DNA of 64,000 nucleotides from an uncultured Chloroflexia bacterium (GTDB lineage Bacteria > Chloroflexota > Limnocylindria > Limnocylindrales > CSP1-4), in the NCBI GenBank assembly GCA_963721655.1, contig CAVRKH010000001.1:169411-233410 (forward strand), in the 5' to 3' direction. The position numbers were made by a program, and so were the translations under genes. Below the pieces are notes generated by a model that was not told where the DNA came from, did not search any database, and saw nothing but the letters and a program-made list of their open reading frames with translations. The first letter of the stretch is position 1. Each line of letters begins with the position of its first letter. This document shows, in pieces, positions 1 to 64,000 of this stretch.

Positions 1-4
1 GGAT

Positions 5-262
5 GTGACGCGGGCGGCACGCGAGGCGGCGGCCCATACCGGCGGGCCCGTGGAGCTCGTCGCCCCGATGCCCGGGGTTGTCCTCGCAGTGGAGGTTGCC
101 CTCGGCGAGGCCGTGGCAGCCGGTGAGGCGATCGTGACCCTGGAGGCGATGAAGATGGAGCACGGCGTGGTCGCGCCCATCGCCGGGCGCCTGACCGAGC
201 TCCGGATCGCGGCCGGCGACCAGGTGACCCGCGGACAGGTCCTCGGCGTCGTCGAGCCCTGA
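5..262 (+). CDS. Biotin-carrier domain, probably the C-terminus of an acyl-CoA (methylcrotonyl-CoA-type) carboxylase alpha subunit; 5'-truncated by the window
   Basis: APMPGVV...EAMKMEH biotinylation motif; HMG-CoA lyase lies just downstream. Confidence 0.85.
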   Translation: MTRAAREAAAHTGGPVELVAPMPGVVLAVEVALGEAVAAGEAIVTLEAMKMEHGVVAPIAGRLTELRIAAGDQVTRGQVLGVVEP

Positions 263-307
263 CGGCTGCGCTACGCTCTCGGGCGAAGAGAGGAGTCAAC
301 GAGCCGA

Positions 308-550
308 ATGGCCAAGTCGCACAAGGACAAGTCCGGGAGCGCCAAGGCGTCGACCGCGGGCCAGGTCAGCAGCGAGCCGAAGCTGCCCGGTACCCGCGAG
401 GAGCTGCTCGAACTCCACCGCACGACGCGCAAGCGCCGGAACGCGGCGCCGCACGGGAGCGAGGAGCACCGCGCCGCCATCGACCTGATCGGGCGGATCG
501 AGGTCGAGGTTGCGCGGATCGAACGCGCGATGGATCCGCCCAGGGGCTGA
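308..550 (+). CDS. Small hypothetical protein (80 aa, predicted helical hairpin)
   Basis: GAGGAG RBS-like sequence upstream; high-GC3 codon use; sits between co-oriented genes. Confidence 0.65.
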   Translation: MAKSHKDKSGSAKASTAGQVSSEPKLPGTREELLELHRTTRKRRNAAPHGSEEHRAAIDLIGRIEVEVARIERAMDPPRG

Positions 551-554
551 TCGC

Positions 555-1490
555 GTGACCGACATACGCGGGCGCGTCCGGATCTACGAGGTGGGCCCCC
601 GCGACGGCCTCCAGAACGAGGCCACGCCGATCCCGACCGAAGCCAAGGCACGGTTCGTCGCGCTCCTCGCCGCGGCCGGTCTGCGTGAGATCGAGGCGAC
701 GAGCTTCGTCTCCCCGAGCGCCATCCCCCAGCTCGCGGATGCCGACGCGCTGATGGCCCTGCTGGATCGGCCCGACGGCGTTCGCTTCCCGGTGCTCGTG
801 CCGAACCAGCGCGGCCTGGATCGCGCCGAGGCTGCGGGCGTCGATGCGATCGCCGTGTTCACCGCGGCCAGCGACGCCTTCACCGCGCGGAACATCGGGA
901 TGACGGTCGAGGAGTCGCTGACGACGTTCGCGCCCGTCCTCGGTCGTGCCCGCGACCTCGGCTGGTGGACGCGCGGCTACGTCTCGACCGCGTTCGGCTG
1001 CCCGTACACCGGCCGCGTCGAACCCTCGCGAGCCGTCGAGGTCGCGGTCCGTCTCGTCGAGCTGGGCGTGGACGAGGTCTGCTTCGGCGACACGATCGGC
1101 GTCGGCGTGCCCGGCCAGGTCGAGGAACTGACCGGGCTGACGGCCCAGGCCGGCATCCCCCTCGACCGCGTCGCGTACCACTTCCACGACACGCGCGGCA
1201 CGGCCCTCGCCAACGTGGTGGCCGGGCTGCGTTCCGGGATCCGCTGCTTCGATTCGGCCGCGGGCGGGACGGGGGGCTGTCCGTACGCGCCCGGTGCGGC
1301 CGGCAACCTCGCTACCGAGGACCTGGTGTACCTGCTCGACGCCGAGGGCTGGGAGACCGGGGTGTCGCTCGCGGGGGTCCTCGAGGCCGCTCGGTTCGTC
1401 GCCGGCGAGCTCGGCAAGCCGCTTGCCACGAAGGTCGGCCAGGCCGGGGGATGGGACCCGGCGACCGGAGCTGCCGTCGCTCGCGGCTAG
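555..1490 (+). CDS. hmgL: Hydroxymethylglutaryl-CoA lyase
   Basis: EVGPRDGLQNE, HFHDTRG and GGCPYAPGAAGNLATED motifs. Confidence 0.95.
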   Translation: MTDIRGRVRIYEVGPRDGLQNEATPIPTEAKARFVALLAAAGLREIEATSFVSPSAIPQLADADALMALLDRPDGVRFPVLVPNQRGLDRAEAAGVDAIAVFTAASDAFTARNIGMTVEESLTTFAPVLGRARDLGWWTRGYVSTAFGCPYTGRVEPSRAVEVAVRLVELGVDEVCFGDTIGVGVPGQVEELTGLTAQAGIPLDRVAYHFHDTRGTALANVVAGLRSGIRCFDSAAGGTGGCPYAPGAAGNLATEDLVYLLDAEGWETGVSLAGVLEAARFVAGELGKPLATKVGQAGGWDPATGAAVARG

Positions 1491-1574
1491 TGGAGCGCCG
1501 CGGGAGGCCATTCAGTTCCGGCGGGCCCCTCGCCCAGCCAGCACGAACGCGACGTTCTGCTACATTCCGGCCCG

Positions 1575-2090
1575 ATGGACGGTGTCGTACTCGTTCTGAA
1601 CCAGAACTACGAGCCGCTCAACGTCTGCAACCTGCCACGGGCCTTCCGGCTGTTGTTCGGTGAGAAGGCCGAGGTGATCGAGTTCGACCACCAGATGGTG
1701 CGGACGCCGCGGGTCGAGTACCGCGCGCCATCCGTCATCCGCCTCCAGCACATGGTTCGCCGCCCGCGTCCCCGGGTGAAGCTGTCGCGTCGCGAAGTCT
1801 TCAGCCGTGACCGCCACACGTGCCAGTACTGCGGCCGGCAGACCCACGACCTCACGCTCGACCACGTCATGCCGCGCCATCGCGGCGGCGGCCACACCTG
1901 GGAGAACCTCGTCACCGCCTGCAAGACGTGCAACCACCGCAAGGGCGGCAAGACGCTCGAGGAGGCGCGCCTCCGGCTCCACCGCCCGCCGTACGAGCCG
2001 CGCAACGACATCTACTCGCTGTTCACCCCGTACCTGTCGGACGAACGAAACGAGGCGTGGCGGACCTACCTGTTCCTGGGTCGAAACTGA
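1575..2090 (+). CDS. HNH endonuclease (McrA-like stand-alone family)
   Basis: VLVLNQNYEPL N-terminus; RDRHTCQYCG, TLDHVMPR and WENLVTACKTCNHRKG. Confidence 0.93.
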   Translation: MDGVVLVLNQNYEPLNVCNLPRAFRLLFGEKAEVIEFDHQMVRTPRVEYRAPSVIRLQHMVRRPRPRVKLSRREVFSRDRHTCQYCGRQTHDLTLDHVMPRHRGGGHTWENLVTACKTCNHRKGGKTLEEARLRLHRPPYEPRNDIYSLFTPYLSDERNEAWRTYLFLGRN

Positions 2091-3442
2091 CCGACGAGGC
2101 GTCGCTCGCGGCATCGATCCCGGGTCCCGTCCACGAGATCATGGGGCTCCTGTGGTCGGCCGGGCATGCCGCCTACGTCGTCGGCGGCTCACTGCGCGAC
2201 GCCCTGCTCGGCAGGCTCGCGTTGGACTGGGACCTGGCCACCGATGCACGCCCCGACGAGATGCTTCGCGTGTTCCCGGAGGCCGTGTACGAGAACGCGT
2301 TCGGGACCGTGGTCGTCCGCCACGGCGGCGGCCTGTACGAGGTGACGACCTTCCGCACCGACCACGACTACGCGGACTACCGGCGGCCACATCGCGTCGA
2401 GTTCGGTGACTCGGTGGAGGTCGACCTCGCCCGGCGCGACTTCACGGTCAACGCGCTCGCCTGGGGCGCGCCCGCTGGCGCGCAGCCCGCACTCGTCGAT
2501 CCGCACGGCGGCCGCGCTGACATCGCCGCGCGGACACTCCGCGCGGTCGGCGACCCCAAGGAACGATTCGAGGAGGACGCGCTCCGGATGGTTCGGGCGG
2601 TTCGCCTCGCGGCGACGCTCGGGTTCACGATCGAGCCCGCCACGCTGGCCGGCATCGCGGCGAACGCGGACCTGGTCCGCTACCTGTCCGGCGAGCGGAT
2701 CTCGACCGAGCTGTCGAAGCTGCTCGCGGCCGAACGGCCGTCGATCGGGCTGCGGCTGCTGGCCGATAGCGGGCTGCTCGAACGGATCGCCCCGGAGCTG
2801 GCGCGGCAGCGCGGCGTGCCCCAGAACAAGGTTCCGGGCGAGGACCTCTGGGATCACACGGTCCGCACCGTCGACGCCGCGCGCGTCGACCGGCCGGTCG
2901 TCCGGCTCGCGGCGCTGCTCCACGACATCGGCAAGCCGGCGACGTACTCCGACGGCCACTTTCTCGGGCACGACGTCGTCGGGGCCGAGCTCGCCGGCGA
3001 GCTGCTCGATGCGCTCCGATCACCGCGTGCGGTTCGCGAGCGAGTCGTCCACCTGGTCCGCCACCACATGTTCAGCTACGAGCCCGCCTGGTCCGACACC
3101 GCGGTGCGCCGGTTCATCGGCAAGATCGGGGTGGATGCGGTCGACGACCTGTTCGCGCTGCGCGAGGCGGACAACGTGGGCAGCGGCCTGCCGGCCGGTG
3201 CTGGAGAGCTCGACGTGCTGCGCGAACGCGTGGCGCGCGAGCTGGCCGCCGAGGTCGTCCTCGACCGCAGCCGGCTCCAGATCGACGGGCAGGACCTGAT
3301 CGAGGAGCTCGGCCTGCGCCAGGGCCCGCTGCTCGGCCGGATCCTGGACGAGCTCGTCGAGCGGGTGATCGTCGATCCGAAGCTCAACGACCGGGCGACG
3401 CTGCTGCTGCTCGCACGATCCCGCATCGCGGACGAGGCGTGA
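2087..3442 (+). CDS. cca: tRNA nucleotidyltransferase (CCA-adding / poly(A) polymerase family) with HD domain; start uncertain (CTG 2087 or ATG 2141)
   Basis: VVGGSLRD...DWDLAT, DLARRDFTVNA, RFEEDALR and LLHDIGKP motifs. Confidence 0.9.
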   Translation: MTDEASLAASIPGPVHEIMGLLWSAGHAAYVVGGSLRDALLGRLALDWDLATDARPDEMLRVFPEAVYENAFGTVVVRHGGGLYEVTTFRTDHDYADYRRPHRVEFGDSVEVDLARRDFTVNALAWGAPAGAQPALVDPHGGRADIAARTLRAVGDPKERFEEDALRMVRAVRLAATLGFTIEPATLAGIAANADLVRYLSGERISTELSKLLAAERPSIGLRLLADSGLLERIAPELARQRGVPQNKVPGEDLWDHTVRTVDAARVDRPVVRLAALLHDIGKPATYSDGHFLGHDVVGAELAGELLDALRSPRAVRERVVHLVRHHMFSYEPAWSDTAVRRFIGKIGVDAVDDLFALREADNVGSGLPAGAGELDVLRERVARELAAEVVLDRSRLQIDGQDLIEELGLRQGPLLGRILDELVERVIVDPKLNDRATLLLLARSRIADEA

Positions 3443-3449
3443 GCCGGCC

Positions 3450-3935
3450 GTGATCGAGCTCATCCTGCAGGCCGAGCGAGCCCTGTCGGTCGGCCAGCTC
3501 GAGCAGGCCGAGCGGCTGTACCGCCAGGCCGCCGAGGCCGATCCGCGCAATTCGATCGCGGTCGTCGGATTGGCCCGGGTCGCGCTCGACCGGGGGGACG
3601 ATCGCGGTGCCTACACGCTCGCGCGGCAGGCGCTCGACATCGACCCGGAGAACGCAGCCGCGCAGCGACTGGCCGACCGGCTCGACGAGGTCATGCGCTA
3701 CCGGGGCGAAGAGCCGCCGGTGGTCGATGGGGACGCCGCCGTCAGTCGAGGCACCCGAAGCCCAGGCGCGCGCACCGGCCGCGCCGCCTCCAGCGCCCGC
3801 ACCGCCCGCACCACGCGCCCCGCGCAGCGCCCGCGCCCCCTCGCAAAGGGCCCGCCGCCTCTCGCGGCCAAGCCGGCGGCCGCCCCGCGCCCGCGCCGTC
3901 GCTCGCTCCTCGACCGCATTCGCCGCCGGCACTGA
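3450..3935 (+). CDS. Tetratricopeptide-repeat protein with basic low-complexity tail
   Basis: AERLYRQAAEADPRN and ARQALDIDPENAAA TPR patterns. Confidence 0.8.
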   Translation: MIELILQAERALSVGQLEQAERLYRQAAEADPRNSIAVVGLARVALDRGDDRGAYTLARQALDIDPENAAAQRLADRLDEVMRYRGEEPPVVDGDAAVSRGTRSPGARTGRAASSARTARTTRPAQRPRPLAKGPPPLAAKPAAAPRPRRRSLLDRIRRRH

Positions 3936-3951
3936 CGGTATCGTCCGGGGC

Positions 3952-4947
3952 ATGACACGGATCCTCGTCACCGGTGGGGCCGGCTACGTCGGCTCGGTCT
4001 CGGTCGCAGCGCTCCTCGCGGCGGGGCACACGGTCATGGTGCTCGACGACCTGAGCACCGGCCACGCGGCAGCCCTCCCCGAGGGCGCTCGCCTGTACCG
4101 CGGGTCATACGGTGACGAGGCATCGGTCCGCAGCCTGCTCGTCACCGGGCGGATCGAGGCGATCCTCCATTGCGCCGCCCGGTCGCTGGTCGGCGAGTCG
4201 ATCCGGAACCCGGCCACGTACTACCGCGACAACGTCGCGGGAGGGATCGCCCTGCTGGAGGCGGCGCGCCAGACAGGCGTGCAGCGGTTCGTCTTCTCGT
4301 CGACGGCCGCGGTCTACGGCACGCCCGACGAGTCGCCGATCCCCGAGGACGCGCCGCTCAGGCCGATCAACCCGTACGGCGAGACGAAGCGCACGCTCGA
4401 GACCGCGCTCGAGTGGTACGGCCGCGCGCACGGGCTGCGCAGCGTGACGCTGCGCTACTTCAACGTCGCCGGGGCCACGACGGCGCTCGGCGAGGACCAC
4501 GACCCCGAAACCCACCTGATCCCGAACGTCCTCGCCGCCGCCGAGGGCGGACCGGCCCTGACGGTCTTCGGCGACGACTACCCCACGCCCGACGGGACCT
4601 GCGTCCGCGACTACATCCACGTCGCGGACCTCGCCGACGCGCACCTGCTCGCGCTCGAGGCGACCGCGCCGGGGGACCGCCGCACGGACACGGCCCTCGT
4701 CTGCAATCTCGGCAACGGCGGCGGCTTCAGCATCCGCGAGGTGCTCGACGCGACCGCTCGGCTCGTCGGCCACGAGGTCCCGCACGCGGTGGGTCCGCGA
4801 CGTGCCGGCGACCCGCCCGTCCTCGTCGCCAGCGCCGAGCGCGCCCGCGACATCCTCCGCTGGCAGCCCAGGCGACCGTCACTCGACGAGATCATTGGCT
4901 CGGCGCTGGAGTGGCGCCGGACGCACCCGCGCGGCTACCGCGCCTGA
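3952..4947 (+). CDS. galE: UDP-glucose 4-epimerase
   Basis: ILVTGGAGYVGS, FSSTAAVYG, YGETK, LRYFNVAGA and DGTCVRDYIHV. Confidence 0.95.
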   Translation: MTRILVTGGAGYVGSVSVAALLAAGHTVMVLDDLSTGHAAALPEGARLYRGSYGDEASVRSLLVTGRIEAILHCAARSLVGESIRNPATYYRDNVAGGIALLEAARQTGVQRFVFSSTAAVYGTPDESPIPEDAPLRPINPYGETKRTLETALEWYGRAHGLRSVTLRYFNVAGATTALGEDHDPETHLIPNVLAAAEGGPALTVFGDDYPTPDGTCVRDYIHVADLADAHLLALEATAPGDRRTDTALVCNLGNGGGFSIREVLDATARLVGHEVPHAVGPRRAGDPPVLVASAERARDILRWQPRRPSLDEIIGSALEWRRTHPRGYRA

Positions 4948-4965
4948 CGCGCGAAACGCGGGGAG

Positions 4966-6366
4966 CTACGGGCCGCCGGACCGTGGCTCGATCGGTGCCG
5001 AGGCCGGCGCCAGCCGTTCGGGCAGCGTCCCGGCCTGCGACCCCGCGAGCTCGCCACTCCCCGTCCAGCGATCGCTGACCGGCAGGAGCAGCCACGCCCC
5101 GACGAGCATCGTCACGAGCAGGCTCAGGACGGCGAGCTGGTACGCGGCCACGCCGAGCACCGGCTGGAACAGCAACAGGGTCACGCCGAACAGCAGCTGC
5201 CCGATGACCTGCGAGCCCTTGCCCACGAGCCCGTAGAGGCCGAAGAACTCGCCGAGCTTCTCGGGCGGTGAGAGCCGCAGCATCAGCACGCGGTCGGAGA
5301 CCTGGACACCGCCAAGCCCGCTGCCGAGGATGGCCCCGGCCAGCAGGAACATCGCCAGCCCGACGGACCCGTCGACACCGAGCGAGATCCCGCCGATGAC
5401 GAGCCCGATCGCCCACGACGAGAGCACGATCATCAGCGTCCGCTTCGGCCCCAGTCGGTCGACCGTCCAGCCCCAGCCGAAGCTCGCCAGCACCGCGACG
5501 ATGGCCAGCGCGAGCAGGATCAGGTTGGCCACGGTGTTCGACAGGCCCATCGCCTCGGTGGCGACGATCGCCATCACGACGATGATCGTGTTGACCGCGT
5601 CGGAGTAGAAGAATCGCGCGACCAGGAAGCGGGTCAGGCCCGGCACCGTCCGGGCGTCGAGGATCGTCGCCCGCAACTGCCCGAGCGCGGCGATCGCCTC
5701 GCGCAGGCCCGGCTCCGGCGTACCGGGCGGCGGCACCGGCTCGCGGACCACGAGGAACAGCGGGATCGCGAACAATCCGAACAGCGCGGCCGCGACGAAG
5801 AACACGCTCGCGATCGGCAGGTCGAGCAGGAAGATCAGAACCCCGATGAAGATCGTCCCGCAGTAGCCGATCGCGACGCCGATCCCGGACAGCTTGCCCC
5901 GCGTCTCCGGGTAGCTGACGGTCTTCAGCGTCGCGTCGTAGTAGATCAGCGCCGACTGGTAGGCGAAGTTCGCAATGATGAAGAGCGTCAGGCCGGCGAA
6001 CGCCGGGCTCTGGCCGATCAGCGCCGTCGGGACGATGCAGAGCAGCGTGAAGAACAGCAGATACGGCAGGCGTCGGCCGCCGGCGCGGTCGCTCAGGGCG
6101 CCGAGGATCGGCGAGACGAGCGCGTTGATCCCGACGCTGACCGCGATCGCGACGCTGAACGCGAACGGCCCGTTGGCCTTCCCGAACTGCGTGTCCTCGA
6201 CGAGCCACAGGCCCATGGCGTACGACACGACCGCGTAGCTGTAGATCGTGTTGGCGAAGTCGTACAGGGCCCAGCCGGACGGGACGACAGCGCGGCCGCT
6301 CGGAGTCAGGCTTCCGAGCCCGAGGCGCCGGCCGGGGACGGGCCCGGTGGTCACGCCGCCGATCAT
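4966..6366 (-). CDS. MFS transporter (Atg22/UMF1-like)
   Basis: WALYDFAN N-terminus, PILGALSDR, DRLGPKR; about 12 hydrophobic segments. Confidence 0.88.
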   Translation of the reverse strand: MIGGVTTGPVPGRRLGLGSLTPSGRAVVPSGWALYDFANTIYSYAVVSYAMGLWLVEDTQFGKANGPFAFSVAIAVSVGINALVSPILGALSDRAGGRRLPYLLFFTLLCIVPTALIGQSPAFAGLTLFIIANFAYQSALIYYDATLKTVSYPETRGKLSGIGVAIGYCGTIFIGVLIFLLDLPIASVFFVAAALFGLFAIPLFLVVREPVPPPGTPEPGLREAIAALGQLRATILDARTVPGLTRFLVARFFYSDAVNTIIVVMAIVATEAMGLSNTVANLILLALAIVAVLASFGWGWTVDRLGPKRTLMIVLSSWAIGLVIGGISLGVDGSVGLAMFLLAGAILGSGLGGVQVSDRVLMLRLSPPEKLGEFFGLYGLVGKGSQVIGQLLFGVTLLLFQPVLGVAAYQLAVLSLLVTMLVGAWLLLPVSDRWTGSGELAGSQAGTLPERLAPASAPIEPRSGGP

Positions 6367-6383
6367 GCACCGCGAGACACCCC

Positions 6384-7102
6384 TTGACCAGCCGGTACGA
6401 TGATGCCGTGGACGCCATCGATCCAGTCATCGATCTCCTGGAGGACCTGCGGCCGCAGCCCTATGGGCTGGTCCGCTCGGACCGCATCGCCAACCCCATC
6501 GTCGAGCCGCAGTGGGCCGGGCTTCGCGTGCTCGCCGCGGTCGAGGACCGCTCGGTCGCACTGCGTGACGAGGCGGGCGAACCGGTCACCGAGCGCCCCG
6601 AGGTCGACCGCGCGCTCGGCTCGGCTGTCCGCGCGGGCTCGGCGATCTTCGACGGATTCCTGACCAAGCAGCCCACCGCCGACATCGTCTACGCGACGCC
6701 GTCCGGCGACGTGCCGTCACCAGGCGCGTTGATGGCGAAGCCGTTCATCGGCATGCGCCGCGATCGAGGCAAGGAGGCGGAAGCGGAGCGGGCAGCTCTG
6801 CCGAGGCGGCGACGTTCCGCGAAGAGGATCAGGTCGCATTCGTGGCCACGGATCTCCTGCGGATCGACGGCGACTCCCTGCTCGACGTTCCGCTGCTCGA
6901 GCGAAAGCGCCTCCTCGATTCGGTCATCGACCCGGTCGATCTCGTCCGTGTCGGCGCCTACGTCCGGCCCCCGCTCGAGACGTGGATCGGCACGTGGCGG
7001 CGGCTCGGGTTTCTCGGGCTGTCCTTCCGCGCCGCCAACTCCCGCTACCACCCGGGCGAGAAGCACGACGACTGGACCCTCGTCCCGATGCCTCGGCGCT
7101 GA
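6384..7102 (+). CDS. ATP-dependent DNA ligase adenylation-domain homolog with catalytic residues replaced; one apparent frameshift at ~6800
   Basis: EPQWAGLR (cf. EPKWDGxR), FDGF, DLLRIDGDSLLDVPLLERKRLL and SRYHPG..W; joins the start of ORF 6384 to ORF 6842..7102. Confidence 0.75.
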
Positions 7103-7133
7103 CACACCGGCGCGAGGCTGCTACGGTTGCCTC

Positions 7134-8534
7134 GTGCCCCCCACGGTCCTGACGCCGGCCATTCGAGACGAGGTCGCCCGGCTGGGAAAGGCCGACATCA
7201 TGGTCGGCATCCCGAGCTTCAAGAACGCGGCGACGATCGGCTACGTGGTGCGCGCCGCGCAGGCCGGGCTCGTGCAGTACTTCCCCGACCTGCGGCCCGT
7301 CCTGGTCAACTCCGATGCGGGCTCGCCCGACGGCACGCAGCGGGTGGTGATCGACACCGAACCGCCCGACTACGTCGAGCAGATCCTCCTCGTCCGGCCG
7401 ACGAACCGGCTCGACCGCGTCTCGCTGACCTACCCGGAGATCGAGGGCACCGGCGGCAAGGGCGCCGCCCTGCGGACGATCTTCGAGATGGCGGCGGCCC
7501 TCGATGTCGAGGCGCTCGTCGTCGTCGACTCGGACCTGCGCTCGATCGTCCCCGAATGGATCGAGCTCCTCGCCGGACCGATCCTCAAGGGTGGCTACGA
7601 CTTCGTCGCGCCGCTCTACGCCCGCTACAAGTTCGACGGCACGATCACCAACACCGTCACCTACCCGCTCACGCGGGCCCTCTACGGGCACCGCATCCGC
7701 CAGCCGATCGGTGGCGATTTCGGCGTCTCGGGCGACCTGGTCCGGCACTACCTCGAGCTCGACGACTGGACCGACGACATCAGCAAGTTCGGCATCGACA
7801 TCTGGATGACGACGTCGGCGCTGGCCGGCGGGTTCGCCGTCTGCCAGACGCGGCTCGGGGCCAAGATCCACGACCCGAAGGACCCGGGCTCCGACCTCGG
7901 GCCGATGTTCCGCCAGGTCGTCGGGACGATCCTGCGGCTGGCCTCGACCTACTCGGACAAGTGGCTGACGATCCGCGGCAGCCACGAGGTCCCGGCGTAC
8001 GGCTTCGAGCGGATCATCGACCCGCCGCCGCTCGAGGTGAACACGATCCGCCTGCTGTCCGAGTTCCACTCGGGCTCCCTCACGATGGGCAGCACCTGGG
8101 AGTCGATGATCGCCGCGGACAACGTCGAGACGGTGCTCGAGCTTGCCGGCGAGGCCGGGCGGCTGGCCGACCACGCGCGCACGAAGCTCGGAATCGGTGG
8201 GGACGTGTCCTCCACCCGGGCGACGACGGCCGAGATGGCCGATGCTCTCGCGGCGTTCCACTTCCCCGACGACCTGTGGGCGCGGGTCATCTACGACCTC
8301 GTCCTGACGGCACGCGCCCGGCCTGAGGACGTCGAACGGTTCGTGGCCGCGCTCGTGCCGATCTACTTCGGCCGCGTCGGCAGCTTCGTCATCGAGAACC
8401 GCTCGATCACCACCGAGCAGGCGGAGGACCGCGTCGAGCGCCAGGCGCGCGAATTCGAGCTCCTGAAGCCGTACCTCGTCGAGCGCTGGACCGGGAAGCC
8501 GGCGAAGAAGGCCCAGGCCGAGGTGCGCGCATGA
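7134..8534 (+). CDS. GT-A glycosyltransferase of the glucosylglycerate/mannosylglycerate synthase type
   Basis: VGIPSFKNAATI, DAGSPDGT, GKGAAL, VDSDLRSI, RYKFDGTITN, IRQPIGGDFG, FGIDIWMT and KIHDPKDP. Confidence 0.85.
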   Translation: MPPTVLTPAIRDEVARLGKADIMVGIPSFKNAATIGYVVRAAQAGLVQYFPDLRPVLVNSDAGSPDGTQRVVIDTEPPDYVEQILLVRPTNRLDRVSLTYPEIEGTGGKGAALRTIFEMAAALDVEALVVVDSDLRSIVPEWIELLAGPILKGGYDFVAPLYARYKFDGTITNTVTYPLTRALYGHRIRQPIGGDFGVSGDLVRHYLELDDWTDDISKFGIDIWMTTSALAGGFAVCQTRLGAKIHDPKDPGSDLGPMFRQVVGTILRLASTYSDKWLTIRGSHEVPAYGFERIIDPPPLEVNTIRLLSEFHSGSLTMGSTWESMIAADNVETVLELAGEAGRLADHARTKLGIGGDVSSTRATTAEMADALAAFHFPDDLWARVIYDLVLTARARPEDVERFVAALVPIYFGRVGSFVIENRSITTEQAEDRVERQAREFELLKPYLVERWTGKPAKKAQAEVRA

Positions 8535-10462
8535 GCCGCTCGCCGCTCCCCGCGCGGATCCTGATCCCGGTCGCCAACCCGCTCACCGCCGAGGAGCTGA
8601 TCAAGCTCGGCGCGGCGATCCTCGACAAGCGCGGCGAGCTGACCGCGCTCGGGATCGTCGAAGTGCCCGAGGGGATGCCGCTGTCGGAGGGCGCGACGCG
8701 GGCGCGGCACGCCCGCCGGCTCCTCCAGCGCGTTCTCGACTTCGCGCCCGAAGGAACGACGATCCATCCCATCGTGCGCATCGGCCGGCGGGCGGCCGAG
8801 GGCATCATCGAGGCATCCGGCGAGCAGGAGTCGGACCTCGTGATCTTCGGCTGGGGCGGCAAGGCGCCGAACGCCCGCAACGGCCACGGGCCGGCGGTGT
8901 TCTCGCCGACGATCGACGAGGTGGTGCGCGACTCCCCGTGCGACATCGCGGTCGTCAAGCAGCGCGGCGCCACGACGATCCGGCGGATCCTCGTGCCGGT
9001 CCGCGGCGGACCGCACGCCGAGCTCGCGATCCGTTTCGCCGACGCGATCGCCCGCACCCACGGGGCGACGGTGGCGGTCCTCCATCTCGTCCCGCCGGGG
9101 ATCACCGCCACCGTGCGAGCCCAGGCGGAGCACGCGCTGGCCGCCTTCATGAAGGAGTACCTGCACGGGGACGGCGAGGCGCTCCTGCGCGAGGCGCCGA
9201 ACGTCCGGGCGGCGATCCTGCGCGAAGCCGAGAAGGCGGACCTCGTGGTGATGGGCGCCTCGGCGCAGCCGTTCGGATCCAACGGCGAGCCGTATCTGTT
9301 CGGCGCGCTCCCCGAATCGATCGCGGCGCGCGCGAAGCCGACCGTCATCGTCGTCAAGACCCGCGAGCAGATCGCCAGCGCCACGTTCGACCAGCTCGCC
9401 GCCCGGGCCGAGACGCTCGCCGCTGCCGACCGGGCGGCCGAGGCGGTCCGCGCGGTGCCGGCGCGCGTGGACCGCTGGTTCGGCGAGTCGAACTTCCACC
9501 ATTCGGAGTTCGGTGACCTGGGCCGGTTGACCGCGCTCAAGACCAAGCAGGGCGCGACCGTCAGCCTCGTCCTGCCGACCCTCAACGAGGCGGAGACGAT
9601 CGGCCCGATCGTGGAGCGTGCGATCAAGGAGATGGTCGAGCGCTTCCCGCTGCTCGACGAGATCCTCGTCATCGACTCGGACTCGGACGACCGCACGCGG
9701 CAGATCGCCACCGACGCGGGTGCCCGCGTCGTTTCCCACTCCGAGGTTCTGGCCCGCTACGGCACGTTCCGCGGCAAGGGCGAGGCGCTCTGGAAGTCGC
9801 TCTACGAGACGACCGGCGACATCGTCGTGTGGGCCGACACCGACGTGCACAACTGGCACCCCCGACTGGTCTACGGGACGTTGGGCCCGCTGCTCCACGA
9901 GCCGCGGCTGCAGTACGTCAAGGGCTACTACCAGCGCCCGATCGTCGAACGTGGCGTGCTCACGGAGGGCGGCGGCGGCCGGGTCACGGAGCTCGTCGCA
10001 CGCCCGCTGATCAACCTGTTCTTTCCCGAACTGTCGGGGCTCATCCAGCCGCTCGCCGGCGAATACGCCGGGCGTCGCTCGCTGCTCGAGTCGATCCCGT
10101 TCTTCACCGGCTACGCCGTCGAGATCGGCCACCTCATCGATATCGCGGAGCGCGTCGGACTCGAAGGGCTGGGCCAGGTCGATCTCGAGCGCCGGGTCCA
10201 CCGCAACCAGGAGCTCGAGGGGCTGTCGCGGATGTCGTTCGTGATCCTCCAGGCGATCATGAAGCGGCTCGAGGAGCGACGGCGCGTGCGCCTGTTCGCG
10301 GAGCTCGGCTCGACGATGAAGCTGCCGCGCTCGGGCAGGAACAAGCTGTCGCTCGAGGTCATCGAGCTCGCCGACCAGGAGCGCCCGCCGATGATCCGCA
10401 TCCCCGAGTACCTCGAACGTCGCCAGCAGACCGAGGCGGGGACCGAACCGGCCGTCAAGTGA
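8531..10462 (+). CDS. gpgS: Fusion of two universal stress protein domains to glucosyl-3-phosphoglycerate synthase
   Basis: USP motifs ILIPVAN..DLVIFGW..SPCDIAVVK and ILVPVRGGPHA..DLVVMGA; GpgS motifs LPTLNEAETIG, GKGEALWKSL, GGGRVTELVARP, QPLAGEYAGRR and HRNQ. Confidence 0.9.
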   Translation: MSRSPLPARILIPVANPLTAEELIKLGAAILDKRGELTALGIVEVPEGMPLSEGATRARHARRLLQRVLDFAPEGTTIHPIVRIGRRAAEGIIEASGEQESDLVIFGWGGKAPNARNGHGPAVFSPTIDEVVRDSPCDIAVVKQRGATTIRRILVPVRGGPHAELAIRFADAIARTHGATVAVLHLVPPGITATVRAQAEHALAAFMKEYLHGDGEALLREAPNVRAAILREAEKADLVVMGASAQPFGSNGEPYLFGALPESIAARAKPTVIVVKTREQIASATFDQLAARAETLAAADRAAEAVRAVPARVDRWFGESNFHHSEFGDLGRLTALKTKQGATVSLVLPTLNEAETIGPIVERAIKEMVERFPLLDEILVIDSDSDDRTRQIATDAGARVVSHSEVLARYGTFRGKGEALWKSLYETTGDIVVWADTDVHNWHPRLVYGTLGPLLHEPRLQYVKGYYQRPIVERGVLTEGGGGRVTELVARPLINLFFPELSGLIQPLAGEYAGRRSLLESIPFFTGYAVEIGHLIDIAERVGLEGLGQVDLERRVHRNQELEGLSRMSFVILQAIMKRLEERRRVRLFAELGSTMKLPRSGRNKLSLEVIELADQERPPMIRIPEYLERRQQTEAGTEPAVK

Positions 10463-10505
10463 CCGCGGTTCGGCTCGTGACGTCGGCGGAACGGGCCCGA
10501 TCTTG

Positions 10506-10659
10506 GCCAGATATTCACCCCGCGACTGAAAGGCACGAGTCGAAGCATCTTGGACCGCTTCAGTTAGCCAGAACTGGCTACATCCAGGCCCAACTGCCCC
10601 CTATTTGGCCCGATTGCGGCCATTTCGACGGCCTCCTAGTCACGGGGCGACTATCTGGC
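10506..10659. repeat. ~155-bp intergenic element with 22-bp imperfect terminal inverted repeats and a central palindrome (MITE/REPIN-like)
   Basis: GCCAGATATTCACCCCGCGACT (10506) vs reverse complement of AGTCACGGGGCGACTATCTGGC (ends 10659), 19/22 match; TAGCCAG-AA-CTGGCTA at 10565-10580; lower GC than the flanks. Confidence 0.6.
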
Positions 10660-10666
10660 AACAACC

Positions 10667-11209
10667 ATGGGCCTCATGCCTGAATCGCCGGCCCTCACCG
10701 TCACCGCGCTCGACGTCGAGGCGTACCGTGCCGCGATCCCGGAGCTCGCCGCGCTGATCGTCGACGCGGTGGCGAGCGGGGCCGGCGTCAACTTCCTCGA
10801 TGGCGTCACGCTCGACGAGGCGGCGTCGTGGTGGCGCGCTCGCGAGGGCGACGTTGCGTCCGGCCGGACGACGCCGTTCGTGGCGGTGGACGGCGGGCGG
10901 ATCGTCGGCTCCACGCTGCTCATCCGCTCGGTCAACCAGAACTCCCCGCATCGCGCCGAGATCGGCAAGGTCATCGTCCTGGGTTCGCACCGTCGGCGAG
11001 GATTGGCGTCCGAATTGATGCGCGCAGCCGAGGATCGTGCCCGCGCGGAGGGCCGCTGGCTGCTCGTCCTCGACACCGTGACCGGGTCGGCGGCCGATGC
11101 CTTCTACCGATCGCTCGGCTGGCAGGAGACGGGCGTCGTGCCGAACTACGCGCTCAACCCGGACGGCCAGCCGTGGGCTGCGACGTTCTTCTGGAAGGAC
11201 CTCCGATGA
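10667..11209 (+). CDS. GNAT acetyltransferase (Ttr-like)
   Basis: NSPHRAEIGK, HRRRGLASELM, LLVLDTVTGS and FYRSLGW. Confidence 0.9.
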   Translation: MGLMPESPALTVTALDVEAYRAAIPELAALIVDAVASGAGVNFLDGVTLDEAASWWRAREGDVASGRTTPFVAVDGGRIVGSTLLIRSVNQNSPHRAEIGKVIVLGSHRRRGLASELMRAAEDRARAEGRWLLVLDTVTGSAADAFYRSLGWQETGVVPNYALNPDGQPWAATFFWKDLR

Positions 11210-12321
11210 GCGGCGAGTCGCGGACGGTCCTGATCGCACCCGATTCGTTCAAGGGGTCGCTGTCCCCCGTCGCGGTCGCGTGGGCGATCGCTGACGGCTG
11301 GCGCCGGGCTCGGCCACATGACAGCGTGCTGCTGTCGCCGCTCGCCGATGGCGGGGAGGGCACGCTCGTGGCCGTGGAGGCTGCCGGCGGCTGGGAATGG
11401 CACGAGGTCGCGGCCACCGACCCCATCGACCGCCCGGTGCGTGCGCGCTGGCTGCGGTCGAGCGACGGCCGGCGGGCGGTCGTCGAGCTGGCCGAGGCCT
11501 CGGGGTTGTCACGCCTGACGCCCGAGGAACGGGACCCGACGGGCGCCTCGACCTACGGCACCGGCGAGGTGCTGCGCGCGGTGATCGAATCCGGCGTCGA
11601 GCAGGTCACGATCGGGATCGGTGGAAGCGCCACGACCGATGGGGGGTACGGGATCCTGAAGGCGCTCGGCGTGCGGAGCGACCCCGCACGGGACGGCTTC
11701 CTGCATCTCGACGAGCTCGACGACCTCGCGAACGTCGACCTGCGGGTCGCCTGCGACGTCACCAATCCGCTGCTGGGTTCGCGCGGAGCGGCGGCGACCT
11801 ACGGCCCGCAGAAGGGCGCCTCGCCGGAGCAGGTCGAGGAGCTCGACGCGCACCTCGAGCGCTTCGCCGACCAGCTGGCCGCGGGGGTCGGGCGCGACGA
11901 GCGCGAGACGCCGGGCGCCGGTGCGGCCGGGGGCGTCGGGTTCGCCCTGCTGTCGATCCAGGACCGCTTTCGGTCGTTCGCGCTGCGGCCCGGGGTCGAT
12001 CTCGTCATGGAGCTGACGGACTTCGAGGAGAAGCTCGGGCAGGCGGACATCGTGATCACCGGCGAAGGTCGCATCGACGCCCAGACCGCGTTCGGCAAGA
12101 CCGCGCTCGGGGTGGCGCAGCGGGCATCGGCGGCCGGCGTGGCCTGCGTGGCGGTCGGCGGCGGGGTCGAGCCGGCCGGGATCGACGCGCTGGCCAAGCT
12201 GGGCGCGGTGGCGGTGCCGGTCGTCGAGCGGCCGCAGTCCGTCGAGGAGGCGATGGCGGCCGGGACGGCACCGCTCGAACGATGTGGGGAGCGGATCGCT
12301 CGGTTGGTGTCGCTGTGGTGA
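11206..12321 (+). CDS. glxK: Glycerate kinase (GlxK/GarK family)
   Basis: IAPDSFKGSL, PLADGGEGT, GIGGSATTDGG, YGPQKGA and ITGEGRIDAQTAFGK. Confidence 0.93.
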   Translation: MSGESRTVLIAPDSFKGSLSPVAVAWAIADGWRRARPHDSVLLSPLADGGEGTLVAVEAAGGWEWHEVAATDPIDRPVRARWLRSSDGRRAVVELAEASGLSRLTPEERDPTGASTYGTGEVLRAVIESGVEQVTIGIGGSATTDGGYGILKALGVRSDPARDGFLHLDELDDLANVDLRVACDVTNPLLGSRGAAATYGPQKGASPEQVEELDAHLERFADQLAAGVGRDERETPGAGAAGGVGFALLSIQDRFRSFALRPGVDLVMELTDFEEKLGQADIVITGEGRIDAQTAFGKTALGVAQRASAAGVACVAVGGGVEPAGIDALAKLGAVAVPVVERPQSVEEAMAAGTAPLERCGERIARLVSLW

Positions 12322-13159
12322 CCCCGGGCGCGACGCCCAGCCCGCGGCCGAAGGCGAAACGGCCGAAGAAGCGGCGCTATTCGAACCCTGCCGCGTCGTA
12401 CGCCAAGCGGCTCGAGCGCTACCGCCCGGGGCTCGTGCCGTTCGTGCTCGACGGGCTCGCGTCGATCTACGGCCACCCGGTCTGGGAGCGCCGCCAGGAC
12501 CCGACGAGCGAGCTGATCCTGACGATCCTCACCCAGAACAGCGCCGACGTGAACGCCGAGGTCGCGTTCGAGGCGCTGCGGACGGCGTATCCGTCGGGGC
12601 TGCCGGTGCAGCGGCACGTCCCCGGGGAGGGCTGGGGCGGGGTCGGGCTGTCGGAGGGGGCGCCACCGGACTGGGAACGGGTCGAGTTCGCGCCACTCCC
12701 CGAATTGACCGACGTGATCCGGCCGGGCGGCCTTGCCAACAGAAGGCGCCACGCCTCCAGGCGACCCTGCGCAGGATCCGCGAGGAACGCGGCGACTACT
12801 CCCTCGAATTCCTGGGCGACATGTCGGCGCTCGAGGCCCGCGACTGGCTCACCCAGATCGACGGCATCGGCAAGAAGACCGCCTCGGTGCTGCTGCTGTT
12901 CTGCTTCGGCTCACCGCTCCTGCCGATCGACCGCCACGTCGACCGGGTGATGCATCGCGTCGGCATCCTCTACCCGGACAACCTCCCCATGGAGGACGCC
13001 CACGACCTCGTGCTCGGGCTGTTCGAGCCGGACCAGATGTTCGAGGCGCACGTCAACCTGATCCAGCACGGCCGCAAGATCTGCCACGCCCAGCGGCCCG
13101 CCCACGAGCTGTGCCCGCTGCGCGACCGCTGCCGCTTCGTCGACCCGAAGGCGCCGTAG
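12318..13159 (+). CDS. nth: Endonuclease III-family HhH-GPD DNA glycosylase (frameshift ~12740)
   Basis: ELILTILTQN, IRPGGLA.QKA, IDGIGKKTA, PIDRHV and C-terminal Fe-S motif CHAQRPAHELCPLRDRC. Confidence 0.88.
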
Positions 13160-13227
13160 GTCGCTCGCCGCAGAACGCGGCCCCTTCCCGCGATGCGACT
13201 TCCCGGCATCACGCTCGCCGGAATCGA

Positions 13228-13257
13228 AGAGGCCGGTCCCCCCAGAGACCGGCCTCT
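13228..13257. terminator. Hairpin between convergent genes (probable terminator)
   Basis: AGAGGCCGGTC...GACCGGCCTCT 11-bp stem; weak U-tract. Confidence 0.55.
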
Positions 13258-13278
13258 CCTACCCCCGGGTTGGATCGA

Positions 13279-16200
13279 CTACTTGATTGGCTTGAAGAGG
13301 GCGTAGGTCCCACCGCCCGACGGGCCGGAGGACAGGAGCACGGAGGTTGCCGCCGGAGTCGACAAGTCGAACGTCCAGGCGATAGCACTGGTTGATCTGC
13401 ATCGTGACGCTCGGCGGCTTGCCCGTGTCAAGGTTGTAGATCCACTGGGATGTGGACCAGCGGAAGAGGTTGGTGTTGTCGTTGGCGGAGCCCGGCGTCG
13501 GCGTAGGCTTCGACGAGGTCGCTCGTCGCCGAACCGGCACAGGTCGAGCTAGTGACACCGATCCGCAGCGTGAGGTTGTTCGCGTTGAGGAACGACTCAG
13601 TCATTGCGACCGGCGTCCCACCGAGCGACAAGGTGCCGGTGACCTTGACCGGGATGACCCGGCCCATCTTGCCCTGGTTGATGACTGGGGTGGCCGACCC
13701 GACCGTCTGGTCGATCGGCTGGTAGTACTGCAGCGTCGCGGCCGACAGACCCGCGTGACGGTGATCGGAGGCAGGTCGCTCGTCCGACCGGCGAAGGTCG
13801 CCGTGTCGGCGACCGCTGGAGATCGTGTTCGTGCCGCAGGCGAGGAGGTGGAGGCCGTCCAGTTCCGGCGCGGTGTAGGCGGCGTTCGGCCCGCCGTTGA
13901 CGTTGACCTTTTCGATGCCCGCTGTGGCGAGTCTCGACGGCCGTCTCCGCGTTGACCGCTGACGGACGACGCCACCGTGACGTAGCCGGTGCCGGGGGAG
14001 GCAGATCGCGACCACCGGATTTGTCTTGTCGATCTGGAAGTCGGCGCTCGGCACACCGCTGGCGGTGTTGCCGGCGAGGTCGGTGCAGGGATCGGAGGTC
14101 ACGCTGACCGCGAAGCCCTCACCGCTCGTCGTCTTGGTACTGGGCGTTGCCCGGGAAGGCCAGGGCACAGGCCGCGTTGGGGCCGGAGATCCCGGCGTCG
14201 AGGCTGAACTCGTTGGTGACGTCGGTGTTGTACCAGCCGTTGCTGTTCGCGGAGGGTCGTCGGGCCGTCGTCGGTGATGACCGGCGCGGTCTTGTCGATC
14301 TGGAAGCCGGCGCTGGGCACACCGCTCGCGGTGTTGCCGGCGAGGTCGGTGCAGGGATCGGAGGTCACGCTGACCGCGAAGCCCTCACCGCTCGTCGTCT
14401 TGGACTGGGCGTTGCCCGGGAAGGCCAGGGCACAGGCCGCGTTGGGGCCGGAGATCCCGGCGTCGAGGCTGAACTCGTTGGTGACGTTGGTGTTGTACCA
14501 GCCGTTGCTGTTCGGGGGGTCGTCGGGCCGTCGTCGGTGATGACCGGCGCGGTCTTGTCGATCTGATCGCCGAAGGTCGCGGAGCTGTCGGTGTTGCCGG
14601 CGAGGTCGGTGCAGCGCGGTCGCTGCTGCGGACGTGGTCTCGGCGGCGGGGTCGTCTGTCGGCGACGGTCGACGGCGATGCCCGTTGGACCGTCGATCGG
14701 CGCACGTGAAGCTCCGGTACGTCGGTTGTCCAGCCGTTGGACGTGGCGGCGTCGGCTGGCCCCGGGAGATGACCGGCGCGGTCTTGTCGATCTCGGCCGG
14801 GCGTGAGCGTCGTGTTGCCGGCGATGTCGGTGCAGTCGCCGTCGCTGCGACGGACCCGTCGAGGTCTCGGCGGTCAGGGTGTGTCGTCGCCGGGACGGTC
14901 GGTGCGATGCGCGTTGGACCGAGCCCGTGTCGGCGCACGTGAAGCTCATGGTGACCGACGGTTCGTCCAGGTTGCCGCGACGTAGGGCGAGGCATCGGCG
15001 TTGGCCGCCGAGCTCGTGATGACCGGCGCGGTCTTGTCGATCTGGACCGGACCTGAAGCGTCGCGGACGCCGTCGGCGTTGCCGGCGTTGTCGATGCAGT
15101 CGCCGTCGCTGCTGACGGACCCGTTCGAGGTCTCGCGGTCAGGGTCGTCGTCGTCGTCGGCGACGGTGTCGGTGGCGATGCCCGATTGGACCGTGCCCGT
15201 GTCGGCGCACGGTGAAGCTCACGGTCACCGACTGGTTCGTCCAGCGTTGCCCGCGACGTAGGGCGAGGCATCGGCGTTGGCCGACGCGCTCGAGATGACC
15301 GGCGCGGTCTTGTCGATCATCACCGGACCGAAGGTCGCGGAGCCGTCGGCGTTGCCGGCGTTGTCGATGCAGTCGCCGTCGCTGCTGACGGACCCGTTCG
15401 ACGGTCTCGGCGGTCAGCGGTGTCGTCATCGTCGGCGACGGTGTCAGGTTGCGATGCCCGATTGGACCGTGCCGGTGTCGGCGCAGGTGAAGCTCACGGT
15501 CACCGACTGGTTCGTCCAGGTTCGCCGCGACGTAGGGCGAGGCATCGGCGTTGGCCGCCGAGCTCGAGATGACCGGCGCGGTCTTGTCGATCATCGGACC
15601 GGACCGAAGGTCGCGGAGCTGTCGGCGTTGCCGGCGTTGTCGATGCAGTCGCCGTCGCTGCTGACGGACCCGTTCGAGGTCTCGGCGGTCAGGGTGTCGG
15701 TCATCGTCGGCGACGGTGTCGGTTGCGATGCCCGATTGGACCGTGCCCGTGTCGGCGCACGTGAAGCTCACGGTCACCGACTGGTTCGTCCAGGTTCCCG
15801 CGACGTAGGGCGAGGCATCGGCGTTGGCCGCCGAGCTCGAGATGACCGGCGCGGTCTTGTCGATCATGACCGGACCGACGGTCGCGGAGCTGTCGAAGTT
15901 GCCGGCGTTGTCGATGCAGTCGCCGTCGCTGCTGACGGACCCGTTCGAGGTCTCGGCGGTCAGGGTGTCGTCATCGTCGGCGACGGTGTCGGTTGCGATG
16001 CCCGATTGGACCGTGCCCGTGTCAGCGCACGTGAAGCTCACGGTCACCGACTGGTTCGTCCAGGTTCCCGCGACGTAGGGCGAGGCATCGGCGTTGGCCG
16101 CCGAGCTCGAGATGACCGGCGCGGTCTTGTCGACGAGGACCTCGTCGCCCGTCGTCTGGGCGTTTCCGTTACCGGCCGTGTCGGTCACGGCGGCGGTTGC

Positions 16201-18333
16201 GAGGCGGAGCTCGACCGTTCCCTCGGAGCAGCTGGTCAGGGTGATGTCGTAGGAGTCTCCGTCGACGACCCCGACGCTGACCAGGCAGCCGGTCGCCGTG
16301 CCGGCGTTGATGAAGTCGCCGGCAGTCAGGCCGAAGACGTTTTCGCTGAACTCGACGTCGAAGACCAGGGTCGCGGCCTTGGTGATGTTGTCGGTATCCG
16401 AAACGCCGGTGTCGGAGCCGGCCTGGAGGTCGATCGTGACGGTCGGGGCCGTGGTGTCCTTGGTGACCGTGACGTTCTCGCTCGCGCCGGTGTTGGTCGC
16501 CGCGTCGGTAACGCACACCCGGAGCGTGTTGGCACCCTCGTTGAGGTTTCCGGCGGTGATCGCGCTGGTCACCGTGTTGGGCGAGGTCGAGTAGGCGGTC
16601 GAGCTGACGACGATCGTGCCGTCGGTGCAGTTCGTGCCACCCCGGCGGACGACGTAGTTGCCGTTCTCGTTGGCGTGCCAGGTGATGCTGGCGCCGGCGT
16701 TGGTCACGACGCTGAAGGGCGAGCTGTTGTCGGTGCCGGTGCTGCCGGTGATCGAGTCGATCGTGACGGTCGGGGCCGTGGTGTCCTTGGTGACCGTGAC
16801 GTTCTCGCTCGCGCCGGTGTTGGTCGCCGCGTCGGTAACGCACACCCGGAGCGTGTTGGCACCCTCGTTGAGGTTTCCGGCGGTGATCGCGCTGGTCACC
16901 GTGTTGGGCGAGGTCGAGTAGGCGGTCGAGCTGACGACGATCGTGCCGTCGGTGCAGTTCGTGCCACCCCGGCGGACGACGTAGTTGCCGTTCTCGTTGG
17001 CGTGCCAGGTGATGCTGGCGCCGGCGTTGGTCACGACGCTGAAGGGCGAGCTGTTGTCGGTGCCGGTGCTGCCGGTGATCGAGTCGATCGTGACGGTCGG
17101 GGCCGTGGTGTCCTTGGTGACCGTGACGTTCTCGCTCGCGCCGGTGTTGGTCGCCGCGTCGGTAACGCACACCCGGAGCGTGTTGGCACCCTCGTTGAGG
17201 TTTCCGGCGGTGATCGCGCTGGTCACCGTGTTGGGCGAGGTCGAGTAGGCGGTCGAGCTGACGACGATCGTGCCGTCGGTGCAGTTCGTGCCACCCCGGC
17301 GGACGACGTAGTTGCCGTTCTCGTTGGCGTGCCAGGTGATGCTGGCGCCGGCGTTGGTCACGACGCTGAAGGGCGAGCTGTTGTCGGTGCCGGTGCTGCC
17401 GGTGATCGAGTCGATCGTGACGGTCGGGGCCGTGGTGTCGGCCGCCGTGACGAACACGACGTCGGTGTTCTGGGCCCCGTTCTGGTGGTTAAGGCATCCG
17501 GGGTTAAGTGACGCGTTGACGAAGTTGCCGTCATCCCAGTGGTCGAATGTGAACCCGCTGATTCCTTGGGCTGTGAGGTGCAAGGATTGCGGGGAAGCAG
17601 TGCTCGTAACGTCCGTGCCATTGCCGCCGGTGGCGGCCGAAATCTGCCCTGAGTCGACGACGCTTCCGGTGCAGTTCGCGGCGCTGTAAAGGATCCAATC
17701 AATAGTCGCGGCGTTGCCGCCGGCACCAACCGTTTTGACCCGGACGATCCCGTCCGTAAACGTTGCCGTGGCCGTTCCCGAGCTTGGTCCGGTGGCCACA
17801 ACCGTGTACTGAGCGACGAACCAGTTCGGAAGGTTGAACTGGTCGATGATGTCGCCGTTCTCGTCCGCGGTGACGTCGACGTGGCGGTTCCAGGAGCTGC
17901 CCCAGTCGTCGTTCACGAAGATGTGCACGACTTCGCCCGGCTGCCAGTTCGAGCCGGTCAGCGTGACGAGGCCGCCGGGCGGGTAGTCATCGAGGTCGCT
18001 GGCGATGGTCGGCGCAGCGACCGGCTCTGCGGGCGTGGGCTCAGCGGTCGGTTCGGCGGTGGGTGCGGGCGTGGCCGGAGGCGCCGTCTCTTCTGGCGTC
18101 GCCTCCGGAGTGGACTCCGCCGTCGGCTCCGGCGTCGCCTCGGGGGTCGCTTCGGGCGTCGGCTCCGCGCTCGGCTCGGCCGAGGGCGTCGGCGATGAGC
18201 TCGGATCGGCGCTCGGCTCTTCGGCCAGGGCAGCGATCGGCGCGACAAGGCTCGCGACCAGCAGGAATACCTGCAGTGCCACGAGCAGTCGGAGGAGTGA
18301 CGGGCGGGCGGATCGGGGCACCTGAGTCCTCAC
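13279..18333 (-). CDS. Giant secreted/surface protein: signal peptide, Pro/Glu/Thr linker, tandem Ig-like repeats and C-terminal PxKF-like domain; 3' half broken by many indels
   Basis: Hydrophobic signal ending ALA-EE; recurring DKTAPVI/DTTAPTV junctions; C-terminal YYQPID..GRVIPVK..FRW..QWIYNLDT..CYRLDV..ALFKPIK*. Confidence 0.8.
14025..14538 (-). repeat. Two ~262-bp tandem repeats of a third module type
   Basis: Unit NSNGWYNT.VTNEFSLDAGISGPNAAC...DPCTDLAGNTASGVPSA.FQIDKT occurs twice. Confidence 0.85.
14539..16135 (-). repeat. About six ~270-bp (90-aa) tandem repeats, increasingly indel-damaged toward lower coordinates
   Basis: GATGACCGGCGCGGTCTTGTCGA at ~16111, 15841, 15568, 15294, 15018, 14768 and 14539; unit ASPYVAGTWTNQSVTVSFTCADTG...DCIDNAGN. 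Confidence 0.85.
16431..17437 (-). repeat. Three essentially identical 327-bp (109-aa) tandem repeats
   Basis: CGATCGTGACGGTCGGGGCCGTGGTGTC recurs at 16431, 16758, 17085 and 17412; translations identical. Confidence 0.95.
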
Positions 18334-18684
18334 GCTTCCCGGCGCCGGCGAGGACCGCGATCAGCGGCACCGCCACGACGTCCCCAGAACGTCGATGGAG
18401 CGGTCGAGAGCTGACGAGGCGACGATCGAACGGGGATCGATGGGCGAGACGGATAAGTGCTTACGCGTCGATCGTCCGCCCCGGTTCGCTGCGACCCCCC
18501 GGCTCGGACACCTATGCAGATCGCTCGGATACCCGGCGATCGAATGGACGCCAACCGTACTGCCGGTTCCAGCCGAAATCAACTACTCCGCATTGACTAT
18601 TTCGGCCCCGCACCGCGTTACAAACATCCAAGTGGTGACAGGGGGCACCGATCCGGGCTCGAAGGCGCGCGGTACCATCCGGCC

Positions 18685-19425
18685 ATGTTGAGCGGCGTGC
18701 CCGGAGGACCAGGCGGCACGGCGCCACGGATCCTCATCGTCGACGACGATCCGAACCTGCTCGTCCTGCTCGCCGAGCAGCTCCGCTCCGACGGCTACGA
18801 GATCGCCACGGCTCGTGACGGGGAGGAGGCCCTCCGCCGCCTCCAGGCGAGCTGGCCGGACCTCCTGATCATCGACATGATGATGCCGCGCATGGACGGC
18901 CTGTCCCTCGCGCGCGAGATCAAGTCACGCGCGGACCTCCCGATCATCGTGCTGTCGGCGATCGATGCCAGCGATTCGAAGGCGGACCTTCTCGAGGAGG
19001 TCGCCGAGGACTACATCACCAAGCCGTATCACTACCCGGAGCTCCGGGCGCGCATCAACCGGGTGATGCGTCGCCTCGGCGACAAGGTTCCCCGCCAGAG
19101 CCTCGTCCTCGGGCCGGACCTCACGCTCGACCTGTACCGCCGCGAGGCCACCGTCGGCGAGACCACCGTCCAGCTGACGCCGACCGAATCGCGTCTGCTC
19201 TATGCGCTTGCCGCGAACATCGGCCAGACCGTCTCGACGGAGACGCTCCTCGTCCGGGGCTGGGCCGAGACCGAGGACGCCGACCCCTCGTATGTCTGGG
19301 TCACGATGCGCCGTCTGCGCCAGAAGATCGAGGTCGACGCAAACCGTCCGAAGCATCTCGTGACGGTCCGTGGCGTCGGCTATCGACTCCTCCGGTCGAA
19401 CGGCGAGAACGGCGCCGATGGATGA
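18685..19425 (+). CDS. OmpR/KdpE-family response regulator
   Basis: ILIVDDD, LIIDMMMP, DYITKPY; winged helix LTPTE..RRLRQKIE..TVRGVGYR. Confidence 0.93.
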   Translation: MLSGVPGGPGGTAPRILIVDDDPNLLVLLAEQLRSDGYEIATARDGEEALRRLQASWPDLLIIDMMMPRMDGLSLAREIKSRADLPIIVLSAIDASDSKADLLEEVAEDYITKPYHYPELRARINRVMRRLGDKVPRQSLVLGPDLTLDLYRREATVGETTVQLTPTESRLLYALAANIGQTVSTETLLVRGWAETEDADPSYVWVTMRRLRQKIEVDANRPKHLVTVRGVGYRLLRSNGENGADG

Positions 19426-20828
19426 CCCCGGCGCCGAACCAGCCGAGGGCCGCGGCCTCTCGTTTCGCACCCGCCTGACCGCCGCCCTCGTCGGAACGGC
19501 GGTGGTGCCGCTGTCCGTGTTCGGGCTCGTTGCGTACCTCACGAATGCCTTCGATCCGACCGTCGGGCGGCTCCTCCTGTTCGCCCTGGTCGTGACGATC
19601 CTCATCGCGATCCTCTTCTCCTACCTCGTCGCCACCGATCTCACCCGCCCATTGCGGACGATCGCGTCGGCCGTCGATCGCGTGTCGGCCGGCGACCTGT
19701 CGACGCCCATCCAGGTCCCGGGCGACGACGAGCTGGCGCGCCTCGCCGAGAGCCACAACCGCCTGGCCGCGGACCTCGACCGCCGCGATCGCGAAGTGGC
19801 GCAGATCAACGCGGCGATTTCGGACGTCTCGGTCCGCGACGGCGCCGCGATTCCTGGTGGCACGCGGGGCGGCCGAGGCAAAACGGATCTTCGACCTGGC
19901 GGAGGCCCGCCTGCTCCTGGGCGACCCGGACGACTTTCCCGTCGAGGAGGTGGTGCCCGGCGAGATGCGCCCGCTCCGTGCGGTCCTGCGGGCCGGCGAC
20001 GAGTCGATCGGGCTGCTCCTGGGTCGCATGCCGCCACTCCGGCCCTGGGCTCGCGCCGATCAGGACCTGCTCGAGCTGTTCGCCAGCGAGATCGCCGTCG
20101 CGATCCGCAACGCCGAGCTCTACGAACGCGTCGAGGCGCAGAACGCCCAGCTCCTCGAGCTCGACGCGGCGAAGGACGACTTCCTGCGCGGGGTCAGCCA
20201 CAACCTGCAGACGCCGCTGACGAGCATCCGGGCGCACGCGGACCAGCTGCGGCGCGACCGAGATGATCGTCGGCTGGAGGTCATCGAGGAACAGGCCGAC
20301 CGGCTGTCACGCATGGTCCGCCAGCTCCTCACCGTGACCCGGCTCGAGTCGGGCGCGCTGCGTCCGCGTCTCGAGGTCGTGAGCCTTGCTGCCCGAACCA
20401 GGCGAGCCTGGGAGGCGCTCGCCGCCGAGGTGCCCTTCCGGCTCGACGACGATGCCGAGGGCTGGCTGGCGATCGGCGACGCCGACCAGCTCGACCAGGT
20501 GCTGTGGGCCCTCCTCGACAACGCGGTCAAGTACGGGCGCGGCACGCCGATCGACGTGGCGATCGTCCCGGACCCGAATACGAATCGGCTGCGCCTGACG
20601 ATCGTTGACAACGGACCGGGCGTCCCGGAGCAGGACCGCGAGCGTCTCTTCGGCCGCTTCGTGCGGGGGAACGAGACCACGCCGGACGAGGGCAGCGGCC
20701 TCGGGCTGTTCGTCTCTCGCGAGCTGTGCCGTGCGATGGGCGGCGACCTCGTCCTCGAGCCGGCCGACGAGAGCCGCGGCGCGGCCTTCAGCGTCTACCT
20801 GCCCGCGGAGCTCGCCGAGGAACTCTGA
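19418..20828 (+). CDS. Membrane sensor histidine kinase (2 TM, HAMP, GAF-like, HisKA, HATPase); frameshift ~19850
   Basis: HAMP TRPLR..GDL..DELARLA; VSHNLQTPLTSI H-box; LLDNAVKY, DNGPG and GSGLGL. Confidence 0.9.
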
Positions 20829-20988
20829 CCGGGTCGGTCTGGGAGGGTTGGCCCAGCTGGCGATGGGACAAAGGTACTAAGCGACGGTGCCGCGAGGCAG
20901 CATTGCAAGGTTGCCTGAAATGTCACTGACACAGGATCGTAGCGAGTCGCCCAGACACCAAGTCAGGGCTTCACCGCCGGGGAACCAT

Positions 20989-21882
20989 ATGAAACCTCCC
21001 GACTCGCGGGTGCGCCTGCGCGCACCCCGTTCCGTGCAGCCGCGCCCTCATCATCATTCGCGCGGCCAGGCACTCGTGGAACTCGCCGTCATTTCGGTCG
21101 TGCTGTTGCTGCTGCTCGCCACAGTCATCGACTTCGGGCGGCTCTTCTACACGCAGATCACCGTCGAGAACAGCGCCCGCGCGGGTGCTCTCGTCGCATC
21201 TCGTGAACCGAACTCATTCACGGGCGATTGCCCGAACGTCTCCGCATCGAACAAGATCGGCTGCGCCATCGCCGCCGAGTGGCGCGGATCGGCAATCTCG
21301 ATCCCTGCCACGGAGATCGCCGTCAGCTGTGAGGACGGCAGCGGAACCACACAGGCCTGCGCGGCGACACCTCAAGCCGGCATCAGATCTCGGGTCTCGA
21401 TCGAGAAGGGCTTCGGGTTTGTGATGCCCATCCTCTCGATCGCCTTCCCGGGTGGCGGCCTGACGATTGGCGCGAGCGTGACCGCCGATCAGCAATCGCT
21501 GCCGCCGCCGGTCACGGCCCTCCCGACACCGACCGCGACGCCTGCTCCAACGCCAACGCCGACACCGACCCCGTCCCCGAGCCCGACACCGACCGGTACA
21601 CCCTCGGCATCTCCAACGCCGACACCGACCCCGTCCCCGAGTCCGACACCGACACCCTGCGCGCCAGGGTTCGCACCCATGCCAAACCTCGTTGTCGGTG
21701 AGACGCCCGGCTCGTCCGAGACGGTCAGTGAAGCTCGACTCGAGTGGCAGACGGCCGGATTCCAGCCGAACAACTTCACCCCAAAGAACGGTCAGACCAA
21801 CAAGATCGTCCTCACGCAGGACACGACCGTCGGGCAGTGCTACGCCACCGCCTCGGCAACGGTCACGGTGACCCACTCATGA
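20989..21882 (+). CDS. TadE-like pseudopilin with Pro/Thr linker and PASTA-like C-terminal domain
   Basis: RGQALVELA prepilin motif, IDFGR..AR.GA; (PT)n linker; MPNLV...W..AGF..VLTQD. Confidence 0.8.
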   Translation: MKPPDSRVRLRAPRSVQPRPHHHSRGQALVELAVISVVLLLLLATVIDFGRLFYTQITVENSARAGALVASREPNSFTGDCPNVSASNKIGCAIAAEWRGSAISIPATEIAVSCEDGSGTTQACAATPQAGIRSRVSIEKGFGFVMPILSIAFPGGGLTIGASVTADQQSLPPPVTALPTPTATPAPTPTPTPTPSPSPTPTGTPSASPTPTPTPSPSPTPTPCAPGFAPMPNLVVGETPGSSETVSEARLEWQTAGFQPNNFTPKNGQTNKIVLTQDTTVGQCYATASATVTVTHS

Positions 21883-22328
21883 GCCGCCAGCGTTCGCGAA
21901 TGCGCGGGCAAGGGCTCGTGGAATTCGCCCTCGTCCTGCCGGTGTTCATGGTCCTTGTATTCGGCATGATCGACGGCGGTAGGGCGATCTTCGCCTTCAA
22001 CCAGATGTCGCAGATCAGTCGGAATGTCGCCCGGGTTGCAAGCACGGCGTGCTTCTCGACGACACCGGCGTGTGACCGCGACTCGGGCGCCATCGCCGCG
22101 GCGATCAGCACGCAGGCGGCGGGCTACCAGTCCCCTGTTGTGTGGTCTGTCAGCTGTATCAACCCAGCCACCAAGGCGGCGCCCACGAACACCGGGTCCG
22201 ACTTCTGCAAGGTCGGCTACCTGGTCCGTGTGACCGCCTCGTCGTCCTTCGGCTTCATCACCCCCGTGGCCAGCTCGTTCGGTCCGGTGAACGTCGGATC
22301 GAGCACCGATCAGGAGATCCTCCAGTGA
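21879..22328 (+). CDS. TadE/TadF-like pseudopilin
   Basis: RGQGLVEFALVLP..GMIDGGR motif. Confidence 0.85.
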   Translation: MSRQRSRMRGQGLVEFALVLPVFMVLVFGMIDGGRAIFAFNQMSQISRNVARVASTACFSTTPACDRDSGAIAAAISTQAAGYQSPVVWSVSCINPATKAAPTNTGSDFCKVGYLVRVTASSSFGFITPVASSFGPVNVGSSTDQEILQ

Positions 22329-23257
22329 AGGCCATCGACATGATCGGCAGCCTCGGGCGTGTTCAGAGGCGGCGCCGACAGGAACGGGGCCAGGTGCTCG
22401 TCCTCTTCGCGTTGATGCTGATCGTGCTCCTCGCAAGCGCGGGTCTCGTCATCGATCTCGGCAGTTCGTGGGCACAGGTCCGATCGGAGCAGAAGGTTGC
22501 CGACGTCGCGGCCCTCGCCGGCGCGACGGCGGAGGCGAACGGTGCGACGCGGGCGCAGATCATCCAGGCAGCCCTGGACTCAGCCGTGGCCAACGGGTTC
22601 GATGCCACCGAAGTCGCCGTGAATATTCCGCCGACCACCGGCGCGTATGCGCCCGGCGGCTCGGCTTCAGGTCCTCTGAGCTCGAATGACTGCAGCTCCG
22701 CGGCACAGTACCCGTGCTGGGTCGAGGTCAAGATCACCCGACCGCACGAGAACTCCTTCAGCCGAGTGCTCGGCTTCGAGTCCTTCGGCTCGGCGGCGCG
22801 TGGCGTCGCGGTCGGCGGCGTCGCGAACGCCGTTCAGGTCGGGCTGTCGCCGATCATGTTCAATTACAAGGCGCTCCAGGAGCACGGGACGACGCCGTTC
22901 GTCTACTGCGATCCCCACCCAAGCAAATGCTCGCCGAACTCATCCTGGCCGCTGTTGGGTGACCAGTTCGCATGGACGACGTTCTGCATGAGCAACGCGA
23001 ACTGCAACGTCAATTCCGCTGAGGCCAAGGGGATCATCGAGGGCGGCAACTTCCAGGTCACCGTCACCCTCGGGATGTACCTCGGCCCGCACAACAACGG
23101 ACAAAAGACCTCGGTCTGCAAGGCGCTGCTCGACCAATATCCGAACGGCGCGGATCTGCCTGTCGCCATCAATGACGACAACGGCAATCTCGTCGGCTTC
23201 TGGATCTGGCATCTCGACTCCGCGAACAGCAACTGCCAGGGCCAGGACGGTGAGCAA
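22325..23257 (+). CDS. TadG-like Flp pilus assembly protein, 3'-truncated at the segment junction
   Basis: ERGQVLVLFAL..GLVIDLG..QKVADVAALAGA motif. Confidence 0.8.
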
Positions 23258-23929
23258 AGTACCACGGCGGTGTCGAGGTGGCCGACGTCAACGACGAGAA
23301 CCTCGAGGCGATCGAGAAGGGCATGGGCGCGACCGCGCCACCTCCACAACATCCGCAACGTCTATGGCGTGCCGTGCGTGGTGGCCGTCAACCGGTTCCC
23401 GAGCGACACCGATGCCGAGGTCGCGAAGGTCGTCGTGCTGGTCGCCGCCGAGGGCGTGGAGGCGTATCCCGCGACGCACTTCGCCGACGGGTCTGCCGGG
23501 GCGACGCCGCTCGCCGAGGGTCTGCTGCGCATGCTGGACGAGCCGTCGCCGTACGAGTTCTCGTTCACCTACGACGACGAGCAGAACCTCACCGAGAAGG
23601 TCGAGACCATCGCGACTCGCCTGTACGGCGCGGCCGAGGTCACCTGGGACCCCAAGGCTCGGCGCCGCCTGCGTCAGATCGAGGGCGACGGCTACAGCCA
23701 CCTCCCAGTCTGCGTGGCCAAGACGCAGTACTCCTTCTCGACCAGCGCCGCCTCACGCGGTGCACCGCTCGGTCACGCGCTGCACGTACGCGAGGTCAGA
23801 CTGTCGGCCGGCGCGGGCTTCGTGGTCCTGGTCTGCGGTGACGTGATGACGATGCCTGGCCTGCCGAAGCAGCCGGCGGCGTCGCACATCGACATCGACG
23901 AGAACGGCGCCATCTCCGGCCTCTCCTAG
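23258..23929 (+). CDS. fhs: Formate--tetrahydrofolate ligase, C-terminal part only (5' end lost at junction; frameshift ~23330)
   Basis: KYHGG..ENLEAIEKG, VVAVNRF, PVCVAKTQYSFS and SAGAGFVV..GDVMTMPGLPK..IDID. Confidence 0.9.
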   Translation, partial: STTAVSRWPTSTTRTSRRSRRAWARPRHLHNIRNVYGVPCVVAVNRFPSDTDAEVAKVVVLVAAEGVEAYPATHFADGSAGATPLAEGLLRMLDEPSPYEFSFTYDDEQNLTEKVETIATRLYGAAEVTWDPKARRRLRQIEGDGYSHLPVCVAKTQYSFSTSAASRGAPLGHALHVREVRLSAGAGFVVLVCGDVMTMPGLPKQPAASHIDIDENGAISGLS

Positions 23930-23939
23930 CTCCGCCCGC

Positions 23940-23995
23940 GAATTGCGGGAAGGTCGCCGCCCCAGGGCGTGTCGGCCGAACCTTTCCCGCAATTC
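23940..23995. repeat. REP-like palindrome, copy 1
   Basis: GAATTGCGGGAAGGT...ACCTTTCCCGCAATTC with GGCGTGTCGG in the spacer; between convergent genes. Confidence 0.75.
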
Positions 23996-24001
23996 CGAGC
24001 A

Positions 24002-25042
24002 CTACGCGGTGCAGGGGCCCTCCCAGAGGTTGATGCCCGAGTCGACGGCGTACTCGTCGATTGCTGCCAGCTCGTCCTCGGAGAAAGTCGAGGTTGTCGA
24101 GCGCCGCGACGTTCTCCTCGAGCTGGCTTGACGCTGCTCGCGCCGATCACGAGCGACGTCATCCGCTCGTCGCGCAACGCCCACGCCAGCGCCAGCTGCG
24201 CGAGCGACTGACCGCGCTTCTCGGCGATCTCGTTGAGGCCGCGAACGCGGGCGAGGTTCTCCTCGTTGAGGAAGTCCTTGTCGATGGTCGCGTTGGCAGC
24301 GGCGGCTCGCGAGCCGTCCGGGATGCCGTCGAGGTACTTGCTGGTGAGCATCCCCTGCGCCAGCACGGTGAATGCGATGCAGCCCGCACCGACCTCGTCC
24401 ACCGCGTCGAGCAGCTCAGGCTCGATCCAGCGGTTGAGCATCGAGTACGACGGCTGATGGATCAGCAGCGGCGTCCCGAGGTCCTTCAGGATCGCCGCGG
24501 CCTCGCGGGTTCGCTCGTCGGAGTACGACGAGATGCCGACGTAGAGCGCCTTGCCCTGACGCACGGCGGTGTCGAGGGCGCCCATCGTCTCCTCGAGCGG
24601 GGTGTCCGGGTCGAAGCGGTGGCTGTAGAAGATGTCGACGTAGTCCAGGCCCATCCGCTGCAGCGAGTCGTCGAGGCTGGACAGCAGGTACTTGCGCGAG
24701 CCCAGGTCGCCGTACGGGCCCGGCCACATGTCCCAGCCGGCCTTGGTCGAGATGACCAGCTCGTTGCGGTACGGCTTGAGGTCCTCGGCCACGATGCGGC
24801 CGAAGTTGACCTCCGCAGACACCGTACGGCGGGCCGTAGTTGTTGGCCAGGTCGAAGTGCGTGATGCCGAGGTCGAAAGCGCGGTGGATGGTCGCGCGCT
24901 GGGTGTCGAGCAGGCGGTCGTCGCCGAAGTTCTGCCAGAGGCCGAGCGACAGCAGCGGCAGCTGGAGTCCGCTGCGACCGCAGCGGCGGTAGGTCATCGA
25001 GTCGTAGCGCGTGTCAGCGGCTTGATAGGTCACGCTCACCAT
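24002..25042 (-). CDS. Aldo/keto reductase, L-glyceraldehyde-3-phosphate reductase (YghZ/MgrA) type; frameshifts ~24820 and ~24125
   Basis: YRRCGRSGLQLP..LGLWQNFG, THFDLANNYGPP, ISTKAGWDMWPGPYG and IHQPSYSM. Confidence 0.92.
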
Positions 25043-25236
25043 CCTGCCGGAGACAACTCGGCGTTTCAGACGAGCCCTACGCCGTGGACACCACGGGCGA
25101 TCTGGCCTGAGTTGCGGTGTTGGTGGTGGACGCGCACCAGATGCCGGGAGCGGCGCAGGTCGCTCGGAAGGGGAAACTTTTCCCCAGCGAGACCCCTGGA
25201 CGGGGTACCCCTGACGCTGACCCATGGACGGCACGC

Positions 25237-25524
25237 ATGCTCCAGTCACACCACACACCTCCCCTCGAACCCAACGCGCTCGCGGAGTCGGTCCTGGCCG
25301 CCGCCCATCGGCGCGACCACGCCCACACCGGCACCCACAATCCGTGCCGTCCCCATGTCGTCGAGGTCGTCCACCTCGGCAGCCAGGCGGTGATGGTCTG
25401 CCACGACTGCCTCGAGGACTCCGGCTTCGTCGCGCATCGCCATGCCGAACACCTCGCCGCTGAGCACCAGCTGCTGACGACGATGGCCACCGTCACCCCG
25501 CTGGCCAGGTCCGACCTGCGCTGA
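25237..25524 (+). CDS. Small His/Cys-rich hypothetical protein (paralog 1)
   Basis: LAAAHRRDH..C.PHVVEVVHLG..VCHDC..DSGF..HR.AE; homolog at 33362-33628. Confidence 0.75.
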   Translation: MLQSHHTPPLEPNALAESVLAAAHRRDHAHTGTHNPCRPHVVEVVHLGSQAVMVCHDCLEDSGFVAHRHAEHLAAEHQLLTTMATVTPLARSDLR

Positions 25525-25592
25525 CCGCCGCGACGGGCGTCGATGCGACCGCCGGCCCGTTCGGTGGCGCTGCAGGGCAGGATGGTCGGACG

Positions 25593-28134
25593 ATGTCCGA
25601 TCCCGCCGTCCCGCCGCTCGTCGGAGCGCATGCCGTCCGACCCGACGCCCGACGCCGTCTACGACGCGTTCGAGGACTGGGCGTCGACGCAGGGGCTGAA
25701 CGCTCTACCCCGCCCAGAGCCGAGGCGCTGATCGAGCTCGTCGACGACGCGAACGTCATCCTGGCCACGCCGACCGGGTCCGGGAAGAGCCTGGTCGCCG
25801 CCGGCGCACACTTCGCCGCGCTGGCCCACGGCCGGCGCAGCTACTACACCGCACCGATCAAGGCGCTGGTGTCGGAGAAGTTCTTCGCGCTCTGCGACAT
25901 GTTCGGTGCCGACAACGTCGGGATGCTGACCGGTGACGCCGCGGTGAACCCGACGGCGCCGATCATCACCGCGACGGCCGAGGTGCTCGCCAACGTGGCG
26001 CTGCGCGAGGGTGCCGACGCCGACATCGGCCTGGTCGTGATGGACGAGTTCCACTTCTACGCCGACCCGGACCGCGGCTGGGCGTGGCAGGTGCCGCTGC
26101 TCGAGCTGACCGGCGCGCAGTTCCTGCTGATGTCGGCGACGCTCGGCGACATGACCCGCTTCCGCGACGACCTGGCGCGCAGGACCGGTCGGCGTACGAC
26201 GGTGGTGGCGTCGGCCGAGCGACCGGTCCCGTTGCACTTCTCCTACGTCACCACGCCGATCCACGAGACGCTGGAGGAGCTGCTGACGACGCACCAGGCG
26301 CCGGTCTACGTCGTCCACTTCACCCAGGCCGAGGCGATCGAGCGGGCGCAGGCGCTGTCGAGCCTGAAGGTCGCGACCCGCGAGGAGCGCGACCAGATCG
26401 CGGCGCTGATCGGCGACTTCCGGTTCACCGCCGGCTTCGGCCGCACGCTTGAGCAGGCTGATCCGGATGGGGATCGGCGTGCACCATGCCGGGATGCTGC
26501 CGCGCTACCGGCGCCTGGTCGAGACGCTCGCGCAGGCCGGTCTGCTCAAGGTGATCTGCGGCACCGACACCCTCGGCGTCGGCATCAACGTCCCGATCCG
26601 CACCGTGGTCCTCACCGGCCTCGCCAAGTACGACGGCGTCCGGGTGCGGCACCTGCGGGCGCGCGAGTTCCACCAGGTCGCCGGCCGGGCCGGACGCGCC
26701 GGGTTCGACACGCTCGGCAGCGTCGTCGTCCAGGCGCCGGAGCACGAGGTCGAGAACGCCCGGCTGGTCCGCAAGGCCGGCGACGACCCGAAGAAGCTGC
26801 GGCGCGTGCAGCGCAAGAAGCCGCCCGAGGGGTTCGTGAACTGGGGTGACAAGACGTTCGAGCGGCTGGTCGCGGCGGAGCCGGAGCCGCTCACCTCGAG
26901 CTTCGCCGTCACGCACTCGATGCTGCTCAACGTGATCGCCCGGCCGGGTGACCCGTTCGCGGCGATGCGACGGCTGCTGACCGACAACCACGAGGACGAG
27001 GCCGCGCAGCGCCGCCACATCCGGCATGCCGTCGCGATCGCGCGGTCCCTGCTGGCCGGTGACGTGGTCGAGCGGCTGGATCCGCCCGGTGCGGACGGCC
27101 GTGGCGTCCGGCTCACCGTCGATCTGCAGCCGAGCTTCGCGCTCGACCAGCCTCTGTCGGCGTTCGCGATCGCCACCCTGGGTCTGCTCGACCAGGACTC
27201 GCCCACCTACGCGCTCGACGTCGTGTCCGTCATCGAGGCGACGCTGGAGGATCCGCGCCAGGTGATCGCGGCGCAGCTCAACAAGGCCCGCGGTGAAGCG
27301 GTCGCCGCGATGAAGTCCGAGGGCATCGAGTACGACGAGCGGATCGAGCTGCTCGACGACGTGACCCATCCGCAGCCGCTGGCCGAGCTGCTCGAGGCGG
27401 CGTACGAGACCTATCGCACCGGCCATCCCTGGGTTGCCGACCACGCGCTGCGCCCGAAGTCGGTGGTCCGCGACATGTACGAGCGGGCGATGACGTTCGT
27501 GGAGTACGTCGGCTTCTACGGGCTGGCCCGGTCCGAGGGACTGGTGCTGCGCTACCTCACCGACGCCTACCGGGCGCTGCGTCGCACCGTCCCGGAGTCG
27601 GCTCGCAACGAGGAGCTCGAGGACTTCATCGCGTGGCTCGGTGAGCTGACCCGGCAGGTCGACTCGTCGCTGCTCGACGAGTGGGAGAAGCTCGCGGCCG
27701 GCGACGACCTGACCGCAGCCGACCTGGTGCGGCCGCCGCTGGACACCGAGATCCGCCCGGTGACGGGCAACCCGCGCGCGTTCCGGGTGCTGGTCCGCAA
27801 CGCGATGTTCCGTCGGGTGGAGCTCGCCGCCCGGCGCGACTGGGCCGCGCTCGCCGAGCTGGACTCCGAGGCGGGCTGGTCCGCCGACGACTGGCGGGAA
27901 GGCTTGGCGGCGTACTGGGACGAGCACGACGTGCTGCTCACCGACGCGGACGCCCGAGGGCCGGGGCTGCTTGTCGTCGACGAGACCTCCGAGCCCGGCG
28001 CCTGGCGGGTGCGCCAGATCCTGCACGACCCGGAGGGGTTCCACGACTGGGCGCTGCTGGCGACCGTCGACCTCGCGGCGTCCGACGAGGCGGGCTACGC
28101 CGTCGTGCGACTCGACGAGATCACCGGAGGCTGA
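25593..28134 (+). CDS. Ski2-like DEAD/DEAH-box helicase with DUF3516-type C-terminus (frameshifts ~25700 and ~26450)
   Basis: TPTGSGKS, APIKAL, MDEFH, MSATLG, HHAGMLPRYR and QVAGRAGRAG. Confidence 0.92.
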
Positions 28135-28138
28135 CCGG

Positions 28139-28897
28139 GTGCGCCTGGCCACCTTCAACGTCCTGCACGGTCGCTCCCTCGCGGACGACCGGGTGGACAG
28201 GGAGCGGTTCGCCGAGGCGATCGCGAGCCTGGACGCCGACGTGCTCGCACTCCAAGAGGTCGACCGTGGCCAGGAGCGCTCGCACCGCCTCGACCTGACG
28301 GCGGTGGCGGCGGAGGCGATGGGGGCGACCGACTTCCGCTTCGCGGCCGCGATGACCGGGCGGCCGGACGGCTCCTGGCGGCCGGCCACGGGTGGTGAGC
28401 CCGATGACGCCGCGCTCTACGGCGTCGCGTTGCTGTCCCGCTATCCCGTACGCCGATGGGACGTGGTCCGGCTGCCCGCCCTACCGGTCTCCGTGCCGTA
28501 CCGGTTCACGGGTCAGCGTCGGCCGAGCCTGGTCCGCGACGAGGCCCGGGTCGCGGTGATGGCCCGGGTCGGAGCTCCGCTCGGTGAGGTCACCGTGGTG
28601 GCGACGCACCTGTCGTTCCTCCCCGGGTGGAACGACGTCCAGCTGCGCCTGCTGATGCGTCGGATCCGGCATACGTCAGGGCCGGTCGTGCTGATGGGCG
28701 ACCTCAACATGGGTCCGACCCACGCCCGCCGAGTGACCCGGCTCCAGTCCCTCGGAAGTGCGGACACGTTCCCGGCAGCCGCGCCCGAGCGGCAGATCGA
28801 CCACGTGCTCGCCCGTGACGTCCCGGGACGACCGAGCAGCAGTGCGGTGACCTTGAATGTGTCAGACCATGCCGCCCTCGTCGTCGACCTGACATGA
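28139..28897 (+). CDS. Endonuclease/exonuclease/phosphatase family protein
   Basis: LATFNVLHG, ALQEVD, ATHL, MGDLN, QIDHV and SDH. Confidence 0.9.
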   Translation: MRLATFNVLHGRSLADDRVDRERFAEAIASLDADVLALQEVDRGQERSHRLDLTAVAAEAMGATDFRFAAAMTGRPDGSWRPATGGEPDDAALYGVALLSRYPVRRWDVVRLPALPVSVPYRFTGQRRPSLVRDEARVAVMARVGAPLGEVTVVATHLSFLPGWNDVQLRLLMRRIRHTSGPVVLMGDLNMGPTHARRVTRLQSLGSADTFPAAAPERQIDHVLARDVPGRPSSSAVTLNVSDHAALVVDLT

Positions 28898-28904
28898 TCG
28901 GCAC

Positions 28905-29231
28905 ATGGAGGTCGCCTCGATCCACGCCCTGGCCGATGAACAGCTCGCCACCGCCGGCGCATCCCCGAGCGGCCGCAGCGCCGTCCGGGTGTACGGCCGG
29001 CCCTCGGCCCGGCTCCGTCAGACCTTGCTGGCGCTCGACGCCGGTCAGACGATGGGCGAGCACAAGAGCCCAGGAGACGCGTCGCTGCTCTGCCTGCGCG
29101 GCAGGGTGATCCTGCGTGCCGGCGGCACCAGCGTCGAGCTCGGTCCGAACGACCTGCTCGCCCTGCCGCCCCAGCGCCACGACATCGAGGCGCTCGAGCC
29201 CTCCGCACTCCTCCTCACCGTCTCCCACTGA
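28905..29231 (+). CDS. Cupin-domain protein
   Basis: LRQTLLAL..EHKSPG.ASL.CL.G..RHDIEALE..LLLTV. Confidence 0.8.
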   Translation: MEVASIHALADEQLATAGASPSGRSAVRVYGRPSARLRQTLLALDAGQTMGEHKSPGDASLLCLRGRVILRAGGTSVELGPNDLLALPPQRHDIEALEPSALLLTVSH

Positions 29232-29237
29232 CTCTCC

Positions 29238-29294
29238 GAATGCGGGAAAGTGCAGGACGGCACCGGCGTGTCGGGAGCACCTTTCCCGCAATTC
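29238..29294. repeat. REP-like palindrome, copy 2
   Basis: GAATGCGGGAAAGT...GGCGTGTCGG...ACCTTTCCCGCAATTC; same family as 23940-23995. Confidence 0.75.
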
Positions 29295-29305
29295 GCGGCG
29301 CGCGG

Positions 29306-32300
29306 TCAGTCGGAGAAGAGGGCCCGGACGTCGGCGGCGTCGATCGGGGTGGCGGACGAGCCGTCGCCGTCGATGACCTGGGAGAACAGCGCGGCCTTGC
29401 GCGCCTTGAGCTCCATCACCTTCTCCTCGATCGTGCCGGTCGACACGAGCCGGTAGACCATCACCGGCTTGGTCTGGCCGATCCGGTGCGCGCGGTCGAC
29501 AGCCTGGGCCTCGACGGCGGGGTTCCACCACGGGTCGAGCACGAAGACGTAGTCGGCCTCGGTCAGCGTCAGCCCGACTCCGCCGGCCTTGAGGCTGATC
29601 AGGAACACCGACGCCTCGCCGTGCTTGAACGAGTCGATCACCTCACCGCGTCGCGTCGTGCTGCCGTCGAGGTAGGTCATCGTGATGCCCTCGCGGTCGA
29701 GCCGCTCCCGCACCCGCGCCAGGAACGACGTGAACTGGCTGAACACCAGCACCTTGTGTCCCTCTTCGACGATCTCGGTGAGGTGGTCGACCAGCACGTC
29801 GATCTTCGCCGAGCCCGCGCTCTCGTAGGCCTCGTCGATCAGCGCCGCGTCGAGGCTGAGCTGGCGCAGCTTGGTCAGCGAGCGGAAGATCGCGATCCGG
29901 TGCTTGTCGAAGTCCTCGTCGACCAGCCCGAGCACCGTCTGCCGCTCGCGCTGGAGGTGGGTGTCGTAGATGCGGCGGTGGCGCGGCGTCAGGTCGACCT
30001 CGAGCACCTGCTCCTGCTTGGGCGGCAGGTCGGCGGCGACCAGGTCCTTCGTGCGCCGGAGCAGGAACGGGCGGATCCTTCGTCGGAACCGCTCGAGCGC
30101 CTGCTGGTCGCCTTCCTTCTCCACCGGATCGGCCACCAGCTCCTTGAACCGGGCCGGGTAGGCGTACAGCCCTGGCGCCACGATCGAGAGCAGCGACCAC
30201 AGCTCCATCAGCCGGTTCTCCATCGGCGTGCCGGTCAGCGCGAGCCGGAAGTCGGTCTCGATGCGGCGTACGGACTGATAGGTCTTCGCGGTGTGGTTCT
30301 TGACGGTCTGCGCCTCGTCGAGGACCAGGCCGCCCCACGTCTGCTCGGCATAGGCGTCGATCTCGAGCCGCAGCAGGGTGTACGACGTGATGACGATGTC
30401 AGCCCCCTCGACCAGCGAGGCGATGGACTCGCCCCGCCGCGACACCGACGAGGTCACCGTGCGGACGACCAGTCCGGGCGTGAACGCCTCGGCCTCGTGC
30501 GCCCAGGTCGAGACCACGCTGGTCGGCGCGACGACGAGGAACGGTCCGGCGCCGGCCTCACGCGCGTGTGCCACCAGAGCGAGGGTCTGCACGGTCTTGC
30601 CGAGCCCCATGTCGTCGGCCAGGATGCCGCCGAGCCGGCTCTGCCAGAGGAAGGCGAGCCAGCGGAACCCGTCGAGCTGGTAGGGGCGTAGCTCGGCCTT
30701 GACCCCGACGAGCTCGACCTGCGGGAGCGCCTCGACGTCGCGCAGGGCTTCGGCCGCCCGGACCCACTGCGCCGCCTGCTCGTCGACGATGCCGACCTCG
30801 GCGAGCTCCTCCCAGAGGTTGAGGTCGCGGTGGCCGACCCGGACGCCGTCGCGTGGTTGCTCGTGCAGCTCACCGGCAGCGTCGACCAGCTCGGCCAGGT
30901 GGGCGAACTCCGGGCGGTCGACCTCGACGTGGAGCCCGTTGGGCATGATCACGCGGGGCTGTCCGAGCGTCAGGGCCTCGAGCAGGTGCGCCAGCGCGAG
31001 GTACTGCCCGTCGACCTGGATCGTCACCTCGAGGTCGAGCCAGTCGGGCTTGGCCGACGCGGCGTCGGTGTCGTCGCGCGAGGTGAACGGGATGACCGGC
31101 GCGCCCGACGCGGCGCGGTAGTCGGGTCGCCCGCCGGTCTCCTCCAGCTCGATCACGCCGCGCGCGGCCAGCTCTTCCAAGGTCGGCAGCACGTCGTCGA
31201 CGAACCCGATCGCCTGGTCGTGCTCGAACGTCTTGCGCTCGACCAGGCCACGGTCGAGACGGTGGCTGTCGCAGAGCGCGAAGACCTGGTGGTCGGTGAG
31301 CTCGCGGCCCATCGCCAGGACCGTCTCCACCTCGAGCTCGGGACGCCGCACGCCCCGCAGGCCGCGCGTCTCGGTCAGCGCGTAGACGCGGTCGGCGCCT
31401 CCGACGGCGTACCGCCACGACCAGGCCAGCTCGACCTCCTGCACGCTCACCCACGTGATCGAGAGAGCGAGCCGGGGCTCGGGCCGCTCCGGCAGCTCGA
31501 TCGAGCTGTCGGACGAGACGACGGGGACGTGCCGCTGCAGCCGCGGGAGGTAGTCGGTGAGCAGCTCGTCGCGGGCACCGGACGGCACGACCAGGTCGTC
31601 GCTCTGCGAGAACAGCCGACGCAGCTGCGGCCCGAGCGGTCGGTCGAGCCCGGCGAGCGTGACCACCCAGGAGGCGCCGCCGGCACTCGGCGACCAGAGG
31701 GCCGCACCGTGGGCTGGGTCGCCGAGCAGGTCGACCGCGTCGGCGGCGTACCACTCGCCCTCGGCGGCCACCCCCAGCCGTAGGTGTGCGAGCTCCTCGG
31801 AGGCGTTGACGTCGAGCTCGACCCGCACCGGCTCGGTCAGCAGGTGGACGCCGGTCAGACCTGGCCCGGGCACGAGCGGGATGCCGGCCTCGCGCACCCG
31901 TCCGAGGGTCGCCCAGAGCGCCGGGCCGAAGGTCGCGAGGGTCAGATGCGGCTCGCTGCCGTGGTAGTAGCCGTAGCGCGAGGCGGCCTGGTGGATCGCG
32001 GCGAGCTCGTTGAGCACGGCGAGCTGGTCGGGGTCGAACGCCGCCTCGCCTCGCATCCGCGTGAGGTCCTGGAACGACACCCCGCTCTTGATCCAGTTGT
32101 CGCGGGCGCCGCGTTGGAGCGGCCGGATCTGCAGGGTGCCGCGGGTCGGGATGGCGGTGGGTGCGCGCCACGAGTTCTTGCTGAGCTGACGGCTCAGCGC
32201 CACCTGCAGGGCAAGCGGAGTCCGGCGGTTGGCGCGTCCGGCCCGGTCGGCGGCGTCGTCGAGCTCGTCGAGCACGGTGGTGAGCTGGTGCTCCCAGTGC

Positions 32301-32638
32301 GCGTTGGGGCCGCGACCGGCATCGGCGTGCTCGCGCGCCTGGATCGCCCGCACCTCCATGACGAGGGCGAGCACGTGCTTGCACTCGTGCTGGACGGGGC
32401 AGTCGCACCGGCTGGCGTACCAGACCCCGTCGGCGTCGAGTCCCGCGCTGACGTACGCCGTGTAGATGACGCCGCGCGAGCCCTGCACCTGGCCCTTGAT
32501 GACGAGGTCGCCGTCGCTGTCGGTCTCGTGCTTGCTCGAGAGGACGCGGCCGGTGTGGAGGTAGGCCGAGGCGCGTTCGTACGTCGGCGTGCCGAACCTG
32601 CGGCGCAGGTCCTCCTCGGAGACGACGGTCAGGTCCAT
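29306..32638 (-). CDS. SNF2-family helicase with N-terminal SWIM zinc finger
   Basis: CDCP...CKH SWIM; LADDMGLGKT, LDEAQ, LTGTPMENRL, LVFSQF and QAVDRAHRIGQ. Confidence 0.95.
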   Translation of the reverse strand: MDLTVVSEEDLRRRFGTPTYERASAYLHTGRVLSSKHETDSDGDLVIKGQVQGSRGVIYTAYVSAGLDADGVWYASRCDCPVQHECKHVLALVMEVRAIQAREHADAGRGPNAHWEHQLTTVLDELDDAADRAGRANRRTPLALQVALSRQLSKNSWRAPTAIPTRGTLQIRPLQRGARDNWIKSGVSFQDLTRMRGEAAFDPDQLAVLNELAAIHQAASRYGYYHGSEPHLTLATFGPALWATLGRVREAGIPLVPGPGLTGVHLLTEPVRVELDVNASEELAHLRLGVAAEGEWYAADAVDLLGDPAHGAALWSPSAGGASWVVTLAGLDRPLGPQLRRLFSQSDDLVVPSGARDELLTDYLPRLQRHVPVVSSDSSIELPERPEPRLALSITWVSVQEVELAWSWRYAVGGADRVYALTETRGLRGVRRPELEVETVLAMGRELTDHQVFALCDSHRLDRGLVERKTFEHDQAIGFVDDVLPTLEELAARGVIELEETGGRPDYRAASGAPVIPFTSRDDTDAASAKPDWLDLEVTIQVDGQYLALAHLLEALTLGQPRVIMPNGLHVEVDRPEFAHLAELVDAAGELHEQPRDGVRVGHRDLNLWEELAEVGIVDEQAAQWVRAAEALRDVEALPQVELVGVKAELRPYQLDGFRWLAFLWQSRLGGILADDMGLGKTVQTLALVAHAREAGAGPFLVVAPTSVVSTWAHEAEAFTPGLVVRTVTSSVSRRGESIASLVEGADIVITSYTLLRLEIDAYAEQTWGGLVLDEAQTVKNHTAKTYQSVRRIETDFRLALTGTPMENRLMELWSLLSIVAPGLYAYPARFKELVADPVEKEGDQQALERFRRRIRPFLLRRTKDLVAADLPPKQEQVLEVDLTPRHRRIYDTHLQRERQTVLGLVDEDFDKHRIAIFRSLTKLRQLSLDAALIDEAYESAGSAKIDVLVDHLTEIVEEGHKVLVFSQFTSFLARVRERLDREGITMTYLDGSTTRRGEVIDSFKHGEASVFLISLKAGGVGLTLTEADYVFVLDPWWNPAVEAQAVDRAHRIGQTKPVMVYRLVSTGTIEEKVMELKARKAALFSQVIDGDGSSATPIDAADVRALFSD

Positions 32639-32777
32639 GTCAGGTCCGACTCTAGGCGGCTCGCGCCGACGATTCGGGACGGCACGCGTCCGGGCTGTGG
32701 ACCGATTCGTGCGGTCGCCGGAATTGCCCTGTGGACAACGCGTTCGAGGCCTCTGCGGTGGGCCAGGCTTGGTCGGT

Positions 32778-33221
32778 ATGACGATCGACGCACCCCGACC
32801 CGACCTCCCTCCGATCCGCACCCAGACCGACCTCACCGAGGTCTGGACCATCCTGATGGGCGAGCTCGGCTTCGCCTACCGCCAGCTCTGGGTGCTCTTC
32901 GTGCTCGCCGACGGCGATGCCCACCCGGCCGTGATGAAGATCGAACACCTCGACGAGTGGCCCGACGAGCAGTTCACGGCGGGGCTCGTCGACGTCTGCG
33001 CGAACTTCGTCGACGAAGACTCTGGCAACGGTCAGGTGGCGATGTTGCTCGCCCGTCCCGGCGGCGGAGCGTTGTCGGCGAGTGACCGTGCGTGGACGTC
33101 GGCGCTCTACCGCGCGACGCGGCTGGGTGGCGTGGCCAGCCATCCGATCCGCCTCGCCAACGACGTCGAGCTGCGCCTGGTCGCCGCCGACGACCTCGAC
33201 GGCCTCGACCTCGCCGGTTGA
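32778..33221 (+). CDS. Hypothetical protein (possible degenerate JAB/RadC-like fold)
   Basis: Good codon use; LLARPG..LSASDRAW..L pattern. Confidence 0.65.
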   Translation: MTIDAPRPDLPPIRTQTDLTEVWTILMGELGFAYRQLWVLFVLADGDAHPAVMKIEHLDEWPDEQFTAGLVDVCANFVDEDSGNGQVAMLLARPGGGALSASDRAWTSALYRATRLGGVASHPIRLANDVELRLVAADDLDGLDLAG

Positions 33222-33361
33222 CCGAAATTTCGGTGGTTGAGCCCGTCGAAACTCCCGGGACACGTATCAATAACACCTCGGCGGCGTCCTCGTTTGAAAG
33301 GCAACCAACACGACGTACGAAGCGTCGTAGTCAGCAAGAGTTTCCGACCAGGAGGTGCACG

Positions 33362-33628
33362 ATGAACGCGTTGCACACGTTCGCATCCGCGAGCGCTGTC
33401 GCGTCGTGCACGCTGGCGGCCGCACATCGCCGCGATCACGACCACGGCGTCGAGGTCGTCGCGTGCCACCCGCACGTGGTCGAGGTGGTCCACCTCGGCG
33501 AGCATGCGGCGATGATCTGCCACGACTGCCGCACTGACTCCGGCTTCCTGCCGCACCGCGAGGCCGAGCGGATGGCTTCCGCCCACCGGCACGAAACCGC
33601 CGCCACCCCGCACTCCCCCGCCGCCTGA
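33362..33628 (+). CDS. Small His/Cys-rich hypothetical protein (paralog 2)
   Basis: AGGAGG RBS; LAAAHRRDH..CHPHVVEVVHLG..ICHDC..DSGF..HREAE. Confidence 0.78.
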   Translation: MNALHTFASASAVASCTLAAAHRRDHDHGVEVVACHPHVVEVVHLGEHAAMICHDCRTDSGFLPHREAERMASAHRHETAATPHSPAA

Positions 33629-33637
33629 CCGTTGCTC

Positions 33638-33684
33638 GCTGGTCGAGCCCTTCGACAGGCTCAGGATGAACTTGTCGAGACCAC
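33638..33684. repeat. Actinobacterial REP-like sequence (related half-site at 33231-33252)
   Basis: GGTCGAGCCCTTCGACAGGCTCAGG..CTTGTCGAGACC and GGTGGTTGAGCCCGTCGAAAC. Confidence 0.55.
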
Positions 33685-33685
33685 G

Positions 33686-34423
<738 letters not shown>

Positions 34424-34424
34424 C

Positions 34425-35933
34425 AACCAACTGCTGTTGCCCGCTCGACGCGATCGCAGGATCGCCGAGATCGAAGCCTGACGCGATGACCGTGCCCTCA
34501 CCATTGGTCGGGTCACCACCGGGCAGCGTGTGGCCGACGCGAATCGTGTCCGGCAACCCCGTACGGGATTCCCGCCACGCCGACCATTCGCCGCCGTCCC
34601 AGGCCACGTCCGGCGTGACCTGAGACGGCGAATGACCGGCCGACGCGACCTTGGTCCCGCCAGCCGAGACGGCGCCCGCACCGTCGACCTCGTTGTCCAC
34701 GACGTCGACCCCGACTCCCAGGCCAAGACGAAGCCGGGTACCGGATCGGGCGACGGGTGGATTGTCTGCTTCGGCAGGGAGGCGCTGGAAACCCGAACGC
34801 CAGAAGGGTCGAGTACGGCGCCCGCGCGCCGACCCGAGCGGCGTAGGTGTCGCCGGCGCCGCTTCTGCCGTCAGACCAGACCAGGAGCGACGTCGACGGG
34901 TGGAGGCAACAGAGACCGGTCCGGCGAAGCCATCAGCGGTCGCGACAACGACGTGGACGCCGAGCACCGTGCCGCTCGCGTTTACGTACCGGCTTCGAGC
35001 ACGTCACGGTCAAGTAGTCGCTGATTGCTGGGGTTGGCGTACTCGCTCGGCTGTCCACGCCACCACGAACTGGGTCCCGGGGGCGCTGACCGATGGGCGA
35101 ACTCGTTGAAGTACTGGTCGGCGCTATCCAGCGATATCGGGAAGCCACCGGGGGTCAACACGGAGCCCGCGGTGCCTGAATCGCGAGCCGAGAACGGTGC
35201 CGCAGAACGGGCAGGACTTTTCGACCACACGACCAGGTACGTCGTGCCGTTGAAGGCCACCGCCGGTCCTCCAGCAGTCGTGCCGCCGTACAAGCCAGCG
35301 CTGCCGACGTCAAAGCCCGCACCATCGAGCACTGCTCCGCCGCCGGTCACGCGCTGGCGAAGACCGCTTCACCAGTGTCGGTACGGCCGATCCAGGCAAC
35401 CAGGAAGTCGCTGCCGCGGCTGGACAAGGCCGGTTCCGAGAGGCCCTCAGCTCGTGAGATCGCCACCGGTATGCCGTAACCATCGAGGACCGCCCCGGCC
35501 GGTGTCACCCTTGTCCCGAAAAGGTCGCCGCCCTCCTCCCAGACGACAAAGAAGTTCGTGCCGTTGTAGGCGATCGCCGGCGAGTCTTGAGCGGCCGGCG
35601 AGGGCGAGACGGCGAACTCGCTGAGCACTGCGCCGCTGGCATTGATGCGGGCCGCACGGATCTGGAAGCGTGCCGTCGAGATCGTCCTCCAGACGACGAG
35701 CCTGGTGGTCCCATCTGGAAGCGACGGCCGGGTTGACCTTGTCGAGCGCAGGGAGTTCGGAGATCGGATGCTCACCGCCGGTCGGGGGGTCCTGAGCGGA
35801 CGTGGGCGCTCGCCACGTGACCGGTCGAGCGTGAGAGGGGCTTGTGCAGTGCCGTCGAGCGAAAGGCACGACCAGACCCAGTACGGCCGTGAGGGGCGAC
35901 GAGTCGGGGGAACACGTGACGCCGACGATCCAT
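34425..35933 (-). CDS. Secreted repeat (probable beta-propeller) protein, frameshifted and 3'-truncated at the junction
   Basis: Recurring P-A-[VI]-A-x-[DN]-G-x-x-[FY]-x-V-x-W...R-[VI]-x-x-x-G-x-V-L motif across ORFs 35347-, 34982- and 34371-; N-terminal hydrophobic stretch. Confidence 0.65.
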
Positions 35934-36043
35934 GGAGCCTCCTGCCCGGGGCGAGCGGCGCTCGCCTGACACCGCTGGCTACACGACGGACCGTGATGCT
36001 GGAACAGCGGAACGTGACATCTTCATTCCCGTTTCGGCCATGG

Positions 36044-37734
36044 TCAAGCCTCGGTGATGGCTCCCCGCTCGGCCCCCTGGGCCAGCCGGGCGTATTTGGC
36101 CAGCACGCCGCTCGTGTACCGGGGCTGGAACCTTCGACTCCGCCGCGCCGGGACTCGAGCTCGCCAGGGGCGACGTCGACGTCGATGGTGCGGGCGACGG
36201 TGTCGATCACGATGCGGTCGTCATCGTGGAGGAACGCGTCGGGCCACCGTCGACCGCCTCGGGCGCGACGTGGCCGACACAGAACCCGTGGGTACCACCC
36301 GAGAATCGGCCATCGGTGACGAGCGTGGCGTCCCCGCCCCGGCCGGCACCCTTCATCGCGCCGGTGATGGCCAGCATTTCCCGCATCCCCGGCCCGCCCT
36401 TCGGCCCTTCGTAGCGGATGACCACAACGTCGCCCGCGTTCATCTTTCCGGCCAGGATCTCCTCCATCGCCGCGTGCTTGCCGTCGAAGACCGCCTCTGG
36501 GCCCTCGAAACGATCGACATCGATGCCGGCCACCTTCACGACGCTGCCCTTCGGCGCGAGTGAGCCGGTCAGCACGGCGATCCCGCCCACGGCGTGGATG
36601 GGCGAGTCGAGCCCACGCACGACGGCACCGTCCGGGGCGGGTGGGTCGATCGCCTCCAGGTTCTCCGCCATGGTCCGCCCCGTCACGGTGAGGCAATCGC
36701 CGTGCAGCAGCCCGGCGTCGAGGAGTTGCCGCATCACGACCGGCACGCCGCCGATCGCGTCGAGATCGACCATGTGGAACTGGCCATGCGGCTTCATGTC
36801 GGCGATGTGGGGCACTCGGGCGGCCACTCGATTGAAGTCCTCGAGCTCGAGGTCCACGCGGCTTCCGCCGCGATGGCCAACAGGTGGAGCACCGCGTTGG
36901 TCGAGCCACCAAGGGCCATCGTGACCGCGATGGCGTTCTCGAACGCCTCCTTGGTCATGATCTGGCGAGGCCGGATGCCGGACTTCAGCAGTGCCATGAC
37001 CGCCTCGCCAGAGGCGTACGCGACGTCGTTGCGCCGGCGATCGACGGCGGGTGCAGACGCCGAGCCGGGCAGCGACATGCCGATCGCCTCGCCCACCGCG
37101 GCCATCGTGTTCGCGGTGAACATGCCCGCACAGGATCCTTCGGTTGGGCAGGCGTTGCGCTCGATGGCATCGAGCATCGCTCATCGATCTGACCCGCCGC
37201 TCTCGCCCCGACCGCCTCGAACACCGAGACGATATCCAACGCCTGGCCATTCAGGTGACCGGGCAGGATCGAGCCTCCATACACGAACACCGACGGCAGG
37301 TTGAGCCGAGCCGCGGCCATCAGCATGCCCGGCAAGGACTTGTCGCAGCCGGCGAACGTGATGAGCGCATCGAACCGCTCCGCGTGCATCACGGTCTCCA
37401 CCGAATCGGCGATGACCTCGCGGCTGACCAGCGAGGCACGCATCCCCTCGTGGCCCATGGAGATGCCGTCACTCACCGCGATCGTCGTGAACTCGATGGG
37501 GAAGCCACCGGCGGCGCGTACTCCATCTTTGGACCGTTTGGCCAACCGCCCGAGCGGCATGTTGCACGGGGTGACTTCGTTCCACGACGACGCCACACCG
37601 ACCTGCGGCTTCTCCCAGTCGTCGTTGGTCATGCCGATGGCCCGCAGCATCGCCCTGGCCGGTGCGCGCTCGTACCCGTCGGTCACTTCGCGCGATCGAG
37701 GCCGAACGTCGACCGGCTGTCCCTCGTCCGTCAT
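36044..37734 (-). CDS. ilvD: Dihydroxy-acid dehydratase (several frameshifts)
   Basis: [51 protein letters not shown] and TDGRFSG. Confidence 0.95.
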
Positions 37735-37781
37735 GGCCGCGCAGCGTAGGCGACAAGGTCACCGTGTAGGCTCGGTATCTC

Positions 37782-38784
37782 GTGACTACCACCGCCCCTC
37801 CAGTCCTCGGCGGCCGGACCGACGCAGTGATCCGCACGGTCGGCGTGGTCAAGCGCTGGGGATCGACGACGGCGCTCAGTGGAGCCTCGGTCGTGGTAGC
37901 TCCCGGCGTGACCGGCTTACTTGGTGCAAATGGGGCGGGAAAGACCACGCTGCTCGGCATGTTGCTCGGCCTGCACAAGCCCGACGAGGGTCGCGTCGAA
38001 GTGCTGGGCCTCGACCCGGTGACCGCCGGGCCGGCGGTACGGGCCCGGGTCGGTTACTCCCCCGAGCATCACCTGCTCCCACCTGACGTGCGGGCGTACG
38101 ACCTCGTCCGCCACGTGGCCGAGATCCACGGCCTCCCCCATCAGGAAGCCAACGGCCGGGCCAGCGACGCGCTCTTCCAGGTCGGGCTCGGCGAGGAGCG
38201 GTTCCGCCCGATCGGCACGATGTCCACCGGACAGCGCCAGCGGGTGAAGCTGGCCCAGGCCATCGCCCACGATCCGGTGCTGATCCTGCTCGATGAACCG
38301 ACCGATGGCCTCGATCCGGTCCAACGCGACTCGATGTTGGGCTTGATTCGGCGCATCGGCACCGACTTCGGCATCAACGTGCTCTTGTCTTCGCACCTGC
38401 TCGACGAGGTCGAGCGCGTGTGACAGCGCGGTGATCCTGCACGATGGGATGGTCGCGGCTTCCGGCTCCTTGGCCGAGCTGCGGGGCACCGGTGAAGGCC
38501 TCGTGCTCGAGCTCGATGGCGATCCGGCGCAGCAGTCGCGTGTGGTCGACGTCCTGCGGGACGCCGGCGCTGAGGTGCGCGATGACGAGAGCCGGCTGCT
38601 CGTGACCGGCGGCGATGACCTGTTCGATGTCGTACGCGATGCGGTGGTCGACGCAGGCGCAGGCATTCGGCGTCTGCAGCCGCGCACGGTGTCGCTCGAA
38701 GACGTCTTCCTCGGCGTTGAAGTGTCAGCCAATGCGCAGATGACGGCGGAGCCACTGCCCCACGAGCTCGGGAGTCCCGGCTGA
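37782..38784 (+). CDS. ABC transporter ATP-binding protein (frameshift ~38420)
   Basis: GANGAGKTT, MSTGQRQR, LLDEPT and SSH. Confidence 0.9.
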
Positions 38785-39701
38785 TGGCTGCGTCAGTTCC
38801 CCCGGTTAAATCGGTCACGCTGCCCCGCGAAGGAGCCGACGCGCGGATCCTCGATCGCGGCTACCGGCGCTACGAGGGCGAACGTCTCGGCGTCGGTGCA
38901 TCCGTCCGGAGTCTGATCATCCACACATTGCAACGAGCCTTCGGACTGCGCCGCACGGTGTGGGCCAAGATCCTGCCGGCTCTCGCCGTGGCCATCGCAT
39001 ACATCCCGGCCATCGTGTTCGTCGGTCTCATCGCGCTCTTCGGCACTCGGCGGATCACGACCACCGACCTGCCGACCTACGGGCAGTACTACGGCTACAT
39101 CGTGTCGGCCATCATCGTCTTCGTGGCGTTCGTCGCCCCGGAGGTGCTGTGCACCGACCGGCGGACCGGGATGCTCGGCATCTACCTCTCGTCGCCTCTG
39201 ACCCGCGACACCTACCTCGTGGCAAAAGCTTCCGCCATCGCCATGACGCTGGCCACCGTCTGCCTTGGGCCTCCCCTCGTGATGCTGATCGCGTTCGTGC
39301 TCCAGAGCCATGGGCCCTCAGGCTTTGGGGATCTGATGCTCACGCTCGGCCGGATCCTGCTCGCCGGCGTGTGCATCACCGTGTTCTTCACGTCGTTGTC
39401 GATCGCGGTCGCCAGCTTCACCAACCGCAAGGCGATCGCGTCGGCGTCCGTGATCCTGCTGGTGCTCACCACTGGAGCGGTCACCAACGCCCTCGTCAAC
39501 GGGGCCGGCGCCAACCAGGCGCTGTTCCTGTTCAACGTGTTCCTCGTTCCGTTCGACCTCGCGCGGCGTATCCACGGCGAGCGCAGTCAGGTGTTGCCCG
39601 ACGTCGCCACCGCCGCGGTGTGGGGGTCCTGGGCGATCTGGACGATCGCCGGCGCCCTCATCGCCCGCATGCGCTACCAGCACCTCGAGGTCGTGAAGTG
39701 A
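38784..39701 (+). CDS. ABC-2 type permease
   Basis: About 6 TM segments; DRRTG..YLSSPLTRDTYL.AK motif. Confidence 0.85.
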   Translation: MAASVPPVKSVTLPREGADARILDRGYRRYEGERLGVGASVRSLIIHTLQRAFGLRRTVWAKILPALAVAIAYIPAIVFVGLIALFGTRRITTTDLPTYGQYYGYIVSAIIVFVAFVAPEVLCTDRRTGMLGIYLSSPLTRDTYLVAKASAIAMTLATVCLGPPLVMLIAFVLQSHGPSGFGDLMLTLGRILLAGVCITVFFTSLSIAVASFTNRKAIASASVILLVLTTGAVTNALVNGAGANQALFLFNVFLVPFDLARRIHGERSQVLPDVATAAVWGSWAIWTIAGALIARMRYQHLEVVK

Positions 39702-40657
39702 CGGCTCTGGCAGTCCCGCGGAAACTCGTCGCGCCGCCCGAAACCATGATCGTGGTGGAAGACGTGTCGAAGTGGTTCGGCGACGTCGTCGCGGTGTCGG
39801 AGGTGTCCTTCACGGTCGGCCCCGGCGTCACCGCGCTCCTCGGGCCGAATGGCGCGGGCAAATCGACGATCTTGCGCATGCTGTGCGGTCTGACCGCACC
39901 GGCCCGGGGTGAGGTGCGAGTGCTCGGACGTGACCCGCGTGCCGACCTCGGAGTCCTGCGTTCCATCGGTCTGGTGCCGCAACAGGAATCGGTCTTCGAA
40001 GGTCAGACGGCCCTCGAGTTCGTCAGGCTGGCCGCCATCCTCCATGGCCTGCCGGATCCCAACGCATCAGCATGTTGGGCGCTGGAGGTCGTGGAGATGC
40101 CGGCTGACGACGCCCGCAAGCTCACGTCGTACTCCAAGGGCATGCGGCAACGCGTCAAGGTCGCGCAAGCGATCGTGCACGATCCCGCGGTCATCGTGCT
40201 CGACGAGCCGCTCACCGGGCTCGACCCGCGTCAGCGGTTGCACATGGTTGATCTGTTCCACCGGCTCGGCGAGTCGGGGCGGTGTGTCGTCGTGTCGAGT
40301 CACGTGTTGGAGGAAGTCGAACGGTTCGGGTCACGCGTGCTCGTCATCGCCCAGGGGCGTTTGGCGGCGATCGGCGACTTCCGCCGGATCCGCGATCTCA
40401 TGGACGACCGACCACATCGCATCCGCGTTCGCTCGAACCGGGCTCGCGAGGTGGCTGGCGCGCTCCTCGCCGGAGGCGCCGCAGTCGGCGTTCGCCTCGA
40501 GGACCAGAACACCGTCGTCATCGACACCGACCAGGTGCAGTTGTTCCGGCACGCGGTCGCCGCCGCGGCCCGCCAAGCCGACGCTCGGCTGCTCGAGGTC
40601 GTGCCCCTCGACGACGATCTCGACAGCGTCTTCCGCTACCTCGTGGGCCAGCAATGA
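39698..40657 (+). CDS. ABC transporter ATP-binding protein
   Basis: GPNGAGKST, YSKGMRQR, LDEPL and SSH. Confidence 0.92.
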   Translation: MTALAVPRKLVAPPETMIVVEDVSKWFGDVVAVSEVSFTVGPGVTALLGPNGAGKSTILRMLCGLTAPARGEVRVLGRDPRADLGVLRSIGLVPQQESVFEGQTALEFVRLAAILHGLPDPNASACWALEVVEMPADDARKLTSYSKGMRQRVKVAQAIVHDPAVIVLDEPLTGLDPRQRLHMVDLFHRLGESGRCVVVSSHVLEEVERFGSRVLVIAQGRLAAIGDFRRIRDLMDDRPHRIRVRSNRAREVAGALLAGGAAVGVRLEDQNTVVIDTDQVQLFRHAVAAAARQADARLLEVVPLDDDLDSVFRYLVGQQ

Positions 40658-41450
40658 CCGACACGGTCGGTGCGCCACCGCTGCCGGATCCGCCGCCGAC
40701 CCGCCGGAACCGGGCTCGTGCCGTTGACAATCCCCGGGGCGCGTTCATGGCCGTGTACCGGCTGCTGGTCCGCAGCCTGGCCACCCGCGGCCGGCTCGAT
40801 CAGCCTCGGTCTCCTCGGCCTGCTCGGGGTGACCGTCGGCATCGCGCTCGGCGCGTCGCACCCGTTCGACCCGCTCGACTCGGGCACCCACTTCGTCGAC
40901 GCGTTCGGCTTGTCGGTGCTGGTGCCGGTCACCACGTTGGTCTTCTCGTCCGCCGCCTTGGGTGACGCCACAGACGACGGCACGCTCGTCTACCTCTGGC
41001 TCCGTCCGGTCCGGCGCTCGCGCCTGGTCCTCGGCCGCGTTCGCGGCGTCACTCACGATCTGCCTGCCGTTGATCGGCATCCCACTCGTGATCGCCGCCG
41101 CGCTCGTCAACGGCGGCCCGGAGCTTGTCTCAGGGACGGCGATGGCGGCCGCGGTGTCGGTCGTGGCCTACTGCGCGCTGTTCACCGCGTGGGGCATCCG
41201 CGTCCGCCGTGCCCTGCCCTGGGGTCTGGCGTACATCTTGCTGTGGGAGGGGTTCGTCGCACGGGCGGGAAAGTCGGCCGGACGGCTCGCCTTGCTGTCC
41301 TACTCCCAGTCGATCCTGTCCGAGTACACCGGCGTCGGGCTTCGGTTGGCCACGTCCTCACTCGCGGTCGGCATCATCGTGCCGCTGGCGGTTGCCGTGG
41401 CCGCATTGGCCTACGCCACCCACCGCCTCAACGTCCAAGACGTCGATTAG
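40654..41450 (+). CDS. ABC-2 type permease (frameshifted)
   Basis: DDGTLVYLWLRPV motif; TM segments; GLAYILLWEG. Confidence 0.8.
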
Positions 41451-41605
41451 TTTCGTCGCCGAACCAGAGGTTCGTCGACGAGCTGGTTGACGCCGCCTTC
41501 GGCGGCGACTGTGTCATTGTCGACCGATCAGCAAAGCTCGCTCGATCGAGCCGGGGGCTCCGGCGGAGGCCTCTGCCCCCGGGCCCCCGCCAGGCAAGCC
41601 GAACA
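41450..41605 (+). repeat. ~155-nt structured intergenic element, copy 1
   Basis: Block-conserved with the inverted copy at 46923-47083; several hairpins. Confidence 0.8.
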
Positions 41606-41636
41606 ACATCTCGAGGACGACTCCGGTCGGCAACGA

Positions 41637-42875
41637 CTAGAAGCCGGTGTTGCAGAATGGCAGCTTGCGGGTGGTGAACAGGGCGTCGGCGCGGGCTCAG
41701 CGCATCGCGAGCGTGCTCGTCGATCCGCCCGGCATCGGCCAGCAGCGACGGCGCCACACCGCCGAGGTACACCGCACCAAGCTCGGCGGCGCCGAGCGTC
41801 AGGTGCGCGGTCTCGTCAGTCGGTTTGCAGGCCGCTCCGTCCGGACCGGCCTCGAGGCGGAACCGACCACCGGCCGATGGGCGGAAGCGATCCACCACCT
41901 CGAGCACGAGCTCGCCCTCGCCCTCGTCGGCGCGGGCCTGGAGGGCTCCTGGTACGTCGAGCACCCGAGCCCAGAGCCAATCGCTGATCGCCTTGGTGCG
42001 CATGCGCCGCGGCTCGGCCAGCCGCCACCGGAGCGGATCGTCGAGCGGGCGGTTCCAGCATCCCACCTGATCGATCAGATCGACGTCGCACAGGTAGCGC
42101 CAGAGCACAGCCTCAACGTCTGCCGTTGCGCCGCACACGTCGCGCACGACGAGCTCCGAGCGGGGCAGGTTGTTGTCGTCCCAGTTGTCCTTGACCCGGT
42201 ACGTCGCGTACCCATCGGCGTGGCCGGACGGGTCCTCGTGCACGACGAAGAACGAACGCGCTCGCGCCGTGGCGGTCCGCGGGTCGATCCCGTTCGACGA
42301 GCGTCCACCACCAGTCGTCACGGTTCACCGCGCCGGCCCGCTGGGACCGGGACGCGTCGTAGACGGCCTTGATCACGGGCATGGCCTCTGCCTTGGGCAG
42401 CAACCGGCACCGGCCGGACGGCGCCGGCTCGATCAGATAGCCGCTGCGCGCCGTGTCGATGGCGACATCGACGCGCGCGGTCGCCGCGCCGTATCCGAAC
42501 CGGCCGTAGATCACCGATTCGGATGCGGTGAGGATCGCGATCATGTCGCCCCGTTCGGCGATGTCGTCGAGCTGACGAGCCATCAGCGACGTCAGCAGAC
42601 CTTGGCGGCGATGGGTGGGAGCGACCCCGACCATGGTCACTCCGGCCGTGGGCGTCGTGCTTCCGCCCGGCAACGTCATCTCGAACGGAAAGTCGCCGGC
42701 CACACCGACCCACTCGCCATCGATCCGCGCACCGAGGGATCGGCTCGCATCGAACACGATCCGCTCGTCGGCGCGGAGTGTCGTCATCGAGGTCGGCCAT
42801 GCCGAACGCATGCCATACCGGCGTCATGGCCGCGACGAACTCATCGGGCGTGGGAACCACGATCTCGGCCTTCAT
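41637..42875 (-). CDS. Eis-like GNAT acetyltransferase with SCP2-like C-terminus (frameshifted)
   Basis: VGVAPTHRRQGLL, LTASESVIYGRFGYG, LWARVLDVPGAL and C-terminal FCNTGF. Confidence 0.9.
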
Positions 42876-42897
42876 GCCGCGTGGTCTACCACTCCGG

Positions 42898-43555
42898 TCA
42901 CTCGGAGCAGCCCCCGTTTCGGGCGAGCTCAGGCCCGCCGACGCCTTTGAGCACGATGTCGATCGACTGTTGGACGATCTGGGAGTGATGTGTTGACCGG
43001 TGAACACCACTCGGTAGAACAGCGGGCCCACGAGCGAGTCGATCAGCAGGTCGAGATCGGTGTCAGCGGGCAGCTCGCCTCGGTCGATGCCCCGTCGAAG
43101 AATCGTCTTCGTCGGGGCCCGTCGGTCGGCGACGAAGCTGCTGAGCCGGCTGCGCATGTCCGGGTTCACTGCAGCCTCGGCCACCAACGCCGGCAGCATG
43201 CGACCGGCCGACTCTTGTTGGAGGTCGTCGGCGCTCTTGCCGAAGAGCACACGCAGGTCGCCTCGCAAGGTCCCGGTGTCAGGCAGTTCGGTGGCGGTCG
43301 CTTGGGTGCTGATCGCGTCGAGGACAAGTGCTTCCTTCGTGCTCCAACGCCGGTAGATCGTGGCTTTGCCCACGCCGGCCCGTGCCGCCACCGCGTCGAC
43401 GGTGAGGCCACCGAAGCCGAGCTCCGCGAGCAGCTCGACGACGGCGGTCAGGATCGCCCCGGCCGCCGCTTCGTCCCGGGGACGCCCACGCGGCCCGCTG
43501 CAGGCTCAGCAGGCGGCGTTGGCTTCGATGTGGTTGGGGACACGGTGGCAATCAT
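42898..43555 (-). CDS. TetR-family transcriptional regulator
   Basis: VAARAGVGKATIYRRWSTKEAL and PDTGTLRGDL. Confidence 0.9.
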
Positions 43556-43573
43556 CCCCCGACTGGCTCCAGC

Positions 43574-45275
43574 TCAGCGGTCACATCGTACGCGCCGGCC
43601 ATGTGCGGAGCCCGGGCTGCATGCGATGCGTGGGTGGCGTGCAATGCGAACTCGGCCTCGGCGCCGCCGAGGAGTGTGGTGCAACCTCGGCCTCCGACGG
43701 CTCGGCTCCGCCGCATCGGTCTCTTTCGCACGAGCCGGCAGGAAGGCGAGCGCAATGGCGCGCCGAGCAGGGCGATCAAGGCGGCCGCGAGAAGCCACGC
43801 CCCATCGATGCCGAGAAGGAGTCGCGCGCCGCGCCGACGATCGTGCGACCGATGGGCGTGTCGATGGCGTTCGGCTTTCCACCGGCGAGGGCGGCCACCC
43901 GGAACGCACCACCGATCGAGTCACGAGTGGCCGCAACGGCCTCCGCCGGCAGGGGCAGATGGGCCAGGCGGCTGGTGACCCCGGGTCCGTAGCCGGACGA
44001 GAAGATGCTGCCGACGACGGCGACGCCGAGGGCACCACCGATCTGCGCGGGTGGTGTCGTTCATGGCCGAGCCGACGCCCGCCTTGTCGCGGGGCAGCGA
44101 GCCCATGATCGACTCGGTGGCCGGCGCCATGGCCAGGGCGATGCCGAGGCCGATCAGCAGCTGGGCGGGCAGGACCCGGGCCAGGTAGCCGAGCTCCGGG
44201 GTGGCGGTGCGCGGCGACGGCAGGCCGACGGCGACCACGATGAGCCCGCCGGCGACGACCACGCTTCGGTGCCGAACCGCTCGACCAGCCGGGCCGACAT
44301 GCGGGCCGCCGATCATCATCATCGACGGCGATGCGGGATCGACCGGACGCCCGGCCTGGAGCGGGGTGTAGCCGAGCACGAACTGCAGGAACTGCGTGAG
44401 CAGGAACATCGAGCCGAACATGGCGAAGAACGTGAGGGTGACGGCCAGGTTGGCCGCGGTGAACCGCGGGTTCTGGAAGAAGCGCACGTCGAGCATCGGG
44501 TGGTCGGTGCTGCAGCTGCCACCAGACGAAGCCGCCGAGCAGCGACGACGGCCATGGCGAAGCGCGGCCGAGCGACCGGCGTCGGCTCCAGCCCTTGCGC
44601 GGGCGCCTCGATGATCGCCCAGACGAAGGACACGAGGCCGATGATCGACAGGACCGCACCGAGCAGGTCGAGCTTCGGGCGTTCGTCCGCCTTCGAGTTC
44701 GGCAGGAGGAAGTAGCCGGCGGGCAGCGCGACCGCCACGACCGGGCACGTTGATGAGGAAGACCGAGCCCCACGAGAAGTGCTCGAGCAGCCAGCCGCCG
44801 AGCAGCGGGCCGATGGCGACGCCGATGCCGGACACGCCGGCCCAGACGCCGATCGCCTGGGCCCGTTCCTTGCGGGTCGGTGAACAGGTTGGTCAGCAGG
44901 GAGAGCGTGGCCGGCATGATCGAGCGCGCCGCCGACGCCCATGAGCGACCGGGTGAGGATCAGCTGGGCGGCCGATGGTGGCGAAGGCCGACGCACCGAG
45001 CCGGCGACGAAGATCACGCAGGCCGATCGACAGCGCCGACCGGCGACCGAACCGGTCACCGAGGCTACCGGTGGTGAGCAGCAGGCCGGCGAACACGAGC
45101 GTGTAGCCGTCGATGATCCACTGCAGCTGGCTGGTCGGTGGCGCTCGAGGTCGTCGGACAGGCTGCGGCAGCGCCACGTTGAGGATGGTGTTGTCGAGGC
45201 CGATCGACCAGCAGGCTGAGGCAGAGCACCGCCGAGTCCGACCCATCGGCGGTCGTACATCGCCTTCTCGTCCAT
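43574..45275 (-). CDS. DHA2 (EmrB/QacA) MFS efflux transporter, heavily frameshifted
   Basis: LDNTILNVALP, QLQWIIDGYTL, GSLGDRFGRR, GPLLGGWLL and GVGSAMNDT. Confidence 0.88.
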
Positions 45276-45288
45276 GGCTCCGATATTC

Positions 45289-45322
45289 AATACCGGCTCA
45301 GTTCCGAAACTCAACACGTTTC
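45289..45322. promoter_or_regulatory. Tandem candidate TetR operators upstream of the DHA2-TetR operon
   Basis: GAAAC-N7-GTTTC (45306-45322) next to degenerate AATAC-N7-GTTCC (45289-45305). Confidence 0.5.
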
Positions 45323-45340
45323 CGAATATGAACCGTCTCG

Positions 45341-46847
45341 TCACGACGTGCCGGACAGGGCCGACCTCGGTTCGGCGGCAGCACCTCGGCTCGCTCGACG
45401 CAGCAGGGCGGTGACGACCTTGCCGTCGGCCTGGCCCTTCGTGGCCCGCATCACCTGGCCGACGAAGAAGCCGGTGAGCTTGCCTCGCACCTTGTCGTCG
45501 CCGGCGCGGAACTGCTCCCACTCCTCGGGTGCGCGGCGATGACCTCGTCGACGACGGTCGCCGAGCGCGTCCGACGTCCATCGCCTCGAAGCCCTTGGCC
45601 GCGGCGATCGCCTCGGGCGTCGTCGTCGACGGTCGAGCATCTCGGCCAGCACCTGCTTGGCCTGGGTCGCCGTGAGCTCGCCGCTCGTCTCGAGGTCGAC
45701 GAGCGCGGCGAGCCGGGCCGGATCGAGCTCGGCGCCGCCGGCTCCACCGAGGTTCTGCTCGACGTGGACGAGCACCCGGCTCGGGTCGCGCGCCGGCCGC
45801 GATCGCGCGCGAGCGCCTGGTCGTCCTGGCCGCGCTCGACGATCACGACGACGCCCTCGGACGCGCCGGTCGAGCGCCGGCGGCGTCGGCCAGGCGGGCG
45901 ACGCCGCGCCGCCGGGCAGCACCGGCAGCGCGGCGCGGATCCGCTCGATCCACGTCGGCGTCGGGTCGAGCGGCACCAGGTCGGGCTCGGGGAAGTAGCG
46001 GTAGTCCTCGGCCTCCTCCTTGGAGCGCATGGCGTGGGTGCGGCCGTCGGCCTCGTCCCAGTGCCGGGTCTGCTGGATGACCCGCTCGCCGGCGGTCGAT
46101 GAGCGTCGACCTGGCGGCGGGCCTCGTACTCGATGGCCCGGCCGAGCGAGCGCAGCGAGTTGAGGTTCTTGATCTCGCAGCGGGTGCCGAGCGCTCCTCG
46201 CCGACGCGCCGGACCGACACGTTGGCGTCGACCCGCATCGAGCCCTCCTCCATCTTCCCGTCGGACACGCCGGTGGCGACGAGGATCGCCCGCAGCTCGG
46301 ACACGTACTCGCGGGCCTCGTCCGGCGGAGCGCATGTCGGGCCGCTCACGATCTCGAGCAGCGGCACGCCGGCCCGGTTGTAGTCGACGATCGAGTGCTC
46401 GGCGCCCGAGATGCGGCCGCTCGTCGCCGACGTGGGTCGACTTGCCGGTGTCCTCCTCGAGGTGGGCCCGCTCGATGCCGACCCGCTTGCCGGTCGGCAG
46501 CTCGAGCGAGCCCGTCGACGTTGATCGGCTGGTCGTACTGGGAGATCTGGAAGTCCTTCGGCATGTCCGGATAGAAGTAGTTCTTCCGGGAGAACACCGA
46601 CGGCTCGACGGAGCAGTCGAGCGCGAGGCCGAGACGGATGGCCAGCTCGACCGCCTGCTCGTTCAGCACCGGCAGCGAGCCCGGGCAGCCCGAGCGACAC
46701 CGGGTCGATGTTGGTGTTCGGCTCGTTGCCGAAGTGGTTCGGCGCCGCCGAGAACATCTTCGTCTTCGTGGCCAGCTCGGCGTGCACCTCGAGGCCGATG
46801 ACCGTCTCCCACCCTTCGACGATGGCTGCAGGCTTCGAAGACGTCAT
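45341..46847 (-). CDS. gatB: Asp/Glu-tRNA amidotransferase subunit B (frameshifted)
   Basis: [49 protein letters not shown] and GFFVGQVM. Confidence 0.95.
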
Positions 46848-46922
46848 CCGGTCAGGTTCGGCAGTTGCCGCGGCCGTCAGCACCAGTTCCTCATGCCTCG
46901 AGCTCGTCGCGCGCCAGGGATC

Positions 46923-47083
46923 TGTTCGGCTTGCCTGGCGGGGGGCCTGGGGGGCGGAGAGCTCCGCCGGAGCCCCCCAGCGTCGACCGTTCGGCTTTGC
47001 CGGATGGTCGACCCAGCTAGCCGGTCGTCGCCGAAGGCGGCGTCAACCATCTCGTCGACGAACCTCTGGTTCGGCGACGAAAC
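46923..47083 (-). repeat. ~160-nt structured intergenic element, copy 2 (inverted), upstream of gatB
   Basis: Reverse complement begins GTTTCGTCGCCGAACCAGAGGTTCGTCGACGAG, as at 41450. Confidence 0.8.
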
Positions 47084-47088
47084 ATCCC

Positions 47089-47104
47089 AGTGACACGCAT
47101 CACA
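47089..47104. promoter_or_regulatory. Candidate CRP/GlxR site
   Basis: AGTGA-CACGCA-TCACA, 9/10 match to TGTGA-N6-TCACA, ~45 bp before the hydrolase start. Confidence 0.5.
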
Positions 47105-47146
47105 GCGGGTACCGAATTGCAGGACGGCTGTGGCAACCTTGGCGGC

Positions 47147-47952
47147 GTGACGTCCACTTTCCGCGACCCCCGGGCGGGCGAGCGTGGCCCCCGTTCCCAG
47201 ACCTGGCAGCGCCCCCCGACCGGGCGCTGGCGCTCGAAGGGGTCCGTGCCGCTGGCGAGCTGACCGCCATGGGTGCGCTGATCCCGCTGCTGCGCCATGC
47301 GCCGAAGGGCGACGGTCATCCGGTGCTCGTCTTGCCCGGCTTCACCGCCGGAGACGTTCGACCCGGCCCATGCGCTGGTTCCTCCGCGACCGCGGGCTAC
47401 TTCACACACGGCTGGAGGCTCGGTCGCAACCTCGGTCCGACGGAGCGGATGATCGACGGGATGCGCGCCCGGGTGGAGGCGCTGCTCGCCCAGCACGGCC
47501 AGCGCATCACGATCGTCGGCTGGAGCCTCGGGCGGCATCTACGCCCGCGAGATCGCGAGGAGCGCTCCCGGCGCCGTCCGCCAGGTCATCACGCTCGGGC
47601 TCGCCGTTCCGGCTCACCGGCCGTCCCGGCGCCAGCAATGCAGAGCCGTTGTTCAAGCTGGTTTCGCCGATGTTCCAGGAGGCCGCGCCGGAGCGCCTGG
47701 TTCCCGAGGATCGACGGCCTCGCCTGCCGGTCCCGCGACCGCGGTGTACACCCGCACCGACGGCGTCGTGCCTGGCGGAGCTGCGTCGAGTCGACGGGCC
47801 CCAGGCGGGAGAGCATCGAGGTGCGGGGGAGCCACTCCGGCCTCGGCCACATCCCGGCGGTCCTGCTCACGATCGCCGATCGACTCGCGCAGCCGGAGGG
47901 CACCTGGGAGCGGTTCGGCCGTCGGCGACCTGGCGCCGCCTCGGCGGCGTGA
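47147..47952 (+). CDS. Alpha/beta hydrolase (lipase/PGAP1-like), frameshifted
   Basis: GDGHPVLVLPGF, GWRLGRNLG, IVGWSLGG, TLGSP and GSHSGL. Confidence 0.85.
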
Positions 47953-48074
47953 GCGCGAGCTAGCAGGCGCCCCGGCGCCCCGAACGAAGGTGCTGCGTAG
48001 GCGGTCGCGTTCCTGGACGACCTGCACAGCGAAGTTCGCCGGACGCTGAACTGGCGGCCTCCGCGCGAGCTGAA

Positions 48075-48120
48075 GTTCGTGTCCAAACGGTCCGATAGCG
48101 GACCGGTTACGCAGCACATT
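48075..48120. repeat. REP-like palindrome between convergent genes
   Basis: CGGTCCG-ATAG-CGGACCG core. Confidence 0.45.
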
Positions 48121-48131
48121 GCCGGGGGCGG

Positions 48132-49584
48132 TTAGCCCGGCGCGGCGGACTCGAGCGCGGCGGCCACCCGGAACATGGTCGGCCTCGCCGAGCGCCGGCG
48201 CGAGGACCTGGACGCCGACCGGCAGACCGTCGTCGCCGGTGCCGAACGGCACCGACATCGCCGGGTCGCCCGACGAGGTTCGACGGGATCGTGCACACGT
48301 CGTTCAGGTACATGGTGAGCGGGTCGGCCGTCTTGTCGCCGAGCGCGAACGCGGTCGTCGGCGACGTCGGGCGCGAGCAGCACGTCGAAGCGCTCGTAGG
48401 CCGCGGCGAAGTCGCGGACAGATGAGCGTGCGGACCCGCTGCGCCTTGCCGTAGTACGCGTCGTAGTAGCCGGCCGACAGCGCGTACGTGCCGAGCATGA
48501 TGCGCCGCTTCACCTCGGCGCCGAAGCCCTGGCGTGCGGGTGGCGATCATCATCTCGGCGGTGGTCGGCGCGTCGACGCGCAGGCCGTAGCGCACGCCGT
48601 CGAAGCGGGCGAGGTTGCTCGACGCCTCGGCCGGTGCGATGAGGTAGTAGGCCGACAGGCCGTAGATGGCGGCCGGCACCGATGCCTCGTCGACCTTGGC
48701 GCCCGCGGCGGCGAGCGCGTCGGCCGCCTCGCGGGTACGGGCGACGACGTCGGGCGCGATGCCCTCCGCCCAGCAGCTCGCGGACGACGCCGACCCGCAG
48801 GCCGTCGACGCCGTCGTCGAGGTGCGGCGCCGACCGGCGGCACCGGCTCCGGGATCGACGTCGAGTCGAGCGGGTCGTGACCGGCGATGACCTCGAGCAG
48901 CGCGGCGGCGTCGGCCACGGTGCTGGCGAACGGGCCGATCTGGTCGAGCGAGCTGGCGAAGGCGACGAGGCCGTAGCGGCTGACGCAGCCCGTAGGTCGG
49001 CTTCACGCCGACCACACCGCACAAGCGCCGCCGGCTGGCGGATCGAGCCGCCGGTGTCGGAGCCGAGCGCGAGCGGCGCGAACCCGGCGGCCACCGCCGC
49101 CGCGCTGCCGCCGCTCGAGCCGCCCGGCACCCGGCTGGGGTCGTGGGGGTTGCGGGTCGGGACCGAAGGCCGAGTTCTCGGTCGAGCTGCCCATGGCGAA
49201 CTCGTCGAGGTTCGTCTTGCCGATGATGACCGCGCCCGCCGCGGCCAGCCGCTGCGACGACGGTGGCGTCGTACGGCGGCCGCCAGCCCTCGAGGATCCG
49301 CGACGAGCAGGTCGTGGCGACGCCGCGGGTGCACAGGTTGTCCTTGAGCGCGACGGGCACGCCGGCCAGCGGGCCCGGGTCCTCGCCGGCCGCGACCCGG
49401 TCGGTCGATGGCGTCGGCCGCCGTCGCCGGCCTCGTCGGCCAGCACGAGGTTGAACGCGTGGATCTCGCCCTCGCGTGCGTCGATGGCGGCGAGGTGCTC
49501 GTCGACGCACCTCGCGGGCCGACCGCTCCCCGGATCGCACGGCGGCCGCGATGTCGAGCGCCGTGACGCTGGTCGGTCCACCAT
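48132..49584 (-). CDS. gatA: Asp/Glu-tRNA amidotransferase subunit A (frameshifted)
   Basis: [54 protein letters not shown] and [12 protein letters not shown]. Confidence 0.95.
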
Positions 49585-49886
49585 CAGGGCGCCTCACCGA
49601 GGATCGGCGGCACCTGGAACCGGCCGTCCTCGACCGCCGGCGCGGCGGCCAGCACCTCGTCGCGGTCGACGGTCGGGCCGACCACGTCGGGGCGCAGCAC
49701 GTTGCGCAGCGGATACGGGTGCGCGGTCGGCGGCACGTCGGCGACGTCGAGCGCCTCGACGTCGGCCGCGTGGTCGAGCACCTCGGCGAGCTGGTCGGTG
49801 AACATGTCGAGCTCGTCGTCGGTGAGCGCGAGGCGGGCCAGGCGGGCGACGTGGGCGACGTCGTCCCGGGTGATCGGATCAGCCAT
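49584..49886 (-). CDS. gatC: Asp/Glu-tRNA amidotransferase subunit C
   Basis: [15 protein letters not shown]...NVLRPD...FQVPPIL. Confidence 0.95.
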
Positions 49887-49947
49887 GGTGGGGCATCGTA
49901 GGCAGCACGCCGACTGCGCCGACCTGCCTAGAGATCGGTGAACCGCG

Positions 49948-50707
49948 TCAGGCGCTGGTGACCTTGCGGGCGAAGTCCACCGTGGCCGACTCGATGCAGG
50001 TCCTTGTCGTAGTCGAGGGTGGCGACGTGGTAGCTGCGCTCGAGCCGGAGCCGCTCGACCGGGCCGGTGACCGCGTCGGCGAGGACGTCGCTGTTGACGG
50101 GCTCGACGACGTGGTCCTGCAGGCTCGTGATGATCAGCACCGGGCAGGCGATGCGGCCGCAGCCGCTCCTGGAACTCGCCGGCCGCCTCGAACATCGACA
50201 GCAGCGGCGCCAGCGGCGTCTCGGCGTAGGCCGACTCGACGGAGTCGGGATCGGCGATGTCCGACCCGATGCCGTCCATCCGGTCCATGCCCTCGTCGAG
50301 CATGCCCTGCGCCATCTCGAGCATCCCCTCCGGCGCGGTGACCACCGCGTTGATGCAGACGATGCCGGCGATCTCCGGGTGGTCCGACGCCAGCCACACC
50401 GTGAGCGCGCCGCCCATCGACAGCCCGACGACGACGACCCGCTCGCAGCGCGCCGCGAGGCGCTGGTACGCCGCCTCGGCCTCGCCCAGCCAGTCGCGGT
50501 AGCCGGTCGGGATCATGTCCTCGACCGTCGTGCCGTGACCGGGCAGCCGCGGCAGCTCGACCGCGAAGCCCGGCGGCGGCGAGCGCCTCGGCCACGCCGC
50601 GCATCGATGCCGGGTTGCCGGTGAACCCGTGCAGCACGAGCGCCCCGTTCGGCCCGCCGTCGGCGGACCACGGCTCGGCGCCGGGGAGCATGTTGCGGAT
50701 CAGCCAT
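49948..50707 (-). CDS. Carboxylesterase / monoacylglycerol lipase-like alpha/beta hydrolase (frameshifted)
   Basis: LVLHGFTG, VGLSMGG, DHVV and RSYHVATLDYD. Confidence 0.9.
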
Positions 50708-50750
50708 CAGGTCCTCCAAGTTGCGGGATGAGCTCATCGGTCAGGACAGC

Positions 50751-51058
50751 TCAGCGGTAGGGGTCGTCGGTGGCGGGCTCGTCCCACCAGTCGTCGGGCG
50801 CCGGCGACCAGTCCGGATCCGGGTAGATGCAGTCGACCGGGCACGGCCGGCGAGGCACTTGTCGCAGCCCGAGCACAGCTCGGGGATGATCATGACGTCG
50901 ATGCCGTGGTTGAAGATCGCCCCGAACTGCGGCGGGCAGTGGCGGAGGCAGGCGTCGCAGTTGATGCACTCGGACATCTCGATGCGCAGCGGCGGCGACT
51001 TCCACTTCGGGTTGCGCTCCCGGTGCTCGAGCCGCTCGCCCCGGTTGGTCGCTGGCAC
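50751..51058 (-). CDS. 2x[4Fe-4S] ferredoxin-like protein (frameshift ~50850)
   Basis: CINCDACLRHCP and CSGCDKCL..CPVDCI motifs. Confidence 0.88.
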
Positions 51059-51089
51059 CGCGGGGATCGTAGCGCCGCAGCGGCTGCGA

Positions 51090-51105
51090 TTGACCCGCCG
51101 GTCAG
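51090..51105. promoter_or_regulatory. Candidate TetR operator in the ferredoxin/tetR divergent gap
   Basis: TTGACCCGCCGGTCAG, 14/16 identical to the palindrome core at 53849. Confidence 0.65.
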
Positions 51106-51124
51106 GAACTGGTCGACTCTCGCC

Positions 51125-51773
51125 ATGGCCAACGACCGCCGGCTGACCGCGCAGGGCGAGGAGCGCAAGCAGCAGCTGCTCGACTGCGCCGCCGAGCTGT
51201 TCGCCGAGCGGGGCTACGCCGACACCCGGATCCTCGACATCGTGCGCCAGGCCGGCGTGGCCAAGGGCCTCTTCTACTGGTACTTCGAGAACAAGGAAGC
51301 GCTGTTCCGGGAGCTGGTCGAGCACAACCGGCTGCGGCTGCGCCAGCACCAGGCCCAGGCGATCGACCCCGCGGCCGAGCCGCTGCTGCGCATCCGCCAG
51401 GGCGCCGAGTCGTCGATGGAGTTCATGTCGAGCCACGCCCACTTCTTCGCCCTGCTCGAGGTCGAGAACCTGGAGAAGCAGTTCGCCGACGTGCTGCGCA
51501 ACGGCACCGACGTCCACGCCGCCGACGTCGCCGCGCTCATCCGCGACGGCATCGCCGACGGCACGATCCGCGACGAGGACCCGCTGCTGCTGGCCTACGG
51601 CGTGGTCGGCGCGGTCGGCTACTACGGCCACTTCCACCGCACCGGCCGGTTCGCGATGACCGTCGACGAGCTCGCCCCGTTCGTCGGCCGGTTCGTCGTG
51701 TGCGCGCTGGCCGCCGACGAGGAGATCGCTCGACGGGTGCTGGCCGCGGACCTGGCGGTCGCCGGCCACCTGA
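51125..51773 (+). CDS. TetR-family regulator (true stop probably ~51773; ORF reads on to 51946)
   Basis: LFAERGY..DIVRQAGVAKGLFYWYFENKEALF HTH. Confidence 0.9.
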
Positions 51774-51915
51774 CCGGATCGTGTGACTTTTTGCACGCAT
51801 CGTGCACATTGGTGCGGCCCTGCCCGGCGAGCGTTGTAGTGTCCGCCCGCACGCCCTGGACGAGCGCGACACCACCGGCCTGTCGGCCACGACCAGCAGG
51901 ACGAAAGGGGCACCC

Positions 51916-52324
51916 GTGCCGAAGTTTCTCTCCGACGAGTGGATGACCGAGGCGACGAAGATCCGCGAGGAGTTCGCCGGCCAGGGCGGCGCGCCGCCGC
52001 ATCAGATCCGGATGAACCTGGTGATCACCGAGGTGCCGTCCGACGTCCGGCGAGTCCCCGATCGACGCCCACATGGACACGACCGACGGCGAGATCAAGA
52101 TGGACCTCGGGCACCTCGAGAACCCGGAGCTCACCGTCACCCTCGACTACGACACGGCCAAGGCCATCTTCGTGGAGCAGAACCCGCAGGCCGGGATGCA
52201 GGCGTTCATGGCCGGCAAGATCAAGGTGCAGGGCGACATGACCAAGCTGATGGCCATGCAGCAGGGCGCACCCGATCCGACCGCCGTCGCCGTGGCCGCC
52301 AAGATCAAGGAGATCACCGACTGA
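51916..52324 (+). CDS. SCP2 sterol/lipid-binding domain protein (frameshift ~52050)
   Basis: FLSDEW N-terminus; GMQAFMAGKIKVQGDMTKLM. Confidence 0.88.
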
Positions 52325-52359
52325 GCGCCAGCGCTACGGGCGGCGCCGCCGGGCTGCAG

Positions 52360-53834
52360 CTAGCTGGCGTCGGGCAGCAGCTCGACACCGGGCTCGATGA
52401 TCGTCGGCGGACGTGCGGCGCTGGTCGCGGCGACCGAGCTGAGGCTGGTCCGCTCGATGCGTCTGATCTGAGCCGCGGTCACCAGGCCGAGCACGGCGAG
52501 GACGGCGCCGGCCAGGTAGGCCTGGTGGTAGCTGCCGGCGAGACCGGCCGGGCCGAGCCGCATCTGCTGCACGGTCTGCATGATCTGGATGCCGAACACG
52601 ATCCCGATCTGCATCATCATCTGCTGCGCCGCGCCGGCGATGCCGAAGTCGGCCTCGTCGACCGCGTTCGTGACGCTCGACGCGAGCGACGGCGACGCGA
52701 TGCCCATGCCGACGCCGGCCAGCGCGAGCGAGGCCATGATCATCACGTCGGTCGAGCCGACGCCGAGCGTCGACATCATGACCAGCGCGCCGACGACCGA
52801 CAGCCGCGCCGGCGACCGCCGAGGTCCGCTCGCCGATCTTCACCGCGACGAACCCGCCGAGCGGCCCGGCGATGGCGAACGCCAGCGGCCGGGCGATCGA
52901 CAGGAGGCCGGTGCGGCTCTCGCTGTAGCCGAGCACGTTCTGCAGCAGCAGCGGCGTGAGGATGAAGCTGCCCATGTAGGCGCCGTTGAGGAACGACTGG
53001 CTCACGAGCGGGAACGTGAAGTTGCGTCGCCGGAAGTAGCGCAACGGCAGGAGCGGATACGCGGCTCGCCGCTCGACCCGCACGAACGCGCCGAGCATCA
53101 GCGGCGACAGGACGAGGCAGCCGAGCACGACCGGAGCGGTCCAGCCGGCGCGCGGGCCTTCGTTGAGGGCGAACAGCAGCGGCGTGACGCCGAGGGCGAC
53201 GAGCGCGGCGCCGGCCACGTCGAACGTGCCGGTCCGCTGCCTGGGCGTCTCGGGGATGATCCGCCAGGCCACGAGCAGCCCGAGCAGCGTCAGCGGGACC
53301 TGCGCGATGAAGATGACCCGCCAGCCGAACGCCTCGACGATCGGACCGCCGATCACGACGCCGATCACCGGGGCGCCGGCGCCGATCATCGACCAGAACC
53401 CGAGCGCCTTCACCCGCTGCTCGCGGGGGAACACCCGGCTGATGATGGCGAACGAGGCCGGGCCGGTGGCCGCCCCTTCGACCGCGCCGAGCACGCGGAA
53501 CAGGATGAGCGACCCGGCGTTCCAGGCCAGCGCGCTGCACGCGGCCATGACCGCGGCGCCGAACAGGCCGACCAGGTAGATGCGGCGCTGCCCGAGCCGG
53601 TCACCCAGCTTGCCGACGGCCGGACCGATGACGCCGAACGCCAGCATCGGGCCGGTGACGACCCAGGTCATCGTGGCGTCGGCGGTGTGGAACTCGCCGG
53701 CGATCCGGTGGATCGAGACGGCCAGGATCGTGATCGAGACGTTGACCGAGAACAGCCCGAACAGCACCGTGGCCAGCACCACCCACGGCGAGCGGCCGGC
53801 GCCGAGTCGGAGCGCTCGACTCCCGGCCGGACAT
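52360..53834 (-). CDS. DHA2-type MFS transporter (frameshifts)
   Basis: GKLGDRLGQRR, many TM segments, PLLPLRYFRRRNF. Confidence 0.88.
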
Positions 53835-53847
53835 CTGGTCGAGGTTA

Positions 53848-53865
53848 CTTGACCCGCGGGTCAAG
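53848..53865. promoter_or_regulatory. Perfect 18-bp palindrome, candidate TetR operator upstream of the MFS gene
   Basis: CTTGACCCGCGGGTCAAG is its own reverse complement. Confidence 0.7.
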
Positions 53866-53912
53866 ATTCGAGGCCGAGTCGCGCCGGTGCCATCGGTCAC
53901 CCAAATCGGATC

Positions 53913-56297
53913 TCAGCCGAGGCGGATGTCGACCGAGCTTCCTCGCTTGACGCGTTGCCCGGCGACGGGCGAGGTCGACACCGGCCGACCGGCGGCCGGG
54001 CCACTCACGTTGCCGGCCGTGAGCCCGGCGTTGCGCAGCACGGCGATGGCGCCGTCGATCGACGTGACGCCGCTCAGGCTCGGCACGGTCACGAGGTCGG
54101 GTCCCTTCGACACGACGAGAGCGACCGTGCGAGCCGCGGGCGCAGGCGTCGTGCCCGATGCCGGGCAGGGCCGAGATGACCTGCCCGGCCGGGACGGTGT
54201 CGCTGAACCTGCTGTCGACGTGACCACGAGTTGCATGCCGGACAGCTTGGCTCGGGCGGACGCCTCGGACCCGCCGACGAGGCCGACGGCACGACCCGCG
54301 GCTTCGGCCCTCTGGACACCGCCAGCGTCGACCGTCGAGTCGCGGGCGCACTCGCTCCTCCGGCCGGTCGGGTCGAGATGATCCTGCCCTTCGGAACGGT
54401 CTCGTTGTAGTGCGGGTCGCGTTCGCCTTGAGCTGGACGCCGGCCAGCCTGGCTCGGGCCGACGCCTCGGATGCCGCCGACGAGGCCTCTCGGCACGATC
54501 CGCGGCTTCGGGCCCGTCGGACACGACGAGCCCGACGGTCTGCTCCTTGGGCAGACGGGCTGGCGTGCCCGCGGCGAGGCCGATCACCGCGTCCTTCGGC
54601 AACCTGTCTCGTCGAATCGCGTGTGTCGTCTTCGGGACCAGGCCCAGCTTCTCGAGCTGCGCCTGCACGTCGGCCGCCGGCTTGCCCGCCAGGTCGCGTC
54701 GGGACGTGCGCCAGCGTGTTGCCGTCGGAGATGACGAGGCGACGAGCGTGCCGCCGCGCTTCAGCTTGTCGCCCGCCGCTGGCTCGGTGCCGATGATCTG
54801 ACCCGGCTGTCGTGCCGTCACGGCGACCGTGGACGGTCGTGACCTTCCAGCGGAACGCGGGCCGCTGCTCGGCGCGCCGCCGCGACCGAGCCGTGGCGCT
54901 GAGGTCAGGCACGGGGTACGTCGGGCCCGTCGGTCCGACGAACTGTGCCGGTCGAGCAGCGAGCGCCCCGGCGGTGCCTCCGAGCAGACACCAGCAGGAT
55001 CGATCGGCGAGCGCCGGCCACCGACGGCCACCGTCGCTGTCCGGCGGGCCCCGACCCGTGCCGTCCGTCCCGGTGCCGCACCACTGGTCCGCTCGTCGTT
55101 CGGCAAGCCGGCGCCCGCCGGCAGCCGGCTCGACAGCGGAGCCGGTCGAGCGCGTCGCGCCATCCGGCCGCCGCTCGGTCGTCGGCTCCGCGGCCTCGGT
55201 CTCGGTCCGATCGACGATCGTCGTCGTCGACGGCGTTGCCGGTCATACGGCGGCGATGCGTCATCGCGTGGCGCCGGCGGCGGAACGCGAGCGGCCGGTT
55301 CGGCCGAGCTGACCCAGTCCGGCGGCTCCAGGTCGAGGTCGTCGTCACGGAGATCGACGACCGCCGACCGCTTCGGCACCGCCGTCGTCGCGCCAGCGGG
55401 CTGTGCAGCGTCGGATCGTCGTCGACCACCGGTGCGCCGTCGCTGGGGCAGGGCACCGGCGAGCGGCAGCGGCTCGGGTCGGCCGAGCCCCCGCGCCGCG
55501 GCGAGCAGGCCGCTGGCCATGGTCTTCGCGTCGATCCGGTCCTCCGGGTCGGCCGCACCGGCTCGCTCGAGCACGCGCACGCAGCGGACCGAGCGCCTCG
55601 GGCACCTCGAGCGGCCGGTCGACGCGCGCCATCAAGCGTGCCGATCGTGGTGTCCGCGGTGAACGGCACCTGGCCGGTGACCGCCTCGATCAAGACGAGC
55701 GCGAGCGAGTAGACGTCGGCCTTGCCGGTGAGCTGCTCGCCGGTGGCCAACTCCGGCGACGCGTACCGGGCGGTGCCGAGCATCGCTCCCTGCGGCTCGG
55801 TCCACGCCGCCTCGGCCAGCGCACGGGCCAGACCGAAGTCGGCGACCCGGAGTCGACCCTCCTCGCCGAACAGCAGGTTGGCCGGCTTGATGTCGCGGTG
55901 CACGAAGCCCGCGACGATGGGCGTAGTCGAGCGCCCGTGCCGCCTCGAGCCCGACGAGCAGCGCCTGGCCGGGGCTGAGCAGCGCGCCGCCGTCGAGCAG
56001 CGCCCGCAGGCTGCCGCCGGCCAGGTACTCGGTGACGATGAACGCGACCTCGTCGTCGCCCCAGTCGTAGACCGCGACGACGTTCGGATGGCTGAGTGCG
56101 GCCGCGGCGCGGGCCTCGGCCCGGAACCGGCGCAGGAAGTCGGCGTCGTCGGCCAGCGCCTCGTGCAGCATCTTGACGGCGACACGACGGCGCAGCCGGG
56201 CGTCGTCGGCCAGGAACACCTGGGCCGATGCACCCAGGCCGATCGGGGTGACGATGCGGTACCGCTGGCCCAGCACCCGGCCGATCTCGGTGCTCAT
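53913..56297 (-). CDS. Ser/Thr protein kinase with C-terminal PASTA repeats (PknB/PknL-like), frameshifted
   Basis: RRFRAEARAAAALSHPNVVAVYDWG, HRDIKPANLL, ADFGLARA, GTARYASPE; PASTA VSKGPDLVTVP. Confidence 0.9.
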
Positions 56298-56426
56298 GCG
56301 CGACGAGGCCACTGACGCAACGGTACCGCCCACCCCCTGTCGATCGGGGGAGCCTCGGCGTGACCGGCAGCGTTCGGCGTCGGTCGATCGGCCGCGATGG
56401 CGCGACCGGTCGGCGCGCCCGGCACA

Positions 56427-56979
56427 ATGGCTGACCCATGACCGCCATCGATCGATCCGGACGAGCCCCGCACCCGCCGGTCGACCCTGACCGCGACGGG
56501 CGAAGCCGCGAGCGACGCGAGTGGCCACCGCTCGGCCCGCTGGGCGGTGATCGTGCTCGCCCTCGGCGCGGCGATCGCGTTCTTCATGTTCGCCACCCGC
56601 CGCACGGTGATCGGCGTCGACGGGCCGGCGACCGATCCGGCCGTCGTGCGCCAGGTACCGGGTCCGGGTGACCGGGTGCTGCGCCAGACCCAGGTCGGCG
56701 CCGAGCTGAAGCCGGGCTACGACGGTCGCATCACGTGTCAACGGACAGGAGGTGCCCGAGGATCAGATGGAAGGCGCCCTCGATCCGAACTCGAAGACGG
56801 CCCAGAGAGTACGGCGTCCGCCCCAACAATCGCAACCAGGTCTTCTTCCAGCCGGGACCCGGCAAGGTCATCGGCCAGTTCTCCGGTCGCGAGGTCACGA
56901 TCACCGTTCGCTTCTGGAAGGAAGTCCGACGGCCAGGGCAAGGCGCGCATCGATCACCTGGCAGTTCTCGATCACGTAG
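56427..56979 (+). CDS. Hypothetical membrane-anchored protein (frameshifted)
   Basis: Single TM WAVIVLALGAAIAFFMF; coding-like codon use continuing across ORFs 56547, 56752 and 56735. Confidence 0.6.
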
Positions 56980-57009
56980 GCCGGCGGATCGCCGCGCACG
57001 TCCGGATTT

Positions 57010-57118
57010 TCGTCATGCGATTGGCTCCCTAGCGACCACTTCCGTAACGAGAACCCGGGCTCCATGGTTTCGGTTACGGAATTGGTCGTGTATGCGACCA
57101 CTTCCACAACGAAAACCA
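57010..57118. repeat. Two tandem REP-like palindromic units between convergent genes
   Basis: GCGACCACTTCC(G/A)(T/C)AACGA(G/A)AACC occurs twice, each preceded by an imperfect inverted arm. Confidence 0.7.
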
Positions 57119-57129
57119 CAACCACCGTC

Positions 57130-59262
<2,133 letters not shown>

Positions 59263-59379
59263 TCATCGGACGGGCAGCCGCACATGTCCCGTCGCCGCAA
59301 TCCCTCAGTCGTCGGACATCTCGGCCGAAGGAGAGTCGTTCGACATGTCGGCAATGCGCTCGAGGGAGCGCAGGTCCGC

Positions 59380-60109
59380 ATGGCATCGCATGGGACGCTC
59401 GAGGACTTCTCCTCCGGCAGGCATCCTCCGCGTCCTCTCCTCCGACGGCCGGACCGGCGCGATCAGGTTCGGTGGCGACCGCCGGCTGCACGTGTATCCT
59501 GCACCACGGCCAGCTGTACTTCGCGCCAGGACGAGCACACGGACGCGGCCCTGGCCGTCGGCGCTCGTGCGACCGGGACGGGTCGACGCGGACGCCTGGA
59601 CCGCCGCCGATCGACGAGGCGGGCGACCGGCCGATCGTCGGCGAGTTGCTCGTCCGCCAGCGGGGCCATCCACCCCGATCTGCTCGCGTCGGTCGTGCTG
59701 TCGGTCGCCTACGACCCGCTGATCGCCTCTTCCGAGCGGGTGAAGGCGACTTCGAGTTCGAACCGGACGCGATGCACTGGCTCGGCCCGTTCCGCTCGTT
59801 CCCGGTCGACGTCATCGTCGACCGAGGTGCGCCGCCGGGTCCGCGAGGTCGACGAGTGGGGATCCCGGTCATGCCGACCCTCGACGTCTGCGTCGCGGCG
59901 CTGCCGGACGCTTCCCGGCGACGCGCACGAGGTGACCCTGCGGCGCGAGGACTGGGAGCTGATGGTGGCCGCTCGCCGGGCCCCGCTCGATCGGAGAGCT
60001 GGCGGCAGAGCTCGGCCGCGGCCGGTACTCGACGGCCCGGGTCGTGTACCGCCTCAGCCGGGCCGGTCTGGTCGAGGTGACCGCCGCAGCTGCTCCGGCG
60101 GACGATTGA
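59380..60109 (+). CDS. PatA-N/DUF4388-type domain protein (frameshifted)
   Basis: GTLEDFS..ILR.L....RTG; IVGELLV; EGDFEFEP; C-terminal helix-turn-helix-like ELAAELGR..L..L.RAGLVEV. Confidence 0.65.
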
Positions 60110-60260
60110 CCCGGCGCCGGCAACTCGAGGCCGTCGTGGACGAGCCGCCACGCTGCGGTGGACCCGGTCGCCGTCGGCCGGCCACCGGTCGCTCGTTCGA
60201 CTCCGGAGCTCGTGCACGCGAGCCCGTCGAGCCCCGCAAGCCCGGTCGGCCTCGCACCGG

Positions 60261-61277
60261 TCAGGCCCCGACGGAGAGGCGGACGCCGAGAACCTGGTCG
60301 TGGAGGCGCTCACCGATCTCACGGGTGAGGCCGAGGATGCGCTCGGCCTGAGCCTCGCCGTGCAGGGCGAGGCCGCAGACCGGCGTGATCATCGCCTGAC
60401 GGCGCAGGGCGACCGGATCACAGCCCGCCTGGACGAGCTCGCACCACAACGTGGAGAGCAGGCGCCACAGCCGTGAGGCGCGGTCGCCCGAGCGGGGCGT
60501 CGGTCGGCACCGCTCCCCAGGCGATCCAGCCGCCACGGTCGAGGAACGTGGCGAGCGGCACCGGCGGCGCTCTCGATGCCGGCGTCGACCGGCAGCGACA
60601 GCACCTGCGGCCCTGCGTGGAGCAGGATGCGCCAGTCGGCCGGCCCACAGCAGTGCAGCCCGGTGACCGCGTGCGGTTCGAGCGCGGCGAGCGCGCCGGA
60701 CACCAGGTCGATCGTCGCTTCAGGGCCGAGCGGGAACCCGGAGCGCAGGCCGGCGACCAGCCCGGGCTCGTCGACGAACACGACGAGCGGCGCACCGGGT
60801 GCTTCCCGTTGCGCGAGCGCGAGCAGATGTGCGGCGCGCTGGCGGACCGCGGCTGCGGCCACACGGCGAACGCCAGGTCGCGCGCACGCCCTCGGCCTGC
60901 AGCGCCAGAGCCGAGCGTGACCGGACCGGTGAGCTGCAGCTTGATCGGCTCGGTGCGATCGGCGACCGCTCGGAGGAACGCCCGCAGCGTGTGGAACGGC
61001 GGGCCGTGCAAGCTCGGGATCGGTGAGCGGCGCGGACGGGTCGAGCGCCTGCTGGTCGACGTCGAGAGCGAGCCGTCTGGGCGCACGGTGACCCCGCGTG
61101 ATGCCCCAGCCGGCCTGGGCGAGCATGCCCTCGACCGGCGAGCCGACCGGGATGGTGGGCGCGGCGGGCAGCTCCGGCTGCTGGTCCAGCACGAAGCGCA
61201 CGGCCTCGTCAGCCGATCGGTGCGGCAGGCTCCCGATGGATGTGACGAGCCCGAGCGGGAAGTCCGACGCGCCTCAT
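60261..61277 (-). CDS. Cobalamin-independent methionine synthase-like protein of the mnmA-ligA locus (frameshifted)
   Basis: TSIGSLP, KLQLTGPVTL, FVDEP, GLHCC, WGAVPT and ITPVCGLA. Confidence 0.85.
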
Positions 61278-61409
61278 CCGGTGCCCCTACGGCCACTGGA
61301 CTTGTCCTCGATGAACCACGGCCATCCGTCCCACTGCGAGGTCTCGCCCGACTCCCCCGCACCCACTGGAATAGCCACCGGGAGCGGTCCTGTCGGCAAA
61401 TCTCAGCTC

Positions 61410-62284
61410 GTGCCCGACCTGCGCCCGTGGCCTGCTCGCGTGACCTGGCTGGCCCTGCCGTTCACCGTCGGGCCCTCGCTGACCGACGCGTTTGGCCGGC
61501 CGATCGCCGACGTGCGGTCGGACCGTGACCGTCCTGCTGTGGGCGGGCTGGACCGTCACACTCGTCGCGCTTCTCGTCCCGCGGACAGCGAGTCTCACGG
61601 CGCTCCGCATCGCGGCACCGGCTCGCGCTGGCCGTCGCCGCGTGGGCCGCGTGGACCGGCGGACCGGTCGGCATCGCCGACGTCGTCGCGCTGGCTTCGG
61701 CGGCGCTGGCCGTCGCCGCGGCGTTCTCGCCACTGACCGGCGACGTGTTCGTCGACGGCTCGTCGTACGGCGCCGGAACGTCGCATGGCGCTGCGGGCCC
61801 CGACCGCGCTGCTGCTCGGCCCGGTGCCGCTCGCGTGGGCCGCGGCGGTGGCCGGCGTCGCTCGCCGGACCGTTGCTGCTCGCCGCGCACCAGTGGGTCG
61901 CCGGCGCCGTCTGCGTCGTCGTCGGCGCCCCGGTCGTGTGGCTCGCCGCGCCGTTCGCTGCACCAACTGTCGCGTCGATGGATCGTGTTCGTCCCGGCGG
62001 GATGGTGCTGCACGATCCCGATCGGCCAACCCGAGCCGACGCTGTTCCTGCGCAAGAGCGTTCGGCGGCTCGGTCCTGCCACCGGCCGGCTCGCCGGCCC
62101 TCGACCTGACCCAGGGCGCGTTCGGTCTGGCGCTGCAACTCGACCTGGTCGAGCCGACCGACATGCTCGTGCCGCGCGGCCGGTCCACGACCGAGACCGT
62201 GCACGGTCGACGCCGCTGCTCTTCACGCCGACCCGACCCGCGGCGCTGCTCGACGAAGCTCGGTCCCGCCGCATCCCGGTCTGA
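61410..62284 (+). CDS. Hypothetical membrane protein (frameshifted)
   Basis: Several TM stretches; FVDGSSYG and LSRRWIVFVPAG.VLHDP segments. Confidence 0.6.
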
Positions 62285-62299
62285 GCCGGCGCTGCCGCG

Positions 62300-63374
62300 T
62301 CAGCGAGCCGGGCCGCCGCCGAGCACCTCGTCGCCGTCGTAGAACACGACGCTCTGGCCGGGGCCGATCCGGCGCTGCGGCTCGACCCAGCGCACGACGA
62401 CGCGTGCCCGGCGCGAGCCCGGCCGTCGTCCGGCTCGACCGCACCCGTGGCCGTCGGCGCTGCCGTGCAGCGACTCGCCTGGACGATCGACCGCTCCGAC
62501 CGTCCGGGCCGTCGGCCCAGCGTCACGGGGCCGACCGGCTGCGCGTCGACGAGCAGGTCGTCGGCCCGTCCCGACCGTCACGGTGCCCGCAGCCGGATCA
62601 GACGCCACGACGAACCGCGGCACACCACCGCCCGGCCAGCCCGAGGCCCCGCCGCTGGCCGACCGTGACGAGCTCGACCGCATCGACCGCGCCGACCACG
62701 CGTGCCCGTCGGTCGACGACCCGGCCGGGCGTCAGGTCGATGCGGCCGGCGAGGAACGACCTGCGGCCCGCGGGCCGACGGTGATGAAGCAGACGTCCTG
62801 GCTGTCGGGCTTGTCCGCCGTCCGCAGACCGAGCGCCGCGGCACGCGGCCCGCACCTCCGCCTTGGTCAGCGACGCCGATCGGCAGCAGGACGCGGGCCA
62901 GCGTCGCCTGGTCGAGCATGTGGATCACGTAGGACTGGTCCTTGGCCCGGTCGGCGCCGCGGGCGACCCGGCGGCTCCCGTCGGCGACGGGTGACGATGC
63001 GGGCGTGGTGACCGGTGGCGACGGCGTCGAACCCGAGGATGTCGGCCCGCTCGAACAGCCGGTCGAACTTCACGTGCCGGTTGCACTCGATGCACGGGTT
63101 CGGCGTGCGACCGGCCGCGTGGTCGGCGACGTACGGGTCGACCACGTGACGCGTGAAGTCGTCGCCGAAGTTGAAGACGTGGTGATCGATGCCGAGGTGG
63201 TCGGCGACGCGTCGGGCGTCGTCGACGTCGCTGACCGAGCAGCATCCCGTGTCGCTGTCGCCGCCCCACAGCTTGAGCGTGACGCCGACGACGTCGTGGC
63301 CCTCGTCGCGGAGGAGCGCGGCGGCGACCGACGAGTCGACACCGCCGGACATCGCGACCGAGGACGCGGGCCAT
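62300..63374 (-). CDS. mnmA: tRNA-specific 2-thiouridylase (frameshifted)
   Basis: [38 protein letters not shown] and [10 protein letters not shown]. Confidence 0.95.
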
Positions 63375-64000
63375 CAGCGCGAGGCGACGTGGGATCGGCG
63401 TCGAGCGTCGCGCGACGTCGCTCGCCGCGGACGCGCCGGACGGCCGGGGCACGACGTCGAGCGCGAGGTCCACGTCGGCCGCGGTGGTCGGCCAGCCGAA
63501 CGACAGGCGCAGCGACCCACCGGCGAGCGCGCGGTCGATGCCCATCGCGGCGAGCACGTGCGACGGCTCCATGGCCCCGCTCGTGCACGACGACGCGGCC
63601 GACGCGGCGATGCCCGGCCTGATCGAGCAGGAACAGCAGCGCCTCGCTCTCGACGCCGGGGAAGCAGACGTGGCAGGAGCCGGCGATCTTGTGGTCCGGT
63701 CGGGCGGATCGGTGACGCCCGTCTCGACGGTGCCGGGCAGCGCGTCGAGCAGCCCGTCGACCAGGCGGTCGCGCAAGGGGGTGAGCCGGTCGACCAGCGA
63801 TCCGCGCTCGTCCGCCGCACTGCGCGCGGCGGTGGCCATGGCCACGATGCCGGCCACGTTCTGGGTGCCGCTGCGACGGTCGCGCTCCTGTCCGCCACCG
63901 AGCAGCAGCGGGTCGATCGACGTGCCGTCGCGGATCACGAACGCGCCGACACCCTTCGGCCCGCCGAACTTGTGCGCGCTGACCGAGACGAGGTCGGCGT
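63374..64000 (-). CDS. iscS: Cysteine desulfurase (IscS/NifS family), 3' part
   Basis: SAHKFGGPKGVG, GGGQERDRRSGTQNV, SSCTSG..PSHVL and SLRLSFG. Confidence 0.93.

Follow-up and report, generated by a model that had tools for sequence, protein, structure and literature searches.

The gene and its reading frame

The window, by which we mean the whole 64,000-nt stretch of DNA analysed here, has a GC content of 70% and belongs to an assembly of 21 contigs that is 75.7% complete (genome G000). It carries a gene, henceforth PL1, for a stand-alone ligase adenylation (NTase) domain lacking the motif I lysine, with a divergent transporter gene on one side and glycosyltransferase genes on the other (Table 1). 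Two frames joined near position 6800 give one ligase-like protein, and the third-position GC changes frame near 6790-6830; the intact copy described below encodes 231 residues. The C-terminal half of the window ORF alone reached the PF01068 cut-off, and the intact protein scored 28.5 bits against that model (cut-off 26.2). The stop codon (7100-7102) lies 31 nt before the GTG at 7134, the spacing and orientation toward the glucosylglycerate genes that an earlier note on this DNA had described.

That note had also begun the ORF at 6384, which is a TTG codon. We dropped this codon for GTG 6408, given the position of a TAnnnT box across orthologues from f1, the family to which the window's genus belongs: the box precedes the chosen start by 4-8 nt in 109/121 f1 orthologues and none of 1173 internal ATG, GTG or TTG codons, although our start-picking rule itself favoured starts preceded by such a box. 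PL1 probably starts at GTG 6408 in a leaderless arrangement, so that of the extent first proposed (6384..7102) the stop is retained and the start is moved. The 96 aligned f1 PL1 promoters contained no conserved motif further upstream than the -10 box, and a consensus promoter and terminator scan of 6250-7250 gave no match. Leaderless starts 4-8 nt past a TAnnnT box are common in f1 (window 6396-6401 and 7122-7127, and the upstream regions of PL2, a second family described below) and aid start calling in Limnocylindria. Six soil RNA runs contained 0.07-0.09 of the words.

Table 1. Features at and around PL1 in the window; residue numbers are those of M. tuberculosis LigD and fractions are PL1 orthologues.
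Feature	Position	Strand	Remarks
MFS/Atg22-like transporter, divergent	4966..6366	-	match in 62/80 f1-type loci
Likely -10 box TACGAT	6396..6401	+	leaderless promoter, 6 nt before GTG 6408
PL1 gene	6408..7102	+	intact copy G000:C11 = L027/P0003; PF01068; model pLDDT 91.9
Motif I, EPQWAGLR	6504..6527	+	Lys481 to Gln, Asp483 to Ala; Glu479, Trp482, Arg486 kept
Asp-Glu replacing Ser500-Arg501	6567..6572	+	Arg in 8/167; gaps in 27 f1 rows
Motif III, DGF	6651..6659	+	Glu530 lost; Glu in 0/167
One-base deficit shifting the frame	6799..6800	+	likely assembly error
Motif IIIa, Thr-Asp	6848..6853	+	Phe559 lost here, Phe in 26/167 (f3 20/20); Asp560 in 167/167
Motif IV, GFLGLSFR	7007..7030 (LGLSFR 7013-7030)	+	Glu613 to Leu, Glu in 7/167; Lys618 as Lys or Arg in 167/167
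Arg629 position and motif V, WTLVP	7061..7087 (WTL 7073-7081)	+	Arg629 in 17/167, Lys635 in 5/167, Lys637 in 1/167
Likely separate -10 box TACGGT	7122..7127	+	belongs to downstream glycosyltransferase gene, GTG 7134
GT-A glycosyltransferase, GgS-like (putative activity)	7134..8534	+	weak: PF00535; NF010496 51.6 bits vs cut-off 262
USP-fused glucosyl-3-phosphoglycerate synthase	8531..10462	+	PF00582 and PF00535; NF010496 374 bits, over cut-off

The frame break amounts to one base missing after 6799. On contig C11, the same assembly holds a second copy of window positions 1-13268 at 95% identity, in which PL1 is 97% identical, has one base more after 6799 and runs through 231 open codons. Four public DNA runs were compared (X2 lacks coverage of 6799/6800), and all four contigs that cross the site (one from X1, two from X3 and one from X7) have the extra base. 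In neighbouring genes, dozens of single-base indels separate the two assembly copies (the HMG-CoA lyase gene, for instance, has 55 and that of the CCA-adding enzyme 25), which marks the assembly as indel-prone. Since the C11 copy and every crossing contig are intact, the break is probably an assembly error, in keeping with the joined ORF and the indel near 6800 that the earlier note had assumed; a lesion specific to this strain is the lesser possibility. The frameshift might instead be real and PL1 a decaying pseudogene, but this is hardly credible: besides the intact copies and the abundance of indels in neighbouring genes, the two PL1 copies in the assembly differ by 16 synonymous and only 3 non-synonymous changes, and internal stops are absent from the class-wide PL1 matches listed. 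At the level of the family, decay is refuted.

Two strain copies are present in the assembly more widely, as window 1-13268 and 18121-20830 are 95-96% identical to G000:C11, from which numerous single-base indels set them apart; two copies of a LigA-type gene likewise occur (C14 and C1). An endonuclease III (Nth)-like gene at window 12318-13159 is one base short near 12742 relative to its C11 copy, again probably an assembly error. The reverse strand at 13260-18333 encodes a large secreted protein with exact 327-nt internal repeats and many frameshifts in its 3' part.

Active-site losses and the predicted fold

Residues were numbered after M. tuberculosis LigD through a HMMER alignment of a 20-relative profile to 1VS0/6NHX, and the equivalence of motifs was also checked in a joint alignment with 15 Lys-containing ligases. 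All residue counts refer to 167 distinct PL1 orthologues from four Limnocylindria families (f1, f3, f4 and f5), after exclusion of L020 (which contains N bases and whose genome is represented by L125), the window's own frameshifted copy (L001, L026) and 19 duplicate sequences. According to the accessible text of PMC8656161, Lys481 of LigD is the nucleophile and Glu613 a metal ligand; phosphates are contacted by Arg501 (ATP gamma phosphate), Arg629, Lys635 and Lys637, the ribose by Arg486 and Glu530, and the adenine by Glu479, Lys618 and main-chain atoms of motif I.

The altered motifs I, III, IV and V that had been read from the window are all present in its sequence and align with their ligase equivalents, and the losses go further, taking in the counterparts of Arg501, Arg629 and Lys637 and the Phe of motif IIIa (Table 1). 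Lys481 is found in 0/167 orthologues, so its loss, first noticed in one gene, is conserved throughout, and Asp483 is kept in 14/167. Out of eight catalytic, metal and phosphate residues, none is kept in 121/167 orthologues, one in 40 and two, the maximum, in 6, compared with seven or eight in the 15 active control ligases, which were picked on motif I and therefore conserve that motif by construction. Asp483 is included among the eight as a residue that we take to be part of the LigD catalytic set.

Fifteen different residues occupy the position of the motif I lysine across PL1 orthologues. Among 268 metagenomic homologues, 210 have a readable motif I and just one of these has the lysine (P0144); it reads EPKWSG and DGY and lacks the other catalytic residues, which suggests that the motif I site drifts freely. 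The window ORF stops 8 residues after the motif V Trp, bearing out the noted absence of an OB-fold, and the tail past this Trp is at most 42 residues long in 167/167 orthologues, leaving no room for an OB domain in any of them. Lacking nucleophile, metal ligands, phosphate contacts and OB domain, PL1 very likely has neither adenylation nor sealing activity.

Contacts to adenine and ribose are kept: Glu479 and Trp482 in 167/167 orthologues, Lys or Arg at position 618 in 167/167 and Arg486 in 161/167. An aromatic floor of the pocket is provided by a swap, the aromatic residue lying at the Glu530 position in 111/123 f1 rows and at Phe559 in 20/20 f3 rows; 18/23 f4 rows have no aromatic at either floor position. 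With the adenine and ribose contacts kept and the triphosphate and metal contacts lost, nucleotide binding by PL1 is plausible on sequence grounds. However, the domain has a median net charge of -6 to -12, and this acidity, together with the loss of all basic phosphate-binding residues, argues against ATP or DNA binding.

AlphaFold predicted a ligase adenylation-domain (NTase) fold for PL1 (pLDDT 91.9, pTM 0.87), the one low-confidence exception being a variable insert at residues 91-120. A Foldseek comparison of the model with ligase structures returned an E value of 4.5e-14, and superposition on LigD and archaeal ligases gave Z 21-22 and rmsd 2.5-3.2 over 183-189 residues, so that the kinship with ligases proposed for this gene holds in the model. 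Ligase adenylation domains came first among structural matches, followed by snurportin-1 and capping enzymes; matches in the ESM Atlas were confined to Chloroflexota clusters without a name and to generic clusters of PF01068.

By sequence, the best match to a solved structure is the LIG domain of LigD (Rv0938; 1VS0, 6NHX, 6NHZ; E ~1e-14), which we group with stand-alone LigC under PF01068; the NTase fold predicted for PL1 superposes on LigD LIG with Z 21.0 and rmsd 3.0 over 183 residues. PL1 and LigD LIG have Glu479, Trp482, Arg486, Asp529, Asp560 and Lys618 in common; unlike LigD, PL1 has lost Lys481, Asp483, Arg501, Glu530, Glu613, Arg629, Lys635 and Lys637 and has no OB, PE or POL domain. 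Judged by alignment and model, PL1 shares with ATP-dependent DNA ligases the fold alone and departs from them in every catalytic feature. It scores far under every NCBIfam ligase cut-off, and public records often name its members 'ATP-dependent DNA ligase' or 'LigD'. The host carries LigA-, LigB-, LigC- and LigD-type genes; having LigA and several ATP-dependent ligase genes, it would not need PL1 for ligation.

Distribution, gene neighbours and promoters

A PL1 profile match (E<=1e-25) was found in 160/201 genomes of the class, four of which are flagged unpublished and were counted in this tally only. By family, matches occurred in 56/60 f1, 51/66 f3, 51/66 f4 and 1/1 f5 genomes and in 0/7 of the small-genome family f2; the 40 f3, f4 and f5 matches that were extracted all belong to the PL1 family. 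A wider profile applied to 25 match-less genomes recovered two more PL1 genes (G080, G104). Nine f1 and f4 genomes that are 89-99% complete and ten f2 genomes yielded only other ligases and no PL1. The nine retain LigD, and PL1 therefore appears dispensable. Of 301 genomes sampled from the phylum, 266 belong to other families, and these yielded two matches, each within a long frame of LigD size. A GTDB contig scan confirmed 354 relatives; the named ones among the 80 of 354 listed come from Chloroflexota, often under the label Candidatus Limnocylindrales or Limnocylindria.

In a tree of 74 rows (midpoint root), PL1 formed one clade (100/99) with subclades f1, f4 and f3+f5, the pattern expected if, as these branchings indicate, the gene is vertically inherited. 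Among 41 non-overlapping close pairs, PL1 dN/dS ranged from 0.054 to 0.375 (median 0.187; 41/41 within 0.05-0.38), and neighbouring genes in subsets of the same pairs had median values of 0.03-0.15, figures that the choice of pairs at PL1 identity of at least 70% biases low and simple counting at 70% GC biases high. By this measure PL1 is constrained, a little less than the adjoining enzymes. A ratio somewhat above that of its neighbours and the absence of PL1 from some genomes might speak for decay, as does the frameshifted window copy, a reading refuted above for the family. PL1 is a real, class-wide pseudo-enzyme, and that it is both catalytically dead and under selection across the class we hold with high confidence; the earlier suggestion of a selected pseudo-enzyme agrees with the universal lysine loss, the low dN/dS of every pair and the match of the model to ligase domains.

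The GgS-like gene directly follows PL1 in the same orientation in 78/80 f1-type loci (short contigs account for the remaining two) and 17/19 f4 loci. Also conserved in the 80 f1-type loci are GalE (70), the USP-GpgS fusion (72), CCA (59) and TPR (59), with many misses at contig ends. This arrangement could mean that PL1 regulates or channels the adjacent glucosylglycerate and glucosyl-phosphoglycerate enzymes, for example as an energy-charge sensor; adjacency survives in four f1 loci with a rearranged upstream side, and gaps between PL1 and the GgS-like gene go down to 18 nt. We consider this quite unlikely. The whole block HNH-CCA-TPR-GalE-PL1-GgS-GpgS-GlxK-Nth is conserved, in f4 too, so that the adjacency is not special. 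A separate TAnnnT box precedes the GgS-like gene in 95/97 f1 loci; no terminator-like site was found between this gene and PL1. In f3 and f5, PL1 lies between NfeD-SPFH and glutamate dehydrogenase-DinG in 21/21 loci, the GgS-like gene adjoins it in 0/21, and that gene was located elsewhere in 20/20 genomes tested. Moreover, the nine PL1-lacking genomes keep the GgS-like gene, and G085 presents the reverse case, PL1 being present and a GgS-like match not found with the query used. At ten loci, nine of them from the PL1-lacking genomes and one from G045, no PL1 remnant was detected within 1.5 kb upstream of the GgS-like gene (best E 0.14).

Old synteny, retained by f1 and f4 and lacking in f3/f5, is thus the best reading of the adjacency of PL1 and the GgS-like gene, and the view of PL1 as leader of a glycosyltransferase cluster is not supported in light of the likely separate promoter box, the other location in f3/f5 and the genomes that keep the glycosyltransferase alone. 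Its link to the glucosylglycerate genes is weak, and PL1 probably stands outside the neighbouring sugar-solute pathway. The USP-GpgS fusion (8531-10462) is itself followed by a glycerate kinase gene, an order kept in both f1 and f4. In the PL1 loci of these two families, neither a ligase nor a Ku gene is next to PL1.

In f3 and f5, one or two GAAC-N4-GTTC boxes lie upstream of PL1 in 21/21 loci, with 1 such box elsewhere in 257,913 nt. The accessible text of PMC3323433 gives this sequence as the LexA motif of Firmicutes and Actinobacteria. We found it in the lexA promoter of 5/5 genomes and before uvrB, error-prone polymerase, RecA-like and Rv2578c-like genes; by these promoters, GAAC-N4-GTTC is the LexA box of Limnocylindria. 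Boxes in G000 (C14:168821, C21:135323, C21:138880 and C21:330169; the lexA loci are L278-L282) precede genes that by inspection we named uvrA, RecA/ImuA-like, error-prone polymerase and radical SAM protein. PL1 loci of f1 (0/79) and f4 (0/18) have no LexA box. An SOS box in the window's own lineage was accordingly discarded, with none exact in the 79 f1 loci and one-mismatch sites in 5/79, about background.

In 20/21 f3/f5 loci the box falls within a divergent TTGACA-N16-18-TAnnnT promoter that faces away from PL1 and serves a small conserved ORF of 62-93 codons, recovered in 19/21 loci; a GATACT hexamer on the PL1 side, 16-18 nt past the box, is present in 12/21. By this geometry the box would mainly serve the divergent gene, and co-repression of PL1 by LexA is possible. 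DNA-damage control of PL1 is hinted at in two families, a lead and not proof. The small ORF (L158-L178, for example L160:6767-7000) has the core WRxPPRxYSP and varies synonymously; with no NCBIfam match, no usable ESM Atlas match and no significant match in G000, it is a candidate for an SOS protein of a new kind.

Possible roles of PL1 and a second lysine-less family

Catalytically dead versions of the ligase/capping-enzyme fold have been described in a virus (A20) and in eukaryotes (snurportin-1), and PL1 would be a bacterial case; we found no such bacterial family in the open literature, subscription papers being mostly uncovered. In the accessible text of PMC3278928, snurportin-1 is a stand-alone domain of the covalent-nucleotidyltransferase fold used to bind a nucleotide structure. 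Its m3G-cap-binding domain (1XK5) superposed on the PL1 model with Z 16.7 and rmsd 2.5 over 160 residues at 14% identity. Unlike PL1, which derives from DNA ligases, snurportin-1 is eukaryotic, resembles capping enzyme and binds a guanine cap. The middle domain of poxvirus A20 is an inactive, non-catalytic DNA ligase in a polymerase co-factor, as stated in the accessible text of PMC11142717; it matched the model weakly (8WPF_B; Z 8.1, rmsd 4.1, 139 residues). A20 differs from PL1 in being viral, in keeping the OB fold and in having terminal domains that bind polymerase and glycosylase, neither of which PL1 has. The scores rank ligases (Z 21-22) above snurportin-1 (16.7) and A20 (8.1), neither of which was in the tree. 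By analogy, PL1 most likely works as these non-catalytic fold members do.

Since PL1 keeps the part of the pocket that recognises adenosine, with an aromatic floor in f1 and f3, we tentatively favour the view that PL1 is a non-catalytic binder or adaptor with an adenosine pocket, serving in the handling of nucleic-acid ends or damage, a reading somewhat short of even odds. The pocket would hold an adenosine group, either AMP or an adenylated DNA or RNA 5' end, and the bound state would be passed to partner proteins of nucleic-acid end or damage handling. Whether the pocket is still in use we judge an even question, and the link to DNA damage or end handling, which draws on ancestry and the LexA boxes of two families, is weak. 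A more specific version, in which PL1 is a bacterial counterpart of snurportin that reads 5'-adenylated DNA or RNA ends or adenosine-capped RNA and passes these on to enzymes of repair or decay, is unlikely as it stands. If PL1 does read adenylated ends, it would name a factor for bacterial sensing of stalled ligation intermediates.

Nearly as serious a candidate, if still a doubtful one, is a pure protein scaffold or adaptor resembling the A20 middle domain, with a vestigial pocket and selection on the fold and outer surface, given the acidity of the domain and the chance that the retained residues are structural. Glu479, Lys618 and Arg486 may indeed serve structure only: presumably Glu479-Lys618 and Arg486-Asp529 could form salt bridges, and PL2, a family that was inactivated independently, retains the same pocket residues. 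PL1 has lost every phosphate contact and, except in f3, the stacking Phe, and in all four families Glu165, Arg166, Arg168, Arg181 and Asn211 are invariant on the putative surface side, with Gln17 and Trp193 conserved to at least 90%; lineage-specific inserts and basic tails could dock partners. Yet Arg168 and Arg181 occur in 6/15 and 3/15 active ligases and may be structural, no partner gene is conserved across all families, and the 14 longer matches, all LigD-type, include no PL1 fusion, which is weak evidence.

Against the binder that we favour, PL1 might also be an enzyme that dispenses with the lysyl-AMP step, performing only step 3 on pre-adenylated ends, whether to seal or to reverse them, or a new reaction. 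An archaeal RNA ligase in which the motif I Lys is replaced (K97A) retains full step 3 activity (accessible text of PMC3514331), and PL1 keeps its adenosine contacts. This we think improbable, because Asp483, Glu530, Glu613 and Lys635/Lys637 are lost too, nick sealing is absent in LigD Glu613Ala and Lys637Ala (accessible text of PMC8656161), and the lost positions hold 11-16 different residues, so that no substitute catalytic residue is fixed.

The same genome encodes a second lysine-less ligase family, PL2 (G000:C12:58268-59011; L025/L199, P0004), which is conserved in f1 and f4 and was not found in print. PL2 resembles PL1 in comprising only the NTase domain and in having lost Lys481, Asp483, Glu613, Lys635 and Lys637. 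In contrast to PL1, it keeps Glu530, Phe559 and mostly Arg629, and has an N-terminal QLxL and a C-terminal LxxRLP peptide, both absent from the PL1 alignments; we take the QLxL peptide to resemble a sliding-clamp motif. PL2 lies behind Ku in 8/8 f4 loci (L216, with an internal stop, was left out of PL2 counts) and PL1 does not, Ku being on another contig in G000 and ~35 kb from PL1 in G045. In the tree, PL2 is a clade apart from PL1 and sister to two Lys-containing, Ku-adjacent f3 ligases, a placement that makes its inactivation independent of that of PL1. An obligate PL1-PL2 pair was rejected, as PL2 occurs without PL1 in G064 and G081, and PL1 in genera g22, g6, g15 and g24 without a PL2 match (query used).

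PL1 and PL2 thus represent two independent ligase-to-pseudoenzyme changes in one lineage, one of which has a living Lys-containing sister group. If the more specific, snurportin-like version is true, Limnocylindria would have converted ATP-dependent ligases to non-enzymatic repair factors twice, PL1 before diversification of the class and PL2 later, beside Ku. PL1 is small and well folded in the model; it occurs in about four-fifths of the genomes sampled from an abundant uncultured class, and databases often misname it as a ligase. Its f4 orthologues (L139-L157) carry a basic C-terminal tail of ~30 residues with a GR[LM]FG-type core, which we take to resemble an amphipathic membrane-targeting helix, and a similar segment lies in the internal insert of f1.
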